Positions 1 through 64,000 of a DNA stretch of 64,000 bases are shown here, piece by piece. A program made the position numbers and the translations under genes. Under the pieces are notes generated by a model. The model was given only the letters and a program-made list of their open reading frames with translations. It ran no database searches and had not been told where the DNA came from. Positions within the stretch are counted from its first letter, which is position 1; every line of letters begins with the position of its first letter. Source of the DNA: Thiomonas sp. (GTDB lineage: Bacteria > Pseudomonadota > Gammaproteobacteria > Burkholderiales > Burkholderiaceae_C); NCBI RefSeq assembly GCF_034007205.1, contig NZ_JAVERI010000003.1, positions 179,374 through 243,373 of the forward strand, in the 5' to 3' direction.

Positions 1-660
1 GGCCCCAACGGGGCGGGAAAGACCACGTTCTTCAATGTCATCACCGGGCTGTATCCGCCGGATTCGGGCGATTTCATCCTGGCGGGCAAGCCTTACAAAC
101 CGGCCGCGGTGCATCAGGTGGCGCGCGAGGGCATTGCGCGCACGTTCCAGAACATCCGCCTGTTCCCGGACATGACGGCGCTGGAAAACGTGATGGTGGG
201 GCGCCACGTGCGCACCAACAGCGCGCTCATCGGCGCGGTGTTTCGCACCCGGCATTTCCGCGAAGAGGAGCAGTCCATCCGTGACCGCGCCCGCGAGCTG
301 CTGGCCTATGTGGGCATCGAGCGGTATGCCGATTTTCGCGCGCGCACGCTGTCGTATGGCGACCAGCGCCGTCTGGAAATCGCCCGCGCCCTGGCGACCG
401 ATCCGCAGTTGCTGGCGCTCGACGAGCCCGCCGCCGGAATGAACGCCACGGAAAAGCTGCAGTTGCGCGAACTGCTCAGCGCGATCCAGAAGGACGGCCG
501 CACCATTCTCATCATCGAACACGATGTGAAGCTGGTCATGGGTCTGTGCGACCGCGTGACCGTGCTCGATTACGGCAAGATCATCGCCGAGGGCGTGCCC
601 GCCGAAGTGCAGAAGAATCCGAAAGTCATCGAAGCCTATCTGGGCGCAGGGGAGCACTGA
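1..660 (+). CDS. livG: Branched-chain amino acid ABC transporter ATP-binding protein LivG (5' end outside window)
   Basis: Frame 1 is open from base 1. It has GPNGAGKTT Walker A, the LSYGDQRRLEIARAL signature and LLALDEPAAGM Walker B, and livF follows 2 nt later. Confidence 0.9.
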   Translation, partial: GPNGAGKTTFFNVITGLYPPDSGDFILAGKPYKPAAVHQVAREGIARTFQNIRLFPDMTALENVMVGRHVRTNSALIGAVFRTRHFREEEQSIRDRARELLAYVGIERYADFRARTLSYGDQRRLEIARALATDPQLLALDEPAAGMNATEKLQLRELLSAIQKDGRTILIIEHDVKLVMGLCDRVTVLDYGKIIAEGVPAEVQKNPKVIEAYLGAGEH

Positions 661-662
661 GC

Positions 663-1376
663 ATGTCCGAAACCGTACTCAAAATCACCGGCCTGCGCGT
701 CTCTTACGGCGGCATCCAGGCGGTCAAGGGGGTTGACCTCGAAGTGCGCAAGGGCGAACTGGTCAGCCTCATCGGCGCCAATGGCGCGGGCAAGACCACT
801 ACCCTCAAGGCCATCACCGGACTGCAGCCCATCACCGACGGCGAAGTGCACTATGCGGGCCGCACCATCAATGGTCAGGGCGCCTACGAGCTGGTACGTC
901 AGGGCCTGTGCATGGTGCCGGAGGGGCGCGGGGTGTTCACCCGCATGACCATCCAGGAAAACCTGCAGATGGGCGCCTACACCCGCAACGACAAGGAGAT
1001 CGACAGCGACATCGACAAGGTCTACGGCATCTTCCCGCGCCTCAAGGAGCGCCGCGACCAGCTCGCCGGCACCATGTCGGGCGGGGAGCAGCAGATGCTG
1101 GCGATGGGCCGGGCGCTGATGAGCCGTCCGCAGGTGCTGTTGCTCGACGAGCCGTCGATGGGGCTGTCGCCCATCATGGTGGACAAGATTTTCGAAGTGG
1201 TCGAAGACATTTCCAGGCAGGGTGTGACCATATTGCTGGTGGAGCAAAATGCCAAGCGCGCGCTCGGTCTGGCCGATCGCGGTTACGTCATGGACTCGGG
1301 TCAGGTCACCATGACCGGCCCGGCCGACGAATTGCTGCACGACCCGCGCGTGCGGGCGGCTTATCTGGGGGAATGA
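663..1376 (+). CDS. livF: Branched-chain amino acid ABC transporter ATP-binding protein LivF
   Basis: ATG at 663 (MSETVLKITGL). Motifs GANGAGKTT, LSGGEQQMLAMGRAL and LLLDEPSMGL. The upstream part of the 546 ORF overlaps livG. Confidence 0.9.
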   Translation: MSETVLKITGLRVSYGGIQAVKGVDLEVRKGELVSLIGANGAGKTTTLKAITGLQPITDGEVHYAGRTINGQGAYELVRQGLCMVPEGRGVFTRMTIQENLQMGAYTRNDKEIDSDIDKVYGIFPRLKERRDQLAGTMSGGEQQMLAMGRALMSRPQVLLLDEPSMGLSPIMVDKIFEVVEDISRQGVTILLVEQNAKRALGLADRGYVMDSGQVTMTGPADELLHDPRVRAAYLGE

Positions 1377-1409
1377 GCGTGGGCGAATGAGCGCTTCGCC
1401 GATCAAAAA

Positions 1410-1440
1410 GGGCCTGAAAAAACAGGCCCTTTTCCTTTTT
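1410..1440. terminator. Rho-independent terminator between convergent genes
   Basis: Hairpin gggcctg-aaaaaa-caggccc followed by ttttccttttt, with an A-run on the other side. Confidence 0.7.
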
Positions 1441-1456
1441 GATGGTGCGCCCGATT

Positions 1457-2488
1457 TCAGGCCTTTGCTCCCGCCTTGTCGGCCTCGGTGGTGAAGGCGT
1501 CGGCGAAAAAGGCGTCTTCTGGAAGCCTGCACTGGCTGGTGAAATCGCGCTGCGCGGCCTCGACCATGACCGGGGCGCCGCAGGCGTAGACCGCATGACC
1601 GGACAGGTCGGGCCAGTCGGCCATCACCGCCTGATGGACCAAGCCGGTGCGCCCGCTCCAGTCGGCGTCCGCTTCGGAGAGCACGGGAATGAAGCGCAGA
1701 CGCGGCATGGCCGCGCATTGCCGCACCGCCCAGTCGTACAGGTAAAGGTCTTGCTGCTTGCGACCGCCCCAGTACAGCGTGACCTCGCGCGAGTCGGCGT
1801 TGGCCTGCATTTGTTCGAGCATGGCCTTGATCGGTGCGAAACCCGTGCCGGAGGCGAGAAAGATGATCGGCTTGTTCTGCGGGTCGTCGCGCAGGAAAAA
1901 GCTGCCGAACGGCCCCTCGATGCGTTGGATCTCCTTCTCTTTCATGGCAGTGAACACATGATCGGTGAACTTGCCGCCCGGCATATGGCGCAGATGCAAC
2001 TCGATCTGCGGCGCTTCGCTCGGTGCGTTGGCCATGGAGTAGCTGCGCCGCGTGCCACCTGGTAGCAGGAACTGGATGTATTGCCCCGCTCGCCAGCGCA
2101 GCGGATCGGCTGCAGGTAGTTGCAGCATGACCCGCACCACATCGGGGGCGAGGTGTTCGATGCGGCTGACCCGGGCCGGCATTTTTTTTACTGCAAACTC
2201 GCCCGCGCCGACCACTTCATGGCTTTCGATCACGACATCGCTGAGCGCCTTGGCGCGGCAGGCGAGAATGAAGCCCTGCGCGCGCTCGGCTTCGCTCAGC
2301 GCCTTGAGTTGGTGCACACCCAGCTCGATCTCGCCCTGGAGCAGCTTGCATTTGCATGCACCGCAGACGCCGTCCTGACAGCCGTAGGGCAGGCCGACCG
2401 ATTGGCGAATCGCGGCTGCGAGCAGGGTTTCATCGCCCTCGGCGGTGTATTGATGGCCGCTGGGCTCAACGGTGACTTGATGACTCAT
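1457..2488 (-). CDS. 2Fe-2S ferredoxin / FNR-type NAD(P)H oxidoreductase (CDP-6-deoxy-delta-3,4-glucoseen reductase-like)
   Basis: N-terminal plant-type 2Fe-2S motif CQDGVCGACKC. This is followed by RRSYSMAN FAD-binding and LASGTGFAPI NAD-binding motifs. Confidence 0.85.
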   Translation of the reverse strand: MSHQVTVEPSGHQYTAEGDETLLAAAIRQSVGLPYGCQDGVCGACKCKLLQGEIELGVHQLKALSEAERAQGFILACRAKALSDVVIESHEVVGAGEFAVKKMPARVSRIEHLAPDVVRVMLQLPAADPLRWRAGQYIQFLLPGGTRRSYSMANAPSEAPQIELHLRHMPGGKFTDHVFTAMKEKEIQRIEGPFGSFFLRDDPQNKPIIFLASGTGFAPIKAMLEQMQANADSREVTLYWGGRKQQDLYLYDWAVRQCAAMPRLRFIPVLSEADADWSGRTGLVHQAVMADWPDLSGHAVYACGAPVMVEAAQRDFTSQCRLPEDAFFADAFTTEADKAGAKA

Positions 2489-2505
2489 GAGAGAACAAGG
2501 ATGAG

Positions 2506-3441
2506 GTGGAAACTGTGAACGATCATTCTGGGCGCGGCCGACCCCGGCTGCTCATCGTGGGCTGTGGCGACATCGGCCTGCGGGTGGCGGCCCTGGCGCG
2601 CGGACGCTACCGCCTGCTGGCGCTGACTTCCTCGCCCCAGCGATTGGAGAGCTTGCGCGCCGCAGGCATCGTGCCCATCGTCGGTCATCTCGACCAGCCC
2701 GAAACCCTGTGGCGTCTCGCCCAGCTTGCCCCCCAGCGGGTGCTGATGCTGGCCCCGCCGGGCGACACGTTTGGCGCGCGCGATCTGCGCAGTCGCCACC
2801 TGATTTCCAGACTGAAACAGTCGGGCATCTTATCTGGCTCCGGGAAAAAAACCTTGCGCGTGGTCTATGCCAGCACGACAGGGGTGTATGGCGATTGCCA
2901 GGGCGAGCAGGCGCCCGAGACGCGCCCATGCCAACCCGAAACCGAGCGCGCACAGCGCCGCTGCGATGCCGAGCGCCAGTGGAGACGCGCGGGCGTGCAG
3001 CACCGCTGGCGCGTGGGTGTGCTGCGCATCCCCGGTATTTACGACGGCGGGGCGCGTTCTCCCCGCGCGCGGCTGGAGTGCGGCCTGCCGGTGCTGACGC
3101 CCGCTGAGGACGTTTATACCAACCACATTCACGCCGATGATCTGGCGCGGCTGTGCCTGCTGGCGCTGGAGCGCGCCTTGCCGGGGCGGGTTTACAACGT
3201 CTGCGACGACAGCACGCTGCGCATGGGAGACTACTTCGATCTCGCCGCCGATCTGTATGGGTTGCCGCGCCCCCCGCGCGTGCCCCGCGCCGAGGCGCAG
3301 GCGGCGGGCTTGAGCCCGATGATGCTCAGTTTCATGCGCGAGTCCAGACGGCTGGACAACACGCGCATGAAAGCCGAGCTCGGCGCCCGCCTGCGCTACC
3401 CCGATGTGGCGCTGGGGCTGCGCGCTGGGCAAGCTCGATAG
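2506..3441 (+). CDS. NAD-dependent epimerase/dehydratase (SDR family)
   Basis: GTG start. Rossmann motif LLIVGCGDIGLRVA. The start codon is uncertain by a few codons. Confidence 0.7.
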   Translation: METVNDHSGRGRPRLLIVGCGDIGLRVAALARGRYRLLALTSSPQRLESLRAAGIVPIVGHLDQPETLWRLAQLAPQRVLMLAPPGDTFGARDLRSRHLISRLKQSGILSGSGKKTLRVVYASTTGVYGDCQGEQAPETRPCQPETERAQRRCDAERQWRRAGVQHRWRVGVLRIPGIYDGGARSPRARLECGLPVLTPAEDVYTNHIHADDLARLCLLALERALPGRVYNVCDDSTLRMGDYFDLAADLYGLPRPPRVPRAEAQAAGLSPMMLSFMRESRRLDNTRMKAELGARLRYPDVALGLRAGQAR

Positions 3442-3442
3442 A

Positions 3443-6430
3443 TCAATGCGTCTGCTGGCTGTTTTCCGGCAGTTGCAGCGTGGGCAGGGGGCGCACGGTT
3501 TCCACCAAGATCAGCGGGCCGTCGTCGAGCCTGGGCGCGGGCTTGCGTTCACGCGGCACATGAATGGGCGCGGGTTGCGCGGCCAATTCTTGCTGCACGC
3601 GGCGGATGGCTTCGGCGTTGGACTGCACCCATTGCAGTCCGGCGGCCTGCACCGTGGACTGCAGGGCTTCGACCGGCAGCACATAGGCGGCAGTCTCCAG
3701 AACCGCCGCGGTTTGGACTGCGGGTGTCGCCCCAGCGGCTTTTTCGACCGCTTCGACGATCAGAAATGAGGATGCAGCCGCCGCGGGTTCGGGCTCGGCT
3801 GCGACGAGCGGCGCTTCTTCGGGTGAAGGAGCGGCGGAAGCAACGACGGGCGCGGGAAGATCGGTCGGCGCTTCGGGCGCGGGAACCGGCGGTGTTCGCT
3901 CTTCCAGCGCGGGCGCAGCGGAGGTTTCCACGGCGCCCAGTGCCAGCGGGGCAGCCAGCGAGCCGAAACTGCGGCCCGTCGTTTCGCCTGCGTCGGTATC
4001 GGCAACGGCCTCGGTCGGTTCGACGCTCGGACTACCGTTTTCGTCGACGGCGGCGCCTTCGCGGCGTCCCCCACGGCGGCCACGACCGCGACGATTGCGC
4101 GATTTGCGCTCAGTCTGCGCTTCGTTGCCCGCGCCTTCGGTCAGCATCGGAGCGGCTTGGGCATCGCCGTCGGCCACGGCCTGGGTTTCGACGGCCTGAG
4201 CGCCGATCCGTTCGGCTTCAGGTGCGGCCTCGACAGGCTCGCGACGCGGACGGCGGCTGCTGCCTCGCCCGTTTGTTGATGCACGTTCGGCGGTATCCGT
4301 GACCCCTTCTTCGGCGGGTACCCGAATTTGATCGGCTGTGGCCTGCGTGCTTTCCTTGCGGGCTGCGGTTTCTTCCGGACTGCGCTCGCGTTTGGCGCGC
4401 TCGGTCTGGCCCCGTTGACCACGAGGCGTCCGGTTGCGTGGGTTGGCACCTTCTTCTGTCACAGGCTCGGCAGCATCGACGCTGCTGGCCGGGGTGCCTC
4501 GTTGCCGGTTTTCACCCTGGCTTTCGCGCTGGCGGTCACGGCCGCCGCGACGGCGGTTGCCGTTCTGGCCGGAAGCCGTGCGCGTTCCGCTGCCGCTTTG
4601 CCCTTGCGCCTTGGTCAGCGCGGGCGTGGCCGGTTGCGCGGCAACCGGGGCCTGTGTTGCGGTGGCTGCGGGTTGAGTTTCGGCAGAAAACAGACGCTTG
4701 ACCCAGCCAAAGAAACCGCCACCAGCCGCGGCGCCCGCAGCAACCGGGGCCGTGCTTGTGGCGATGGCCGGGGCGGGTGCCGGGGCCGGCGTCTTGTCTG
4801 CGGCCGGGGCGGGCATCACCGGGGCCGGGCCTTCCGGAGTGATGCCGCGCACCAGGGCTTCCTGGCGCGGACGCGGCTCTTTTTCACGGCGGGTGATCGC
4901 GGTGTCTTCCTCGATTTCTTCGGCCATCTTGTAGCTGGTGGGCAGATTCTCGAGACGAGGATCGTCGTGCTTGAGGCGTTCGAGCTTGTAGTTGGGCGTG
5001 TCGAGGTGCTTGTTGGGGATCAGCAGTACCGACAGGCGCTGGCGCAGCTCGATCTTGGTGATCTCGGCGCGCTTCTCATTGAGCAGGAAGGAGGCGACTT
5101 CCACCGGCACCTGCACATGCACGGCAGCGGTGCCTTCCTTCATCGCCTCTTCCTGGATGATGCGCAGGATCTGCAGCGCGCTGGACTCGGTATCGCGTAT
5201 ATGGCCGGTGCCATTGCAGCGCGGGCAGGTGACGTAAGCGCCTTCCGACAGGGCGGGGCGCAGGCGCTGGCGCGAGAGTTCGAGCAGGCCGAACTTGGAG
5301 ATCTTGCTCACCTGCACGCGGGCGCGGTCCTGGCGCAGCGCGTCGCGCAGGCGGTCTTCGACGGCGCGCTGGTTGCGCGGCTCTTCCATGTCGATGAAGT
5401 CGACGACGATCAGGCCGCCGAGGTCGCGCAGCCGCATCTGCCGCGCGATCTCGTCGGCGGCTTCGAGGTTGGTGCGTAGCGCCGTTTCTTCGATGGCGTT
5501 GCCGCGGGTGGAGCGCGCGGAGTTGACGTCCACCGCGACCAGCGCCTCGGTGTGGTCGATGACGATGGCCCCGCCCGCGGGCAGATTGACGGTGCGCGAA
5601 TAGGCGGTCTCGATCTGCTGCTCGATCTGGAAACGCGAGAACAGCGGCAGATCATCCCGGTAGCGCTTGACGCGCTCGACCGTGTCGGGCATGACGTGCA
5701 GCATGAACTGCCGCGCCTGCTCGAACACGTCCTCGGTGTCGATCAGGATTTCGCCGATGTCGCTGGTGAAATAGTCGCGGATGGCGCGGATGACCAGCGA
5801 CGATTCCTGGTAGATCAGGAAAGCGCCTTTCTGCGTTTCCGAGGCGTCGCGGATCGCGCTCCACAGCTTGAGCAGATAGTTCAAGTCCCACTGCAGCTCT
5901 TCCGCGCTGCGGCCGATGCCGGCGGTGCGCGCGATCAGGCTCATGCCTTCGGGGTGCTGGAGCTGGTCCATCACCTCGCGCAGTTCCTGACGGTCTTCGC
6001 CCTCGATGCGGCGGCTCACGCCGCCGCCGCGCGGGTTGTTGGGCATGAGCACCAGGTAGCGCCCGGCCAGCGAGATGATGGTGGTCAGCGCAGCGCCCTT
6101 GTTGCCGCGCTCTTCCTTTTCCACCTGCACCAGCATTTCCTGACCCTCGCGGATCACGTCCTGAATGCGGGCCTGCGACGGCGAAACACCCTCCTTGAAA
6201 TACTGCCGCGAGATTTCCTTGAACGGCAGAAAGCCGTGGCGCTCTTCACCGTAGTCGACGAAGCAGGCTTCGAGCGAGGGCTCGACGCGAGTGACGACGG
6301 CCTTGTAGATATTGCCCTTGCGCTGTTCGCGCCCGGCCTGTTCGATATCGATGTCGAGCAGTTTCTGCCCATCGACGATGGCCACGCGCAATTCTTCCGA
6401 CTGCGTGGCGTTGAACAACATGCGTTTCAT
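3443..6430 (-). CDS. rne: Ribonuclease E
   Basis: Start [22 protein letters not shown] at 6430. S1 and catalytic domains are present ([19 protein letters not shown] zinc link). The C-terminal half is long, Arg/Pro/Ala-rich and low-complexity. Confidence 0.95.
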
Positions 6431-6900
6431 TTCAAAGCTCCTGGCCGCATGGCGGCCGATACAAAGCAGGCGCTCAAGGCGCCCCCATGCGTTGACCTCC
6501 GGAGCCAAACCAGGTCGGGTTTGCCGCTGATGCGCAGCACGCCCGGCGGGCAGAATCAGACCGTGCTCATGCAAAAGCCTCCGCCCATCGGTCTGCCTCG
6601 GCGCGCGTCGTCTTTGCGAGGCCGGGCGTTTGGCCTCGGCGTGACGATGCGCCGGCTGTTGCAGCGCTCAGGCGCAACAGCGGGAGAGGAGAGGTTTCGC
6701 GGCAGGTGGGCACAAGCAGATTTCGCCAGCAACGAAAGCACGCAGCGCAGGGTCAGCGCTGAGAGGCGGTCGAGGGCGAAGAGTCGATTCAAGGGTTTCA
6801 GATCCGGGATGGCAAAGCCAGACGGTGGTCGCGGGCGACAAACGCATAGGCGCGACGGCATCATTCAGGCTTTGGGCCAACGCTCATTTCGATGAAGTCT
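6431..6900 (-). promoter_or_regulatory. Long rne 5' leader / divergent rne-rluC control region
   Basis: About 780 bp of non-coding sequence lies between rne and rluC. Long structured rne leaders are typical. The extent given here is a guess. Confidence 0.3.
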
Positions 6901-7212
6901 GTCCGGGTTGCCCCGACGGGAATCGGTTGCGCGGCAAAACGGGGCCGAGTGAAGCTGAATCTAAAATGACAGCCTGGCCAAGGCAGATTCGTCGATTTCG
7001 AGACGGCCCGGATCGGGTGATGTACGCAACCCCGGCTGCAATCGCGATACGAAACAATTGCGACACGAAACAATCGCGGCACGAAAACCTGTCAGGAGGC
7101 AGACTGTCCATTCTTGGCACGTCGCGCCGATGCGGCTTGTCAACTGCACGCAACTTCGCGGAAATATTGCCAAAATTCGTTCTTCCAACTTCACGACTTC
7201 ACGCCTGATTAT

Positions 7213-8202
7213 ATGCACACCGCGCCTTCCCCTCAGGTTCGACTCCTCCAGGTCGGTGACGCAGGTGAAGGGCAGCGGCTGGACAACTTTCTCGCACGTC
7301 ACCTCAAGGGGGTGCCGCGCAGCCATATTCATCGCATCGTGCGCTCGGGCGAAGTCAGGGTCAACGGCGGCCGGGCCCGAGCCGAGCAGAAGCTGCAGTC
7401 CAGCGATCTGGTGCGGATTCCTCCGGTGCGCGTGGCGCAGCCGGATGCACCGCGCAGCGCCCCGGCGCTGCAGTTTCCCATCGTTTTCGAGGATGACCAT
7501 CTGCTGGCGATCAACAAACCCGAAGGCGTGGCGGTACATGGCGGATCGGGGGTGAGCTTCGGGGTGATCGAGGCCCTGCGCGCGGCGCGGCCCACGGCGA
7601 AGTTCCTCGAACTGGTGCACCGGCTCGACCGCGATACTTCCGGCCTGCTGCTCATCGCCAAGAAGCGCAGCGCCCTGACGGCGCTGCACGCCGCGTTGCG
7701 CGAGCGCCATGCCGACAAACGCTACCTCGCGCTGGTCGCCGGGCTGTGGACACGTGGTGCGGTGATGATTGAGGCGCCGCTGCATAAATACCTGCTCGCT
7801 GGCGGTGAGCGGCGCGTGCGCGTGGACGCGCAGCAAGGGCAGGAGTCGCGCACCCAGTTTCGTCTTCAGGAACAGTTTGCGCTGCCCAACCTGGAGCCGT
7901 GGGGTGGGTTGAGCCTGATGCAGGCGCGGCTGCTGACTGGGCGCACCCATCAGATCCGCGTGCATCTGGCGCACTGCGGGCATCCCATCGTCGGCGACGA
8001 CAAATACGGGGATGACAGCCTCAACGCCCTGCTGGCGCGGGGTCAGGCGGGCGTGCCGCCCTTGCGGCGCATGTTTTTGCACGCCGAGTCGCTGGCGATT
8101 GCGCATCCTGCGAGCGGCGAGCGGCTGGAACTGCGCGCGCCCCTGCCTGAGAACTGCGTGCAGTGGCTTCATCGTTTGCGGGCACAATGCGCGCAGTCCT
8201 GA
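7213..8202 (+). CDS. rluC: 23S rRNA pseudouridine synthase RluC
   Basis: S4 domain (RLDNFLARHLKGVPRSHIHRIVRSGEVRVNG), HRLDRDTSGLL catalytic motif, and the conserved divergent position next to rne. Confidence 0.9.
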   Translation: MHTAPSPQVRLLQVGDAGEGQRLDNFLARHLKGVPRSHIHRIVRSGEVRVNGGRARAEQKLQSSDLVRIPPVRVAQPDAPRSAPALQFPIVFEDDHLLAINKPEGVAVHGGSGVSFGVIEALRAARPTAKFLELVHRLDRDTSGLLLIAKKRSALTALHAALRERHADKRYLALVAGLWTRGAVMIEAPLHKYLLAGGERRVRVDAQQGQESRTQFRLQEQFALPNLEPWGGLSLMQARLLTGRTHQIRVHLAHCGHPIVGDDKYGDDSLNALLARGQAGVPPLRRMFLHAESLAIAHPASGERLELRAPLPENCVQWLHRLRAQCAQS

Positions 8203-8225
8203 ACCACTGAATTTCCGCTCGCACC

Positions 8226-8885
8226 ATGCATCGACAGAACTATGACCTGATTGTGTTCGACTGGGACGGCACGCTGATGGATTCCACAGCGGCCATCACC
8301 GGGGCGATCCAGCAGGCTTGCCAAGACCTGGGGCTGACCGTTCCCAGTCGCGAGGCGGCGTCCTACGTCATCGGCCTCGGGCTGGAAGACGCCCTGCGGC
8401 ATGCCGCGCCCGATTTGCCGCCTTCCGACTATCCCAAGCTGGCTGCGGCCTATCGCAAGCACTATTTCGCACTGGACGGTGAGTTGGTGCTGTTCGACGG
8501 GGCGCTGGATTTGCTGCATGAACTCAAATCGGCCGGTTACAACCTGGCGGTGGCCACCGGAAAGTCGCGTATCGGACTGGCACGGGCGATGGACCGGCCC
8601 GAGCTGCGCGGCCTGTTCGACGCCACCCGCACCGCGGATGAGACCTTTTCCAAGCCGCACCCGGCCATGCTGCTTGAGATCATGGCCGAACTCGCCAGCC
8701 CGCCACAGCGCACCGTGATGGTGGGTGACACCACGCACGATCTGCAAATGGCGCTCAATGCGCAGTGCGATGCCATCGGTGTGAGCTACGGCGCACACGA
8801 CGCGGCCCGGCTCGAAACGCTGTCCCCAGCCGGGCTGGTGCATTCTGTCGCGGAATTGCAGGGCTTTCTCACCCAGCACGGGTGA
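8226..8885 (+). CDS. HAD-family hydrolase (phosphoglycolate phosphatase-like)
   Basis: HAD motif I (DLIVFDWDGTLMDS), ATGKS, GDTTHD. Confidence 0.85.
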   Translation: MHRQNYDLIVFDWDGTLMDSTAAITGAIQQACQDLGLTVPSREAASYVIGLGLEDALRHAAPDLPPSDYPKLAAAYRKHYFALDGELVLFDGALDLLHELKSAGYNLAVATGKSRIGLARAMDRPELRGLFDATRTADETFSKPHPAMLLEIMAELASPPQRTVMVGDTTHDLQMALNAQCDAIGVSYGAHDAARLETLSPAGLVHSVAELQGFLTQHG

Positions 8886-8886
8886 T

Positions 8887-8922
8887 CGGGGTTCCGGCGA
8901 TTCGAGCAGCGCCGGAACCCCG
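8887..8922. terminator. Hairpin between convergent genes
   Basis: 13-bp inverted repeat cggggttccggcg / cgccggaaccccg. Confidence 0.55.
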
Positions 8923-8927
8923 GCGGT

Positions 8928-9653
8928 TTACATCTGCGGACGCATCACGTTCGGGATGTTGACCGCAGGCGTTTGCACCGACGGCACGTTCACACTCGGG
9001 GTGTTCACCACCGGCACGCTGATCGCTGGCGTCTGTACCGACGGGACGTTCACGCTGGGGGTGTTGATTGCCGGGATGTTGACCGCAGGCGTTTGCACCG
9101 ACGGCACGTTCACACTCGGGGTGTTCACCACCGGCACGCTGATCGCTGGCGTCTGCACCGACGGCACGTTCACGCTGGGGGTGTTGACTGCGGGCACAGT
9201 GATCGCAGGTGTGACCGTGGAGGGTACGTTGACGGCGGGAGCCTGGGCCGAGGGGATTTGCGCAGCGGTTTGCGCGCCCTGGTTCTGGGTCGATGTATTC
9301 ACCTGACTCGGAGCGCCTGTACGGGTCTGCACCGTATTGCGTTGTTGCACCTCATGACGCGATTGCGCGCCAGTAGCCTCTATGGAGGAAGTCTGCACGG
9401 CGTTTCCAGAGCCTGTGCCGCTCTGTACCGAGGTGCGGGTCTGCGCCGAAGTCGAGGTATTGGCGGTACCTGCCGAGGTCGTGGCATTTGTCTTGGTTTG
9501 GGTCTGCGAATCGATCGTGCGCGTCGTGGCGGTGGTCAGAGTTTGTCCGTCCTGCGCGGCGCTTACGGCGGTTTGCGCGTAGGCGAGTCCGATGGACAGC
9601 GAAGCGGCTGCAATGGCAGCGGACAGAATGGTGAGGGTACGGGTCTTGGACAT
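8928..9653 (-). CDS. Secreted Thr/Ser/Gln-rich protein with C-terminal P/V/S/T repeats
   Basis: Signal peptide MSKTRTLTILSAAIAAASLSIGLAYA. C-terminal 20-aa repeats VNTPSVNVPSVQTPAISVP. Confidence 0.7.
   Translation of the reverse strand: MSKTRTLTILSAAIAAASLSIGLAYAQTAVSAAQDGQTLTTATTRTIDSQTQTKTNATTSAGTANTSTSAQTRTSVQSGTGSGNAVQTSSIEATGAQSRHEVQQRNTVQTRTGAPSQVNTSTQNQGAQTAAQIPSAQAPAVNVPSTVTPAITVPAVNTPSVNVPSVQTPAISVPVVNTPSVNVPSVQTPAVNIPAINTPSVNVPSVQTPAISVPVVNTPSVNVPSVQTPAVNIPNVMRPQM
8953..9192. repeat. Two tandem 120-bp copies (each made of 2 x 60 bp) inside the CDS
   Basis: 8953-9072 and 9073-9192 differ at about 4-5 positions. Confidence 0.9.
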
Positions 9654-9780
9654 GATGTTCTCCTGAAAGAGAGGGTGGGTTGCTTCACGCTAGTGGGAAA
9701 AATTACTACAAGCGCTTGGGTCTATAATAGTGGCAAAATTTCCCACGTCAACTGCACCCGCATCGTTTTATCCTGTGTCC

Positions 9781-10626
9781 ATGTCCGACGCTCTCAAATC
9801 CGCCGCGCTGTCCATCCTGCGGCCCTTCGTGCGCTATCTCATCACGCAGGGCTGGACTTATGGCGCTCTGGCCGAACTGCTCAAATTTGTCTATGTGGGC
9901 GAAGTCATCGCGCTCGACCAGCGCGAGGGCAAACCCGTACCGACAGACAGCCGGGTGAGCCTGCTCAGCGGCATCCATCGCAAGGAAGTGCGGCGTCTGC
10001 GCGAGGAATTGCAGGGCGGATCGGGTGAGATCGCTCTGCGGCATGGCGCCAATATGTCGGCGCAGGTCGTGGCCGCCTGGGTGGCCTGCGAGGCTTATCG
10101 AGATGCGCAGGGCGCGCCGCGCGATCTGCCCCTGCGGGCGGCGGATGAGGCAGTCAGCTTCGAAAAACTGGTGCGGCTGGTCAAGGCGGACATGCGCCCG
10201 CGTACCGTGCTCGATGAACTGCTGCGCGCCGGCGTCGTGGCGCAGCAGGATGACGTGGTGAAGCTGGTGCGCAGCGGCTATGTCTCCGATCTGCCCGAGG
10301 ACAGACTGGCCTTCATGGGCGCGCACATCGGCGATCATTTGCGCGCCACGGTGCACAACCTGGAGGGAAGAACGCCTGCCTTTCTGGAGCAATCGGTGTA
10401 TTTCGACCATCTGCCGCCTGCCGTGCCGGACGAGGTGCGCGGCGATCTGCGGCAACTTGGCGAGGAGGTGTTGCAGGAGGCTTATCAACGCATTGCGCGG
10501 GCCGAAAAAGCCGCGCAGTCTGATCTGTCCACGGCGCCGGAAACCCGCAGCAAACGCCTGCGCCTCGGGGTTTATTACTACGAAGACGACATGCCCGCAG
10601 ACCCTTCGGACGGAGCGAAGCAATGA
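9781..10626 (+). CDS. Conserved hypothetical protein (possibly DUF6502-type)
   Basis: ATG at 9781 is preferred over GTG at 9730 because TATAAT sits at 9724-9729. The stop overlaps the next start (ATGA at 10623). Confidence 0.6.
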   Translation: MSDALKSAALSILRPFVRYLITQGWTYGALAELLKFVYVGEVIALDQREGKPVPTDSRVSLLSGIHRKEVRRLREELQGGSGEIALRHGANMSAQVVAAWVACEAYRDAQGAPRDLPLRAADEAVSFEKLVRLVKADMRPRTVLDELLRAGVVAQQDDVVKLVRSGYVSDLPEDRLAFMGAHIGDHLRATVHNLEGRTPAFLEQSVYFDHLPPAVPDEVRGDLRQLGEEVLQEAYQRIARAEKAAQSDLSTAPETRSKRLRLGVYYYEDDMPADPSDGAKQ

Positions 10627-12026
10627 AAACCCTAATCCGGGCCGGGTGGTCCGTGCTGCGTTTGCTGGGCGCAGCGTGCATCGGGCTGACGCTCGGTCTG
10701 GCGGTGTCGATCGCGGCGACGCCGGGCGGCATAGGTGGAACGGGCATCGAGCCCGGCGGTATCGGCGGTACCGGCATCAGCCCCGGCGGCATCGGCGGCA
10801 CGGGCATCGTTGCCATTGGCCCGATTCAGCGCTTTGGCAGTATTTTCGTCAATGGAGGCGAGTACGAATTACCGGCGAACACGCGCTATCGCGTCGATGG
10901 AGAGCCTGCGACCGAGGGCAGCCTGCATCTGGGCGACATGGTGCGCGTGCGCGCTGTGCAGCAGCGCGGGCGTCTGGAATCTCTGGTGGTGGACGTGGAC
11001 CATGCGGTGATCGGTCGGGTATCGCACTTGGACCGGTCTGCGGGTCGGGTGGTCGTGCTGGGACAGACCCTTCAATTGCAGCCCGCTACCTTGCTGCGCG
11101 CGGCAGACGATCAGCCTTTGTCGCTTTCCCGGTTGGCCGTGGGCGACGTGGTGCGCGTCAGCGCGCTCGATCAAGGCGGCGGGCATTGGCTGGCGACGCG
11201 CTTGACGCGACTCACTGCGTCGCCCGCCAAGGACGGCTCGCCGTTCCTGCTGCGCGGCAGGATCGAGGCGCAGGCGTCTGATCCGCGGCGGATCAGGATC
11301 AACGGCGTCTGGTTCTCGCTGCGCATCGGCCTGGCTCGATCCGGGCTGGCAGTCGGCGCCGAGGTCGTGGCGCGTGGGCGTCAGCAGAGTCGGACGAATG
11401 TGATCGAGTCGCTGCGGCCGATGACGGCGATCGACGCGCCCATAGGGTCGCGTGTGGCGATGGTGGGCTATCTGCGGCCGACTGCACAAGGTTGGGCCTC
11501 GCAGGGCTTGCGCATCAACGCAGCCGATGCGCTGATGAACGCGCAGTTGCAGGCCGCTGCCCGGTCGCGGGCCGCGCCGGTGTTCATCGTCGGCACACTC
11601 ACGGCGTCGCAGACGGTTGTGGCCGAGCGCGTGATCCCGAATGTGAATGCCATGCAATTTGCACTGCCTCCTCTGGGCGGCGCACGGACGACTGACACTC
11701 AAACGGGCGATGTGAGCTCGGTGCCTTCGCTCATGTCGAATGGGGCGAAGACGAACATCCAGGTCCCCTCCTTTGCAGTCCCGGCGCTGCCCGCAGTGAA
11801 CCCACCGGGGTTCATCGCGCCACCAATGCCTGCGGTTCCCGCCATGCCCGCCGTGCCGCAAATGCCCACGGTCAACGTGCCCTCCGTCGCGCCGCCCAGC
11901 GTTTCGCCGCCGCAAGTGCCGACAGTCACTCCACCGACAGTGGCCCCGCCTGCGGTGAATATGCCCAGCGTCACCCCGCCCTCCTTGCCCAGCGGCGTGC
12001 AGATGCCCAGCATGCCGCGCCCATGA
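10623..12026 (+). CDS. Secreted DUF5666-like protein with Pro-rich C-terminal tail
   Basis: Signal peptide, three GGIGGTGI repeats, GPIQRFGSIFVNG, and a tail PTVNVPSVAPPSVSPPQVPTVTPP. Confidence 0.7.
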   Translation: MKTLIRAGWSVLRLLGAACIGLTLGLAVSIAATPGGIGGTGIEPGGIGGTGISPGGIGGTGIVAIGPIQRFGSIFVNGGEYELPANTRYRVDGEPATEGSLHLGDMVRVRAVQQRGRLESLVVDVDHAVIGRVSHLDRSAGRVVVLGQTLQLQPATLLRAADDQPLSLSRLAVGDVVRVSALDQGGGHWLATRLTRLTASPAKDGSPFLLRGRIEAQASDPRRIRINGVWFSLRIGLARSGLAVGAEVVARGRQQSRTNVIESLRPMTAIDAPIGSRVAMVGYLRPTAQGWASQGLRINAADALMNAQLQAAARSRAAPVFIVGTLTASQTVVAERVIPNVNAMQFALPPLGGARTTDTQTGDVSSVPSLMSNGAKTNIQVPSFAVPALPAVNPPGFIAPPMPAVPAMPAVPQMPTVNVPSVAPPSVSPPQVPTVTPPTVAPPAVNMPSVTPPSLPSGVQMPSMPRP

Positions 12027-12053
12027 AAAAAGCCAGCTTGCGCTGGCCTTTTC
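12026..12053. terminator. Bidirectional rho-independent terminator
   Basis: aaaaaa-gccagc-ttgc-gctggc-ctttt. Confidence 0.7.
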
Positions 12054-12069
12054 ATGGGCATGGGACAGG

Positions 12070-12852
12070 TCAGAACACGATCTGGCCGCCGATGCCGACG
12101 CCGAAGTTGGCGCTGCTGTGGCTCAGTCCCTTGTCGACATACACCTGAAATCCGCTGCCGTTCGGGGTGAGGTTGTAATTCCAGGCGGCGATCAGGTCGG
12201 AGGGAGCGGGCGCGCCGGCAACCAGAGCCTGCTGAGCGGCATACATCAGGGTGAAGATGTTCTGCTGACTGGCCGCATAGCTGGCGCCCAACTGATAGAC
12301 GGCGATATTGCGCAGATTCTGTCCGGTCGGGTTGCCCACGAAACGGTAGCCCAGATTGGCGAACGGGAACCAGTTGTTGCCGATGATCTGCTGCAAGCCC
12401 ACGCCCAGCTCATAGTCGTTCTTGCCGGTTCCCAGACCGTTGTCGGATGAAGCGGTGCCGAATTTGATCTTGGCGTAAGGCGTGATCGACGGCGTGAGAC
12501 CCACGCCCTGGAAAATCTTGTAATGTCCAGCCAGCCACACATCGCCCAGGCCGCTGGCAGAATGGGTTTGCGTGGAACTGCCGCCGCCCACGACGGTGTT
12601 TCCAGAAAGGGTGGAGCCCACGGGAAGGCCGCTTTCGGAAACATAGGGGACGGTGAGTTTGACGCGCCAGTCGTTGCCGTCGCCATACTGAATGTCGGTG
12701 GCGTCGTAGCGGATGTTGATGTTGTTGTTCGTGCCGAACTTGCCCTGGAAAAAGGACAAGGTGTTGCCGACGGTCAGCGCCGGTTCGGCATGGGCGGTGC
12801 AAACGCCGCCCAGAGCAAGCAGGGCGGCGATGAGGGTGGGACGAAGGGCCAT
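12070..12852 (-). CDS. Outer-membrane beta-barrel protein (MetA-pathway/transporter-type porin-like)
   Basis: Signal peptide MALRPTLIAALLALGGVCTAHA, an alternating beta-strand pattern and a C-terminal Phe. Confidence 0.7.
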   Translation of the reverse strand: MALRPTLIAALLALGGVCTAHAEPALTVGNTLSFFQGKFGTNNNINIRYDATDIQYGDGNDWRVKLTVPYVSESGLPVGSTLSGNTVVGGGSSTQTHSASGLGDVWLAGHYKIFQGVGLTPSITPYAKIKFGTASSDNGLGTGKNDYELGVGLQQIIGNNWFPFANLGYRFVGNPTGQNLRNIAVYQLGASYAASQQNIFTLMYAAQQALVAGAPAPSDLIAAWNYNLTPNGSGFQVYVDKGLSHSSANFGVGIGGQIVF

Positions 12853-13034
12853 GGTGTGATCTCGCGCGAGAAGGGATGAGGAAGACGAATCGACCGAAAA
12901 GGCCAAATCCTTTATTTGTGGGAAATTCTCACACAATTAGCGAATCTGATCCTTGTCGAATCGCAATCCGGCGTGTCGGGAACCGACAAGCTCGCCGCCG
13001 CCTGAGCGACCGGAGGGCAGTCCAGTGAGCGTCC

Positions 13035-14075
13035 ATGAAGCGCTGGTATTCTGACGGCCCGTCCCGTTTTCTCATTCTCCGAGTCCGAAACATGAGCGCA
13101 TCGCCCCCCGATCATCCTTCGCAGCGTTCTGAGCCGCCTGCCCAACCCGGTGCATGGGAGCGGCAGGTGCTGGAAAAGCTGGTGCTGGAAGTGGTGACCG
13201 AAAAGCGCCGCGCGCGGCGCTGGTCGATTTTTTTCCGCTTTGTACTGCTCGGCATCGTGGCGCTCATCTTTTTCGGCGGCATGGTGGCGGAGTTCGGCAA
13301 CGGCACCATCACCGGGCCGCATACGGCGCTGATCGAGCTCAACGGCGAGATTGCCATCGATTCGCAGGCCAGCGCCGACAACATCAACACCGCCCTGCGG
13401 GATGCGTTCTCCAATCCGCAGACCCGCGGGGTCATCCTGCGCATCAACAGCCCGGGGGGCAGCCCGGTGCAGGCCAGCCAGATCTTTGCCGAGATCGAGC
13501 GGCTGCGTGCCAAATACGACAAGCCGGTCTATGCCGTGTGTGAGGAGGTCTGTGCCTCGGGCGCCTACTACGTGGCGGCGGCGGCCAATGACATCTATGT
13601 GAATCCGGCCAGTCTGGTGGGTTCCATCGGCGTGTTGATGGACGGTTTTGGTTTTTCCGGCCTGTTGGACAAACTGGGTGTGACGCGCCGCTTGCTCACC
13701 GCGGGCACCAACAAGGGGTTCATGGACCCCTTCACGCCCATGCCAGAAGACCAGAAGGCCTACGCGCTGGGCATGCTGGAGCAGATTCACAAGCAGTTCA
13801 TCGCGGCCGTGGAGAAGGGGCGCGGCGCGCGCCTGAAGGTGAATGACCAGACCTTCTCCGGTCTGGTGTGGACGGGGCAATCCGCGGTGCAGCAAGGCCT
13901 GGCCGACGGCTACGGCGACGTGGACCAGATTGCGCGCGACAAGATCAAGGCGCCGGAAATCGTCGACTACACCCTGCAGGAAAACGTGGCCGAGCGACTG
14001 GCCAAGCGTTTCGGCGCCTCGCTGGGCATGGGCGCGGTGCGCGAGCTTTCAAACCTGGGGTGGTCCTTGCGCTGA
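13035..14075 (+). CDS. sppA: Signal peptide peptidase SppA (S49, 36K type)
   Basis: INSPGGSPVQ and CASGAYYVAAAAN motifs. An alternative start exists at 13092. Confidence 0.85.
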   Translation: MKRWYSDGPSRFLILRVRNMSASPPDHPSQRSEPPAQPGAWERQVLEKLVLEVVTEKRRARRWSIFFRFVLLGIVALIFFGGMVAEFGNGTITGPHTALIELNGEIAIDSQASADNINTALRDAFSNPQTRGVILRINSPGGSPVQASQIFAEIERLRAKYDKPVYAVCEEVCASGAYYVAAAANDIYVNPASLVGSIGVLMDGFGFSGLLDKLGVTRRLLTAGTNKGFMDPFTPMPEDQKAYALGMLEQIHKQFIAAVEKGRGARLKVNDQTFSGLVWTGQSAVQQGLADGYGDVDQIARDKIKAPEIVDYTLQENVAERLAKRFGASLGMGAVRELSNLGWSLR

Positions 14076-14083
14076 TCCGATTC

Positions 14084-14689
14084 TTATCGCTGCGCCCGCG
14101 CCAGTACATCGAAACCGCTCAGGCGCAGCATGTCGCACAGGTCGATCAGCGCAAGGCCGGTCAGGGCGGTCGGATCGTCGCTGCGCATGTGCTTGAGCAA
14201 GGCGGGTCCGAGCGATTCCGAGCGGGCGCTGCCTGCGCAGTCGTAGGGTGCGTCCAGCGCAAGGTAGGTCTCGATTTCCACCGGGCTCAAGGTGCGGAAT
14301 CGCACTTCGGTGGGACAGTTGCGCAACTGCATGCCGCCGTCAGGCGCGATGACGCAAACCGCGGTGTGAAACACGGCGTCACGTCCGCTGAGGCGCTGCA
14401 ACTGAGAGACCGCAACCGCATGTGTGCCTGGCTTGCCCAGCGTCTCGTCGCCCAGCATGCACACCTGATCGGAGCCGATCACCCAGCAGCCTGGGGAGTG
14501 GCGCGCGACCGCAGAGGCTTTCTCCGCAGCCAGCCGCAGCGCCAGATCGAGCGCGGACTCGCCGGCCCGGCGCGTTTCGTTCACACCGGGGGCGCGGATC
14601 GAAAACGGCACTCGCAGACGCCGCAGCAATTCGGCGCGATAGGGCGAAGTCGAGGCGAGAACCAGAGCGGAATCGGCGGGCTGCGTCAT
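14084..14689 (-). CDS. Maf-like nucleoside triphosphate pyrophosphatase (YceF type)
   Basis: LVLASTSPYRAELLRRL. Its ATG overlaps the upstream stop codon (ATGA at 14687-14691). Confidence 0.85.
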   Translation of the reverse strand: MTQPADSALVLASTSPYRAELLRRLRVPFSIRAPGVNETRRAGESALDLALRLAAEKASAVARHSPGCWVIGSDQVCMLGDETLGKPGTHAVAVSQLQRLSGRDAVFHTAVCVIAPDGGMQLRNCPTEVRFRTLSPVEIETYLALDAPYDCAGSARSESLGPALLKHMRSDDPTALTGLALIDLCDMLRLSGFDVLARAQR

Positions 14690-15114
14690 CAATGCTCGCC
14701 GAAGAACCGGCCGTGCAGCCACGCGCCGATGAGGATGCCTGCGATGCTCAGCAGCAGTGGCCAGTTGCCCACGCCGAGTCCCGCGATGGCCGGACCCGGA
14801 CACACGCCGCTCAGACCCCAACCCACGCCAAAGATCGCCGCGCCGATCAGGGTGCGCGCATCCAGGTGCGAGGGGTGCTTGCCGAACACCACACCGAACA
14901 CGGGTCGCTTCATCAATCGCGGCAGCAGGTGGTAGGCGATGAAGGTCACGCCCGCAGCGCCCCCCATCACCAGCAGCAGGCCGAGATTCTTGAGCAGCAG
15001 AAACTGCAGAATGACCTCGGGCTTGACCATGGTGGACAGCGCCAGCCCGAAACCGAACAGCGTGCCTGCGAACAAGGCCGAGAGCATCACGGCGAAAGGA
15101 GGAACGCGCTGCAT
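14689..15114 (-). CDS. YeeE/YedE family membrane protein (second half-size paralogue)
   Basis: GWGLSGVCPGP motif and multiple TM segments. Confidence 0.8.
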   Translation of the reverse strand: MQRVPPFAVMLSALFAGTLFGFGLALSTMVKPEVILQFLLLKNLGLLLVMGGAAGVTFIAYHLLPRLMKRPVFGVVFGKHPSHLDARTLIGAAIFGVGWGLSGVCPGPAIAGLGVGNWPLLLSIAGILIGAWLHGRFFGEH

Positions 15115-15115
15115 C

Positions 15116-15601
15116 TCAGAACCCTCCCAAAGCACGGACCATATGCGCCGTGACAATGGCGGTGCACAGAAAAATGAGGACCGCGAGGATGGAAGGCAAC
15201 TGTCCCGAGCCCACGCCGCAGATGCCGTGTCCCGAGGTGCAGCCCCCGCCCATGCGGGCGCCGAATCCGCCGATGATGCCGCCAGCGAACAACTGCCACA
15301 GCGGCACCTTGGTGACGAAGCCCTCGCCGTGACCGAGGGTGTAGGTGAACACCACCGCGCCCATGATGAGACCCAGCCCATACATCAAACGCCAGTTACG
15401 GGTCGAGATGAACTTTTCGTGTTGAAAGAACGGATGGCGCGAAATCAGCGACCAGACTGCCGAGTAGGCCGTGCTGATGCCGCCGATCAGGCCCGTCAGC
15501 CAGAACAGCACGCTCACGCCCAGGCCGATGAACAAGCCGCCAATCAGAAAATGTTCCCATCCCGTCGGGAACCACTGCGCGATACTGGTCATATGTCTCA
15601 T
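15116..15601 (-). CDS. YeeE/YedE family membrane protein (first half-size paralogue)
   Basis: GGGCTSGHGICG motif and multiple TM segments. Confidence 0.8.
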   Translation of the reverse strand: MRHMTSIAQWFPTGWEHFLIGGLFIGLGVSVLFWLTGLIGGISTAYSAVWSLISRHPFFQHEKFISTRNWRLMYGLGLIMGAVVFTYTLGHGEGFVTKVPLWQLFAGGIIGGFGARMGGGCTSGHGICGVGSGQLPSILAVLIFLCTAIVTAHMVRALGGF

Positions 15602-15711
15602 CCTCTTTGGTGGGTGGAAGTGATATGGATCACTCTCTATACATACTCCACAGTGTAAGAGCGAGCCTGCCTGCTGTCTCGGCGAGATGTAGCAGTCGGT
15701 AAACTTGAGTC

Positions 15712-16299
15712 ATGTCCCAACTTCCCGCCACAAACTCTGCCGACAAGGGGGCGATGCCGCCTCGCGCGCTGGCTTTGTTCGATTTCGCCCGCTCCGAAGG
15801 CGCTCTGCAAGGCGGGGTTCCGCTGACGGACCTGCCCCGTCTGCTCGAACTATTGTCGAGCACGCAAGGGGCCGCGGTGCAATGGGCGCTCAAGGGCTTT
15901 GAGCGAGAACGGATCGGCATGCGACCGCAGGCCATGGTGACTTTGGAGGTTCGCGCCGAGCTCCCGCTGATTTGCCAGCGTTGCCTGCAGGAAATGCGCC
16001 ATCCGGTTGACGAGGCCGTCGATTTTCGCTTGGTGACCGCGGAGCCGGAACTGACTCAGGCCGAAATCGAGGCCGAAGACGAGGCCTTGCCCGCGGCCCA
16101 GCCCGTGGACGTGCTCAGCCTCATTGAGGATCAGCTCATTCTCGCCCTCCCCACCGTGCCTTTGCATGATCGCTGCCCGTCGCAAGGTGAGTCCGTCGCG
16201 GCGCCGACACATACCCTGAATGAGCCGTCTGCCGAACCGCGACAGCACCCCTTTGCCAACCTGCGCGAACTGATCGAGGGTGAAAAAAAGAATCGATAG
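15712..16299 (+). CDS. yceD: YceD/DUF177 23S rRNA accumulation protein
   Basis: CQRCL...C motif and the conserved position upstream of rpmF. Confidence 0.85.
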   Translation: MSQLPATNSADKGAMPPRALALFDFARSEGALQGGVPLTDLPRLLELLSSTQGAAVQWALKGFERERIGMRPQAMVTLEVRAELPLICQRCLQEMRHPVDEAVDFRLVTAEPELTQAEIEAEDEALPAAQPVDVLSLIEDQLILALPTVPLHDRCPSQGESVAAPTHTLNEPSAEPRQHPFANLRELIEGEKKNR

Positions 16300-16360
16300 G
16301 GGGCCTGTATCGCAAGAAAGCCCTCGCATATAATGATTGGCTTTTTCACAGGGGATTGCC

Positions 16361-16543
16361 ATGGCCGTCCAGCAAAACAAGAAATCACCTTCGAAACGCG
16401 GCATGCACCGCGCCCATCAGTTCTTGAGCGCGCCGCCGCTGGCTGTGGAGCCGACTACGGGCGAGGCGCATCTGCGCCACCACATCAGCCCGAACGGTTT
16501 TTACCGTGGGCGCAAAGTGGTCAAGACCAAATCTGACGAGTAA
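16361..16543 (+). CDS. rpmF: 50S ribosomal protein L32
   Basis: [19 protein letters not shown]. Confidence 0.95.
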
Positions 16544-16651
16544 GCGCTTGCCTTCGCGCACCCTGCGCATCACGTGCGGCCAGCAAATGCGGGGCGAACG
16601 GTTGCCATGCGCGCTTGCGAAGGCGCTTTCGATGCTCGCGAGCGCTGCGTC

Positions 16652-17707
16652 ATGAGTTCCACTCTGGCCGTCGATCTGATGGGCGGAGACCATGGTCCGA
16701 GAGTGACCCTGCCGGCCTGTGCACGGTTCTTGCACGCTCATCCGGACAGTCGGCTGATCCTGGTCGGCCAGGCCGAGATGTCGATGCTGCTGCTGGAATC
16801 GCTGCGACTCAATGGCGATGCGCGCGTCGAATTCGTCGCGGCGAGCGAGTTGGTGACTTCCGACGATCCCATCGAGGTCGCGCTGCGCCGCAAACGCGAC
16901 TCGTCCATGCGCCGCGCCATCGAGTTGGTGCGCGACGGCCGCGCCCAGGCCTGCGTGTCGGCAGGAAACACCGGCGCCCTGATGGCGCTGGCGCGCTATC
17001 TGCTCAAGACCCTGCTCGACATCGAGCGGCCGGCCATCGCCACCTATCTGCCCAACCAGAAGGGCGAGGGCACGTTGATGCTCGATCTGGGCGCCAACGT
17101 CGATTGCGAGCCGCTGCACCTGCTGCAGTTCGCCGTCATGGGCACGGCGTATGCGGCGGCCGGCGGGCATGCGCAGCCGACGGTGGGTCTGCTCAATATC
17201 GGCGAAGAGGTGATCAAGGGCAACGACACCATCAAGCGCGCTGCCGAACTGCTGCGCGAAGCCGATGCGCTCGGACGCCTGCGTTTTTATGGCAATGTCG
17301 AAGGCAACGACATCTTCAAGGGCACGACCGATATCGTCGTGTGCGATGGCTTTGTCGGCAATGTCGCGCTCAAGACCTCCGAAGGGCTGGCGCAGATGCT
17401 TTCCGGCATGATCCGCGAGGAGTTCACCCGCACGCCGCTGAGCAAGTTGATGGCGCTGCTGGCCATGCCGGTGCTCAAGCGATTGCGCAAGCGCGTCGAT
17501 CACCGCCGCTACAACGGCGCGGCCCTGCTGGGCCTGCGCGGCCTGGTCGTCAAGAGCCACGGCTCGGCGGATGCCTTCGGCTTCGAGCAGGCGCTGCTGC
17601 GCGCGCACGAGGCGGTGCAGGGCGATGTGGTGCGCCATACCGAACGTATTCTCGAAGTGATGCACGAGTCATCACCCCACGGGGCCCCATTCGCTCCGGC
17701 GAGTTGA
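16652..17707 (+). CDS. plsX: Phosphate acyltransferase PlsX
   Basis: [20 protein letters not shown]. Confidence 0.92.
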
Positions 17708-17744
17708 GCGACTCCGCTTCGCACCTTTCCGAACGATCTGCTCC

Positions 17745-18722
17745 ATGCCTTCCTATTCCCGAATTTCCGGCACTGGTGGCGCGCTGCCCCCGCGCAAAAT
17801 CAGCAACGACGAGCTCGCCGCCGATCTGGCCAGGCGCGGCGTCGAAACCAGCGACGAGTGGATCGTGGCGCGCACCGGCATCCGCTTCCGCCACTTCGCA
17901 GAAGAAGGGACGACCAGCGTCGATCTGGGGGAACAAGCCGCCCGCCGTGCGCTCGAAGCGGCGGGACTGCAGGCCCAGGACATCGGTCTGATCATCGTGG
18001 CCACGTCCACGCCGGACATGATCTTTCCGTCCAATGCCGCGCTCATCCAGGGACGTCTCGGTGCGGCCGGAGGCGCCGCCTTCGATGTGCAGGCGGTCTG
18101 CGCCGGATTCGTCTACGCCCTGACCGTGGCCGACCAATTCGTGCGCAGCGGCATGGCGCAGCATGCCCTGATCGTAGGCACGGAGGTTTTTTCGCGGATT
18201 CTCGATTTCAACGATCGCACCACCTGCGTGCTGTTCGGCGATGGCGCGGGCGCCGTGGTGCTCAGCGCGAGCGAGACGCCGGGCGTGCTGGCCAGCGCGC
18301 TGCATGCGGATGGCCGTCAAGCGTCCATTCTGTGCACCCCTGGGTGCGTGGCCAGCGGCCAGGTCGCGGGCAGTCCCTTCCTGAAAATGGATGGGCAGGC
18401 CGTGTTCAAGCAGGCGGTGCATGTGCTCGAAGACGTGGCCCGCGAGGCACTGGCCAAGGCCGGCCGCCTTCCCGCCGATGTGGACTGGATGGTGCCGCAT
18501 CAGGCCAATATCCGCATCATGACGCATACGGCCAGGAAGCTCGGCATTGCGCTGGACAAAATCGTCGTGACGGTCGATCAGCACGGCAACACCTCGGCCG
18601 CCTCGATTCCGCTGGCGCTCGATGTCGCGGTGCGCAGCGGGCAGATACACCGCGGCGACACCTTGCTGTTCGAGGCGGTCGGCGGCGGGTTGACCTGGGG
18701 CGCTGCGGTCGTCGATTACTGA
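17745..18722 (+). CDS. fabH: 3-oxoacyl-ACP synthase III
   Basis: [10 protein letters not shown] active-site Cys, [16 protein letters not shown]. Confidence 0.95.
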
Positions 18723-18744
18723 GTTTTTTCTACTCCCTTCCGCC

Positions 18745-19680
18745 ATGACATTCGCCTTCGTTTTTCCCGGACAAGGTTCACAGTCCGTCGGCATGCTCGA
18801 CAAAGTGGCCGCTCACCCTGCCGTGCGCGCCACCTTGGAGGAAGCCGGCGCGGCGTTGGGGCAGGATGTGGGCGCCCTGATCGCGCAGGGTCCAGCCGAG
18901 CAACTCAATCTCACCACCAACACCCAACCCGTCATGCTCACTGCGGGCGTGGCGCTTTACCGCCTATGGCTGGCCGAGGGCGGGCGCAAGCCCGATTGCG
19001 TCGCCGGACACAGTCTGGGCGAATACACCGCGCTGGTGGCGGCCGAAAGCCTGACGCTGGGCGACGCCTTGCCCCTGGTGCGCTTTCGCGCCCAGGCCAT
19101 GCAGGAGGCGGTTCCCGTCGGCGCGGGCGGCATGGCCGCCGTGCTCGGTCTGGACGATGCCGCGGTGCGCGCCGGATGTGCCCAGGCTGCGCGTGAGACG
19201 GGGGAGGTGGTGGAAGCCGTCAATTTCAATGCGCCGGGTCAGGTGGTGATCGCCGGCACGCAGGCCGCCATCGCCCGCGCCTGCGAGGTGCTGAAGGCCG
19301 CAGGCGCCAAGCGCGCCTTGCCGCTGGCCGTTTCGGCGCCGTTTCACAGCAGTCTGCTGCAGGGCGCGGCCGACCGGTTGCGCGCCTATCTGCAAGGGGT
19401 GGCGATCAAGGCGCCACAGATCACCCTGATCAATAATGTCGATGTGGCGCACCCGACCGACCCCGAGTCGATCCGCGACGCGCTGGCGCGTCAGGCCTGC
19501 CATGCGGTGCGCTGGGTGGAGTGCGTGCAGGCCATTGCCAGGGCGGGCTGCTCCACGCTGGTCGAGTGCGGCCCGGGTAAGGTGCTGCACGGGCTCACGC
19601 GCCGGATCGACCCCGCACTGCAGTCTTTTGCCCTGGACGATCTGTCCGCGATTCCTTCCCTTCAAACGGCCCTGGCATGA
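18745..19680 (+). CDS. fabD: Malonyl CoA-ACP transacylase
   Basis: FVFPGQGSQ, GHSLGEY. Confidence 0.95.
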   Translation: MTFAFVFPGQGSQSVGMLDKVAAHPAVRATLEEAGAALGQDVGALIAQGPAEQLNLTTNTQPVMLTAGVALYRLWLAEGGRKPDCVAGHSLGEYTALVAAESLTLGDALPLVRFRAQAMQEAVPVGAGGMAAVLGLDDAAVRAGCAQAARETGEVVEAVNFNAPGQVVIAGTQAAIARACEVLKAAGAKRALPLAVSAPFHSSLLQGAADRLRAYLQGVAIKAPQITLINNVDVAHPTDPESIRDALARQACHAVRWVECVQAIARAGCSTLVECGPGKVLHGLTRRIDPALQSFALDDLSAIPSLQTALA

Positions 19681-20447
19681 GCAATTCATCTGCTGACACT
19701 TCAACCGCCCAAGCGTTCGCTGGCCAGATCGCATTGGTTACGGGCGCTTCGCGCGGCATCGGCGCGGCCATCGCCGCGGCTCTGGCGGCTGCGGGTGTTC
19801 GCGTCATCGGCACGGCCACCTCGGAGTCGGGCGCCCAGGCCATCACCGCAGCCTTGCAGTCTTTTGGCGGGCGCGGCGCGGTGCTCGACGTGAACGACGC
19901 CGATGCGGGCGCCGCGCTGGTCGACGAGACCGTCAAGGCCGAAGGCGGGCTGCACATCCTGGTGAACAATGCCGGCATCACCCGCGACACGCTGGCCATG
20001 CGCATGAGCGATGCTGACTGGGATGCGGTGATTTCGACCAATCTGAGCAGCGTGTTCCGCCTGTCGCGCGCCGTCATCCGCCCCATGATGAAGCAGCGCT
20101 ACGGCCGCATCATCAACATCACCTCGGTGGTCGGCGCCTCTGGCAACCCCGGCCAGGCCAATTACGCGGCGGCTAAGGCCGGTGTGGCGGGCATGACCCG
20201 GGCGCTGGCGCAGGAACTGGGCAGTCGCAACATCACCGTCAACTGCGTCGCACCGGGCTTCATCGATACCGACATGACCCGGGCGCTGACCGAGGCGCAA
20301 ACCCAGCCCATGCTGGCGCGAATTCCCCTGGGCCGTCTGGGCAGGCCCGAGGAGATCGCGCATGCCGTTTCTTTTCTTGCGTCGCCGCTGGCGGCGTATA
20401 TCACCGGGGCCGTGCTGCACGTCAATGGCGGCCTCTACATGCAATAA
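19677..20447 (+). CDS. fabG: 3-oxoacyl-ACP reductase
   Basis: [16 protein letters not shown]. Overlaps fabD by 4 nt. Confidence 0.95.
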
Positions 20448-20559
20448 GCCCTTGGCAAAACGCAACGACGTTGTCGCCGGACGAGGTTATGCTTTTGGGC
20501 CTATGGCCAAGCCCGCCTCGGCGCTTGCTAAAATTTTCATATTTCCACTGGAGGCTTCA

Positions 20560-20799
20560 ATGAGTGACATCGAACAGCGCGTCAAGAAAATCATCGCCGA
20601 GCAACTGGGTGTTGCAGAAGATCAGGTGACCAACGAAAAATCCTTCGTGGATGATCTGGGCGCCGATTCGCTGGACACCGTCGAACTGGTCATGGCGCTG
20701 GAAGACGAATTCCACATCGAGATTCCCGACGAAGACGCCGAGAAGATCACCACCGTGCAACTGGCTGTCGATTACGCCAAGGCGCACTACAAGGCCTGA
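20560..20799 (+). CDS. acpP: Acyl carrier protein
   Basis: [17 protein letters not shown]. Confidence 0.95.
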
Positions 20800-21004
20800 T
20801 GAAAGGTCGGCAAGCAGAGCCGGATTTTGTTGGGCCGCAGAGCTTTGTCGATTGACGGTTTCGTCAGCCTTTTTCGCCAGCTTTTTTGTCTGCCCGATGT
20901 GCGCTCTGAGCTTTTTTGAACCCACCTCGTTTTGACTCACCTTTGTTTGGCTCTCTATTGCTCGTGCCCGTGCGTCTGCGCTGGTGCGGCCTGCCTGATT
21001 TCAC

Positions 21005-22240
21005 ATGACCCTTCGCCGACGAATTGCGATTACTGGCCTTGGCGCGGTTTCCCCGCTGGGCAACACGCTGGATGACAACTGGGCCAATTTGCTCGCGGGC
21101 AAATCGGGCATCGGACGCATCACCAAGTTCGATGCCTCCGCCTATTCCGTGCAGATCGCAGGCGAAGTTCGTGATTTCGATGTCACGCAATACATTGCCG
21201 CCAAGGAAGCGCGGCATATGGATACCTTCATCCACTACGGCATCGCGGCATCGACTCAGGCCGTGCGCGACAGCGGCATCGACCAGGCCGGACTCGATCC
21301 CGAGCGGGTGGGCGTGCTGGTGGGTTCGGGCATCGGCGGCCTGCCGCTGATCGAAAACACCTACGAGGAGCTGCTCAAGCGCGGCCCGCGTCGCATTACC
21401 CCGTTCTTCGTGCCGGCCTCGATCATCAACATGATCTCCGGCTATGTATCCATCCAATACGGGTTCCAGGGGCCGAACCTCTCCGTCGTCACCGCATGCA
21501 CCACAGGTCTGCACGCCATCGGTCTGGCTGCGCGGTTGATCGAATCCGGCGACGCCGACGTGATGGTGGCCGGCGGCGCAGAAGCCACGGTTTCCCCGCT
21601 GGGGATCGGCGGCTTCGCTGCGGCTCGCGCCCTGTCCACCCGCAATGATGACCCACAGACCGCAAGCCGTCCGTGGGACAAAGACCGCGATGGCTTCGTG
21701 CTCGGCGAAGGCGCTGGCGTCATGGTGCTCGAAGACTATGAGTTCGCGGTGAAACGCGGCGCGAAGATCTACGCCGAACTGGTCGGCTTCGGCATGAGCG
21801 GTGACGCCGGGCACATCACGTTGCCGAATACCGATGGCCCGCGCCGCAGCATGCTGCTGGCGCTGAAGAACGCTGGCGTGGCGACCGATCAGGTGCAGAT
21901 GATCAACGCGCATGGCACTTCCACCCCGCCGGGCGACAAGAACGAGTCGGATGCCATCAAGCTCGCTTTTGGCGACCATGCCTACAAACTGGTGGTGAAT
22001 TCCACCAAGTCGATGACCGGGCACCTGCTAGGCGGCGCCGGCGGCGTGGAGGCGGTCTACACGGTGTTGTCACTGCATCACCAGGTCTGCCCGCCGACCA
22101 TCAATCTGCACACGCCCGATCCTGAGTGCGATCTGGACTATTGCGCCAACACCGCACGCGACATGCGCATCGAGTATGCGCTGAAAAACAACTTCGGTTT
22201 CGGCGGCACCAACGGATCGGTGCTGTTCAAGCGCGTTTGA
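21005..22240 (+). CDS. fabF: 3-oxoacyl-ACP synthase II
   Basis: VTACTTG active-site Cys, NAHGTSTP, NSFGFGGTN-like C-terminus. Confidence 0.95.
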   Translation: MTLRRRIAITGLGAVSPLGNTLDDNWANLLAGKSGIGRITKFDASAYSVQIAGEVRDFDVTQYIAAKEARHMDTFIHYGIAASTQAVRDSGIDQAGLDPERVGVLVGSGIGGLPLIENTYEELLKRGPRRITPFFVPASIINMISGYVSIQYGFQGPNLSVVTACTTGLHAIGLAARLIESGDADVMVAGGAEATVSPLGIGGFAAARALSTRNDDPQTASRPWDKDRDGFVLGEGAGVMVLEDYEFAVKRGAKIYAELVGFGMSGDAGHITLPNTDGPRRSMLLALKNAGVATDQVQMINAHGTSTPPGDKNESDAIKLAFGDHAYKLVVNSTKSMTGHLLGGAGGVEAVYTVLSLHHQVCPPTINLHTPDPECDLDYCANTARDMRIEYALKNNFGFGGTNGSVLFKRV

Positions 22241-22382
22241 ACGCCTCATGAGAAAACGCCGGGCCGTCCCAAGTTTTCTCATCCCCCTCTGGGGGCCTGA
22301 CGCGAAAGTGGCAGGTCTGGGGGCGCTCTGAGCGCACCAGGCTTTTCCGCGTCCCTTCATTTTCCTTTTCCGACCGAGCGGC

Positions 22383-22805
22383 ATGAAGACCCTAGCACCC
22401 TTGCAGATCCGGGTCGAACATTTCGGCCGCTGGCATCTGCTGCTTGGGTTGTTCAGTGCGGCGGCACTGCTCGCCGCCGGGTGGACGGTCTGGGTCTGGC
22501 GTAATACCGATACGCTCAGCCTGATGGCGGCTTTTGCGGCCGCCCTATTCCTGGCCATTCTGTCGGCGCAATATCCCTATTGGACCATCCGCCCGTTCAC
22601 CCTGTTTCACGATGAACGGGGCTGGAAACTGCAGCGGGGCCACGGCCTGGAAGATGTACTTCAGGTGCGGGGCATGGTGCTGCCGGGTCTGTTGCTGGTG
22701 CTTGGCCTGACGGCGAAAGGGCGTGTGGTTCTGCCCGTGCCCAGCGATATCCAACCCGGCATTTTTCGCGAACTGCGACTGCGCTTGGGTGCTCTGTCTC
22801 ATTGA
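22383..22805 (+). CDS. Small membrane protein of unknown function upstream of rpoE
   Basis: Several hydrophobic segments. No recognised motif. Confidence 0.5.
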   Translation: MKTLAPLQIRVEHFGRWHLLLGLFSAAALLAAGWTVWVWRNTDTLSLMAAFAAALFLAILSAQYPYWTIRPFTLFHDERGWKLQRGHGLEDVLQVRGMVLPGLLLVLGLTAKGRVVLPVPSDIQPGIFRELRLRLGALSH

Positions 22806-22811
22806 GTTGCA

Positions 22812-23417
22812 GTGGAGCAGGACACCCAGAGTGATGCCTTTCTGGTCCAGCAGGTCCAGGCCGGGCAGCAAAAGGCCTTCGATCTCCTCGTGGCCAAATA
22901 CCAGCGCCGGATCTATCGGTTGGTGCTGCGCTTCATCCGTGATCCGTCGCTGGCGGAAGACGTGGCGCAAGAGACTTTTCTGCGCGCCTATCGCGCCATC
23001 GGGCAGTTCCGCGGCGACAGTCAGTTCTATACCTGGCTCTATCGCATCGCGGTCAATACAGCCAAAAAAGCCATTTCCGACGACATGCGCGATCCGACGG
23101 TGTCCGAAGGTGATGGGTCCGGCCATGATGAAGAAACTTTTAGCCCGACCGAGCTACTAACCAACCACGAAACGCCGGAGTCCATTCTGGTTTCGAAAGA
23201 AATCGTGCAAACGGTGAATGCCGCCATGGAGTCTTTGCCGGAAGATTTGCGCATGGCGATTACCCTGCGTGAAATCGAGGGATTGAGTTACGAGGATATT
23301 GCCGAAGCCATGCAATGCCCTATCGGTACGGTGCGCTCGCGGATTTTTCGCGCCCGCGAAGCCATTGCCGAGCGTCTGCGTCCGGTGATCGAGCACAAGG
23401 GTGGCAAGCGGTGGTGA
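22812..23417 (+). CDS. rpoE: ECF sigma factor sigma-E (RpoE/AlgU)
   Basis: GTG start. QKAFDLLVAKYQRRIYRLVLRFI and LSYEDIAEAMQCPIGTVRSRIFRAREAI. Confidence 0.92.
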   Translation: MEQDTQSDAFLVQQVQAGQQKAFDLLVAKYQRRIYRLVLRFIRDPSLAEDVAQETFLRAYRAIGQFRGDSQFYTWLYRIAVNTAKKAISDDMRDPTVSEGDGSGHDEETFSPTELLTNHETPESILVSKEIVQTVNAAMESLPEDLRMAITLREIEGLSYEDIAEAMQCPIGTVRSRIFRAREAIAERLRPVIEHKGGKRW

Positions 23418-23459
23418 GCCTGCGGTGGATCGGCTGTGGAGTTTTGTAGGAGACGAAAA

Positions 23460-24260
23460 ATGAGTCAAGACATGTCGCGCGAGCAACTCTCCGCTCTGAT
23501 GGATGGAGAGGGGGCTGGTCATGGGCAGTCCGCGTGGACGGACGCTTCGGAGGCTTTCGTCCGCCGGGTGGCAGCCGACGACGCCGCACGGCGTGACTGG
23601 CTGATTTATGCCCAGATCGGCGACATCCTGCGTTCCTCCGATCTCACGCCCCTGCCCGATGAAGTCGATTTTTTGCAGCGCGTCAGCGCGGCGATCGCGC
23701 GCGAACCGATCGTGCTGCTGCCGCAAGCCGCCGCACGATCGGCTGCGGTGGCTGTTGGGATGGCAGGGCAGGCGGCGCGCCTTGCTCCTGTCTCCCGCAA
23801 CCGTCCGCACTGGAGCACGCGCATGGCTGCAGGCATGGCGGCCGTGGCGGGGGTGGCCGTCATGGCCTGGGTGGCGCTGCCCGGGTTGCAGACGACCGCG
23901 CCCTCTGGGGGAATGCCGACGGTGGCATCTCTCGCAGATTCCGGGGCGAAGGGGCAGATGCCCGTAGCCGATACCCGGGTTGTTGCGCCCGCCAACCCGG
24001 CCGTCAACCAGCTCGCCCGGGCGGGCCTGGTCCAGGTGGATCTTTCGACGCAGAGCCCGCTCGGGGGCGGAAGCGGCCAGAAGACGGCTCAGATCGTTCC
24101 CGTGTCGGAGCAAATGCCCATGGTCGAATACCTCCTGGCGCATCAACAGATGGCCGGGGGGATGATGCCCGCCGTTCCGGCTACGCTGCAATGGGTTCGA
24201 AATCGGTCTGCCGAGGCCAGCGGCCTCCATCTGGCCGCGCCTGCAGCGCAATCTCACTGA
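23460..24260 (+). CDS. Anti-sigma-E factor (RseA/MucA-like)
   Basis: N-terminus EQLSALMDGE and the position directly after rpoE. Confidence 0.75.
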   Translation: MSQDMSREQLSALMDGEGAGHGQSAWTDASEAFVRRVAADDAARRDWLIYAQIGDILRSSDLTPLPDEVDFLQRVSAAIAREPIVLLPQAAARSAAVAVGMAGQAARLAPVSRNRPHWSTRMAAGMAAVAGVAVMAWVALPGLQTTAPSGGMPTVASLADSGAKGQMPVADTRVVAPANPAVNQLARAGLVQVDLSTQSPLGGGSGQKTAQIVPVSEQMPMVEYLLAHQQMAGGMMPAVPATLQWVRNRSAEASGLHLAAPAAQSH

Positions 24261-25354
24261 TGGCGCGCTTGGGGGTATTGGGCGCGCGCCGGTGGCGTCG
24301 GGCGGTCTGGATTGGCGCACTGATCGGTCTATCCAGCGCACCAGGGCTCACGCCAGCGTTCGCCGCGCCCATCCTTGCCGCACAGCAGGGACACGCACCT
24401 GACGCGACAAACGCGTCGGCCGCGGTGCAAGCCGCGGATGTGCCCGCATCTCAGCAGAACCTGGAGCAATGGCTGCAGACGGTGAGCGCGGCCGCCCGTT
24501 CGTTGAATTACAGCGGCGTATTCATCACCCAGCGCGGCGACGAGATCAGCACATCCAGTCTGGTGCATTATGTTCTGCCGCAGGGGCATTTCGAGCGTAT
24601 CGAGACCCTGGACGGGCAGCGCCGCATCATGGTTTCGCTCAATGACCAAGTGCGCACGATCTGGCCCGACTACCGTCTGACGCTGATCGACGATCAGTCC
24701 GGGCAGGCCAGTTTCCCCCGCCTGCTCAAGACCACCGACGGCGAGGTCGACCGCAATTACCGGCTGGAACGGGGCGGGCTGCAGCGCTGCGCGGGCTATG
24801 AGTGCCGCGTTTCCACGCTGCTGCCGCGCGACGATCTGCGCTGGGGCTACCGCTTGTGGTCGCTGCGCGATGCGCAGCTTCTGGTCAAGGCGCAAACGCT
24901 CGATGCGGCGGGTCATGTCATCAATCAGGTGGCGTTCACCGAACTCAAGATCAACGTGCCGCCACGCCTGTCGCTGGTGCGTGACAGTCTGCACCAACCG
25001 CCAGGGTATGTGGTGGAGCAGATGAAGGTCGTTCCGGTGAGCCTGCAATCGCAGGGCTGGGCGCTGTCCGCTCCGGTGCCGGGTTTCAAGACGGTCGGGG
25101 TGTTTCGCCGCAGCATGTCGCTGGGCGGCAAGCCCTCCGAAGTGCTGCAGTGGCTGCTCAGCGACGGTCTGGCTTCGGTATCCATCTTCGTCCAGCCTGC
25201 CGCCGATCTGAGCGAGCCGGTCGCGCCGGAGCAGCGTGTCGGGGGTACCCTGGCGCTGTCGCGGCGCATCGGCGACTCCTGGCTGACGGTGATGGGGGCG
25301 GTGCCCGAACACACGCTGCGGCGCATCAGCGACGCCATCGTTCGCGTGCAATGA
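24260..25354 (+). CDS. rseB: Sigma-E regulatory protein RseB/MucB
   Basis: ATG overlaps the rseA-like stop. Signal peptide present. Conserved position in the operon. Confidence 0.8.
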   Translation: MARLGVLGARRWRRAVWIGALIGLSSAPGLTPAFAAPILAAQQGHAPDATNASAAVQAADVPASQQNLEQWLQTVSAAARSLNYSGVFITQRGDEISTSSLVHYVLPQGHFERIETLDGQRRIMVSLNDQVRTIWPDYRLTLIDDQSGQASFPRLLKTTDGEVDRNYRLERGGLQRCAGYECRVSTLLPRDDLRWGYRLWSLRDAQLLVKAQTLDAAGHVINQVAFTELKINVPPRLSLVRDSLHQPPGYVVEQMKVVPVSLQSQGWALSAPVPGFKTVGVFRRSMSLGGKPSEVLQWLLSDGLASVSIFVQPAADLSEPVAPEQRVGGTLALSRRIGDSWLTVMGAVPEHTLRRISDAIVRVQ

Positions 25355-25481
25355 CTGCGGGTTCAGGTAGCCGTGCCGCAGCGTGGTTGCGGCCTTTTGC
25401 GTATGCTGCTCGCGCGATGAATGAATGATCGAATTGCAGTATTCCGCCTGAAATCAGGCGCGATGTATCAGGGAGAAATCG

Positions 25482-26948
25482 GTGAAAAAAGTCTTGTTGA
25501 CCTGTTTGAGTGCGGGCCTGTTGGCCATGGCGGGTATCGCGGTTCCGGCGCAGGCGGCCGGGTCAGCGCCGCAGCAGCCTTGCGTAGCCTGCGGCCTGCC
25601 GGATTTCACCGGTCTGGTGGAAAAGGCCGGCCCGTCGGTGGTGAATATCCGCACTTTCAAGAAGGTGCCCGTGGGCAGCGGCGATCAGATGGACGAACAG
25701 ACGCGCGAGCTGCTTCGTCGGTTTTTTGGCGTGCCCATTCCCGCCCCCGATCAACCGAAGGGTGGCAAGAACGGGCCGCAGGATGAAGAGGAAGAGCGCC
25801 CCACTGGCGTCGGCTCGGGCTTCGTCATCAGCCCGGATGGCTACATCATGACCAATGCCCACGTCGTGGACGGCGCGGACGAGATCATGGTCACGCTGAC
25901 AGACAAGCGCGAGTTCAAGGCCAAGCTCATCGGCGCCGACAAGCGCACCGACGTGGCGCTGGTGAAGATCGACGCCAAGCAGCCGCTGCCTGCCGTGCGC
26001 ATCGGCGATTCTTCCAGGGTCAAGGTGGGTGAATGGGTGGTGGCCATCGGTTCGCCATTCGGGCTGGAAAACACCGTGACCGCGGGCATCGTCAGCGCCA
26101 AGGGACGCGACACCGGCGACTACACGCCGTTCATCCAGACCGATGTGGCGGTGAATCCGGGCAATTCCGGCGGCCCGCTGATCGATATGCGCGGCAATGT
26201 CATCGGCATCAATTCGCAGATCTACAGCCGCACCGGCGGCTTCATGGGCATCTCCTTCGCCATTCCGATCGACGAAGCCATGCGCGTGGTCGAGCAACTC
26301 AAGAAGCAGGGCTATGTGGTGCGCGGCAAGATCGGGGTGCAGATCGACAACGTGAGCCGCGATCTGGCCGAGTCGCTTGGGCTGGGACAGGCACGGGGCG
26401 CCCTGGTGCGCGTGGTGGAAAAGGATGGGCCGGCGGACAAGGCCGGCGTGCAGGTCGGCGACATCGTCACCCGCTTCAACGGCAAGCCGGTTGAACGGGC
26501 CAATGATCTGCCGCGCCTGGTGGGTGAAACCAAGCCCGACACCACCGTGCCCATGCAGGTGCTGCGCATGGGCAAGAGCCTGACGCTCAACGTCACGGTG
26601 GGCGAATGGGTGATGGACAGGAAGCCCGGCGCCAAACCGGCCGAGGAGCAAAAGCCCGAGCCCGTCAGCAAGGCCAATGCGCTGGGAGTGAGAGTCATCG
26701 ACCTCAACGAGGCGCAGAAACGTCAGCTCGGCGTGAGCAGCGGCGTGCTGGTCGAGGCCGTGCGCGAGTCGGCCGCACGCGACGGTCTGCGTGTGGGCGA
26801 TGTGGTGCTGGCCGTGGGCAATACGGCGGTCAACAGCGCAGCCCAGTTCAATGCGATCAGCGCGCAACTGCCACCGGGCAAACAGGTGGCGGTGCTGGTG
26901 CGGCGCGGCGATTCGGGCTTGTATATCCTGCTGCGACCGCAGAACTGA
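25482..26948 (+). CDS. Periplasmic serine endoprotease DegP/MucD (HtrA family)
   Basis: TNAHVV, GNSGGPL and two PDZ-like regions. Confidence 0.92.
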   Translation: MKKVLLTCLSAGLLAMAGIAVPAQAAGSAPQQPCVACGLPDFTGLVEKAGPSVVNIRTFKKVPVGSGDQMDEQTRELLRRFFGVPIPAPDQPKGGKNGPQDEEEERPTGVGSGFVISPDGYIMTNAHVVDGADEIMVTLTDKREFKAKLIGADKRTDVALVKIDAKQPLPAVRIGDSSRVKVGEWVVAIGSPFGLENTVTAGIVSAKGRDTGDYTPFIQTDVAVNPGNSGGPLIDMRGNVIGINSQIYSRTGGFMGISFAIPIDEAMRVVEQLKKQGYVVRGKIGVQIDNVSRDLAESLGLGQARGALVRVVEKDGPADKAGVQVGDIVTRFNGKPVERANDLPRLVGETKPDTTVPMQVLRMGKSLTLNVTVGEWVMDRKPGAKPAEEQKPEPVSKANALGVRVIDLNEAQKRQLGVSSGVLVEAVRESAARDGLRVGDVVLAVGNTAVNSAAQFNAISAQLPPGKQVAVLVRRGDSGLYILLRPQN

Positions 26949-27046
26949 ATCTGGCTGAAGGGCGTAAGGCGGCGTCAGACCCGGAGTTGCCCCGGGTTAG
27001 AATGGCCGCCCAACAAGCTCAAGCAGTTGCCAGATCGATTTGTTGG

Positions 27047-27078
27047 AAGGCGCGTCACGCTTGTCGCGCCTTTTTTTC
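27047..27078 (+). terminator. Rho-independent terminator after degP
   Basis: aaggcgcg-N10-cgcgcctt followed by tttttc. Confidence 0.7.
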
Positions 27079-27143
27079 TTGTGCATCCCCTGTTTCCCGT
27101 CTGATCCGTAGGGCGCGAAGCGGTCGCCCCAGCAGACCACTGC

Positions 27144-28952
27144 ATGAACCCTATTCGTAATTTTTCAATTATTGCCCATATCGATCACGGCAAATCCACG
27201 CTTGCGGATCGCATCATTCAGCGATGTGGCGGCTTGTCGGACCGCGAGATGGAAGCGCAGGTGCTCGATTCGATGGACATCGAGCGCGAGCGCGGCATCA
27301 CCATCAAGGCGCAGACTGCGGCGCTGCAATACACCGCGCGGGACGGCAAGACCTACAACCTCAATCTGATCGACACCCCGGGCCATGTCGATTTCAGCTA
27401 TGAAGTGAGCCGCTCGCTCTCGGCCTGCGAAGGCGCACTGCTGGTGGTCGATGCCAGCCAGGGGGTCGAAGCGCAGACCGTGGCGAACTGCTACACCGCG
27501 CTCGATCTGGGCGTGGAAGTCGTGCCCGTGCTCAATAAAATGGATCTGCCGCAGGCCGACCCGGAGCGGGCCAAGGAGGAGATCGAGGAAGTCATCGGCA
27601 TCGATGCGAGCGGCGCCATTGCCTGCAGCGCCAAGACCGGCATGGGCATCGACGACATTCTCGAAGCCGTGATCACCCGCATGCCCCCGCCCAAAGGCAA
27701 GATGGATGCGCCGCTGCGCGCGATGATCATCGACTCCTGGTTCGATACCTATGTCGGCGTGGTCATGCTGGTGCGCGTGGTCGATGGCAGCCTGAAAAAG
27801 GGCGAGCGTTTCAAGATGATGGCCACGCATGCGGCCTACAACGTTGAGCAACTCGGGGTGTTCACGCCCAAGTCGGTGCAGCGCGAGGTGCTCAACGCAG
27901 GCGAGGTGGGCTTCATCATCGCGGGCATCAAGGAGTTGCAGGCCGCCAAGGTCGGTGACACCATTACCCTCGAAAAAAAGCTGCCCAACAACCTCGGCCC
28001 GGCAGCCGAGGCGCTGCCCGGCTTCAAGGAAATCCAGCCGCAGGTGTTTGCCGGGCTTTATCCCACCGAAGCGAGCGAATACGACCAACTGCGCGACGCG
28101 CTGGAAAAACTCAAGCTCAACGATGCCGCGCTGCGTTATGAACCTGAAGTGAGCCAGGCGCTGGGTTTCGGCTTTCGCTGCGGCTTTCTCGGCCTGCTGC
28201 ACATGGAGATCGTGCAGGAGCGTCTGGAGCGCGAGTTCGACCAGGACCTCATCACCACCGCGCCCTCGGTGGTCTATCAGGTGATGCTCGCGGGTGGCGA
28301 GGTGATCGAGGTCGAAAACCCATCGAAAATGCCCGATCAAGGGCGCATCGCCGAAATCCGCGAACCCATCGTCACGGTGCATCTCTACATGCCGCAAGAC
28401 TATGTCGGCCCGGTGATGACCCTGGCCAATCAGAAGCGCGGGGTGCAGCTCAATATGGCCTATCACGGCCGCCAGGTGATGCTCACCTACGACATGCCGC
28501 TGGCCGAGATCGTGCTCGACTTTTTCGACAAGCTCAAAAGCGTGTCGCGCGGCTATGCATCGATGGACTATGAGTTCAAGGAATACCGCCCGGCCGACGT
28601 GGTGAAGGTCGACATGCTGATCAACGGCGACCGGGTGGATGCGCTGTCCATCATCGTGCACCGCAGCCAGAGCCAGTACCGCGGCCGTCAGGTGGCGGCC
28701 AAGATGCGCGAGATCATTCCCCGCCAGATGTACGACGTCGCCATCCAGGCGGCCATCGGGGCCAACATCATCGCGCGTGAGACAATCAAGGCGCTACGCA
28801 AGAACGTGCTGGCTAAGTGCTACGGGGGGGACATTTCCCGCAAGCGCAAGCTGCTGGAAAAGCAGAAGGCGGGAAAGAAGCGCATGAAGCAGATCGGCAC
28901 GGTTGAAGTCCCGCAAGAGGCTTTTCTCGCCATCCTGCAAGTCGAAGACTGA
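27144..28952 (+). CDS. lepA: Elongation factor 4
   Basis: [23 protein letters not shown]. Confidence 0.97.
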
Positions 28953-28977
28953 TTCGCACCCCCAAAAAATAGCCCGT

Positions 28978-29904
28978 ATGGAAACCGCGCCCAGCGTCAA
29001 CTTCACCCTTTTGCTGTTCATCCTTCTGGTCGTCACCGGCGTGTTCTGGTTTGCCGAGCGCTGGTATTTCGCACCGCAGCGCAGGCGTGCGGCCAAGTCG
29101 GCCGTGGCGCAGTTGCAGGAGAGGCGCACGGCTCTGCAGAAACAGGGCCTGGCCGCTGATGGCGCCGTGGCGACCGATGCCGACATCGAGGCGGCGCGCG
29201 AGCGGGTGCAGCGCCAGCCCTGGTGGCTGGAGTGGACTGCGGGGCTGTTTCCGGTCATTCTGGTGGTGTTCCTGCTGCGCTCCTTCGTGGCCGAGCCCTT
29301 CAAGATTCCCTCCGGATCGATGGAGCCGACGCTGGTACCCGGCGACCTGATTCTGGTGAACAAATTCGAGTACGGCCTGCGCCTGCCGCTGCTCGATACC
29401 CGCCTCACCCCGGGCGAACTGCCCCGGCGCGGCGATGTGATCGTGTTCCGCCTGCCCAAGGATCCGCGCATCGACTACATCAAGCGCATCGTCGGACTGC
29501 CGGGCGATACGGTGTCGTACGAAAACAAGCAACTGGTGATCAACGGCAAGCCAGTGAAGGAAACCCCGCTGCCCGATTATTTCGATCCGAGCACCATGAC
29601 GTATTACAAGCAGTACATGGAAAAGCTGGGCACGCACGAGCACCGCATCATGATCAACCCGATGGCGCCACCCTACGTCATTGGCGGGCCCGAGAGCTTC
29701 CCGCACCGCGACATGTGCCACTACAACGCCGAAGGCTTCGTCTGCAAGGTGCCCAAGGGCAATTATTTCGTCATGGGCGACAACCGCGACAACTCGCTGG
29801 ATTCACGTTATTGGGGTTTCGTGCCCGAGCGCAATATCATCGGCCAAGCCTTTGTGGTGTGGATGAATTTCAGCGCACCGAAAAACATCGGGCTGATTCA
29901 TTGA
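28978..29904 (+). CDS. lepB: Signal peptidase I
   Basis: [24 protein letters not shown]. Confidence 0.95.
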
Positions 29905-29947
29905 TCGCAGGGATCGTCTTGTCGGTTTGAAGAGTCGGGGCACAACT

Positions 29948-30298
29948 ATGAGGCAGCATGACAGGCAGCGCGGCATCACCCTCATCGGATTGATTTTCTG
30001 GGGCGCCATCCTCGCGTTCATCGTGGTCATCGGCGCGCAGGCCGTGCCCACGGCGACCGAATACTTCGCCATCCAGAAAGCGGTCGATCAGGCCGCCAAG
30101 GCCGGGCCGACGGTGGCCGACATTCGCTCGGCCTATTCCAAAATGGCCGATGTCGACTACATCTCCTCGGTCACGGCGCAGGATCTCGACATCACCAAGG
30201 TCAACGACAAGGTGGTGATCTCCTTCGCGTACAACAAGGAGATTCACATCGCCGGGCCGGTGTATCTGCTGATCAAGTACGCCGGACATTCGCACTGA
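29948..30298 (+). CDS. DUF4845-like small membrane-anchored protein
   Basis: RGITLIGLIFWGAILAFIVVIG N-terminal TM segment. Conserved position between lepB and rnc. Confidence 0.65.
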   Translation: MRQHDRQRGITLIGLIFWGAILAFIVVIGAQAVPTATEYFAIQKAVDQAAKAGPTVADIRSAYSKMADVDYISSVTAQDLDITKVNDKVVISFAYNKEIHIAGPVYLLIKYAGHSH

Positions 30299-30305
30299 TA
30301 CCCGG

Positions 30306-31106
30306 GTGAGCACGGCACTGGAAACGCGGCTGGGCTATGTCTTCCGCGATCGCAAACTGTTCGAGCGGGCGCTGACGCATCGCAGCTTCGGCGCGGACCA
30401 CAACGAGCGTCTGGAGTTCCTGGGCGATTCGGTGCTCAATCTTTCCGCAGCCGCCTGGCTGTACCACCAGGCGGCGCGCCAGGACGAGGGGCAGCTTTCG
30501 CGTCTGCGCGCGGCGCTGGTGCGTGCAGAGGCACTGGCGGATGTGGCCCGAGCGATCGATCTGGGGCGGTTTCTCAGGCTGGGCGAGGGCGAGCTGCAGA
30601 GCGGGGGCGCGCAGCGCGAGTCCATTCTTGCGGATACGGTGGAGGCCCTGCTCGGCGCGATTTATCTCGAAGCCGGGTTCGACAAGGCACAGGAAGTGAT
30701 GCGCCGCCTGTTTGCGCCGCTGCTCGATTCGCTCGATGCCGAGGTCGTGCGCAAGGATGCCAAAACGCAGTTGCAGGAGTTTCTGCAAGGCCAGCGCCTG
30801 CCCTTGCCGAGCTATGCCGTGCTCGATGTGCGCGGCGCCGCGCACCAGCAGAAATTCAGGGTGGAATGCGAGGTCGCCGCGCTCGGGCTGAAGGTGACGG
30901 GCGAAGGCGACAGCCGCCGCCGCGCCGAGCAGGACGCCGCCGCGCGCATGATCGAGCGCATCGGTCGGGGCAGCGCCAAACCCTTGCGCCGTGGCGGCCG
31001 CCCCGTGCTGGTGGATGAACGCGGTGATGCAGCTTTGACCTCGCAGACGCAAAATCAGCGTTGCGCGCCTGCGCGACGACTGCGCAAACCCACCCAAACG
31101 CCATGA
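30306..31106 (+). CDS. rnc: Ribonuclease III
   Basis: [13 protein letters not shown] signature and a dsRBD. It has a basic C-terminal extension of about 40 aa and overlaps the era start (ATGA). Confidence 0.93.
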
Positions 31107-32008
31107 CCTCATCACCCCCTGAATCGACGCGCCGCTTCGGCACTGTGGCAATAGTCGGACGCCCCAACGTGGGCAAATCCACGCTGCTCAACGCGCTCGT
31201 GGGTGCCAAGGTGAGCATCACCTCGCACAAGGCGCAGACCACGCGGCACCGCATTCTCGGCGTCACCACGCAAGGGACTTCGCAGTTCGCGTTTGTCGAT
31301 ACGCCCGGCTTCCAGACCCAGCACCTGCACGCGCTCAACCGGGCGATGAACCGCACCGTCACCGGCGCCTTGAGCGAGGTGGACCTCGTGCTCTGGGTGC
31401 TGGAGGCGGGCAAGTTGCTTGCGCAGGATCGCACCGTGCTCGAAGTTCTGCCCAACGACCGGCCGGTGATCGCGGTGGTCAACAAGCTCGACCGCATCAC
31501 CCCGCGCGAAAAGCTGCTGCCCTGGCTGGCCGAGTTGGGACAGTTGCGCCCCTTTGCCGAAATCGTGCCGATGTCGGCACAAAAAAAAGCCGATGCCTCC
31601 CGGCTGCTCGCCATCATGGAGCCCTACCTGCCCGAAGGCGAGTGGGGCTATGAGGAAGATGCGCTCACCGACCGCAGCGAGCGCTTTCTGGCGAGCGAAA
31701 TCCTGCGGGAAAAGCTGTTTCGCCTGACCGGCGACGAACTTCCTTACAGCAGCACCGTGGTCATCGAGCAATTCGCCCAGGAAGGCGATCTGCGCCGCAT
31801 TTCCGCGGCCATCATCGTCGATCGCGACAGTCACAAGGCCATGGTGATCGGCGCGGGCGGCGAGCGCCTCAAGCGCATCTCGACCGAAGCGCGGCAGGAC
31901 ATGCAGGCCCTGTTCGGCGGCCCGGTGTTTTTGGAGGTCTGGGTGAAAACCCGTTCGGGCTGGGCCGACGATCAGGCCGCCGTGCGCGCCTTCGGCTATG
32001 AGGACTGA
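31103..32008 (+). CDS. era: GTPase Era
   Basis: [16 protein letters not shown] and a KH domain. Confidence 0.95.
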
Positions 32009-32798
32009 GCCGGGCGCCGAGCCGACCGCCACGCGACCCGTGCCGCGCGCGCCACGGCGCACGGCTTCGGTGGAGCGTGTGCACGACGAACCCATCTACG
32101 TGCTGCACAGCTATCCCTGGAAAGAAACCAGCCTCCTGCTCGACGTCTTCAGCCGCCGGCATGGCCGTGTGGCGCTGGTGGCCAAGGGCGCCAAGCGGCC
32201 GACTTCCGCGCTGCGCGCCGTGCTGCTGGGCTTGCAGCCCTGCCATGCCAGTTGGAGCGGCCGTGGCGAGGTGCGCACCCTCACCCGCGCCGAATGGTCG
32301 GGCGGACTGGCACCGCTGTCGGGCCTGCCCTTGCTCTGCGGCTTCTATTTCAATGAATTGCTCGTGCGTCTGCTGGCGCGCGAAGATGCCCACGAAGGCC
32401 TGTTCGACGCCTATCACGCGGGCATTGCCGCGCTGGCGCAGCGCCCGCAGGCGCAGGCCGCCGAACTGGAGCCGGTGCTGCGCCGTTTCGAGTTTGCGCT
32501 GCTGCGCGAACTGGGTTTTTTGCCAGATCTGCACCTCGAAGGCGCCACATCCGAGCCGGTGCGGCCCGATGGCCATTACCGCGTCGATCCCGATCAGGGG
32601 GTATCGGCCTGCCCCGCATCCGACGTGCAGGCGGTTCGCGGCGAGGTGTTGCTGGCGCTGCGCGAAGGCCCGCCCACAGAAGGCGACGTCGTTCTCGCGC
32701 GGGCCGCGAAGACGCTGATGCGCAGCCTGCTTCACTATCATCTTGCAGGAAAGACGCTGCGCACCCGCCAGCTTCTCATCGATCTCCACAAATTATGA
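31998..32798 (+). CDS. recO: DNA repair protein RecO
   Basis: [31 protein letters not shown]. Confidence 0.88.
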
Positions 32799-33574
32799 AT
32801 CCAATGGCTACCGCCCCCGACGCCGCTCCGCTGCTCGGGGTGAATATCGATCATGTCGCCACGCTGCGCAACGCACGCGGCGGCCGTTTTCCCGATCCCG
32901 TGATGGCGGCGCAGCAGGCGGTCGAAGCCGGGGCTGACATCATCACTTTCCATCTGCGCGAAGACCGGCGACACATCCGTGACGCCGACGTGCAGCGGCT
33001 CAAGGCCGTCATCTCGGCGCCGCTGAACTTCGAATCTGCGCTCGCCCCGGAGATGCTCGACATCATCTGCACGGTGCGACCGCAGAGGGTTTGCCTGGTG
33101 CCCGAGCGTCGACAGGAGCTGACCACCGAAGGTGGGCTGGACGTGGCGGGGCAGTTCGAGCGCGCGCGTGCAGCCTGCGCCCGGCTGGCCGACTGTGGCT
33201 GTCACGTCTCGCTGTTCATCGAGCCCAGCGCTCTGCAGATCGAGGCCAGCGCCAAGGCCGGTGCGCCCTGTATCGAACTGCATACCGGCGCCTATGCCAA
33301 TGCTTTCGACGCGGGTGACGAGGCCGCGCGGCAGCGTGAATTCGATCGCATCGTTGCCGGACTGAAGCTGGGGCGCAGCCTGGGTCTGCAGACCAACGCA
33401 GGTCATGGCCTGAGCCTGCAAAGCACCCCGGCGATTGCCGCCTTGCCCGAAGTGAGCGAGCTGCACATCGGCCATGCGATCATCGGCCACGCGGTGTTCG
33501 TCGGGCTGAAGCAATCGGTGCGCGACTTCCGGGCAGCGATCGCCGGCGCGGTTGCCGCCGCGCACGCACACTGA
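32795..33574 (+). CDS. pdxJ: Pyridoxine 5'-phosphate synthase
   Basis: [25 protein letters not shown]. Confidence 0.95.
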
Positions 33575-33593
33575 AGGCTGTGCCGAGGTCTGC

Positions 33594-34001
33594 ATGATCT
33601 ACGGCATCGGTACCGATGTCTGCTCCATTTCGCGCATGGACGCCGCCGTGCAGCGCAACGGCGACCGGCTCGCACAGCGCGTGCTCGGTGCGGACGAGCT
33701 CGTCGAATACCACCGGCGCAAGGCCTTGCTGCGGCTGCGCGGCATCCACTATCTGGCCACGCGCTTCGCCGCCAAGGAGGCGTTCTCCAAATCCATCGGC
33801 CTGGGTATTCACGGCCCGATGCGCTGGCGCGATTGCGAGATTCTCAAACGCCCCAGCGGACAGCCGGTCATCGTGCTGCACGATGCGCTCAAGGACTGGT
33901 GCGAGGCGCGCCAGCTGCGCTTTCACGTCTCGGTCTCCGACGAGGCCGACACCGCGCTGGCCATGGTCGTGGCGGAAGTGACCGTTCAGCTCAAGACCTG
34001 A
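33594..34001 (+). CDS. acpS: Holo-ACP synthase
   Basis: MIYGIGTDV, FAAKEAFSKS. Confidence 0.9.
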   Translation: MIYGIGTDVCSISRMDAAVQRNGDRLAQRVLGADELVEYHRRKALLRLRGIHYLATRFAAKEAFSKSIGLGIHGPMRWRDCEILKRPSGQPVIVLHDALKDWCEARQLRFHVSVSDEADTALAMVVAEVTVQLKT

Positions 34002-34005
34002 ATCC

Positions 34006-35076
34006 GTGCCTTTGCCGATGCACTCACCGCTGATCGTCGATGTGGCCGGGCTGCAGCTCGGCGCTGCCGAGCGTAAGCGGCTGCGCAACCCGCTGGTGGG
34101 CGGGGTGGTGCTGTTTGCGCGCAACTGGGAAAGCCGCGGGCAGCTCTGCGCCCTGTGCGCGCAGATCAAGGCGGTGCGACCCGATCTGCTGATCGCCGTC
34201 GACCACGAGGGCGGGCGGGTGCAGCGCTTTCGCACCGATGGCTACACGCCGCTTCCGGCCATGCGCGAACTGGGTGCGCATTGGATGATCGACGCGCCCG
34301 GCGCGATGCGGCGCGCGGCCGCGTGCGGATTCGTCCTGGCTTCGGAGCTTCGGGCCTGCGGCGTCGATTTCAGCTTCACACCGGTGCTCGACCTCGATTG
34401 GGGCGGCTCCAGCGTGATCGGCGATCGCGCCTTTCATGCCGACGCGCGCGTGGTGACGGTGCTGGCGCAGAGCCTGATGCTGGGTCTGGCGCGCGCCGGC
34501 ATGGCGCATTGCGCCAAGCATTTCCCCGGCCACGGTCATGTTCGCGCCGATACGCATGTGGCCGTGGCCCGCGACACGCGCTCCCTGGAGGCCATCCTGA
34601 GCGCCGACGCAGCGCCCTACCAATGGCTCGCACCCGAGCTGCGCGCCGTCATGCCCGCGCATGTGATCTACCCCGAGGTGGATGCGCAGCCTGCCGGTTT
34701 CAGCGCCGTATGGCTGCGCGACATCCTGCGCGAGCGCATCGGCTTCACCGGTGCGATCCTCAGCGACGACCTCGGTATGGCCGCGGCGCGGGCGGAAGGG
34801 CAAAGTCTCAGTCAGGCCGCGTTGCAGGGTTTGCAGGCCGGATGCGACGCCATGCTGGTGTGCAACCAGAGCGTGATCGACGGCGGCAGGCCGCTCGACG
34901 GGCTGTTGCGCGAACTCGATCAAGCATTGGAGCGCCGATTGTGGGCGCCCGACGCCCGCAGCGCGCAGCGCCGGCTCGATCTGCTGCCCACGCAGCCGCC
35001 CTTGCCCTGGGACGAGCTGATGGTGAACGACACCTACCAGGCGTCGCTCGACGCCGTGTTCCGCGTTCACGGATAG
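34006..35076 (+). CDS. nagZ: Beta-N-acetylhexosaminidase
   Basis: DHEGGRVQRF, KHFPGHG. Confidence 0.92.
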   Translation: MPLPMHSPLIVDVAGLQLGAAERKRLRNPLVGGVVLFARNWESRGQLCALCAQIKAVRPDLLIAVDHEGGRVQRFRTDGYTPLPAMRELGAHWMIDAPGAMRRAAACGFVLASELRACGVDFSFTPVLDLDWGGSSVIGDRAFHADARVVTVLAQSLMLGLARAGMAHCAKHFPGHGHVRADTHVAVARDTRSLEAILSADAAPYQWLAPELRAVMPAHVIYPEVDAQPAGFSAVWLRDILRERIGFTGAILSDDLGMAAARAEGQSLSQAALQGLQAGCDAMLVCNQSVIDGGRPLDGLLRELDQALERRLWAPDARSAQRRLDLLPTQPPLPWDELMVNDTYQASLDAVFRVHG

Positions 35077-36179
35077 AACAGCACCAGCTTGTAACCCGCT
35101 GGAGCCGGGCCGCTGATCTCGACATGCAGCAGCAATTGCACCTGCTGACCGGCGGCCAGGCCCTCGCGCAGGGTCTGATCGGTGGCCGCCGCAGTCGGGA
35201 GATACTGCGCGGCTTGCACCACTTTGCGTTGCAGGGTCACGCCTTGCGCATCGGTCAGGGTCAGTTCCAGCGCGGGCCAGGCCACGCTGCGGTCGGCCCG
35301 GTTGCGCAGCAATATGCTGAGCTGCAGACCACTGGCGGACGGGCTGAGCGCCGAGGAATCGATGACCAGAGCATGAAGATCGCGCGGGGCGGCCAGTTCG
35401 CAGCCGGTGGTCATGGCGCAAAGCTGTTGCAGCCACGGGCGGCTGGCGGGCCATTGCTGCGCCAGGTTGTCGCGCCAGTGCAGCGCGGACTGTGTGGCGA
35501 GCACCAGAAGCAGCAGCAGGCTGATGACGCCGAGCGCGGCGCGCGCCGGCGTGCCGTCCCAGAAGACCTGGCGGCGGGCCTTGCGCAGAAATTCGGGTTC
35601 GGCCTGGGCCGTGGTTGCGCCCCCCGGCGCGAGGTTCTCCAGCGGATCGGTGTTTTCGAATCGATAGTTGAGCGCGTCCTCCAGATGGAACTCGGATAGC
35701 GGCGCGGCATCGAGATCGAGATCGGCTTGCGGGGGCGGTTCGTCCGCTTGCGGCGCCGGGGCGGCGCGGTCGCCCTCAGGCGAAGGCGCGTGTTGTGGCC
35801 AGGCATCGTCGTCGCGCACTGGCGCGTCTGCGGCGGCAGGCCTGGGCGTAAAGTCGTAGGGTTGGGCCCTCAATGGCAGGAAGCCCTGGTAAGGCGGCTG
35901 GTCCAGTGAGATGTTGCTCCAGCGCAGGCCCGCTGCCAGCGGCGCCGTGTCGGTTCGCGGCTCTGGATACGGCGCGGGCGGCGGTGCGGGTTCTGCGCGG
36001 GCCTCGGGCTCGGCGGCAGGGGCGGGCGGCGGCTCCTGGGCGGGATCGATGAGGTGATCGACAGCATTGAACGGCTGGCCGCAATGGCCGCAGCGCACCC
36101 AGCCTTCGCGCAGCAGGAGCTGGTCGCGCACCACCTTGAAAGCGGTCTGGCAGTGGGGACAGCGGGTGGCCTGTGCCAT
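35067..36179 (-). CDS. Zinc-ribbon (MJ0042-type) / DUF3426 membrane protein
   Basis: N-terminal CPHC...CGHC, a Pro-rich linker, one TM segment and a C-terminal DUF3426-like region. Confidence 0.75.
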   Translation of the reverse strand: MAQATRCPHCQTAFKVVRDQLLLREGWVRCGHCGQPFNAVDHLIDPAQEPPPAPAAEPEARAEPAPPPAPYPEPRTDTAPLAAGLRWSNISLDQPPYQGFLPLRAQPYDFTPRPAAADAPVRDDDAWPQHAPSPEGDRAAPAPQADEPPPQADLDLDAAPLSEFHLEDALNYRFENTDPLENLAPGGATTAQAEPEFLRKARRQVFWDGTPARAALGVISLLLLLVLATQSALHWRDNLAQQWPASRPWLQQLCAMTTGCELAAPRDLHALVIDSSALSPSASGLQLSILLRNRADRSVAWPALELTLTDAQGVTLQRKVVQAAQYLPTAAATDQTLREGLAAGQQVQLLLHVEISGPAPAGYKLVLFYP

Positions 36180-36186
36180 GCGTCGT

Positions 36187-37083
36187 TCAGGGGTGCGTGC
36201 GGCCCGCGAGACAGACCCAGCCATCGAGCGATTTGTCGATCTGCAGCGCGCAATGGGGCGCGTAGGCGGCGATCAGTTCTTCGGCCTGCCGCTCCAGTAT
36301 GCCGCTGAGCACCAACCATCCTCCTGGGCGCACATGCGCGGTTATCGCTGGCGCCAGCAGCTTGAGCGGCGCAGACAGAATGTTGGCGACGACGATGTCG
36401 AAGCGCGCACCAGCCACTCTGTCGGGCAGGCCGGACTGCAGGGTGACGGCGTTGGCGGCCGCATTGGTTTCGGTGGCCTGCACCGCGTCGGTGTCGATGT
36501 CCACGCCGACCACGGGGTCGGCTCCGAACTTGGCGGCGGCGATGGCCAGAATGCCCGAGCCGCAGCCGTAGTCGAGCACGCTCTGTCCGCGCAGCTTTTG
36601 GCGCGCCAGCCATTCCAGACACAGCCGCGTGGTGGGGTGAGTGCCGGTGCCGAAGGCAAGGCCGGGATCGAGGCGGATGATGGGCACGTCGGCGGCGGGC
36701 GGCTCGTGCCAGCTCGGCACGATCCACAGCGCGTCGGCAATCGACACCGGCTGGAACTGCGACTGCGTCAGCCGCACCCAATCCCGATCTTCCACCGTGG
36801 ACTGTTGCACGTCTTGCAGATCGGGCAGCAGGTCTTCGGCGAGCAGGGCGGCCAGCGCGGCATCGGCCTGGGCTTCACCCTCGAACAGTGCGCGCAATAG
36901 CGACTGCGCCCAGGCACCCTTGGGTGGCGGCATGCCCGGTTCGCCGTACAAGGCCTGTTCCTGCGCCGTGTCGCCGAAGCGGTCTTCGACGCTCACGCTC
37001 AAGGCGCCGAGTTCCATCAGGGCGTCGGAGAGCAGGTCGGCCTGCTCTTCGCCGACGGGGAGGGTGACTTCGCAATACGTCAT
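36187..37083 (-). CDS. prmA: Ribosomal protein L11 methyltransferase
   Basis: VLDYGCGSGILAIAA SAM-binding motif. Confidence 0.92.
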   Translation of the reverse strand: MTYCEVTLPVGEEQADLLSDALMELGALSVSVEDRFGDTAQEQALYGEPGMPPPKGAWAQSLLRALFEGEAQADAALAALLAEDLLPDLQDVQQSTVEDRDWVRLTQSQFQPVSIADALWIVPSWHEPPAADVPIIRLDPGLAFGTGTHPTTRLCLEWLARQKLRGQSVLDYGCGSGILAIAAAKFGADPVVGVDIDTDAVQATETNAAANAVTLQSGLPDRVAGARFDIVVANILSAPLKLLAPAITAHVRPGGWLVLSGILERQAEELIAAYAPHCALQIDKSLDGWVCLAGRTHP

Positions 37084-37092
37084 CGGGGCATC

Positions 37093-38445
37093 TCAGGCGG
37101 AATGCCGCGCGGCGAGGTATTCCTCGAGGTAGTGGATGCTGGTGCCGCCCTCATTGAAGCGCGCATCCGCCATCAGTTCGCGGTGCAGCGGGATATTGGT
37201 CTGGATGCCATCCACCACCATTTCCGACAGGGCGATGCGCATGCGCGCAATCGCCTGTTGGCGCGTGGCGCCGTGCACGATGATCTTGCCGATCATCGAA
37301 TCGTAGTTGGGAGGGACGAAATAATTGGCATAGGCGTGCGAATCGACCCGCACCCCAGGGCCGCCCGGAGCGTGCCACACGGTGATGCGCCCCGGCGAGG
37401 GGGTGAATTTGTAGGGGTCTTCGGCGTTGATGCGGCATTCGATCGCATGGCCGGTGAACTGCACACCGCGCTGGCGCAGGGTGAGTTTTTCTCCCGCTGC
37501 GATGCGGATCTGCTCGACCACGATGTCGATGCCGGTGATGAGTTCGGTGACGGGGTGTTCGACCTGTACGCGGGTGTTCATCTCGATGAAGTAGAACTCG
37601 CCGTTTTCATACAGAAACTCGAAAGTGCCCGCGCCGCGATAGCCGATCTTCTTGCAGGCATCGGCGCAGCGCGTGCCGATGCGGTCGATCAATCGGCGCG
37701 GAATGCCGGGCGCCGGGGCCTCTTCGAGCACCTTCTGATGGCGGCGCTGCATCGAGCAGTCGCGCTCGCCCAGCCACAGCGCGTTGCCGTGGGTGTCGGC
37801 CAGCACCTGGATTTCGATGTGCCGCGGCTGCAGCAGAAACTTCTCCATATACACCGCCGGATTGCCGAACGCCGCCCCCGCCTCGCTGCGCGTCATGGCC
37901 ACGGCATTGAGCAGCGCCGCTTCGGTGTGCACCACGCGCATGCCGCGGCCTCCACCACCGCCGGCCGCCTTGATGATGACCGGATAGCCGATGGAGCGTG
38001 CGATGCGGGTGATCTCGCGCGGGTCTTCGGGCAGAGCGCCTTCCGAGCCGGGCACGCAGGGCACGCCCGAGCGGATCATGGACTGTTTGGCGCTGACCTT
38101 GTCGCCCATCAGACGAATGGAATCGGGACGCGGGCCGATGAAGGCGAAGCCGGACTTCTCCACCCGCTCGGCGAAGTCGGCGTTTTCCGACAGAAAGCCA
38201 TAGCCGGGGTGAATGGCCTCGGCATCGGTCACTTCGGCGGCGGAAATGATGGCCGGCATGTGCAGATAGCTTTGCGCCGAAGGAGCCGGGCCGATGCACA
38301 CGGACTCGTCGGCGAGCTTGACATATTTGGCGTCGCGGTCGGCCTCGGAATAGACCACCACGGTCTGTATGCCCATTTCGCGGCAGGCCCGCTGCACCCG
38401 CAGAGCAATCTCGCCACGGTTGGCAATGAGGATTTTTTTGAACAT
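37093..38445 (-). CDS. accC: Acetyl-CoA carboxylase biotin carboxylase subunit
   Basis: [16 protein letters not shown] and the ATP-grasp region. Confidence 0.97.
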
Positions 38446-38553
38446 GCGCGTTGTCCGTTCAGGAACCGGGAAGGGCCAGACACCCGTCGGAAGCGGGCAT
38501 GGCCGGCACGGCAAGCGCGAGGGCAGCAGGCATTGCAGCCCCGCGCCGCTCCA

Positions 38554-39033
38554 TCAGGCGATGATGAACAGCGGCTGACCGAATTCCACCGCCTGACCGT
38601 TCTCGGCAGGAATGGCCTTGATCACGCCGTCCTTGTCGCATTCGATCTCATTGAGGATTTTCATCGCCTCGATGATGCACAGCGTCTGTCCGACCTTCAC
38701 CGTGTCGCCTACTTCGACAAAAGGAGCCGCGCCAGGAGAGGGCGCGCGGTAGAAGGTGCCGACCATGGGAGACTTGAGCACATGCTCTTCGGCCGCAGGT
38801 GCCGCAGCAGGGGAGGGCGGGGCTGCGGACGCCGCACCCTCGGCAACGGGCGGTGCGTATTGATGCGGTGCGTATTGCAGCGGCATCTGCGCAGGCAGGG
38901 GGGCGTATTGCACGATGGGTTGCGGCTGCGCCTTGACGATGCGGACCGTGCCTTCGGCTTCCGTGATCTCCAGTTCGGAGACGTTGGATTCGGAGACCAG
39001 GTCGATCAAAGTCTTGAGTTTGCGTAAATCCAT
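38554..39033 (-). CDS. accB: Biotin carboxyl carrier protein
   Basis: [13 protein letters not shown] biotinylation motif. Confidence 0.95.
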
Positions 39034-39073
39034 GATCTGTCGTTAAGTCGCTGATAAGTGTCGCATTAGACCA

Positions 39074-39529
39074 TCAATTTTTACCATTCCCAAGAATGGC
39101 CACGATGTGACGCAGGGCCAGGGCATAGCCGTGAGCGCCGCAGCCGCTGATCACGGCCGTGGCCAGATCGGAAAAGTACGAGCGATGACGGAACGGTTCA
39201 CGGCGGTACACATTGCTCAGATGCACCTCGATGAAGGGCAGATCGGTGGCCGCGATGGCATCGCGCAGGGCGACGCTGGTGTGGGTGTAGGCGGCGGGAT
39301 TGATCACGACGAAGCGCGTGCCGTCCAGACGCGTCGCATGCAGGCGGTCGATCAGCGCGCCTTCGTGGTTGCTCTGGAAGGTCAGCACTTCGACGCCCAG
39401 CTCCGCAGCCAGCGTGTGCAGCGACTGATCGATGTCGCTCAGCGTGGTCGCGCCGTAAATATGCGGTTCCCTCTGCCCCAGCAGGTTCAGGTTGGGGCCG
39501 TGGAGAACGAGGATGCGCGGCAGGCTCAT
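39074..39529 (-). CDS. aroQ: Type II 3-dehydroquinate dehydratase
   Basis: [26 protein letters not shown]. Confidence 0.95.
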
Positions 39530-39584
39530 GGAGAAGCAATGACAGGGTTGGGATTTGACAAACGAGCGCGTGATGCAAGGGGGT

Positions 39585-40118
39585 TCAGTGACCGAAGGGT
39601 ACCGCTTCTTTCAGCTCGTCGAGAGAGGTTTTTCCCAGCTTTTGAAACACGACGTCCCCTTTGCCATCGAGCACCACGGTGAAGGGCAGCCCGCCTTGCT
39701 TGTTGCCCAGGCTGGTGCTCAGGGCGATGCCATTCATGCCGCCGAGCAGAATGGGGTAGCTCACCGGATGTTCTTTCAGAAAGCTGCGCACCGCGGCGGG
39801 ATTGTCGAGCGCAATGCCGACCATCTCTATGCCTTTGTCTTTGTTCTGCTGGTAAAACTCGGAAAAATCGGGCATTTCGGCAATGCAGGGCGGACACCAG
39901 CTCGCCCAGAAGTTGATCACCAGCGGTTTGCCGCGGTATTGGGATAGATCGATGGATTTTCCCTGAAGATCGTCGAGTTTGTCAGCAAAAAACGACTGGA
40001 CGGCATTGTTCTCAACGGTCACGGGCACGTTGCGTTCGCGCTGAAACCAGGCATTGCCGAGCACTGCGGCGATGAGCAGGATGATGGCGGCAGAAATCCA
40101 GATGTTGACTTTGTTCAT
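39585..40118 (-). CDS. TlpA-family thiol:disulfide oxidoreductase
   Basis: N-terminal anchor and WASWCPPC motif. Confidence 0.88.
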
Positions 40119-40173
40119 GGGGCTGGGGTGTACGAATCAGACCGCCCGCATTGTGCATGGCCGCAGAAGTGCA

Positions 40174-40812
40174 TTAGTTTGTCGGGTTTTCCCCAGTACT
40201 GGCGCTTGCGTTCAGGAGTTGCCTGAGCGCATGCAAAGTGCCTCTGGGCGTGCGCCCCTGGGCATCGGGCAGCAGGGCGCCGCGCAGGTCTTTTTCCGGG
40301 TAAAGGCTGAGGTGGGCAAGCACAGCCGGGCGTTCGTCATGGCCTTTCTCTGGCTCCAGGAGCCAGTGCAGAGTGAGTTGCTCGACGCGGCCGCGCCCGG
40401 CGTAGTGCGGGGCCTGGCCCAACTGAAAGGCGATTCTGCGGTCGATGCAGTGAATCTCCACGCCCTTGCTGTCGTCGGTGAACAGCAGTACGTGCAAACC
40501 AGAGTGTTCGTTGGCCGTGCCGTGCCAGACGGCGCCGGCCAGATGAGGATTGAACGCGGCAAACTCTTCCATCAGCCTCAGGGCGGCGCGGCGCAACTGC
40601 AGCAACTGCGCCGGTTGGGTGTCGGCATGAAACAGGGCGAGTTCTTCGCGCACCTGCTGCTCGATTTCATCATTGCCGGGGAGGGCATCGTGCGCCCGGC
40701 GTTCGCCCAACAGACGTTTGGCGGCCTTGCGTTTGGCAGCGCCATAGTCCAGACCGTCTTCGACGATCAGCCGCGCGGCCAGCGCGGCGAGTTCAGCGCG
40801 TAGGGAATCCAT
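40174..40812 (-). CDS. Conserved hypothetical protein
   Basis: ATG at 40812 (MDSLRAEL). Coding-like composition. No motif recognised. Confidence 0.55.
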   Translation of the reverse strand: MDSLRAELAALAARLIVEDGLDYGAAKRKAAKRLLGERRAHDALPGNDEIEQQVREELALFHADTQPAQLLQLRRAALRLMEEFAAFNPHLAGAVWHGTANEHSGLHVLLFTDDSKGVEIHCIDRRIAFQLGQAPHYAGRGRVEQLTLHWLLEPEKGHDERPAVLAHLSLYPEKDLRGALLPDAQGRTPRGTLHALRQLLNASASTGENPTN

Positions 40813-40877
40813 CGGCGCATGGTAGCGTCGACCGGCTGGCACAATGTGCGTCCATTCTTTCGCAAGCCGAGCTGCGC

Positions 40878-42780
<1,903 letters not shown>

Positions 42781-42791
<11 letters not shown>

Positions 42792-43260
42792 TGCGACCCG
42801 CAAGTCTGCTCAAGATGCGCAGCCGTTCCTGCCGGGCGATGTGGATCTGCGCCACGACCCTTTGGCGGCTGCCTACATCAAGCACGAGACCGTACAGGTA
42901 CGGTTTGCCACGGCTGCTGGTGAACTGCGCAGCCGGGAAGGACCGAATCGCTATGGCGCGGGCGACGCCATCGTCACCAGCGCCACCGGCGACCGCTGGA
43001 GTGTGTCGCGCGCCCGTTTCGAAGCCCGCTACCAACCCCTCGAGGCGATATCGATGGGGCAGGATGGTACCTACGTCAACCGGCCCATCCCGGTACTTGC
43101 GCGGCAAATGCCGCACGCGTTCCGCATGGCCCGCAGCGCAGGCGGCGATCTGCTGCATGGCAAGCCCGGCGACTGGTTGCTGCAATACGCGCCGGGGGAT
43201 TACGGCGTGGTCGAGCAGGGGCGGTTTGCGCAGGTCTATCGGAGAGTCGCGGGTGCTTGA
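42781..43260 (+). CDS. PGDYG-domain protein
   Basis: Contains YAPGDYGVV. Its ATG overlaps the uup 3' end. Confidence 0.65.
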
Positions 43261-43272
43261 ATGTTGGCTGAT

Positions 43273-43656
43273 TCAGGGTTTCGCTGCGCCGCCTGGCCCC
43301 ATCCCTCCACCGCCAGGTCCCATCCCTCCACCACCGGGGCCCATGCCTCCACCTGGACCCATCCCCTGATGCATGCCTTGCGCGGGGGGCACTTCGGGTA
43401 GCTGGACGCCGCGCTCCTTGGCGCGTTCCTGCATCAGCTTGTGATGTTCCGCCCGGATCTGTTCGCGCTGCTCGGCGGTTTTCGCCTCGCGCATCTTGAG
43501 TCGATATTCCTGACGTTCCTTTTGCGTCATCAACTGGCTGCCGTAAATGGTTTCCTGTTTTTGAGTTTGGGCATAGGCCGAGCCTGCTGCCAGCCCTCCA
43601 CCTGCAAGCAGGATGCTCAGAGATAGAGCGCTTAAAAAGGGTTTCGTGGACATCAT
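43273..43656 (-). CDS. Periplasmic helical protein with Met/Gly-rich C-terminal repeats
   Basis: Signal peptide, a charged helical core, and a tail QGMHQGMGPGGGMGPGGGGMGPGGGGMGPGG. Confidence 0.7.
   Translation of the reverse strand: MMSTKPFLSALSLSILLAGGGLAAGSAYAQTQKQETIYGSQLMTQKERQEYRLKMREAKTAEQREQIRAEHHKLMQERAKERGVQLPEVPPAQGMHQGMGPGGGMGPGGGGMGPGGGGMGPGGAAKP
43291..43365. repeat. Imperfect tandem repeats of about 21-24 bp encoding MGPGGG(G)
   Basis: cccatccctccaccgccagg repeated three to four times. Confidence 0.75.
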
Positions 43657-43847
43657 GGCAAACTCCCAAAAAAGTTCTGAGCCAAGTTTGACTCGAGATG
43701 AGGCTAAGCGTTTGTGAATCGCATAGATTGATGTATATCAATAAATCGAGATAACTTACTGTGGGGTCGATCATGCGCCCGCACGAGCACAGGACCGCAG
43801 TGAGAGCGCATGGCTCCAGCCGGTTTTGCGAGACGGCCCGGAACAGC

Positions 43848-44708
43848 TTAAAGCGGTAGCCGCCGGGTCGCCCGTGGCGCGTGGCCGTGATCGAGCGGGC
43901 CGTGACCGTGGCCGAGCTGCATGTCGGCCCCGGCGCGCAGCGCCTGGCGCACGTAGTCGCGGCCCAGCGCCACGGCCTCGGCCAGCGGCGCGCCCAGGGC
44001 GAGATGGCAGGCAATCGCCGAAGACAGGCTGCAGCCGGTGCCGTGGGTGTTGCGCGTGGGGATGCGGGTCGCTTCCCAGCGCAGCAGGCGGCCGTCGGGC
44101 AGACGCAGCAGGTCGGTGAGTTGCGGGCCGCACAGGTGGCCTCCCTTGAGCAGCACGGCGTGCGCGCCCAGATCATGCAGTCGATTCGCCGCGCCCTCCA
44201 GCGCGTCGGCGTCTATGGCGTTCAATCGCAGCAGCCAGGCCGTTTCGTCGAGGTTGGGGGTGATCAGTGTGGCCAGGGGGAAAAGCGTATCGACGAGCCG
44301 GTCCACGGTGGATGCGGTGATCAGCTTGTCGCCGCTGCTGGCGACCATGACCGGGTCGAGTACCACCTGGGCGAAGCGGTGGCGGCGGATGGCGTTGGCC
44401 ACCACCTGCACCACGCCTTCGTCGTGCAGCATGCCGATTTTCACCGCATCCACGCCGATGTCTTCGACCACCGCGTCGATCTGCTGCGCGAGCAGCTCCG
44501 GCGGCAGTGCGTGAATGGCGCGCACGCCCAGCGTGTTCTGCGCGGTGATGGCGGTGATGGCGGTCATGCCATAGCAGCCCAGCGCGGCGATGGTCTTGAG
44601 GTCGGCCTGGATGCCGGCGCCGCCGCCGCTGTCGGAGCCGGCGATGCTCAGCACGCGGGCGTAGCGCGCCGTCGGGACGATGTCAGGCTGAGGTTCTTTC
44701 GGGGTCAT
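43848..44708 (-). CDS. thiD: Hydroxymethylpyrimidine/phosphomethylpyrimidine kinase
   Basis: VLSIAGSDSGGGAGIQADLK. ATG at 44708 overlaps the thiE stop. The longer 481-aa ORF is an artefact. Confidence 0.92.
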   Translation of the reverse strand: MTPKEPQPDIVPTARYARVLSIAGSDSGGGAGIQADLKTIAALGCYGMTAITAITAQNTLGVRAIHALPPELLAQQIDAVVEDIGVDAVKIGMLHDEGVVQVVANAIRRHRFAQVVLDPVMVASSGDKLITASTVDRLVDTLFPLATLITPNLDETAWLLRLNAIDADALEGAANRLHDLGAHAVLLKGGHLCGPQLTDLLRLPDGRLLRWEATRIPTRNTHGTGCSLSSAIACHLALGAPLAEAVALGRDYVRQALRAGADMQLGHGHGPLDHGHAPRATRRLPL

Positions 44709-45361
44709 CGGAGAGCGGGTCGGTCGGTGAATTGGCGCAGCGCGCGGGCCGTGGCGGCGGGGTCGGGCGCGGCGCACAGCGCCCGCACCACGGCCAGGCC
44801 ATCGGCGCCCGCGCGCATCACCTGTGCGGCGTTGTCGAGATCGATGCCGCCGATGGCGACGAGCGGCAGCCCGGTCAGCGCCCGCAGTGCGCGCAGACCA
44901 TCGAGGCCCAGCGCGGGTGCGGCGTCGGACTTGCTCGGTGTGGCAAACACCGGGCTGACGCCGAGGTAATCCACCGGCAGCCCGGCGGCCGCGCGCACCT
45001 GCTCGGGGTTTTCGACCGACAGGCCGATCAGGGCCTGCGGCATCCAGCGGCGCACTTCCTCGGGCGGCATATCGCTTTGGCCGACATGCACGCCGTCCGC
45101 ACCCGCGGCCAGCGCCACATCGAGCCGGTCGTTGATGATCAGCGGCACGCCCAGCGGTGCCAGCAGGCTTTTCAGCGCGCGGGCGCGTTCGACGAAAAGC
45201 CGCGTGTCCAGATGCTTTTCGCGCAATTGCACGCAGGTGGCGCCGCCGCGCACTGCCTCGGCGGCCACGGCCTGCACCCCGCGCGGGCCGCACAGCGCGG
45301 CATCGGTGACCAGGTGCAGCCGCAGCACGGCAAGCGGCCAGCGCGGGCGTGGCTCATTCAT
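44705..45361 (-). CDS. thiE: Thiamine-phosphate synthase
   Basis: LHLVTD..., VQLREK, IGLS, VAIGGI. Confidence 0.92.
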
Positions 45362-46190
45362 CGTGGTGCAGCCTCAGCCGGGCTTTGAAGGTCTGGGCGT
45401 CGAGCAGTTGCAGACCGTCGAGCAGGGCGATCTGCATCTGGCCGACGCCGCGGCCCTGTGCCCGCACCTGCTCGGCGGCGACCTCGCCGACCACGCCGAG
45501 GTAGGCCATCGCCGCCGTGGTGGCGTGGAATGCGTCGGCCTGTACCGCACAGAACGCGCCGGTCAGCGCGCTGGCCGAGCAGCCTACGCCGGTCACGCGC
45601 GTCATCCAGACATGCCCGTTGGACAGGCGCGCATGGCGGCCATCGGGCGCGAGGATGTGGTCGGTGACGCCGCTGACGCAGACGACTGCGCCGAGATGCG
45701 CCGCCAGTGCCTGCGCCGCGTGTAAGGCATCGTCCGACGCAATGGCGCTGTCGACTCCGCGAGTGGCGCTCTGGACCCCGGCGACGCTGAGCACCTCCGA
45801 GGCGTTGCCGCGCAACACCGTGGGGCTGCCCGCGGCAAGCAGTTGCGCGATGGCCTGGTTGCGGTAGGGCGTGGCTCCGGCGCCCACCGGATCGAGCACG
45901 ACGGGAAGGCCGCGCGCGCGAGCGGTCTGCAGCGCCATGACCATCGCCTCGATCCACTCGGGCGACAGCGTGCCGATGTTGAGCACCAGGGCCTGAGCGA
46001 TGCCTGCCATGTCGCGCACTTCTTCGCGGGCATGCGCCATCACCGGCGCGGCGCCCAGGGCCAGCAGGGCGTTGGCGCTGTAGTTCATCACGACGAAATT
46101 GGTGATGTTGTGCACCAGCGGTTGTTGCTGGCGCACGGCGAGCATATCGGCCCAGAGCGAGTCGGCGGTAAGAGGCGGCATGATCGGCAC
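45354..46190 (-). CDS. thiM: Hydroxyethylthiazole kinase
   Basis: [19 protein letters not shown]. Confidence 0.92.
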
Positions 46191-46238
46191 GAGCGAAACG
46201 GGAAAGGCGATTATCCCCCGCGCGGCGAACCGCGGCGT

Positions 46239-46709
46239 TCAGGCGCGGTGGTAGGGATGTCCGGCCAGCAGGCTGTGCGCGCGGTAGAGCTGCTCGGCCA
46301 GCAGCACCCGCACCAGGCCGTGCGGCAGGGTGAGGTCAGACAGTCGCAGCAAGGTGTCAGCCTTGTGTTTGATGCGCGGGGCCAGGCCGTCGGCGCCGCC
46401 GATGACCAGCACCACATCGCGGCCCTCCTGACGCCATTGCTGCAATTGCCCGGCGAGTTCCGCAGTCGTGAGGCGCTGTCCGCGTTCATCCAGCGCGATG
46501 ACGCGGGCTCCGGGGGGCAGAGCGGGTTCGATGCGCTGCGCCTCGCGCTCCATCACGGCTTCGGCGCTGAGGCTGGAACTGCGCACCTCCGCCCGGATTT
46601 CCTTGAGCAGCAAGGGCGTTTCGGGCGGCAGGCGTTTGGCGTAATCGGCGTAGGCCTCATCCACCCAGCGTGGCATGCGCTGGCCCACGGCGAGAAGCCA
46701 GAATTTCAT
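46239..46709 (-). CDS. rlmH: 23S rRNA (pseudouridine1915-N3)-methyltransferase
   Basis: SPOUT-type C-terminus LSDLTLPHGLVRVLLAEQLYRA. Confidence 0.93.
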   Translation of the reverse strand: MKFWLLAVGQRMPRWVDEAYADYAKRLPPETPLLLKEIRAEVRSSSLSAEAVMEREAQRIEPALPPGARVIALDERGQRLTTAELAGQLQQWRQEGRDVVLVIGGADGLAPRIKHKADTLLRLSDLTLPHGLVRVLLAEQLYRAHSLLAGHPYHRA

Positions 46710-46748
46710 GCGTGAGAAACCGCGTCGGGTCGGCCTGCCTTGCGACGA

Positions 46749-47519
46749 TCAGGACGCGCGCTTCCTGGCCGCAACCCGTTTGGCCGGAGCAGGAGATGCG
46801 GATTTCTTGGCGGCGGGGCGCTTGGCCGCAGTGGGGGCGGCCTTGCGCGCGGCCGGGCGCTTCGCAGCGACCGGGGCCTCGGCGGGCTGCGCCCGCTTGC
46901 GGGCCGGGGCCGCCGGGGCCGAGCGCGCGCCAGCCGCAGTGCCGACCACGCGGGTCACGCGCTTTTTCTCGGCAGCGGTTTCGCCATACGGCGAGGTGCG
47001 GGCGCGGGTGGTTTTCGCCGCGGCCTTCTTCGCCGCCGGGTGTTTGCGGGTAGCGGTCTTGCTGGCAGCCGTCTTGCGCGCTGGCGCCTTGGCTTGCGTT
47101 TCGGCTGGGTCGGGGCGGCTGTCCGGGCCTTTGGCTTCCACCCTGACGGCAGCCTTCGGACCAGCGCGCCGGGCCGCCCCGAGCTTGAGGTGAACCGGCT
47201 TGGCGCCCCACAGTTCTTCAAGTTTGTAATACGCGCGGATCGCGGGTTGCATGATGTGCACCACCGCCGCGCCGCAGTCCACCAGCACCCACTCGCCGGT
47301 TTCTTCGCCTTCGGGGTTGCGCACCTCGAATCCGGCGGCTTTCACGCTGTCGCGCACACTGCTGGCCAGGGCGCGCGTCTGGCGGTTGGACGTGCCGCTG
47401 GCGACGACGACGCGGTCGAACAGACTGGTGAGTTCTTCGGTGTTGAACACCTCGATGTCCTGGGCCTTGACGTCTTCGAGGGCGTCGACGATGGTGCGTT
47501 GCAGTTTGCGGATATCCAT
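46749..47519 (-). CDS. rsfS: Ribosomal silencing factor RsfS fused to a ~140-aa Ala/Lys/Arg/Pro-rich basic tail
   Basis: The first ~110 aa are typical RsfS (EWVLVDCGAAVVHIMQP..YYKLEELWG). The rest is AAKKAAAKT / AAKRPAARKAA-type repeats. Confidence 0.88.
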   Translation of the reverse strand: MDIRKLQRTIVDALEDVKAQDIEVFNTEELTSLFDRVVVASGTSNRQTRALASSVRDSVKAAGFEVRNPEGEETGEWVLVDCGAAVVHIMQPAIRAYYKLEELWGAKPVHLKLGAARRAGPKAAVRVEAKGPDSRPDPAETQAKAPARKTAASKTATRKHPAAKKAAAKTTRARTSPYGETAAEKKRVTRVVGTAAGARSAPAAPARKRAQPAEAPVAAKRPAARKAAPTAAKRPAAKKSASPAPAKRVAARKRAS

Positions 47520-47525
47520 GCGGTT

Positions 47526-48149
47526 TCAGCGTGTGTAGAGATGGTGTTGTTCGATGTAGTGTGCCACAGCAGCCGGGGCCAGGTCGTGGAGCGACTCGCC
47601 GCGGGCGAGATGGCGGCGGATGCGCGTGGCCGACAGGTCGATCTCCGGCATCGACAGGCGGTGCAGACGATGCCCGCTGGCAGCCAGCGCCGCGAGCAAT
47701 TGCGGCGGCGCGGTATGGTCATACCCCGGACGGCGTGCAGCGGCCAGATCGACCTGGGAGACGATGTTTTCCCAGCCATTCCAGGTCGGGAGGTTGCGCA
47801 ACTGATCGGCGCCCATAATGAAAGTAAACGCCGTGTCGGGATGCGCCGCGCGCAGGGCTTGCACGGTATCGATGGTATAGCTCGGTCCCTGGCGCTTGAG
47901 CTCGATGTCGCAGGCGCGCAGGCCGGGGCGCCCGGCGATGGCCAGGTTCACCATGTCCCAGCGCTGCTGCGGGCTGGCTGCCAGCGGGTCGCGCTGCCAG
48001 GGCTGCCCGGCGGGGATGAACCAGACCTCGTCGAGTGCCAGCTCGCTGCAGGCGCTCTCGGCGAGTTGCAGGTGCGCGTTGTGGACGGGATCGAAACTGC
48101 CGCCCAGCAGACCGATGCGCCGGGAGGTCGCCTGGACGGTATCGTTCAT
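47526..48149 (-). CDS. nadD: Nicotinate-nucleotide adenylyltransferase
   Basis: [18 protein letters not shown] at 48149 overlaps the hemF stop. Confidence 0.92.
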
Positions 48150-49075
48150 GCAGCCGCCCAGTCCCGCGGTTTGAGAAAGACGTCGTAAAGCTGCGCTTCG
48201 CGCGATCCCGCTTCGGGATGCCAGTCGTAGCGCCATTTCGCGATGGGCGGCATGGACATGAGGATGGATTCGGTGCGCCCGCCCGACTGCAGGCCGAAGT
48301 GCGTGCCCCGATCCCAAACCAGGTTGAACTCGACATAGCGCCCGCGGCGCAAGGCCTGGAAGTCGCGCTCGCGCTCTCCATAGGGCAGGGCGCGGCGGCG
48401 TTCGACGATGGGCAGGTACGCGGGCAGGAAGGCGTCCCCCACCGCGCGCATCAGCGCGAAGCCCTGATCGAAGCCGCCCTCGCTGTAATCGTCGAAAAAC
48501 ACCCCGCCGATGCCGCGCGGCTCGTTGCGATGCTTGAGAAAGAAATACTCGTCACACCAGGTCTTGAAGCGCGGATAGAGGTCGCCGCCCAGCGGCGCGA
48601 GCGCGGCTTGGCAGGTGCGGTGAAAGTGCCGGGCATCTTCCTCGAAGCCGTAATAAGGCGTGAGGTCCATGCCGCCGCCGAACCACGCCACCGGCGCCCG
48701 GCCCTCGGGGCTGGCCATGAGCATGCGCACATTCATGTGCACCGTCGGTACATACGGATTGGTCGGATGGAACACCAGCGAAATGCCCAGCGCCTCGAAC
48801 GGCGCCCCTGTCAGATCGGGCCGGTGCTCGGTGGCCGAAGGCGGCAGCCTGGGGCCGCGCACATGCGAGAAGTTGCAGCCGCCGCGCTCCAGCAGCGCGC
48901 CAGACTCGATCAGACTGCTGATGCCCTCGCCCTGCAGCGGCGAATCGGCAGGTCGCGTCCACGCATCGCGGCGGAACGGCTGACCGTCTGCCGCCTGCAG
49001 CGCTTCGAGAATGCGTGTCTGGAGATCGAGGAGGTAGGAGCGGACCCGTTCGATTTGCATAGATGCGGTTTGCAT
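48146..49075 (-). CDS. hemF: Oxygen-dependent coproporphyrinogen III oxidase
   Basis: [37 protein letters not shown]. Confidence 0.93.
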
Positions 49076-49290
49076 GACGGTGACCCCCGCGCCATGCGCC
49101 GGGCTCATTTCTGGAGGTCACAATTCTTTCACGATTGTCGAGGTGCGCTGCGCAGGAAGGCCCATGCCTGTCAGTCTCCAAGCCGATATGGCATGGGTCG
49201 CGTCCCGCGACGTGGTGTAGGTCCACAGCCCGGACAGGCTGAGCTACACGGTACTTTGCGTGCCACAGCGGACAGCCGAGTCGGGGCAGT

Positions 49291-49560
49291 ATCGCAGAGC
49301 GACTGCAGGCCTTCAAGCTGCATATACCGGCGATGCAGCGACCCCTCATCGTTCTGCTCCATGCCGATGGCGGCGCCCACCTTCATGCCCAGCACCTCGC
49401 GCTGGCCCTCGGTGTTGACACCGACGGCGATGATGACGGCCACGCAGACGATGCGGCCGGCCTCGCGGGTCTTGACGTAGGTGGCGTCGATCTGGCGCAG
49501 CACGCCGATGTCGGCCCCCTTCTCGTCGAGCTCGTTCAGTGCGATAGTGGCGTGGGTCAT
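49291..49560 (-). pseudogene. IS256 (mutator) family transposase fragment, internally deleted
   Basis: DATYVKTREAGRIVCVAVIIAVGVNTEGQREVLGM is joined directly to the C-terminal-type MEQNDE...RRYMQLEGL. Confidence 0.7.
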
Positions 49561-49669
49561 CGTGGTTTCCTTCAGACAAAGTTGGTGGGTTCGCACCTCA
49601 ACCTTAATCAGCTTGGCCAGCGCCCGTCGCATCGAGACCAGGGTGGCGTTGCCGTCGCAGCGGCCGCCG

Positions 49670-50195
49670 AGGAACTGGAGAACGCGCCAGGATCCGCTGG
49701 CCGACGTGTGGAGCAGCGAGGTCATCCCGCTGCTCGAAGCCAAGCCTGGGCTGGCGGCGGTGATGGTGCTGGAGTGCCTCCAGCGCCGCCGCCCAGACGA
49801 GTTCGATGAAGCGGCGCTTCGGACCCTGCAGCGGCGCATGCGGCAGTGGCACGCCGGGCACGGCGAGGAGCGCGAACTGTTCTTCGCCCAGGCGCATCCG
49901 CCGGGATGTCTCGGGCTGTAGGACTTCACGGTGGCCGACGAACCCGGTGTGGTGATCGCCGGCGCTGCGTTCGCACATCGGCTCTACCCGTTCGCCTTCG
50001 CGCACAGCGGCTGTCGCCACGTCAGCGTCGTGATCGGCGGCGAGAGCTTCCAGGCGGCGCTGTGGATGGCCGGCGGCGTTCCCAAGGAGCACCGCACCGA
50101 CAGCCTCTCGGCGACGTTCAACAACCTGGCCGAGCAAGAAGAGTTGACCCGCAACTACGACGGCCTGTGCGCGCACTTCATCCTGTGCACAGACG
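49670..50195 (+). pseudogene. rve/DDE-type transposase fragment with frameshift (IS family not determined)
   Basis: WRTRQDPLADVW..LRTLQRRMRQWHAGHGEERELFFAQAHPPG is in one frame. GGVPKEHRTDSLSATFNNL..LTRNYDGLCAH is in another frame. Confidence 0.6.
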
Positions 50196-50442
50196 GATTC
50201 CGGGCCACGATCCGTAGCGAGGAGTTGCAGGAGCTGCTCACCGAGCCTGACCCGTCGGCCGCCTGCGCGCGGTCGGAAGCCCTCGCGGCGAAACGCGGGG
50301 GGGGGCGGCGACAATGTCACCCTCGCCCTGCTCCAGCCGCGCTGGCCTGTCGCCCCATCGCAAGTGCTGGCCGCTCCATGCCGCGCTCGCCGTCGCGCTG
50401 CCTGCCCTCATGATCATGATTTTCGATAGCCCAAGACACCGC

Positions 50443-50652
50443 ATGAAAGGTCTGCTGCGCACCCTCTTTCCGCTCTCTTCCCTGATGCTTGCCGCCTGCG
50501 TGAACAGGCCGGCAGTGAACGACAGGTCCCAGTGGGGTACCGACACCCCGGAGCCGAAGCACACCCGGACCGAATCATCCGAACTGCGCGAGATCGTCGA
50601 CTGCCTGGGCGCCGGCATCCTCGTGGCCGTCATCATCGTGCTCTCGAAATGA
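50443..50652 (+). CDS. Small putative lipoprotein with C-terminal TM segment
   Basis: MKGLLRTLFPLSSLMLAAC lipobox. 28 nt upstream of the ZIP gene. Confidence 0.5.
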   Translation: MKGLLRTLFPLSSLMLAACVNRPAVNDRSQWGTDTPEPKHTRTESSELREIVDCLGAGILVAVIIVLSK

Positions 50653-50680
50653 GGGCGGGAATTCAAGCCAGGCCTGGCAG

Positions 50681-51424
50681 ATGAGCGCGACCCACCAGGC
50701 CGTTCTCCTGCTGTCGCTGATGTCCTTCCTCACGACCGCCCTTGGCGTCGCCCTTGCCCTGTGGGTGCGCGAGAACCCGCGGGCCATTGGCGCCGGCATC
50801 GGCTTCTCCGTGGGCATCATGATCCTGATCTCGGTGCTGGAGCTGATCCCCGAGTCGACGGCGCTGATGGGGGCCGGCAAGACCCTTGCCAGCGCCGGCC
50901 TGGGCGCGGGGCTTGTGTGGGCGGCGCACCTCATCATCCCGCACATCCACCTGGTGGAGGAGAAGGGCATGGTGGACATGGCGCTCATCCGCTCCGTCTA
51001 CCTCGTGGTGTTCGGCCTCGTGCTGCACGACGTCCCGGAAGGCTTCGCGATGGCCAATGCCTACGTGGCCTCCCCCGCGCTCGGCCTGCTCGTGGCCCTG
51101 GCGATCGCGCTGCACAACCTGCCGGAGGAATTCGCCATGTCGGTGCCGGCGGTGCTGACCCGGAGCAAGAGGTTTCTCTTCGGGGCCGCCCTGCTGTCCG
51201 CCCTGGCCGAGCCCGTGGGGGCCATCCTCGGGCTGGTGGCGGTCGGCCTTGCGCCCGCCCTCAACGCGCATTTCCTTGCCTTCGCCGCCGGGGCGATGAT
51301 CTTCGTCTCGATCCACGAACTCATTCCGATGGCGCACCGCTACCGCCATCCCGCCATGTTTGCCCTGGGCCTGGCCGCAAGCGTGCTGGTCTATGTCCTG
51401 CTCGCCCGTTTGACCCTCGCTTAG
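50681..51424 (+). CDS. ZIP-family divalent metal transporter (ZupT-like)
   Basis: LHDVPEGFAMA and LHNLPEEFAMS motifs, about 8 TM segments. Confidence 0.85.
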   Translation: MSATHQAVLLLSLMSFLTTALGVALALWVRENPRAIGAGIGFSVGIMILISVLELIPESTALMGAGKTLASAGLGAGLVWAAHLIIPHIHLVEEKGMVDMALIRSVYLVVFGLVLHDVPEGFAMANAYVASPALGLLVALAIALHNLPEEFAMSVPAVLTRSKRFLFGAALLSALAEPVGAILGLVAVGLAPALNAHFLAFAAGAMIFVSIHELIPMAHRYRHPAMFALGLAASVLVYVLLARLTLA

Positions 51425-51461
51425 CCTTTGGAAGCCCGCCCTGCGTTGTTGTGCCGGATCC

Positions 51462-52253
51462 TCAGCTCAAGGCATGGAGCGGGGCGAAATCCTCCACCCG
51501 CGCAAGTCCCCGGGCGTAGTCCGCGTGCCAGCCCTCGCGCACCGGCAGGGTCGCGTAGAGTTCCTTCCTGCGCGCCTCGAACAGCCATCGCGGGCGCCCC
51601 ATGAAGTCGGCGGCACAATGGACCCTGCGGCCCGCCTCGCGCGCGATTCCCTCCATCCAGTCCTCCCCTTCCAGGGAGCGCAACAGGTGGTGATCCAGGA
51701 TCAGCGTGCGCACGCCCCGCGCCAGCCGCAGGGCGTTGGCGCGGGCGCGGGCGCGCAGCCCCTCATCGAGGCCGTCCTGGTAGAGGGCGGGACCGGCGGC
51801 CAGGACCCAGTGCGCGCCCCAGCCGAGGATGAAGTCGATGGTGACCTCGTCGATCAGCTGGATGTCGGAGGCATGCAAGAAGATGCGTCCACCGAGGTCG
51901 ATGCGGGTGAGCATGACGCTGCCGAAGGGCAGCCCGCCGATGCCGTGGGGCATGCCGCGGGAAAAGCGCATGGGGCCGTCGGCCAGCCCCTCGGCCACCT
52001 GGAAGCGGGGCCCCAGGAGATCCGCAAGGGCGCGTGCGCGGGCCTGGCTGGTGGGGGTCTGGCTTGCGGGCGACAGGCTCCATGCGCGCAGGGCGCCGAA
52101 CCCGGGCGGCAGCTGCGAGAACGCGAGCTGGTAGGGGTTGGCATCGAGCAGCGGGACATGATCGCCGTGGAAGTGGCTGAACACCACGTCGGTGGCGCCC
52201 GCAAGGGCCTGGATGATGCGCCGCCGGACCGCCCTGCCCGCCGCGATTTGCAC
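51462..52253 (-). CDS. MBL-fold metallo-hydrolase, 5' end probably displaced by the IS insertion
   Basis: SHFHGDH motif only ~26 codons after the GTG at 52253. The frame continues across the IS (see findings). Confidence 0.6.
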   Translation of the reverse strand: MQIAAGRAVRRRIIQALAGATDVVFSHFHGDHVPLLDANPYQLAFSQLPPGFGALRAWSLSPASQTPTSQARARALADLLGPRFQVAEGLADGPMRFSRGMPHGIGGLPFGSVMLTRIDLGGRIFLHASDIQLIDEVTIDFILGWGAHWVLAAGPALYQDGLDEGLRARARANALRLARGVRTLILDHHLLRSLEGEDWMEGIAREAGRRVHCAADFMGRPRWLFEARRKELYATLPVREGWHADYARGLARVEDFAPLHALS

Positions 52254-52258
52254 CGGGT

Positions 52259-53882
52259 GAGGACGCGTAAGTTTTTGATTTTTCTAGCAGCCTGTCGGTC
52301 TTTCCCCCGCCGAGAGCCGATAAAATTCCCCCACCCGAATCCTGCTGACGCCCCATGGCCCGCTTCCTACCGATTGACCGCGACAGCGAATATCTCTTCC
52401 CGCCCTCGGTGCAAGACTGGCTGCCCGAGACCCACCTGGCGCGCTACATCGCCAACGTCATCGAAAGCCTCGACCTCACGGCGATCGAGAAGCGCTATGC
52501 CGGGCGCGGCAGCGACGCCTACCACCCCGCCAGCCTCATGAGCCTGCTGATCTACGGCTATGCCACCGGCGTGTTCTCCAGCCGCCGCATCGAGCAGGCC
52601 ACCTACGACTCCGTGGCCTTTCGCTATCTGGCCTGTAACCGCCATCCCGACCACGACACCCTGGCCACCTTCCGGCGCCGCTTTGGCGAACAGTTCCAAG
52701 CCCTGTTCGTGCAGGTGCTGCAGATCGCCCAGGCCAACCGCCTGAGCCAATTTGGCACCGTCAGCCTGGACGGCACCAAGATTCACGCCAACGCCTCGCG
52801 CCACAGTGCTCTGTCGTATAGCCATGCGAACCAGCTCGAAACCCAGCTCAAGCAGGAAGTCCAGGAACTCCTGGCCCTGGCCGAATCGGCCGACCAGAGC
52901 GAGTTGCCCGAAGGCTTGAGCGTGCCCGCCGAGATCGCCCGCAGGGAAGATCAACTCAAGGCCATTGCCGAGGCGAAAGCCAGGATCGAGGCGCGGGCGA
53001 AGGCCCGCTTTGAACGCGAGCAGGCCGAATTCGAGGCCAAGCTCAAGGCACGGGAGGAGAAGGCGGCGAAGTCCGGCAGGAAACCCGGCGGCAAGCCGCC
53101 CACGCCGCCCAGCGCGGCCCCGTGCGAGCAAGACCAGGTCAACCTCACCGACGACGCATCGAGGATCATGAAAGTCGCCGGTGGCGGCTTCGAGCAGTGC
53201 TACAACGCCCAGGCGGTGGTGGACACCGAAACGATGCTGGTGCTGGCCCCCGAGGTCACCCAGGCGGCCAACGACAAACAACAGGTCGAGCCGATGCTGG
53301 AGAAGGTCCAGGCACTGACCGAAGGGCTGAACAGCCCCGCCACCTTGCTGGCCGACGCGGGCTACCACAGCGAGAACAACGTCCAGGCCTGCATCGAAGC
53401 CGGGATCGAGCCGCTGATTGCCGCAGGCAGGGAAGGCCACCACCCGCACTGGAGGGAACGCTTCAGCGAGCCCGAACCCCTTCCCGAGGACGCCACGCCG
53501 GTGGCGCAAATGGCGCACACCCTGAAGACGCAGGCCGGCAAGCAGGCCTATGCGCTGCGCAAGCAGACGGTGGAGCCAGTATTCGGCATCATCAAGTCGG
53601 TGATGCGGTTCCGGCAGTTCCTGCTGCGCGGACTGGACAATGTCCGCAACGAATGGACGCTGGTCTGCCTGGCGTGGAATTTGAAACGCATGGCCGTATT
53701 GCGCCCGAATTCCGTCCAAAGGGCCTGAAAGACCGCTGAAAAGACCTCAAACCCGTGAAATTCATGCATCGAGAGGCCGAAATTGCTCAATAAATGTGCA
53801 AACCCGGTTTCAGTCGGGGAGATGCTCACGCGAATCAGTTCAAGTCCGACAGGCTCCTAGGAACCGAAGGTACTTCGCGTAA
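52259..53882 (+). mobile_element. IS1182-family insertion sequence (apparently intact)
   Basis: Imperfect ~38-bp inverted repeats at 52261-52298 and 53846-53882, with core ccgacaggctSctag. A single 457-aa transposase. CGGGT is found on both flanks. Ends are uncertain by about 20 bp. Confidence 0.75.
52355..53728 (+). CDS. IS1182-family (IS4/IS5 superfamily) transposase
   Basis: N-terminus FLPIDRDSEYLFPPSVQDWLPETHLARYI, a central coiled coil, DDE-region motifs ADAGYHS and the C-terminal VEPVFGIIK. Confidence 0.85.
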   Translation: MARFLPIDRDSEYLFPPSVQDWLPETHLARYIANVIESLDLTAIEKRYAGRGSDAYHPASLMSLLIYGYATGVFSSRRIEQATYDSVAFRYLACNRHPDHDTLATFRRRFGEQFQALFVQVLQIAQANRLSQFGTVSLDGTKIHANASRHSALSYSHANQLETQLKQEVQELLALAESADQSELPEGLSVPAEIARREDQLKAIAEAKARIEARAKARFEREQAEFEAKLKAREEKAAKSGRKPGGKPPTPPSAAPCEQDQVNLTDDASRIMKVAGGGFEQCYNAQAVVDTETMLVLAPEVTQAANDKQQVEPMLEKVQALTEGLNSPATLLADAGYHSENNVQACIEAGIEPLIAAGREGHHPHWRERFSEPEPLPEDATPVAQMAHTLKTQAGKQAYALRKQTVEPVFGIIKSVMRFRQFLLRGLDNVRNEWTLVCLAWNLKRMAVLRPNSVQRA

Positions 53883-54494
53883 CGGGTTTCGGCGGCGATG
53901 CGCGGGCGCGCGCGGGCCACACGAGGCCAGTGAATACACGCCCATCGGTCTCTCGATCAATTGATGCTCATATCTCTGTGCAGAGATGAGTTCCGCGCCC
54001 TAACCTGTGCCTGGTTTCGCTGGGACAGCACCGCCGCCACCAGGGCGGGCAGCGGCAGCTTGCGTCGCCGTGTGAAGGCGTTGGGCGCGCCTTAGTGACG
54101 CGCCGTCCCGGCGAAGTCCGCCGAGTGGATGTCATTGTGCAGATCCCGTAGGATGCACTGGGCGCTTGCACAGTATTGAGATCAACTAGGGAAAGACCTC
54201 GATACACGAACAAAAGCGACAAACTATATTATGGATTTTGCCACGCCAACAGGCTTAAGTTCGGTGGATTTGGGTGCGACGTAGTGCGTGGTGGGGTGCG
54301 GGTGGCGGCGTCAACCCGCCGCCTCGGAGCTCCGCCTGCGAAGTCCCCTGCGGCTGATAGGTCCACGCACGGACCGACGCGGACGGTCGTGCACTTGCCG
54401 ATTTCAGTACGGCCGCCCGTTCCCGCACCCAGCCGGATGGACTGTGGAGTGACGCAACGAGACGATCTCGTCGCGCGGCCGCTCAAAAGAGGGG

Positions 54495-54660
54495 GTGCGC
54501 TTGCTGCGGAACGACGCCGAAGTCGCGATGATGCTCGGGTACGAGCCGAGTGCCACGCGCCAGCGGCGGCACCAGCACTCCGAGACGCTGCTGCCGTCGA
54601 TGCGGATCGGGAAGGTCCGCCGCTACGATTCCGCCGAGGCGGCCGCGTCCAAGAATGCTC
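54495..54660 (+). pseudogene. Possible AlpA/excisionase-type HTH gene remnant
   Basis: LLRNDAEVAMMLGYEPSATRQRR..LLPSMRIGKVRRYDSAEAAA resembles the HTH_17 pattern. The ORF then runs antisense into the intI stub. Confidence 0.25.
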
Positions 54661-54675
54661 GAGGCAGCCCAGCGT

Positions 54676-54759
54676 TTGTTTATAGTGTACGCAAGCGATG
54701 CGCTCGCGCAGCTGATCGAGCAGGCGAACCGAGCGCAGCGCAGGCATGCCGGGTTCCAT
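54676..54759 (-). pseudogene. intI: Integron integrase (intI) N-terminal stub
   Basis: [22 protein letters not shown] compared with the recalled IntI1 [22 protein letters not shown] (~15/22). Similarity is lost after HY. Confidence 0.6.
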
Positions 54760-54900
54760 GGTTCCTTTATACCTGTGTTTTTGGACAGTCTATCCGTCTG
54801 GAAGCCAGTCTGCGAGCCGCTTCGCCGAGCAAGCCCTGGCCAGAATATCCCGCACGGGCCAGCTTATCCGGCAGCATCTGCGGGATACATTGCGTTAGGC
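54760..54900. other. attI-like region ending in the core GTTAGGC
   Basis: It lies between the divergent intI stub and the first cassette ORF. GTTAGGC at 54894-54900 is 20 nt before the ATG. Confidence 0.45.
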
Positions 54901-54919
54901 ATATATTAATGGGGGCAGC

Positions 54920-55249
54920 ATGACTAGAAGTGAAAGAGCAATGCAAGTTTGGCAAATCTTGGTAGGCGCCGCGCATAACCGCCAAACCTTAACTTATGGT
55001 CACCTTGCAACACACCTTGAATTTGAAGGGGCGGGTGTATTCGCTCACATTCTTGGTTGCATTATGAAGTATTGCAAAGACAACAAATTACCACCTCTCA
55101 CCTGTCTAGTCGTCAATCAAACTAGCGGCTTACCCGGTGATGGTTTGACCACGGTAGAAAACCTACCGACTGATAGAGAAGCCGTTTACAAACAGAACTG
55201 GTATGCACTTTATCCTGTTCAAATTTCTGATTTCGAGCCTTATGCCTAA
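54920..55249 (+). CDS. Cassette 1 ORF: hypothetical, possibly an MGMT/ATL-like winged-helix protein
   Basis: QTLTYGHLATHL...AHILGCIMKYC...PPLTCLVVNQTSGLPGDG loosely resembles the MGMT DNA-binding fold but lacks PCHR. Confidence 0.6.
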   Translation: MTRSERAMQVWQILVGAAHNRQTLTYGHLATHLEFEGAGVFAHILGCIMKYCKDNKLPPLTCLVVNQTSGLPGDGLTTVENLPTDREAVYKQNWYALYPVQISDFEPYA

Positions 55250-55315
55250 CTTTCGCTTCGAGAGGGACGCTCCGCCAAAAAGCCGGCTCCGCGCCCCTCA
55301 AGCTAAACGTTAAGC
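55244..55315 (+). other. attC site 1
   Basis: R'' GCCTAAC (containing the stop TAA) ... R' GTTAAGC. Imperfect arms cttcgagaggg / cccctcaag. Confidence 0.7.
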
Positions 55316-55330
55316 CAATAGACACGCAGC

Positions 55331-55939
55331 ATGAGCAAGAGCATCGGCATTTACCTTTTCCCTGAAGTGGAGGCGTTGGACTTCGCTGGCCCATTTGAGG
55401 TGTTCACTACCAGCAGCAGAGTCCATAAGCGGCTTCATCCGGAAAAGGCAGAGCCGTTTCAAGTCTTCTCTGTTGCGGAGAACCTGGCACCGGTTCGCGC
55501 ACGAGCAGGTTTACGCATCGCGCCCGACTATAAAATCAACAGCCACCCAGACATTGATGTTCTGATCATTCCTGGGGGCGTCGTCACAGACGAACTTCTC
55601 AAGCCAGAAGTCTTGCGATGGGTCTCGCGGTGCGGCAACTCATCTAAGTGGGTCGCCTCCGTGTGCACCGGTGCGTTCATCCTGGCCAAAGCTGGCGTCG
55701 TCAGCAGAGGGCGTGTCACCACACACTGGGAAGATCAAGCCGAACTCGCGGAGTTGTTCCCCGCCCTAGAAGTGATCAACGGCCCTCGCTGGGTTGAACA
55801 GGGCAGAGTCATCACATCAGCTGGCATCTCGGCCGGCATCGATATGTGCCTTTATCTTGTGGGTTGCTTGTGCACGCCGATACTTGCAGAAGCAACTGCG
55901 CGCCAGCTGGATTATCAATGGAACACAGGTCATGGCTAA
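55331..55939 (+). CDS. Cassette 2 ORF: DJ-1/PfpI family protein
   Basis: GIYLFPEVEALDFAGPFEVF, VLIIPGG, ASVCTGAFILAKAG nucleophile elbow, ITSAGISAGIDM. Confidence 0.85.
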   Translation: MSKSIGIYLFPEVEALDFAGPFEVFTTSSRVHKRLHPEKAEPFQVFSVAENLAPVRARAGLRIAPDYKINSHPDIDVLIIPGGVVTDELLKPEVLRWVSRCGNSSKWVASVCTGAFILAKAGVVSRGRVTTHWEDQAELAELFPALEVINGPRWVEQGRVITSAGISAGIDMCLYLVGCLCTPILAEATARQLDYQWNTGHG

Positions 55940-55968
55940 TCGTGTGGTCTGCTCAACACACTACAATG

Positions 55969-56040
55969 GTTTAACAAGTCATTCCAGCAGACCATCAAAA
56001 AGCTGCGCTTTTTGCCATCCGCTGAATTCCAACTTTAGGC
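55969..56040 (+). other. attC site 2 (degenerate R')
   Basis: GTTTAAC-5nt-attccagc ... gctgaatt-5nt-tTTAGGC with symmetric spacing. The first base of R' is T instead of G. Confidence 0.5.
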
Positions 56041-56056
56041 ACCACGGGAGAAGCAA

Positions 56057-56272
56057 ATGCCATCACTAACTCAAGCAGAAATCGAAGGAGTATTCTCGGC
56101 CCTAGGGCTTGCCAATGACGCTTCTCGCGAAAAGTTCCGTCGCCTCGCGGCTACGGCGGAACAACAAGAGACGCCATTGTGCTTCATTCGCGTAGACGAC
56201 TCATCGTCGTGGTCGGACCAAGGAGAGAAATATGCCCAGCTGGCACCAGCTACTCGAAGAGATCAAGACTAA
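56057..56272 (+). CDS. Cassette 3 first ORF: 71-aa hypothetical protein
   Basis: Its ATG is 17 nt after the core, like the other cassette ORFs. GGGAG lies upstream. It overlaps the next gene by 41 nt. Confidence 0.45.
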   Translation: MPSLTQAEIEGVFSALGLANDASREKFRRLAATAEQQETPLCFIRVDDSSSWSDQGEKYAQLAPATRRDQD

Positions 56273-57221
56273 GGGCAGCACGTTCGATGTCATTCGGCGG
56301 AAGTATCTCCAACGTCTCGAACGAGTTACTGGCCGCAATGTCATCCTGTACTACTCCGGCTGGCTGCAGAAGCCAGGAATGGTAGGTGTACAGGTTAATG
56401 ACGCTGACAAGAATGGCTTCATGACTGTAATTCATGGCCTAGACCGCAAACGAGGCCTCGATCTACTTCTTCATACACCAGGGGGAGAAACCGCGGCTAC
56501 AGAGTCGCTCGTGGACTATTTGTACTCGATGTTTGGCACGAACATTCGCGCCATAGTCCCCCAGTTGGCGATGTCGGCCGGCACGATGATCGCGTGTTCG
56601 GCGCGCGAGATCATCATGGGTAAGCAATCTAGCCTTGGGCCAATCGATCCGCAGTTCAGCAACCTCCCTGCGCACGGCGTTGTGGAGGAGTTCAAGCGGG
56701 CCGCCCAGGAGATTTCGGAAGACCCATCGAGGGTCGCGCTTTGGCAGCCTATCATCGCCCGCTATCATCCCACACTCATTGGTGAGTGTGAGAAAGCCAT
56801 TCAATGGTCAGCGGACATGGTCCGTGAATGGCTTGTGCGAGGCATGCTCAAGGATCACGTCGATCCAGTGGCAAAGGCATCAGAGATAGTGACTGAACTC
56901 TCTGATCACGCGCTAACCAAGTCGCACGCGAGACATCTTTCCGCGGACAAGTGTAAGGCGATCGGTCTGAACATTTCAATGCTCGAAGACAACCCTCGCC
57001 TTCAGGACGCCGTGCTCACAGTGCATCATGCCTGCATCCACACACTAGGCTCCACCCAAGCCTTCAAGTTGATTGAAAACCACAAGGGAGTCGCGTTCAT
57101 TCAGATAGCCCAGCAAATGATTGTCCAAGGCCCAGCGAATATTGAGCTCGTTCCTCGCTTGGAGCCACCGCCGCTCGCTGCCCCCCAAGAGGTGCCGCAG
57201 CCGGGCGAGAATGGCGCCTAA
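56232..57221 (+). CDS. Cassette 3 second ORF: SDH-family (S49/ClpP-fold) serine proteinase
   Basis: VILYYSGW, LDLLLHTPGGETAA, IVPQLAMSAGTMIACSAREIIMGKQSSLGPIDPQ. AGGAG lies 8 nt upstream of the ATG. Confidence 0.75.
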   Translation: MPSWHQLLEEIKTKGSTFDVIRRKYLQRLERVTGRNVILYYSGWLQKPGMVGVQVNDADKNGFMTVIHGLDRKRGLDLLLHTPGGETAATESLVDYLYSMFGTNIRAIVPQLAMSAGTMIACSAREIIMGKQSSLGPIDPQFSNLPAHGVVEEFKRAAQEISEDPSRVALWQPIIARYHPTLIGECEKAIQWSADMVREWLVRGMLKDHVDPVAKASEIVTELSDHALTKSHARHLSADKCKAIGLNISMLEDNPRLQDAVLTVHHACIHTLGSTQAFKLIENHKGVAFIQIAQQMIVQGPANIELVPRLEPPPLAAPQEVPQPGENGA

Positions 57222-57297
57222 CCACAACTTCGAGCGGACCGTTCACAAGCGGCGCTGCGCGCCCCTTGTGCCCGGCCCCTCAAGTTGATCGTTATAC
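57216..57297 (+). other. attC site 3
   Basis: R'' GCCTAAC (containing the stop TAA) ... cccctcaagttgatc R' GTTATAC. The arms are similar to those of attC1. Confidence 0.65.
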
Positions 57298-57306
57298 GTA
57301 CAGACA

Positions 57307-57759
57307 ATGACAGCGCCGGAAATCAAGGGATGGAGAGCGGTTGCAGGCTCCATGATCCAAGCGTCCTACGAGGTCGCGTTTGTGCTGCTGCCTGTGTTGG
57401 TCTGGATCCTCGTACTGCTTTCTCTCGGCAAGTCTCAAGATGTTAAGACCTTGGCTGCATGGCCCTTCGCGAGCCTTTCACTTTTCAGCGCAATGCTCCG
57501 TGATGGCATTTCTGCGTTCCATCAAGACACAACAAAAGACAAAGAGCAAAGAGATCTCATCGTTGTATTCGCGCTCATCGGGGTTATTCTGAGCACGGTT
57601 CTGCTTACGCTGGCCGTTATGAAATCAACCGGACAAGTCACCTATCTTTGGTCGTTCTTCTATGAAACGGTGTGGACGTTTGTAGCTATTAGCGCCCTGC
57701 TTCTATTCGTCACAAAAGCTATTCTGATTCAACGCAAAAGTTATGGTCGGTACGTATAA
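57307..57759 (+). CDS. Cassette 4 ORF: 4-TM membrane protein of unknown function
   Basis: Four long hydrophobic segments. The ATG is 10 nt after the core. Confidence 0.65.
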   Translation: MTAPEIKGWRAVAGSMIQASYEVAFVLLPVLVWILVLLSLGKSQDVKTLAAWPFASLSLFSAMLRDGISAFHQDTTKDKEQRDLIVVFALIGVILSTVLLTLAVMKSTGQVTYLWSFFYETVWTFVAISALLLFVTKAILIQRKSYGRYV

Positions 57760-57829
57760 CAAGGCGCTCCAGCCGACGGCCTTGCCTCCGCTTCGCTACG
57801 GCAAGCCCGCGGCTGAGCTGGGGCGCTAG
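57754..57829 (+). other. attC site 4, lacking its R' core
   Basis: GTATAAC-5nt-gctccagc ... gctggggc-gctag. At that point GGAAGCGCTGAAG (IS5-type end) stands where GTTRRRY is expected. Confidence 0.45.
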
Positions 57830-58473
57830 GGAAGCGCTGAAGAAATGACCTCTTGGCCGAAGCCGTTGATGTCCATGGTCGCAAACTGCGCAAAGATCGA
57901 GCAGTTTTGGGTCGGCAGGCGCAAAAAGGGACCGAAAACCGACGGTGCACGCCGCCCTTTGTCTCATTTCTCACACTGCGGACGCACCTCGGGTGTCGAG
58001 GCGCAAAACCTGCCTGCGCGCCAGCAGCAGATTGGCCAGGGCAAACAGGGTGTGCAGTTGCGCGGTGTTCTTCGCCAGTCCGCGGTAGCGGGTCTTGCGG
58101 TGCCCAAAGAGGTTCTTCACCACATGGAAGGGATGCTCGACCTTGGCGCGGATGCTGGCCTTGATGCGCTCGGCCTGCTCGAGCAGCCGCGCCCAAGCCT
58201 GTTGGCCGGGCAAGGCGCCGCGCGAGCCGGTAGCGCGCCCTCGACGATGCCAAACACGCCGGGCGCCCTCGGTTCTTGCGCGCCGCATGCGGCTCGATCA
58301 GCGGCAGCAAAGCACCCCCCGCGGGTCCACGCACTGCATCTCCTCGAGAAACGGCACCTTGCGCGTCTTGCGCTGCGTCAGATGCAGACCCAGTTCAGAT
58401 TGTTTGATCCTCACACCTTGGCCCGGCTGCATCCGCGCTGCGCCGGGACGTTGTGGGATTTTTTGAACACCAT
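57830..58473 (-). mobile_element. IS5-family element remnant (transposase internally deleted and frameshifted)
   Basis: N-terminus KQSELGLHLTQRKTRKVPFLEEMQ..LIEPH and C-terminus IKASIRAKVEHPFHVVKNLFGHRKTRYRGLAKNTAQLHTLFALANL, with no central DDE region. Boundaries are approximate. Confidence 0.7.
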
Positions 58474-59390
58474 ACTTGGGTGGCGGGCAGTTGCCAATCG
58501 AGTGCGTCGAGGCTGTCGCCGTCTTGCCACGACCCATCCCACGCATGCGGCTCGGCGCTCTCCAGCAGGAGCAGCGTGAGGACACGATCGCGCGCGCCGT
58601 AGCTGTGCTTGAACTCGCGCAGCTTCATGTGCGGTGCTTCTTCCGTACACCAGACCGCGGCGGACATCTCGGTGCCATCCCATTCCTGATCGACGCCGGC
58701 GTCGCCGGCCAACGTGCCCGGCAGCGGTTCCTGCGGATCGCCGTTGCGCCGGATGCGAGCCCGCGTCTTGACGGCGCTGCTGCTGCGCCATTCGTACTTC
58801 ACGTAGCCGTTGTCCCAATGGACGAGGATCCCGCGCTGCGGGGTGAACTTGATGAAGCGGATGCACAGCGCCTCGAACGAAACCTGAAACCGCTTCGCGA
58901 TGGCGCCGAGGACGTGCAGGTCGATGCGCTGGTGCGAAATCCAGTCGCGCAGCAGATCGCCGGGCATCAGCAGGTTGCTGGCGAACTCGTCGGCTTCGCG
59001 TTCGATGGCGCGGATGGTGTCGATGCCGGTGTGGACGCTTTCGTTGTCGCAGTTGAACCTCTGCTGCCGGCCGCGATGCAGGATGAAGTGGCCCAACTCA
59101 TGGGCGATGGTGAAACGCCGGCGCTCGGGGTTGGCATTGCCGTTGTAGAAGATGCCCCACTCGGCCGCGTCCTTCGGGTTGCGCACCAGCATCCCTTCAC
59201 AACTGTCGACGTCGAGCACCGCCGGCGCCTTGATCTCGCGCACACCTTTGCCGTAAGGCGTGCTCGGCAGCATCTGCCGGACGATGTCCAGATCGACGGC
59301 GTCGGGCATGCCCGTGCCGTACCACGCCCGCAGCCACTTCTGGACGGTGTTGGCGGCAATGGGGCCGGTGAGGGCCGGCGTTGCGCTCAA
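58395..59390 (-). CDS. ImmA/IrrE-family metallopeptidase with extra C-terminal domain; 3' end runs into the IS5 remnant
   Basis: HEXXH motif IAHELGHFILH and EREADEFASNLLMP. A TTG start at 59390 overlaps the XRE stop (alternative ATG at 59309). The last ~25 codons are IS-derived. Confidence 0.7.
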   Translation of the reverse strand: MSATPALTGPIAANTVQKWLRAWYGTGMPDAVDLDIVRQMLPSTPYGKGVREIKAPAVLDVDSCEGMLVRNPKDAAEWGIFYNGNANPERRRFTIAHELGHFILHRGRQQRFNCDNESVHTGIDTIRAIEREADEFASNLLMPGDLLRDWISHQRIDLHVLGAIAKRFQVSFEALCIRFIKFTPQRGILVHWDNGYVKYEWRSSSAVKTRARIRRNGDPQEPLPGTLAGDAGVDQEWDGTEMSAAVWCTEEAPHMKLREFKHSYGARDRVLTLLLLESAEPHAWDGSWQDGDSLDALDWQLPATQVWCSKNPTTSRRSADAAGPRCEDQTI

Positions 59391-59734
59391 GTCTCCATCC
59401 CCGCTCTGGCCTTGTCGGGGAACATGATCTTGAGCGCCTGGCGGTAGCGATCCTTTTCCTCGTCCGTCATCCCGGCGTACTCGCGGAAGAAGGCCACGTC
59501 CTCTGGGCTGGCTTCGGGTGCCTGCTGCATGGGCGTGCCCATCACGTCCTCCATCGTCACGCCGAGTACCTGAGCGATTCTCTGAATCCGCTCGGCGGAC
59601 GGGCGCTGGCCCTCCCTCATCTCCAGTTCCCAGATGTAGGCCTTGGTGCAGCCGACCGCGTCGGCGACCTGTTGCAGGGTCAGCTTCTTCGCCTCGCGCA
59701 AGCGCCGCAGGCGTGCTCCAAACGCCGAAGCCAT
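59387..59734 (-). CDS. XRE-family HTH transcriptional regulator
   Basis: FGARLRRLREAKKLTLQQVADAVGCTKAYIWELE. An alternative start exists at 59758. Confidence 0.85.
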   Translation of the reverse strand: MASAFGARLRRLREAKKLTLQQVADAVGCTKAYIWELEMREGQRPSAERIQRIAQVLGVTMEDVMGTPMQQAPEASPEDVAFFREYAGMTDEEKDRYRQALKIMFPDKARAGMET

Positions 59735-59777
59735 GGCGATGCTCCTGTTGCGGCTCAACAGCCGGTGAATGAATCCA

Positions 59778-59793
59778 GGGTATCAGTATACCC
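59778..59793. promoter_or_regulatory. Palindromic candidate operator
   Basis: gggtat-cagt-ataccc in the divergent intergenic region. Confidence 0.4.
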
Positions 59794-59828
59794 GCGAGAG
59801 ACATGGAAGGCTCGATGTCCTTTGTTGA

Positions 59829-59857
59829 TTGACAAGCGGAAATCTGCGGCTCAGAAT
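59829..59857 (+). promoter_or_regulatory. Sigma-70-type promoter reading toward 59978
   Basis: TTGACA-17 nt-CAGAAT. Confidence 0.5.
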
Positions 59858-59977
59858 CGCGCTTGCATCTCGTTACTTTACTTACGCGAGATGCGTGTTC
59901 AGCCATCCTGTCGCTGGCCCGTGCAGCCCGTCCATCGGTCGCAGACCTCCGACGCCGATCCAGAGAGGACGACCAAG

Positions 59978-61216
59978 TTGAAGAAGACCTTTGTCGACGT
60001 GATGCTCGAGCTGCCGGTGGACGCCACGCTGCGCGACTTCCTGACCTCGCACGGCCTGCCGGTGCCCGAAGGGTTCGCCTGGGACGAGACGCCGCAAACC
60101 AGCCAGTTCCTGGTGGACGCGGTCAAGGTGTGGCCCGATACCGCCGCCCGCGACCAGATGATCGCCAACCTCATGGCCGCCGTCCAACTGGGCGACGCGG
60201 CGGGCCAGCAGGCGATATTCGAAGCCGCGGCGGCCGATGGTGCCGCACTGACGGGCTTGGCGACTCTGTGCCAAAGCGACGTTCACCGCTCGTTCTGGCT
60301 GTACATCCATCACCCGACGCTGTTCGAGCGCGCCTACGACTTCAGCTTCTGGGAGCACCACGGGCCGCAGAGCCAGCAATACGATCTGGGTCTGAAGCGC
60401 CAGCCGGACGGCTCCGACCGGCAACTGGCCGCGCTGCGCAACGCGATCTCGGCGTTCTACGAGCGCGAGATGCATTGCGGCGACGGCAGCGTCGCGCATT
60501 TGGTCGAGCGCAGCCCCGGCGTGTTCCTGCTGACCGTCCATGTCAAGGACATGGCCATGCTGCGGCTGGAGTTCGAGGGCTCAACCTTGAAGCGCCGCGT
60601 CGGCAATCCCAACATCCACATGGTGCTCGAATACGCCAAGTCCACCGGCGTGGTGCGCACGCTGGTGCGCGGCGGGCAGAAATACCAGCAGATGCTGGTC
60701 GAGGCCTTCGCCGAGCATGTGCTGGGCGTCAAGGCGAACGCGCACCGGATCAAGTCGCCGACGCTGGATTTGTCGATGTTGCGCACCGGTTTCGACGCTC
60801 CGGAGGCGTTCGAGGACGGTTTCTCTCTGGTGCAGCTCAAGGCGCTCACCCTCCTGAGCCCCGACGCCGCGCTGAAAATCGAATGCACCGCGATGCAGTC
60901 GAGCCAGCAACGCTCGGTGCACGAGTTGCTGAAGGAAAAGCTGCCCGGCCCGCTGGAAGGCAACTGGGCGGTGACGGCGGCGCAGGTCAATCTCTACTAT
61001 CCGCCCGAGCCGGGCCGCACGCGCGCCCGGGTGGTGACCATCGAGGTGACCAGCAAGGGGCGTCTGAACCTGAACAAGTTCGACCCCAAGATGCAGGCGC
61101 AGTTAGAAGGCTATCTGGTCTCGGTGGGCATCTTGCAGAAGGGGCAGACCCTGAGCGCGCAGGAGATCCCGCCGGAGGGCGACGCGATCCGTTCCTCGCC
61201 GGCGTTCGAGGACTGA
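59978..61216 (+). CDS. Hypothetical protein, 412 aa (ORF A)
   Basis: A TTG start 8 nt after GAGAGGA is preferred. Composition is coding-like throughout. No motif recognised. Confidence 0.6.
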   Translation: MKKTFVDVMLELPVDATLRDFLTSHGLPVPEGFAWDETPQTSQFLVDAVKVWPDTAARDQMIANLMAAVQLGDAAGQQAIFEAAAADGAALTGLATLCQSDVHRSFWLYIHHPTLFERAYDFSFWEHHGPQSQQYDLGLKRQPDGSDRQLAALRNAISAFYEREMHCGDGSVAHLVERSPGVFLLTVHVKDMAMLRLEFEGSTLKRRVGNPNIHMVLEYAKSTGVVRTLVRGGQKYQQMLVEAFAEHVLGVKANAHRIKSPTLDLSMLRTGFDAPEAFEDGFSLVQLKALTLLSPDAALKIECTAMQSSQQRSVHELLKEKLPGPLEGNWAVTAAQVNLYYPPEPGRTRARVVTIEVTSKGRLNLNKFDPKMQAQLEGYLVSVGILQKGQTLSAQEIPPEGDAIRSSPAFED

Positions 61217-61219
61217 TCG

Positions 61220-62173
61220 ATGGCGGCGCACGATGCCTGGGCCTTGGTCTGCCGCCTGTTCGCAGGCGGCACGCCGGTGCTGCGAACCACGCTGTCGCCG
61301 CGCGAACTGGCTGCGCTGTCCGTCCTCGGCAAGGCGGTCAAGCCGACGGTCGTCGATCATTCCTTCGTCCTCTGCCCGCACTGCCAGCAGCATCGGGCGC
61401 AGGTCTGGGGCGACGGTCGCGGCGGACGCATGTGCCGTTGCCCGGAGTGCGGGCCCGTCGCCGTCGAAGCCAACGATGGTGCGGCGTTGGCCTTGGACGA
61501 GGAATGGTTGCGCACCAAGCTGCGTCTCGCGCTCGGCATCGAAAGCCGCGACGGCATCGATGACCTGGGCGACGGCGTGTGGCGGCTGGGCCAGGCTCGC
61601 CGCTCGCCCGTGCTGCTGGCCCGCGATCTGGTGCGGGTGCAGCAAGAACCCGCGCTGTTGGATCGCGTGCGCGTCGCCGGCGGCGACATCCGGGTGATCA
61701 CGCCCAGGCCGCGCACGACGCGCGGATCGCCCTTCGGCGCGGGCGTCGAGTGGCTGGCGCTGGAGGAGCGCTTCACGTTCTACGGCGGCGCGATCGCGCT
61801 CCTCGGCGCGCCGTCGCCGTCCTCGACGCCGGCAATCGCCGATCCGGCCGCGCCGGTGAACGGGCCGTTCTCGGCGGATTTCAAGTGGGCGACGCTGCCG
61901 GACGGCTACGGCACACCGATCCGGTTCACCGACGGTCAGGCCAGGGTGTTCAAGGCGCTGTGGTCGTTCAAGGGCAAGGCCGCGACGGCCGAACGCATCA
62001 TGCAGCGCGCCGGCTTGAACAGCGCCAAGCCGAGCGACCTGTTCAAGATCAAGCCGAAGGACAGGGGCAAGCAAGAACCTGCGGCACAGCACGCGGCCTA
62101 CGGTGCGCTCGTGATCACGCAGCGACGCGCAGGCTTGTACTCGATGCCCTGCGCGGCGGGCGCGTTGGCGTGA
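61220..62173 (+). CDS. Hypothetical zinc-ribbon protein, 317 aa (ORF B)
   Basis: Starts 3 nt after the ORF A stop. CPHC-X17-CPEC motif. The C-terminal segment FTDGQARVFKALW..TAERIMQRAGL looks wHTH-like. Confidence 0.6.
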   Translation: MAAHDAWALVCRLFAGGTPVLRTTLSPRELAALSVLGKAVKPTVVDHSFVLCPHCQQHRAQVWGDGRGGRMCRCPECGPVAVEANDGAALALDEEWLRTKLRLALGIESRDGIDDLGDGVWRLGQARRSPVLLARDLVRVQQEPALLDRVRVAGGDIRVITPRPRTTRGSPFGAGVEWLALEERFTFYGGAIALLGAPSPSSTPAIADPAAPVNGPFSADFKWATLPDGYGTPIRFTDGQARVFKALWSFKGKAATAERIMQRAGLNSAKPSDLFKIKPKDRGKQEPAAQHAAYGALVITQRRAGLYSMPCAAGALA

Positions 62174-62395
62174 TCGATTGCTGCTCCAAGTTCGCCGGAC
62201 AACCGATGGCGGCGGCACGCGCGTAAATCACGGCCGCGCAAGGCCGTGTGCGTGTGCCACGGCGAAGAAGTTGGCGCAGGTTTCGAGAGAACAGAGAGCA
62301 AAAATGGAGCGAACCGGGCGCGGCATGGGCCCCTGTCTGCCGACCCTCGGCACACGCAGAACGGCCCGCAACGCCACGTGCCGCGCGGAATCCGC

Positions 62396-62430
62396 AAATG
62401 AAAACGCCCAGCCGAGAACGGTTGGGCGCT
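62396..62430 (-). terminator. Rho-independent terminator immediately 3' of the tRNA-like fragment
   Basis: Minus strand reads cgcccaacc-gttctc-ggctgggcg followed by ttttcattt. Confidence 0.65.
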
Positions 62431-62436
62431 GAATAG

Positions 62437-62474
62437 TGGTGGCGGAACACGGAACCGAACCCGCGTCCGCAATC
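62437..62474 (-). other. tmRNA/tRNA 3'-end-like fragment (T-arm, acceptor strand, CCA); probable att scar
   Basis: Minus strand reads gattgcGGACGCGGGTTCGGTTCCgtgttccgccACCA. No matching 5' acceptor strand or cloverleaf lies upstream. Confidence 0.5.
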
Positions 62475-62586
62475 CGAGCCAGATAGTAACGCCTTGGCCT
62501 TGAGGGCGTGGATTCAACGATTTGGCCGCTGGCGCTAGAAATAGTAAGCAATCCATTCCCCAATGTATCGAGGTAGCCAGGGCCCG

Positions 62587-63129
62587 CTAAGCCTCAAGGG
62601 GGAGCACCCCAGGCGCAAGGCCCTCGACGTACATCAAACGCTTTAATTCGCTGGCGCGTTCGGCTGGAACGGTCAACGTGAGCATTCCGGCTGCGACTGC
62701 CTCCCACCCACCGCCCAGTGAGTGCAGATGCCGCGCAAGCTGATGCTCATTATTGAAGCCGCCCGAGGTAAGAAAGCGGAAATGTGCATATGGACGGGGC
62801 ACGCATACCGAGGTCAGTCGGAGCGTGCCATCTTCACCCTTGTCGGCGTTGAACTCGTCGCCCCAGTACAGCCTGAGTCCGGAAAACGGTCCCAGCTGTC
62901 GTTCGGCAAGGCGATAACGATTTCCACCGAGCGGGACAACGCCAACCTCTTCCTGGTCCCATTCTTTGCAGCGCACGAGATCAAGTTGCCCGTCGTCATT
63001 CCAAAAGGGACCGCCGGAATCATCGTCAGCCGGAAACTCCAGTACGGCATCTGCTGCGCCTTCGACGAGAACGTAGAAGCCGCTGGGGACTGAATGGGGT
63101 TCAGTGGGCATGGCGTCCATTTGATTCAA
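62587..63129 (-). CDS. Hypothetical protein (DUF4265-like pattern)
   Basis: The likely ATG is at 63120. LGGNRYRLAE..GLRLYWGDEF..DGTLRLTSV..HFRFL..GGGWE..LTLTVP resembles DUF4265 as recalled. Confidence 0.6.
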   Translation of the reverse strand: MNQMDAMPTEPHSVPSGFYVLVEGAADAVLEFPADDDSGGPFWNDDGQLDLVRCKEWDQEEVGVVPLGGNRYRLAERQLGPFSGLRLYWGDEFNADKGEDGTLRLTSVCVPRPYAHFRFLTSGGFNNEHQLARHLHSLGGGWEAVAAGMLTLTVPAERASELKRLMYVEGLAPGVLPLEA

Positions 63130-63135
63130 TCTTTA

Positions 63136-63187
63136 TCACAAGACGCCGCGGCCGGTCTCGGAATTCAGAATCGCCGCAAGTTGGGCC
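63136..63187. repeat. 52-bp direct repeat, copy 2 (non-coding remnant)
   Basis: About 87% identical to 63712-63763. In the minus frame it reads ..SAQLAAILNSETGRGVL*. Confidence 0.8.
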
Positions 63188-63224
63188 GAGGCGCTGAAGA
63201 TCGGTGGTGACAATGGACATCACT

Positions 63225-63698
63225 TCACCTTTGGTTCGGGACAAAAACATGACTTTCACTGAGTGAACCTTTGACGCGCCAACCCACAGGCGTCTGAATA
63301 TCAAACTGCAATGAAGGCACCCGTGTTCCCGAGACAGGAGGAGCCTCAGCAGCGAACCAGCAGATTCGAACGCGGCATTTATTTTCTCCGTCGTCAATTT
63401 CTAGGACGCTATGGGCGATCCAGTTGCACTGCAGGGTTGGTCCCTGTCGCTGATCTAAAACAACAATATCTGCAGCCTTGCCTCCCAGGGAAAAAGTCAG
63501 CCCCATGGATTCACACCAACCAATGAAGCGTTCTACCTCGTCGGGTGAGCGGAGGTGAATGCAAGTCAGATCGTTATCAAAACAAATGGATTCATCTTGC
63601 AACCCTTCTTGAAAACGACGTGGTCCGCCATGGAATTTTCGCAAGAGCGCATCATTTCGGACAACAACCGACAACCCCTCGACAAGTACCGCCATCAT
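63225..63698 (-). CDS. Hypothetical protein, 157 aa
   Basis: AAGGGA lies upstream. It starts 13 nt after the upstream stop. No motif recognised. Confidence 0.6.
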   Translation of the reverse strand: MMAVLVEGLSVVVRNDALLRKFHGGPRRFQEGLQDESICFDNDLTCIHLRSPDEVERFIGWCESMGLTFSLGGKAADIVVLDQRQGPTLQCNWIAHSVLEIDDGENKCRVRICWFAAEAPPVSGTRVPSLQFDIQTPVGWRVKGSLSESHVFVPNQR

Positions 63699-63711
63699 TT
63701 TCCCTTTCGAG

Positions 63712-63763
63712 TCATAAAACGCCGCGACCGGTCTCGGACTTCAGAAGCGCCGCAAGCTGGGAG
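63712..63763. repeat. 52-bp direct repeat, copy 1 (3' end of the upstream CDS)
   Basis: Encodes ..GSQLAALLKSETGRGVL*. Confidence 0.8.
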
Positions 63764-64000
63764 CCCGACTTCAACTTCTCAATGAATGTGCAGCCTGCGT
63801 TGTTGGGCTGCCAGTAAGGGCAGGCGAGAAAGTACGCGTCCAGAAGCCCAGTCGCGTTCTGCTTTCGTCGCAACACCATGTTTTCTCCGTGAACCGGACA
63901 CGTCGCCAGTTCGACCCCACGATGGCCTGAATTCAAATCCGACTTGAGGTCATTGAGTCGGGTATCGATGATCTTTTCCGTGCCCTTGTCGGTGAGGATG
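63712..64000 (-). CDS. Protein with degenerate topoisomerase-type zinc-finger-like C-terminus (5' end outside window)
   Basis: The frame is open to the window edge. CPVHGENMVLRRK...ACPYWQPNNAGC. Confidence 0.55.
   Translation of the reverse strand, partial: ILTDKGTEKIIDTRLNDLKSDLNSGHRGVELATCPVHGENMVLRRKQNATGLLDAYFLACPYWQPNNAGCTFIEKLKSGSQLAALLKSETGRGVL

Follow-up and report, generated by a model that had tools for sequence, protein, structure and literature searches.

Clusters of attC sites lacking an integron integrase (CALINs) were defined for IntegronFinder (Cury et al. 2016, PMC4889954). One origin proposed for them is the loss of intI, and in 95% of the CALINs surveyed no recognisable intI pseudogene is present (Cury et al. 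2016, PMC4889954). Chromosomal integrons with an inactivated intI are described for Xanthomonas (Colombi et al. 2025, PMC12444791). Judged from its sequence, the locus described here, which lies in a 64-kb stretch of DNA (the window), is very probably the remnant of a chromosomal integron of Burkholderiales type, with a truncated intI and with attI and four cassettes still recognisable (Table 1). Thiomonas or one of its near relatives is the probable host. It is a well-supported yet ordinary case of a known type of element. The original prediction, of a degenerate chromosomal integron with an intI stub, an attI-type core and four attC-bounded cassettes, was upheld, each element having passed an independent test, and all coordinates and motifs quoted in it are present in the sequence. 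Significant matches were obtained both to an attC model and to IntI, the two results whose absence had been named beforehand as grounds for refuting it.

Table 1. Features of the integron remnant and its edges (positions in the window)
Feature	Position	Strand	Description
Flanking insertion sequence, outside the integron	52281–53863	+	DDE transposase 52355–53728; 22-nt terminal inverted repeats
Segment replacing the intI body	53864–54680		817 nt; right edge is the truncation junction
intI stub	54682–54759	−	First 26 codons of integron integrase; NF011946, tblastn, DNA identity to L017/L018/L019
LexA-box-like palindrome	54773–54788		CTGTGTTTTTGGACAG; between intI start and attI
attI-like site	54840–54900	+	Two direct repeats, inverted copy, crossover core
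Cassette 1 (415 nt)	54895–55309	+	ORF 54920–55249, 109 aa; attC1 55244–55315
Cassette 2 (725 nt)	55310–56034	+	ORF 55331–55939, DJ-1/PfpI family; attC2 55969–56040
Cassette 3 (1257 nt)	56035–57291	+	Two genes; attC3 57216–57297
Cassette 4 (534 nt)	57292–57825	+	ORF 57307–57759, 150 aa; attC4 57754 to R' G 57825
IS5-family remnant	57826–58290	−	CTAG target, terminal inverted repeat, C-terminal transposase fragment; right boundary approximate

Comparison with described integrons

IntegronFinder would be expected to class the locus as a CALIN. Four attC model matches lie within 2.6 kb on one strand, the clustering rule being at least two attC sites within 4 kb, and the integrase gene is represented in the 64-kb window by the 26-codon stub only. 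Complete integrons carry a full-length intI for a tyrosine recombinase with the IntI-specific additional domain, of which codons 1–26 are left here, and an attI beside the intI start with a GTTRRRY core at its end; by sequence homology, the latter is present at 54840–54900. They also have a cassette promoter, Pc, directed into the array. The locus resembles other CALINs in having few cassettes (four), mostly of unknown function, and adjoining insertion sequences. It differs from most of them in that its origin is still legible, since 26 codons of intI persist together with the LexA-box region and an attI that is complete. The pseudogene search of Cury et al. (2016, PMC4889954) relied on the C-terminal IntI domain, which is absent from the stub, and would therefore have passed it over.

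With the Xanthomonas integrons (PMC12444791) the locus shares a chromosomal platform, an inactivated integrase and a stable array of poorly characterised genes. In contrast to these it is of Burkholderiales type, has a Hydrogenophaga-like attI and does not lie beside ilvD; its integrase was inactivated when about 92% of the gene was lost, and its array is also cut by an IS5-family element. The intact integrons of Hydrogenophaga and Burkholderiaceae (L017, L018, L019 and L035) show about 75% DNA identity across the 5' end of intI, the promoter/LexA-box region and attI, and share a 33-nt attI motif and the same attC architecture. Unlike the present locus, each has an intI of full length, encoding about 330 aa, and the cassettes of the window are absent from their arrays.

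The overall layout is also that of class 1 integrons, the stub being 73% identical to IntI1 residues 8–29, and attC1 resembles the aacA4-type attC of two reference loci (L055, L088). Identity with a class 1 integron was nevertheless rejected, since the 5' region shows 67.6% DNA identity over 145 nt where near identity is required and the setting is chromosomal rather than Tn402-derived. Neither Tn402 tni genes nor the 3' conserved segment appears in the ORF and family listings of the window, and the region corresponding to the cassette promoter Pc (intI1 nucleotides 88–116) is deleted. The chromosomal location is deduced from Pfam families fitting housekeeping genes, which we take to be thiE, rlmH, rsfS, nadD and hemF, 5–10 kb to the left of the integron on the identical NCBI contig.

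The locus can be read clearly as a CALIN arising from a complete integron: the body of the integrase is gone, the cassettes are still there along with attI and the LexA-box region, and the end of an IS5-family element lies exactly on an attC crossover core. A similar trace of origin is absent from most CALINs. Existing knowledge of integrons is unchanged by it, and the catalogue gains four environmental cassettes. The two-gene protease module and the widespread 109-aa protein are candidates for functional screens, since both are seen in other arrays.

The intI stub and the attI region

The stub had been likened to the N-terminus of IntI1 at about 15 of 22 residues. A tblastn search within the window aligned IntI1 residues 8–29 to minus-strand positions 54747–54682 with 16/22 identities (73%, E=2e-5), and an IntI-specific profile, which had been suggested as a check, gave a match as well (NCBIfam NF011946, integron integrase, positions 8–30 of 337; E=3.8e-5). 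Comparison with relatives places the true start codon at 54759, so that 26 codons are retained; the likeness had been said to break off after about 25. At the DNA level the stub is about 75% identical to the start of intI in L017, L018 and L019, and the same level holds for the whole 220 nt from the stub through attI (54681–54900) against the intact platforms of L017, a Burkholderiaceae metagenome-assembled genome, and of L018 and L019, both Hydrogenophaga. This homology is limited by the truncation point at 54681 on one side and by the GTTAGGC core on the other.

Beyond the truncation point lie 817 nt with no match in plasmids, in the fetched loci or in the remainder of the window. The ORFs of this segment gave no Pfam match; no homologue was found for ORF 54495–54686, and the read-through ORF of 176 aa contains no integrase domain according to Pfam.

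The array might instead have been parted from an intact intI, or depend on a second integron elsewhere in the genome, the cassettes being shuffled in trans and the locus still alive. About half of all CALINs lie in replicons encoding IntI, and rearrangements can split integrons (Cury et al. 2016, PMC4889954). Such a split would agree with the canonical state of attI, attC1 and attC3, with the five cassette ORFs, all of them undamaged and as long as is usual in their families, and with the insertion sequences at both flanks. We nevertheless consider it quite unlikely. Searches by tblastn with two IntI proteins revealed no further intI segment in the window, which extends 54 kb to the left and 9 kb to the right; the break lies within the gene at codon 26, away from any insertion sequence end, so that what lay 3' of it would likewise be an incomplete gene. 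In addition, every independent contig with these cassettes has the identical arrangement, with no shuffling seen, and attC2 carries a rare mutation at its crossover.

Control of intI by LexA is known of integrons. Between the intI start and attI lies a LexA-box-like palindrome, the one perfect copy of CTGT-N8-ACAG in the window (0.36 expected for the whole window), and its position is conserved in the aligned intact platforms. On the basis of this known control, the site is probably part of the intI promoter region under SOS control. In the search for a cassette promoter, no sigma-70-like site was detected in 54500–55000 or in the closest intact relatives. The same scan recovered Pc in the class 1 control, in the part of intI1 corresponding to that deleted here.

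The attI-like site consists of two direct repeats, CCAGAATATCCCGCA (54840–54854) and CCAGCTTATCCGGCA (54859–54873), an inverted copy, TGCGGGATA (54879–54887), and the crossover core GTTAGGC (54894–54900; cut position G|TT). It is the best-conserved block in an alignment with six intact integron platforms. Similarity stops directly after the core, in accordance with the attI-type core that had been proposed at this position, divergent from the stub. The 33-nt attI motif occurs once in the window (0 expected) and directly upstream of intact intI in the Hydrogenophaga integrons L018, L019 and L035. These data bear on the notion that an integrase acting in trans placed the cassettes at a secondary, non-att site and that the IntI likeness of the 26-codon peptide is a coincidence. 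Ectopic cassette insertion is documented (Cury 2016, PMC4889954; bioRxiv 10.1101/2022.09.11.507474); as an account of this locus it is highly improbable, because the homology to intact integrons runs for 220 nt through stub, promoter region and attI, all of them correctly ordered, spaced and oriented, and the first cassette begins exactly at the attI core.

attC sites and cassettes

A covariance model (R1) was built from 24 heuristically picked attC sites adjoining intact intI in other genomes, with zero sequences from the window. The imposed structure shows covariation, 94% of cells being paired with 53 double-sided changes. With filters off and both strands of the 64 kb searched, R1 matched exactly the four proposed sites, all on the intI strand and in the expected orientation, at 41.7 (attC1), 34.0 (attC3), 32.7 (attC2) and 27.0 bits (attC4, a local match to model positions 4–64); the best score elsewhere was 11.8 bits. 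The corresponding E-values of 2.4e-9, 3e-7, 7e-7 and 2.9e-5 are rough, since calibration was short. In 1.07 Mb of reference loci R1 gave about 150 matches, almost all of them upstream of intI and in the same orientation.

The L stems (L''/L') pair in all four sites of the window, and each has the extrahelical T and G bulges (GUC...G) at the unpaired positions of R1. Folding of the bottom strands, the other check suggested for the sites, gave z scores of −5.9 for attC3 and a modest −2.2 to −2.7 for the remaining three. A strict test of consensus regex plus pairing, with 0 matches in 567 kb of control sequence, was passed by attC1 alone. The core pairs are GCCTAAC (55244)/GTTAAGC (55309) in attC1, GTTTAAC (55969)/TTTAGGC (56034) in attC2 and GCCTAAC (57216)/GTTATAC (57291) in attC3, attC4 having the inverse core GTATAAC (57754). 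The R''/R' pair is thus regular throughout in attC1 and, with GTTATAC, in attC3. In attC2 the crossover G of R' is replaced by T, a rare state: bottom-strand AAA in place of AAC was found in one of 150 reference sites. As predicted, the inverse core contains the TAA stop in three of the four cassettes. The first six bases of each cassette are complementary to its own R'' at 6, 5, 6 and 6 positions in cassettes 1 to 4, respectively; in cassette 4 the pairing partner makes up for a non-consensus base, and the start GTTATACGTAC and the end GTACGTATAAC pair over 11 bp.

That these sites are GC-rich palindromic intergenic repeats or terminators with GTTRRRY-like ends, and that no integron was ever present, is scarcely credible and was rejected: the modest single-sequence folds of three of the four sites, the failure of all but attC1 in the strict regex and the absence of an attC family from Rfam speak for it, and against it stand the gap of over 15 bits between the four sites and the rest of the 128 kb of searched strand, the near-perfect specificity with which R1 marks the cassette side of genuine integrons in the reference loci, the cassette homology bounded by the predicted cores, as seen core to core in cassette 1, and the foreign base composition.

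The base composition of the cassettes is foreign. GC content is 53.5% in the array and 64.4% in the window, and GC3 is 0.39–0.64 in the cassette ORFs and 0.83–0.89 in neighbouring genes, in line with the lower GC that had been noted for the cassette block. Start codons lie 9–19 nt past the core sites (10–20 nt had been predicted). Four plus-strand ORFs had been proposed; there are five, as cassette 3 contains two.

From one core to the other, cassette 1 shares 83% identity with a cassette in the complete integron of Methylophilus sp. 5, and the flanks are unrelated. The product of cassette 1 may have an MGMT/ATL-like winged-helix fold: the AF2 model has a pLDDT of 91, and the best Foldseek matches are to MGMT/OGT, though weak (E=0.6–2). 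In one relative the homologue adjoins restriction-type genes. Cassette 2 specifies a DJ-1/PfpI family protein (PF01965, E=1e-23). In cassette 3 a 71-aa ORF (56057–56272) overlaps the start of a gene for an SDH-type ClpP-like serine protease (56232–57221; PF01972, E=9e-22; NF047768, E=8e-25). The view that all cassette ORFs are poorly characterised or unknown was overstated, the DJ-1/PfpI and protease proteins having clear family assignments. The pair of small ORF (35% identity) and protease gene (81% identity) also occurs, bounded by attC matches, in two metagenome contigs (L101 and L102), the small protein of this module being 63–71 aa long. In another array the module directly adjoins an attC-bounded SMODS + S_4TM (CBASS-like) cassette; no PADLOC model matched it. 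The cassette 4 product contains 3–4 hydrophobic segments by hydropathy and belongs to a rare family (29 clusters among 1.84 billion representatives).

Presence in an array elsewhere with core-bounded homology, the mark of a mobile unit, was found for cassettes 1 and 3; cassettes 2 and 4 have no homologous cassette among the fetched loci. It could be supposed that cassette 3 is a self-contained, defence- or toxin-antitoxin-like module moving between integrons, and that cassette 1 likewise has a role in phage conflict, a rather unlikely reading.

Edges, proposed history and remaining mobility

The array ends in the remnant of an IS5-family element, composed of the target CTAG (57826–57829), the inverted repeat GGAAGCGCTGA (57830–57840) and a transposase fragment (57971–58288) with a DDE_Tnp_1 domain (Pfam, E=3.9e-10) and DNA matches to annotated IS5 transposases. 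YTAR is the preferred target of IS5-family elements. The 15-mer CTAGGGAAGCGCTGA (57826–57840) has 0–2 mismatches to the IS5-family termini of three reference loci (L104, L106, L107) and is matched at both ends of the element in L104 and L107; the end in L105, TTAGGGAAATGCTGA, has 3 mismatches. From the 15-mer to the transposase stop codon there are 145 nt here and about 150–160 nt in L104, L105 and L107, the three relatives in which this end is preserved. Terminal repeat, YTAR target and stop distance are all those of an IS5-family end. The lack of an R' in attC4, noted in the original prediction, is accounted for by this end: its inverted repeat abuts the crossover point (57826), and past the R' G at 57825 the remainder of the core is replaced. 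The letters at the junction are G-CTAG; had the element entered a canonical GTTAG core, they would be G-TTAG, so one junction base is not accounted for by the insertion.

From what is known of integrons, intI would originally have been transcribed leftward here from an SOS-controlled promoter. Its product would have inserted circular cassettes without promoters at attI, where the cut falls between G and TT of GTTAGGC, with the folded bottom strand of the cassette attC site as the incoming partner. The cassette promoter of class 1 integrons sits at the intI1 codons just past the cut point of the present gene. The four cassettes, each with its own base composition, were captured successively here, and the pairing of the first six bases with their own inverse core is the mark that each has kept of its closed circle. 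Damage at both ends of the platform followed. A deletion or rearrangement would have taken intI beyond codon 26, where 817 nt of unrelated sequence now adjoin an insertion sequence, and an IS5-family element would have inserted at the attC4 crossover point, eliminating the remainder downstream.

Since the integrase is absent, the array would be unable to rearrange itself and would be a frozen gene cluster. The crossover triplets of attI, attC1 and attC3 are canonical and both extrahelical bases are kept, so that an integrase supplied in trans could, on these motifs, still release cassette 1 by itself or cassettes 2 and 3 in a single piece. Junctions that involve attC2, with its TTT, or attC4, which has no R' core, are probably inactive.

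The insertion sequence to the left of the 817-nt segment encodes a transposase with DDE_Tnp_1, DUF772 and DDE_Tnp_1_6 domains (Pfam). No obvious target duplication was seen at 52281–53863, and its terminal inverted repeats (52281–52302 and 53842–53863) are 86% complementary.

Integrase remnant and attI platform

Every motif quoted in the original prediction was found in place in the sequence from 53.5 to 59 kb. A tblastn search of the whole window with IntI1 from an annotated plasmid gave a single match, with 16 of 22 identities (E=2e-5), and detected no further integron integrase segment in the 64 kb. The same peptide matched NF011946, the 337-position NCBIfam integron-integrase model (E=3.8e-5), so that the proposed kinship to an IntI N-terminus held in the profile check as well. 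Among 72,556 plasmid records at least 5,000 were matched by the peptide (tblastn); the top match is annotated as intI1 and the second as "integron integrase", while most of those listed have no annotated feature beneath them. Since related proteins start MKPGTPALRS..., the start codon was placed at 54759, which leaves 26 codons.

At the DNA level, 54681–54900 aligns with the upstream sequence and 5' end of intact Burkholderiales intI genes, from reference integron loci that an IntI profile had retrieved. A Burkholderiaceae MAG (L017) is 75% identical over 217 nt, and two Hydrogenophaga loci are 74% (L018) and 72% (L019) identical. In the multiple alignment the homology has a sharp onset at 54681, the truncation point, and stops directly 3' of GTTAGGC (54894–54900), beyond which no similarity remains; different cassettes after attI in each genome would produce this pattern. 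The most conserved part of the alignment is the attI block, which is organised like an attI site. A 33-nt motif spanning this block immediately precedes intact intI in three Hydrogenophaga loci and occurs once in the window, against zero expected; these observations bear out the attI-type core. CTGTGTTTTTGGACAG is the sole perfect CTGT-N8-ACAG in the window and, near the intI start, has what we take to be the form of a LexA box placing intI under SOS control.

After codon 26, intI is replaced by 817 nt of filler (53864–54680) with no detectable relative, none being present in the plasmid records either, and its ORF at 54495–54686 had no homologue in a protein search. A search of the plasmid records with the whole locus returned IS5 matches only. 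The intI break point is not at an IS end. The insertion sequence beyond the filler has no obvious target-site duplication and may have been involved in a rearrangement instead of having simply inserted.

The locus is a CALIN (a cluster of attC sites lacking an integron integrase) by IntegronFinder definitions. It has attC sites, attI homology and mobile cassettes, is not a complete integron because there is no integrase, and is not a class 1 integron. Loss of intI is one proposed origin of CALINs (PMC4889954). For 95% of the CALINs in that survey, no intI pseudogene could be recognised in the vicinity (PMC4889954); the present stub would be missed by that pseudogene search because it does not have the C-terminal domain used there. 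Inactivated intI genes with stable arrays in chromosomal integrons are well documented in Xanthomonas (PMC12444791). With stub, attI homology, attC sites and cassettes all recovered, the reading as a degenerate chromosomal integron is supported; the locus is real, and the kind of element is already known.

Features of the Thiomonas sp. integron locus (window coordinates)
Feature	Position	Sequence or score	Remarks
Left insertion sequence	52281–53863		22-nt inverted repeats; beyond filler
intI N-terminal peptide	54747–54682 (minus)		IntI1 residues 8–29; NF011946 positions 8–30
LexA-box-like site	54773–54788	CTGTGTTTTTGGACAG	Between attI and intI start; kept in relatives
attI-like elements	54840–54900	CCAGAATATCCCGCA, CCAGCTTATCCGGCA; TGCGGGATA	Direct repeats; inverted copy; crossover core
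attC1	55244–55315	41.7 bits, E 2.4e-9	R1 match
attC2	55969–56040	32.7 bits, E 7e-7	R1 match
attC3	57216–57297	34.0 bits, E 3e-7	R1 match
attC4	57757–57828	27.0 bits, E 2.9e-5	R1 match
Cassette 1		Start TTAGGC, own inverse core GCCTAA (6/6)	Conserved 109-aa protein; confident AF2 model, pLDDT 91
Cassette 2		Start TTAAGC, own inverse core GTTTAA (5/6)	DJ-1/PfpI family, Pfam E 1e-23
Cassette 3		Start TTAGGC, own inverse core GCCTAA (6/6)	71-aa protein and SDH-type ClpP-like serine protease; small ORF overlaps protease start
Cassette 4		Start TTATAC, own inverse core GTATAA (6/6)	150-aa protein, 3–4 hydrophobic segments; rare family

attC sites and cassette boundaries

An Rfam scan of 53–59.5 kb gave noise only, there being no attC family in Rfam, and a window-independent attC test was therefore built. 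A strict definition (RYYYAAC and GTTRRRY 50–150 nt apart, R and L boxes pairing, one bulge) was applied to 80 IntI loci. Of its matches there, 47 are on the cassette side and point the way cassettes do, and 15 fall on the other strand of the cassette side; the 567 kb downstream of intI contain none. In the window attC1 alone passes; attC2–attC4 fail because their R' cores are non-consensus or missing, and a covariance model was used for this reason. This model, R1, consists of 24 short non-redundant sites of other genomes aligned as bottom strands; the canonical structure covaries strongly on these seeds, with 94% of cells paired versus 80% when shuffled and 23–45% with partners slid, although the seeds had been chosen for pairing.

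Searched with filters off against both strands of the whole window, R1 finds the four proposed sites and no others, at 27.0–41.7 bits versus a best score elsewhere of 11.8 bits (E=0.5). All four share the strand of the intI stub and are located upstream of the stub, a geometry also found in almost all of the approximately 150 R1 matches in the reference loci (1.07 Mb). The only strong match there off the expected side and orientation is in Paenacidovorax caeni (L016, 2006–2064; 37 bits), downstream of intI on the opposite strand. In the bottom-strand folding proposed as a check, single-sequence DNA folds had z-scores of -2.2 to -5.9. The R1 alignments place an extrahelical T and G at the unpaired positions of the model in each of the four sites. 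The R' core of attC2 is TTTAGGC, giving bottom-strand AAA in place of AAC; AAA is found in one of 150 reference sites and AAC in 146. The change is consistent with relaxed selection after integrase loss, and a single site proves little.

A formerly circular cassette starts TTRRRY, and the inverse core of its own attC is complementary to those six bases; the four cassettes fit this pattern, and homologous cassettes elsewhere independently support their boundaries. In cassette 4 a non-consensus base is compensated and start/end complementarity reaches 11 bp. The lower GC ascribed to the cassette block is confirmed, at 53.5% versus 64.4% for the window; GC3 of the cassettes is 0.39–0.64, differing among themselves, and that of neighbouring genes is 0.83–0.89.

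Cassette contents and their relatives

Four cassettes stand as predicted, with five ORFs rather than four, as cassette 3 carries two; all five are intact and of family-typical length. The description of every product as poorly characterised or unknown goes too far, as cassette 2 and the protease of cassette 3 have clear families. PADLOC gave no match to any of the five proteins, and Pfam searches of the small ORFs and filler ORFs with E up to 10 gave nothing credible.

The cassette 1 protein has 189 homologues. In a fold search of PDB its top matches were O6-alkylguanine-DNA alkyltransferases without exception, at weak scores (E=0.6–2, TM 0.46–0.50); the cysteine at what we read as the presumed alkyltransferase active-site position is not conserved, and a profile search with ORF1 against PDB sequences gave no match. 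Some homologues carry the label "Atl1" at JGI. One homologue, flanked by two R1 matches, is the sixth gene called after intI in the complete chromosomal integron of Methylophilus sp. 5. Between the G|TTAGGC core and the following G|TTA core the two cassettes are 83% identical in DNA, and their flanks are unrelated; the Methylophilus attC loop is 14 nt shorter. Elsewhere, a 73%-identical homologue (ENA contig k141_711483; L010, 957–8330) lies outside any cassette in a restriction-like island, adjoining an Eco57I-type methyltransferase and two SNF2/PLD-domain genes, and in Sideroxydans (L007) one is surrounded by toxin-antitoxin and HEPN genes, where the attC model has no match.

The cassette 3 pair recurs in metagenome contigs L101 and L102 between R1 matches of 25.5 and 19.3 bits (small ORF 63–66 aa, 35% identity; protease 81%), and is followed there by an attC-bounded SMODS + S_4TM cassette. 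This two-gene, CBASS-like unit (JGI 3300010350; L101, 2341–4294; same in L100 and L102), directly 3' of the protease cassette between R1 matches of 19.3 and 43.9 bits, appears to be a defence system in integron-cassette form. A protein identical to the protease is labelled Thiomonas sp. in NCBI. An 82%-identical homologue (GCA_040960765.1; L103, 4414–7191) is grouped with HicB and tautomerase genes between fliL and flagellar hook genes, a small foreign insert in a flagellar cluster in which R1 has no match. The family of the cassette 4 protein comprises 29 clusters among 1.84 billion representatives.

Right end, present state and neighbouring genes

attC4 indeed has no R'; the sequence there is G-CTAG-GGAAGCGCTGA. 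IS5-family termini from plasmids match the 15-mer CTAGGGAAGCGCTGA (57826–57840) with 0–2 mismatches in L104, L106 and L107, with L104 and L107 doing so at both ends; the L105 terminus, TTAGGGAAATGCTGA, has three mismatches. Between the 15-mer and the stop codon of a transposase fragment (57971–58288) the distance is 145 nt, compared with approximately 150–160 nt in L104, L105 and L107, the three relatives in which this end is preserved. Match and spacing together indicate that an IS5-family element abuts the attC4 crossover point and ends the array; the element was itself truncated later. Insertion into a canonical GTTAG core predicts G-TTAG, and the observed G-CTAG leaves one base unaccounted for. 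Reading GCT as point decay of attC4 was rejected, the 15-mer being an IS5-family terminus, as was a fifth, truncated cassette (ORF 57845, 14 nt after a "GCTAGGG" box), whose ORF lies in the IS subterminal region. No other IS5-family element on an attC core was found in integron loci.

Without IntI the array should be unable to rearrange itself. Judged by their sequences, attI, attC1 and attC3 look competent for recombination, and attC2 and attC4 probably no longer form active junctions; IntI supplied in trans could release cassette 1 alone, or cassettes 2 and 3 together. A consensus scan found no cassette promoter in 54500–55000, and none in the closest intact platforms. In the class 1 control the same scan found Pc at intI1 nt 88–116, just past the cut point of the stub (residue 29); a Pc at the same place here would have been deleted with the intI body. 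Exact-protein look-ups of the cassette proteins found no intact ancestor, and every independent contig with these cassettes has the identical truncated arrangement, consistent with a locus that is fixed and does not shuffle within a single population.

Beyond the array, on the minus strand, are a capP-like M78 peptidase gene (58395–59390, as called on the NCBI contig; PADLOC E=1.6e-53) and a capH-like HTH gene (59387–59758; E=6.7e-24). The pair is divergent from plus-strand genes for 412 aa (59978–61216) and 317 aa (61220–62173) products, neither with a credible Pfam or PADLOC match, and 58395–62173 may represent an as yet uncharacterised defence operon with CapH/CapP-type regulation. The region 44920–62442 is 99.99% identical to NCBI contig JBMOQC010000002.1; identity stops at 62442, that contig running approximately 2.8 kb further, and the break reflects either rearrangement at the strain level or differing assemblies.

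Follow-up and report, generated by a model that had tools for sequence, protein, structure and literature searches.

What are two genes without a recognized family doing opposite a repressor and a peptidase in Thiomonas sp.? In a preliminary description of the 64,000-nucleotide stretch analysed here (the window), the two genes, ORF A and ORF B, were placed between an XRE/ImmA regulator pair and an att-like scar and were taken for an undescribed module, either a core function stranded from a mobile element or an effector pair of the Abi/TA type. The first of these proposals is supported: positions 58506–62442 are very probably the stranded right end of a decayed temperate prophage, comprising four genes (M78, XRE, ORF A and ORF B; Table 1) and 270 bp that together make up the right terminus, and the A-B pair is found family-wide. 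Our overall reading, to which we assign a probability of roughly 60%, is that this remnant carries a damage-induced, DNA-binding A-B pair that would act in phage recombination or excision.

The region 58506–62442 shares 81–89% DNA identity with the right ends of prophages that carry DUF2924 and a large serine recombinase (SerRec), and this homology starts only at 58506. What remains is 3.9 kb, the terminal part of a prophage family of ~44–50 kb, and the other ~45 kb are absent from the window, in which we found neither the recombinase nor any other phage gene, everything to the left of 58506 being gone. Because these genes are missing here, we regard the locus as a remnant. An IS5-family transposase fragment abuts the break and is the left deletion boundary, lying outside the prophage; an IS-associated deletion would have removed the remainder of the prophage and left the phage immunity switch together with the operon facing it. 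In the M78 protein, residues 1–298 are 86% identical to a 309-aa Pandoraea homologue and the sequence diverges thereafter, its last 33 aa being non-homologous to relatives (a replaced C terminus, with the breakpoint at ~58497–58506).

On the right, the att-like scar proved to be real. The prophage terminates at TGGTGG (62437–62442), which is the attR junction and corresponds to CCACCA, the 3′ end that the target tRNA receives from the phage; homology to relatives ends at 62442–62461 in ~90 loci. The arm leading up to this junction contains a predicted terminator-like site on the minus strand (hairpin at 62405–62428, T-run at 62400–62404), and in many relatives it also holds a DUF2188 gene directly after ORF B, which the window does not have. 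Beyond the junction another island begins, which in the Thiomonas strain carries McrBC-like genes. Where the window has the tRNA-like fragment, tRNA-Ala(CGC) is intact in the sister assembly (L004); ARAGORN and Rfam made no call within the window, with nothing from Rfam in 58300–63000.

Table 1. Features of the prophage remnant and its borders (positions in the window).
Feature	Position	Strand	Basis or remark
IS5-family DDE transposase, C-terminal remnant	57974..58288	-	Pfam DDE_Tnp_1 3.9e-10, only profile positions 126-200 of 200
M78 zinc metallopeptidase, CapP/ImmA/IrrE-like, 331 aa	58395..59390	-	Pfam Peptidase_M78 2.3e-23
XRE-family HTH repressor, CapH/ImmR-like, 115 aa from ATG	59387..59734	-	Pfam HTH_31 9.7e-16
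6-4-6 palindrome GGGTAT-cagt-ATACCC, GGGTATCAGTATACCC	59778..59793		specific to window
Operator-like 17-mer O1 GTATACCCGCGAGAGAC, consensus GTATAGCCGCGAGATAC	59786..59802	+	conservation and pattern search
Sigma-70 promoter of ORF A-B operon, TTGACA-17-CAGAAT	59829..59857	+	motif scan and conservation
Dyad GCATCTCG-N14-CGAGATGC at predicted transcription start	59865..59894		8 nt, 100% complementary
ORF A, 412 aa	59978..61216	+	TTG start; relatives have ATG there
ORF B, 317 aa: Cys4 zinc ribbon, middle domain, predicted C-terminal winged helix	61220..62173	+	AF2 pLDDT 83.5
Prophage right arm, conserved, non-coding	62174..62442		ends TGGTGG
tRNA-like 3′ fragment, start of different island, outside prophage	62443..62480	-	sister assembly comparison

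The family to which the remnant belongs is recognized by DUF2924, SerRec and an AAA_24/DUF6511 replication module, and ranges over >70 species of Beta- and Gammaproteobacteria at 75–92% identity. Judging from the flanks of relatives, it integrates at the 3′ end of tRNA-Ala(CGC) or tRNA-Phe(GAA); of 84 classified loci, 77 have their right junction at a tRNA 3′ end, and the choice between the two tRNAs did not follow SerRec, A or B phylogeny. Most of the 74 genome loci and 44 IMG/VR loci share one gene order, with DUF6511, AAA_24, Bro-N, p161, SerRec, DUF2924, cargo, M78 and XRE on one side and ORF A, ORF B and sometimes DUF2188 on the other, and IMG/VR provirus contigs of 44–50 kb stop just past ORF B or DUF2188. 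Cargo varies in a slot between DUF2924 and M78, away from A-B. We base the phage nature of the window's clade on the IMG/VR classification and on homology to the phage AcaML1 (discussed below); no structural genes were seen in the examined flanks of close relatives.

Judged by its sequence, the XRE/M78 pair is CapH/CapP-like (ImmR/ImmA type), of the same regulator class as CapH/CapP, ImmR/ImmA of ICEBs1 and phage phi105, and DdrO/IrrE of Deinococcus. The XRE protein, called at 115 aa in the source assemblies in an open frame that reaches a TTG at 59758, matches the PADLOC capH profile at 6.7e-24, and M78 matches capP at 5.3e-54 over profile positions 38–242 of 242, that is, through the last position. 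Peptidases of this class have central and C-terminal (GAF-like) domains and, in some of them, a cysteine switch. M78 carries HELGH, and its H97/E98/H101, C114 and E130 are spaced as in the active site and cysteine switch of Thauera CapP (Lau et al., 2022; 10.1101/2022.04.27.489752), in which C113 lies 13 residues past H100, as C114 lies 13 residues past H101 here. In common with CapH/CapP, whose mechanism is described in the same paper and also in 10.64898/2026.05.16.725639, an XRE HTH repressor and an M78 HExxH peptidase would be co-transcribed from overlapping genes (by 4 nt in the window), upstream of and divergent from the putative regulated operon; in common with immR-immA-int of ICEBs1, repressor and peptidase of the window's phage family lie on the integrase strand. 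Unlike CapH/CapP, the pair in the window comes from a serine-recombinase prophage and the genes putatively under its control are ORF A and ORF B. The neighbourhood is conserved, with the divergent layout kept in >100 loci and ORF A beside XRE in every XRE/M78-bearing relative with enough sequence. Given this synteny, operator-like repeats on both divergent promoters and a CapP-like M78 with cysteine-switch spacing, XRE/ImmA control of A-B is plausible for the window's lineage.

The promoter proposed for the A-B operon is present, is the only sigma-70-like match in 59300–62700 (0.3 expected) and is conserved in 91 distinct relatives, with the block TTGATTGACAAGCGGAAAT. The nearby palindrome exists as first described but was rejected as an operator: relatives read, for example, gaccgctAGTATAGCC at its position, its right half alone overlaps a conserved element, and ten inverted repeats of at least 6 nt in the same 300 bp make it no more than chance would give. 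Conservation and a pattern search identified a 17-mer that occurs as O1 and as an inverted copy, O2 (59865–59881, minus strand), these being two of the three matches to the pattern in the 64-kb window (0.42 expected). O1 overlaps the inferred minus-strand −10 element of the XRE promoter (TATACT, 59785–59790); AGTATAGC is identical across all 22 diverse relatives displayed, and the window alone differs. O2 is the left part of the dyad at the predicted transcription start, which stays symmetric in 78% of cells versus 19–58% with the partner slid, with 8 compensatory cells, a level reached by 2/500 shuffles. We describe the 17-mers and the dyad as conserved operator-like elements. Within the conserved ~110-nt leader, a shared RNA structure was rejected (−2.6 kcal/mol, no compensatory pairs), as was an upstream small ORF, because indels among relatives break its frame; conservation without RNA structure suggests protein-binding DNA.

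Both reading frames of the operon are present as first reported, ORF B starting with an ATG 3 nt (TCG) past the ORF A stop, and neither protein belongs to a Pfam or NCBIfam family. No match was found by tblastn for ORF A and ORF B in 50,697 phage records or for ORF A in 72,556 plasmids, single-protein and profile searches of PDB sequences gave nothing meaningful, PADLOC at E≤1 assigned no family to either, and Pfam, NCBIfam and PHROG scans revealed no nuclease, NTPase, pore, toxin, other effector or transmembrane domain. ORF A does match phrog_37634 (1e-28), and its family comprises 379 clusters at 50% identity. It models confidently (AF2 pLDDT 93.4, pTM 0.84) as an N-terminal helical domain followed by an alpha/beta domain of putative RdgC-like fold, the best structural matches being the nucleoid- and recombination-associated RdgC of E. 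coli (2owl and 2owy; Foldseek E 2e-4, prob 1.0) and RdgC-annotated phage proteins (E 4e-6 to 9e-4), with ~320 aligned columns and a TM of only 0.2–0.37 for both. RdgC itself, a dimer in the shape of a ring, binds duplex DNA and counteracts RecA. ORF A resembles it in being found in phages beside recombination genes and can likewise be read as non-enzymatic: it has no conserved catalytic residues, and a 46-sequence alignment contains no invariant column and no invariant polar residue. Unlike RdgC, it has an extra ~130-aa helical N-terminal domain, and similarity is lacking in sequence and profile, with no match to Pfam RdgC (PF04381) at E≤1 for ORF A or the 46 family members and nothing when the family profile was aligned to E. 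coli RdgC by hhalign (probability 0.1%). The putative link to RdgC is one of predicted fold only.

The zinc ribbon reported for ORF B, CPHC...CPEC, is there, with a spacer of 18 residues rather than the 17 first given (C52, C55, C74 and C77). These four cysteines, in two CxxC pairs, are invariant in 31 homologues at 33–87% identity, and 12–18 family members have weak Zn_ribbon and DUF3797 matches. The C-terminal ~100 aa, earlier called wHTH-like, would indeed form an OmpR/PhoB-like winged helix according to the model, which gave weak Foldseek matches to the DNA-binding domains of ArlR, OmpR, PhoB and GlnR (E 0.035–0.7, prob up to 0.97, TM ~0.5); the ORF B profile matched the OmpR DNA-binding domain 6zwt at E 0.087, and Trans_reg_C and the rest of Pfam gave no match for this segment. 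Unlike OmpR/PhoB-type effectors, ORF B has no receiver domain, and has the zinc ribbon and an uncharacterised middle domain instead.

We infer that A and B form one functional unit, because their genes are 3 nt apart, their pairwise identities correlate at 0.91, and they appear fused in some distant relatives into a single protein of ~750 aa. The N-terminal half of these proteins is A-like and the C-terminal half collinear to ORF B, for which the hhalign evidence is marginal (E 0.003 over 197 columns, probability only 10%); at least one such fused homologue, L183, lacks the zinc ribbon. The pair also looks like a core function of the phage, which we consider probable, because it is retained across the prophage family even where XRE/M78 are absent. 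A-B relatives span 21–90% identity and adjoin the recombinase/lysogeny module in nearly every arrangement observed, being divergent from the recombinase, co-directional with it, or at the prophage end. Homologues at 21–31% identity still form a pair of A (~400 aa) and B (~270–320 aa), beside DUF2924-SerRec and/or AAA_24 and without XRE/M78, and where the recombinase is 53–57% identical, most covered loci have an A-family gene between DUF2924 and AAA_24. No relative examined had A-B replaced by other cassettes. The identities of A and B correlate more strongly with SerRec (0.79–0.81) than with M78 (0.70–0.73) or XRE (0.63), and least with AAA_24 (0.50–0.53); XRE and M78 lie physically between A/B and SerRec, yet correlate less with A/B than SerRec does. 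Differences in rate or saturation, instead of co-adaptation, could account for the SerRec correlation.

A cultured relative is the temperate Acidithiobacillus phage AcaML1 (JX507079), which encodes a large serine recombinase alongside a primase, a Bro-N antirepressor and Gp6, a protein of ~750 aa annotated as hypothetical only. It was reached solely with a fused distant homologue as the query; P0297 found nothing. Metagenomic homologues of Gp6 are 30% identical to it over 99% of their own length, with an ORF A-like N-terminal half and a C-terminal half weakly like ORF B. Where the window has two genes, AcaML1 has one fused gene inside the recombinase operon, and it lacks the XRE/M78 pair. This gene is co-oriented with the integrase, which makes it a poor fit to a pure excision factor.

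Taken together, the remnant suggests the following sequence of events. The XRE repressor would bind the repeated 17-bp sites over its own promoter and the ORF A transcription start. DNA damage would produce single-stranded DNA, by which the M78 peptidase would be activated to cleave the repressor, and its loss would allow ORF A and ORF B to be transcribed and to be translated as a coupled pair. A-B would then be a DNA-binding complex at the lysogeny-to-lysis transition of the phage, most likely a recombination accessory that controls excision by the serine recombinase or modulates RecA as RdgC does. For a recombination directionality factor, a protein that binds a serine integrase and switches it to excision, the steady closeness of A-B to DUF2924-SerRec and the 0.79–0.81 correlation with SerRec are indirect hints at most. 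Repressor binding, activation by single-stranded DNA, cleavage and A-B expression are drawn by homology from CapH/CapP, ImmR/ImmA and DdrO/IrrE, and the specific role in recombination or excision is a tentative suggestion.

A toxin or defence effector role for A-B seems less likely than a recombination accessory. The Abi/TA-like effector pair of the preliminary description finds no PADLOC, toxin or enzyme signature, no invariant catalytic residue and no exchange of cargo, and proteins of 412 and 317 aa do not have the architecture of a small antitoxin plus toxin. A wider form of the idea makes A-B, together with DUF2188 in the loci that have it, an anti-phage or abortive-infection system under CapH/CapP regulation, switched on by DNA damage or infection and, in the window, retained by the host after prophage decay, and we hold this to be unlikely. 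Its attraction lies in the strong capH/capP matches and cysteine-switch spacing of the regulators, the att-adjoining position typical of prophage accessory genes, four genes intact in several decayed copies, the McrBC-like genes of the right-flank island, and a published precedent: in Extensimonas perlucida HX2-24 a CapP-like gene, a CapH-like gene, two hypotheticals and DUF2188, which is linked to defence, form a 'DUF2188 + hypothetical protein system' that is counted among 'known or likely' defence systems (Lau et al., 2022; Fig. 6F), its prophage context not being noted there. The claim that the module was undescribed therefore stands for the proteins, which lack a family, and not for the layout. 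The Extensimonas locus resembles A-B by layout alone (the same gene order in a betaproteobacterial host), differs in having DUF2188, and its proteins were not found as ORF A/B homologues in cluster look-ups; its defence label is guilt by association only. Intact A/B in several independent remnants, and the lack of private changes at conserved columns of the window's copies, would also fit retention for host benefit. Set against this are the empty PADLOC and domain scans and the lack of an invariant polar residue in ORF A, the persistence of the pair down to ~21% identity with phage recombinase/replication modules, also without CapH/CapP-like genes, and the fact that A-B is never swapped for other cargo, the variable slot lying elsewhere. 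Equally speculative are the thoughts that A-B is an unrecognized two-part, sometimes fused, DNA-binding machine, made of an RdgC-like fold and a zinc-ribbon/winged-helix protein, that sets the direction or timing of recombination by a tRNA-3′-end-targeting large serine recombinase across a large family of proteobacterial temperate phages, or a new DNA-damage-triggered defence module kept by hosts after prophage decay.

It is rather improbable that A-B is an early transcription or replication-initiation factor (Cro/CII- or O-protein-like), with the winged helix of ORF B binding sites and ORF A assisting to turn on or initiate the replication module. Such a role would suit L130, L132, L177-L179 and others, in which A-B head an operon that runs into Bro-N, AAA_24, DUF669, helicase and primase and is divergent from XRE-M78-DUF2924-SerRec, and it would suit both the predicted likeness of the ORF B C terminus to OmpR/PhoB activator domains and the leader conserved in sequence without RNA structure. 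In the window's clade, however, A-B lie apart from the replication genes and point outward to attR, the fused gene of AcaML1 belongs to the integrase operon, which runs opposite to the early genes, and A and B have their lowest identity correlation with AAA_24. That the remnant is functionally dead DNA, its ORFs intact only through recent deletion, is very hard to credit. The replaced M78 C terminus, the change of the ORF A start from ATG to TTG and five private substitutions at conserved regulatory positions point that way, as does the further decay of other remnants (ORF B truncated in L051, M78 in L027), but the four reading frames all run full length, no private change falls on a conserved column of ORF A, ORF B or XRE, and the same remnant is shared by two assemblies with different right flanks. 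The recombination-accessory reading of A-B is the one we retain.

As things stand, the locus is an ordinary prophage remnant with two interesting unknowns. What looks like a free-standing regulated operon, with a layout that an earlier paper listed as a likely defence system, is reassigned as the immunity region at the end of a very widespread family of prophages. The models offer initial structural clues to two conserved phage proteins without a family, a zinc ribbon and a putative winged helix in ORF B and a putative RdgC-like fold in ORF A, whose family runs to hundreds of sequence clusters. Should A-B prove to be a defence system, defence effectors would gain a type with no obvious enzyme; should it instead control how serine recombinases excise, the finding would be relevant to prophage biology and to genome engineering with integrases.

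DNA comparison confined the homology between the window and related loci to positions 58506–62442, which were 81% identical to Sulfurimicrobium lacus and 89% identical to Pandoraea and other Burkholderiaceae. Most members of our comparison set (74 genome loci, drawn from different species, plus 44 IMG/VR viral contigs) shared one gene order, with genes for DUF6511, AAA_24, Bro-N, a 161-aa protein, a large serine recombinase, DUF2924, often OST-HTH, variable cargo, the M78 peptidase and the XRE protein on one strand, and ORF A and ORF B, frequently with a DUF2188 gene, on the other. The IMG/VR provirus contigs spanned 44–50 kb and ended directly past ORF B or DUF2188. At this end the prophage sequence (...GGTTGGGCGCTGAATAGTGGTGG) was directly adjoined by a tRNA body on the opposite strand, which was tRNA-Ala(CGC) in 35 loci and tRNA-Phe(GAA) in 42. 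Both the CCACCA 3′ end of the target tRNA and a terminator hairpin therefore come from the phage. The recombinase belongs to the large serine family, yet the insertions lay at the very 3′ ends of tRNA genes (window 62400–62442; loci L004, L006–L011 and L017–L089). Closely related phages used both tRNAs as targets, and across the 35 Ala and 42 Phe loci the choice corresponded to the phylogeny of neither the recombinase nor any other gene.

In the window, the att-like scar posited by the preliminary description turned out to be this junction (TGGTGG, 62437–62442). In a sister assembly of this Thiomonas the junction had an intact tRNA-Ala, with ordinary chromosomal genes beyond; the window instead continued into a tRNA-like 3′ fragment, which neither ARAGORN nor Rfam recognized, and then a different island (62443–64000, and further on in locus L005). 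This island held a DUF4265-like gene, small unknown genes and two copies of a 50-bp repeat (88% identical), with McrBC-like genes further on; tandem elements between prophage end and tRNA also occurred in four related loci (L023, L024, L048 and L062). On the left, prophage homology ended inside the last M78 codons: residues 1–298 were conserved, and the final 11 amino acids were exchanged for 33 unrelated residues (58395–58506). The C-terminal remnant of an IS5-family DDE transposase abutted this break, and to its left lay genes for an SDH-family ClpP-like serine protease (329 aa), a 150-aa predicted membrane protein and, further left, DJ-1/PfpI. No recombinase, replication or structural genes were found within 10 kb of the locus. 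The homology limits, the tRNA-end junction, the IS-side break and the absence of other phage genes within 10 kb together identify 58506–62442 as the right-hand end of a decayed prophage, left stranded here.

Positions of the genes and sites discussed (window coordinates unless an accession is named)
Feature	Position	Strand	Description
DJ-1/PfpI gene	55331–55939		
ClpP-like protease gene, then membrane protein gene	56232–57759		
IS5-family transposase remnant	57974–58288		
M78 peptidase gene	58395–59390	-	4-nt overlap with XRE gene
XRE HTH gene	59387–59734/59758	-	divergent from ORF A
Palindrome	59778–59793		perfect 6-4-6
17-mer, first copy	59786–59802		over predicted XRE -10
ORF A promoter	59829–59857		TTGACA-17-CAGAAT
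17-mer, second copy	59865–59881		inverted, at predicted start of ORF A transcription
ORF A	59978–61216	+	412 aa, TTG start
ORF B	61220–62173	+	317 aa
DUF4265-like gene	62590–63129	-	
50-bp repeat	63136–63185; 63712–63761		
~750-aa A-like/B-like proteins	AcaML1 JX507079 3281–5536		loci L181, L183, L185, L189, L201, L202, L204, L211–L213, L215

What remains at this end is a prophage immunity region of a known kind, with a CapH/CapP-type switch. The XRE protein matched the PADLOC capH model (6.7e-24), and the M78 protein matched capP over the whole profile (5.3e-54), with peptidase residues H97-E98-x-x-H101, C114 and E130 spaced in the same way as those of the Thauera CapP active site and 'cysteine switch' (10.1101/2022.04.27.489752). 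By sequence, the pair is assigned to the CapH/CapP, ImmR/ImmA and DdrO/IrrE class of regulators, in which single-stranded DNA derived from damage activates the peptidase and the repressor is cleaved (10.1101/2022.04.27.489752; 10.64898/2026.05.16.725639).

The sigma-70-type promoter proposed for ORF A was the sole such site in 59300–62700, where 0.3 were expected, and an alignment of 91 distinct intergenic regions showed that its extended -35 block (TTGATTGACAAGCGGAAAT) and -10 were conserved. On the XRE side, AGTATAGC was identical in all 22 of the diverse relatives displayed, and its complement, TATACT, is plausibly the -10 of the XRE promoter. The palindrome noticed beside the promoter exists, but it was one of ten inverted repeats of at least 6 nt within 300 bp and was not conserved in relatives; we treated it as chance. 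Better candidates were two copies of a 17-mer (consensus GTATAGCCGCGAGATAC), a pattern that with at most three mismatches had three matches in the 64-kb window, two of the three in this intergenic region, with 0.42 expected. The start-site copy lay within a dyad, GCATCTCG-N14-CGAGATGC, whose symmetry was preserved in 78% of cells among the relatives versus 19–58% in slid controls, with some compensatory changes. The 17-mers and the dyad are likely repressor sites. The ~110-nt leader was conserved in sequence, with indels, and had no RNA structure common to the relatives. The window copy carried five private substitutions at regulatory positions at least 95% conserved in the 91 relatives, located in the operator-like 17-mers and the ORF A start codon (59786–59981) and including the change of ATG to TTG. 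At protein columns at least 97% conserved, no private changes occurred in ORF A, ORF B or XRE. Regulation may be altered in this remnant.

Several observations indicate that ORF A and ORF B form one unit: the second starts 3 nt past the stop of the first, as originally described, their pairwise identities were correlated at 0.91 over 54 elements, and at eleven distant loci a ~750-aa reading frame had the ORF A-like domain as its N-terminal half. The C-terminal halves of these proteins were collinear with ORF B over 197 columns at marginal significance (hhalign E 0.003, probability 10%), and each protein looks like an ORF A-like half fused to an ORF B-like half; the zinc ribbon was absent from at least one of them (that of locus L183). 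One protein of this type was Gp6 (751 aa, annotated 'hypothetical') of AcaML1, a cultured, temperate Acidithiobacillus phage. Its gene lies inside the large serine recombinase operon, which is divergent from genes for a regulator, a primase and a Bro-N antirepressor, and the phage also carries terminase, portal and capsid genes.

ORF A belonged to no Pfam, NCBIfam or PADLOC family, and its sole family match was an unannotated PHROG (phrog_37634, 1e-28); in a representative library it comprised 379 clusters at 50% identity. Its distant members (21–31% identity) likewise occurred as a pair, a ~400-aa gene followed by a ~270–320-aa gene, which adjoined DUF2924/serine-recombinase modules and/or AAA_24, DUF669, helicase and primase modules and lacked XRE/M78. 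In a reverse survey seeded with the recombinase, whose relatives were only 53–57% identical in that protein, most loci that covered the interval had an ORF A-family gene between DUF2924 and AAA_24. Every XRE/M78 relative with enough sequence had ORF A next to XRE. The pair occurred in several gene orders: heading an early/replication operon divergent from XRE-M78-DUF2924-recombinase (L130, L132, L177–179 and others), heading such an operon without XRE/M78 (L084, L131, L169), with every gene co-directional (L016), or alone at the prophage end, as in the clade of the window. Variable cargo sat between DUF2924 and M78 rather than at A-B, a pattern that points to a core function and not to a swappable accessory cassette. 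In close relative L117, which lacks XRE/M78, a 71-aa ORF (9521–9736, minus strand) lay between DUF2924 and ORF A; it may be a different regulator, because the start-site motif TGTATCTCATGGTTTTACTT was kept. The cargo slot, between DUF2924/OST-HTH and M78, differed widely in length among relatives, and in Burkholderiaceae (L006–L011, Pandoraea and relatives, 900–7100) it held, for example, a two-component system along with genes for PepSY, PAP2 and DUF347. In L001, L018, L019 and about half of the related loci, the terminal arm was separated from ORF B by an inserted 76-aa DUF2188 gene, which the window lacks.

The predicted structure of ORF A (46-sequence alignment; pLDDT 93.4, pTM 0.84) comprised a helical N-domain (about residues 1–131) and an alpha/beta domain. 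Its top PDB matches were E. coli RdgC (prob 1.0 and E 2e-4 over about 320 columns; TM 0.29–0.37) and CENP-N/Chl4, which is related to RdgC, and its top viral structure matches included RdgC or recombination-associated annotations (E 4e-6 to 9e-4). At the sequence level, Pfam RdgC matched none of the 46 family members, and a comparison of the family profile with E. coli RdgC gave no similarity. The family alignment lacked invariant columns as well as conserved acidic or histidine residues, so ORF A is probably not an enzyme. The model of ORF B was less confident (pLDDT 83.5, pTM 0.56), with a C-terminal segment of ~100 aa whose likeness to OmpR/PhoB-type winged-helix DNA-binding domains (including 6zwt) was weak but consistent, as the wHTH-like reading had suggested. 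The CPHC and CPEC pairs of the zinc ribbon were also present, separated by 18 residues rather than the 17 first counted, and their four cysteines were invariant among 31 homologues (33–87% identity).

Drawing on the regulator family, we propose that the XRE repressor would occupy the 17-mers until DNA damage activates the M78 peptidase; the repressor would then be cleaved and the ORF A promoter would fire, producing A and B together. Folds and context suggest that the pair could be a DNA-binding unit acting at the exit from lysogeny. Our favored role, to which we give a probability of roughly 0.3, is that of an accessory in recombination or excision. RdgC-like proteins are modulators of recombination, nearly all arrangements seen placed the pair next to the DUF2924/recombinase module, and the divergence of the pair followed that of the recombinase (identity correlation 0.79–0.81) more closely than that of the physically intervening XRE (0.63) and M78 (0.70–0.73). 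We consider less likely a role in early transcription or replication initiation, with which the position of the pair at the head of early/replication operons is compatible.

A defense role is likewise less likely. Lau et al. 2022 (10.1101/2022.04.27.489752) classed as a known or likely defense system the Extensimonas perlucida 'DUF2188 + hypothetical protein system', which consists of CapP-like and CapH-like proteins, two hypotheticals and DUF2188; the paper does not mention a prophage context for this system. DUF2188 has elsewhere in the literature been tied to defense. The layout of the Extensimonas system equals that of many relatives of the window locus, a likeness of gene order alone. Of the two interpretations offered in the preliminary description, the stranded mobile-element core function holds, and the Abi/TA-like effector pair is unlikely. 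Our data favor vertical inheritance of the pair as a core part of a phage family, in which case the defense label would be one by association only. The window locus carries two widespread uncharacterized proteins, now with structural leads.
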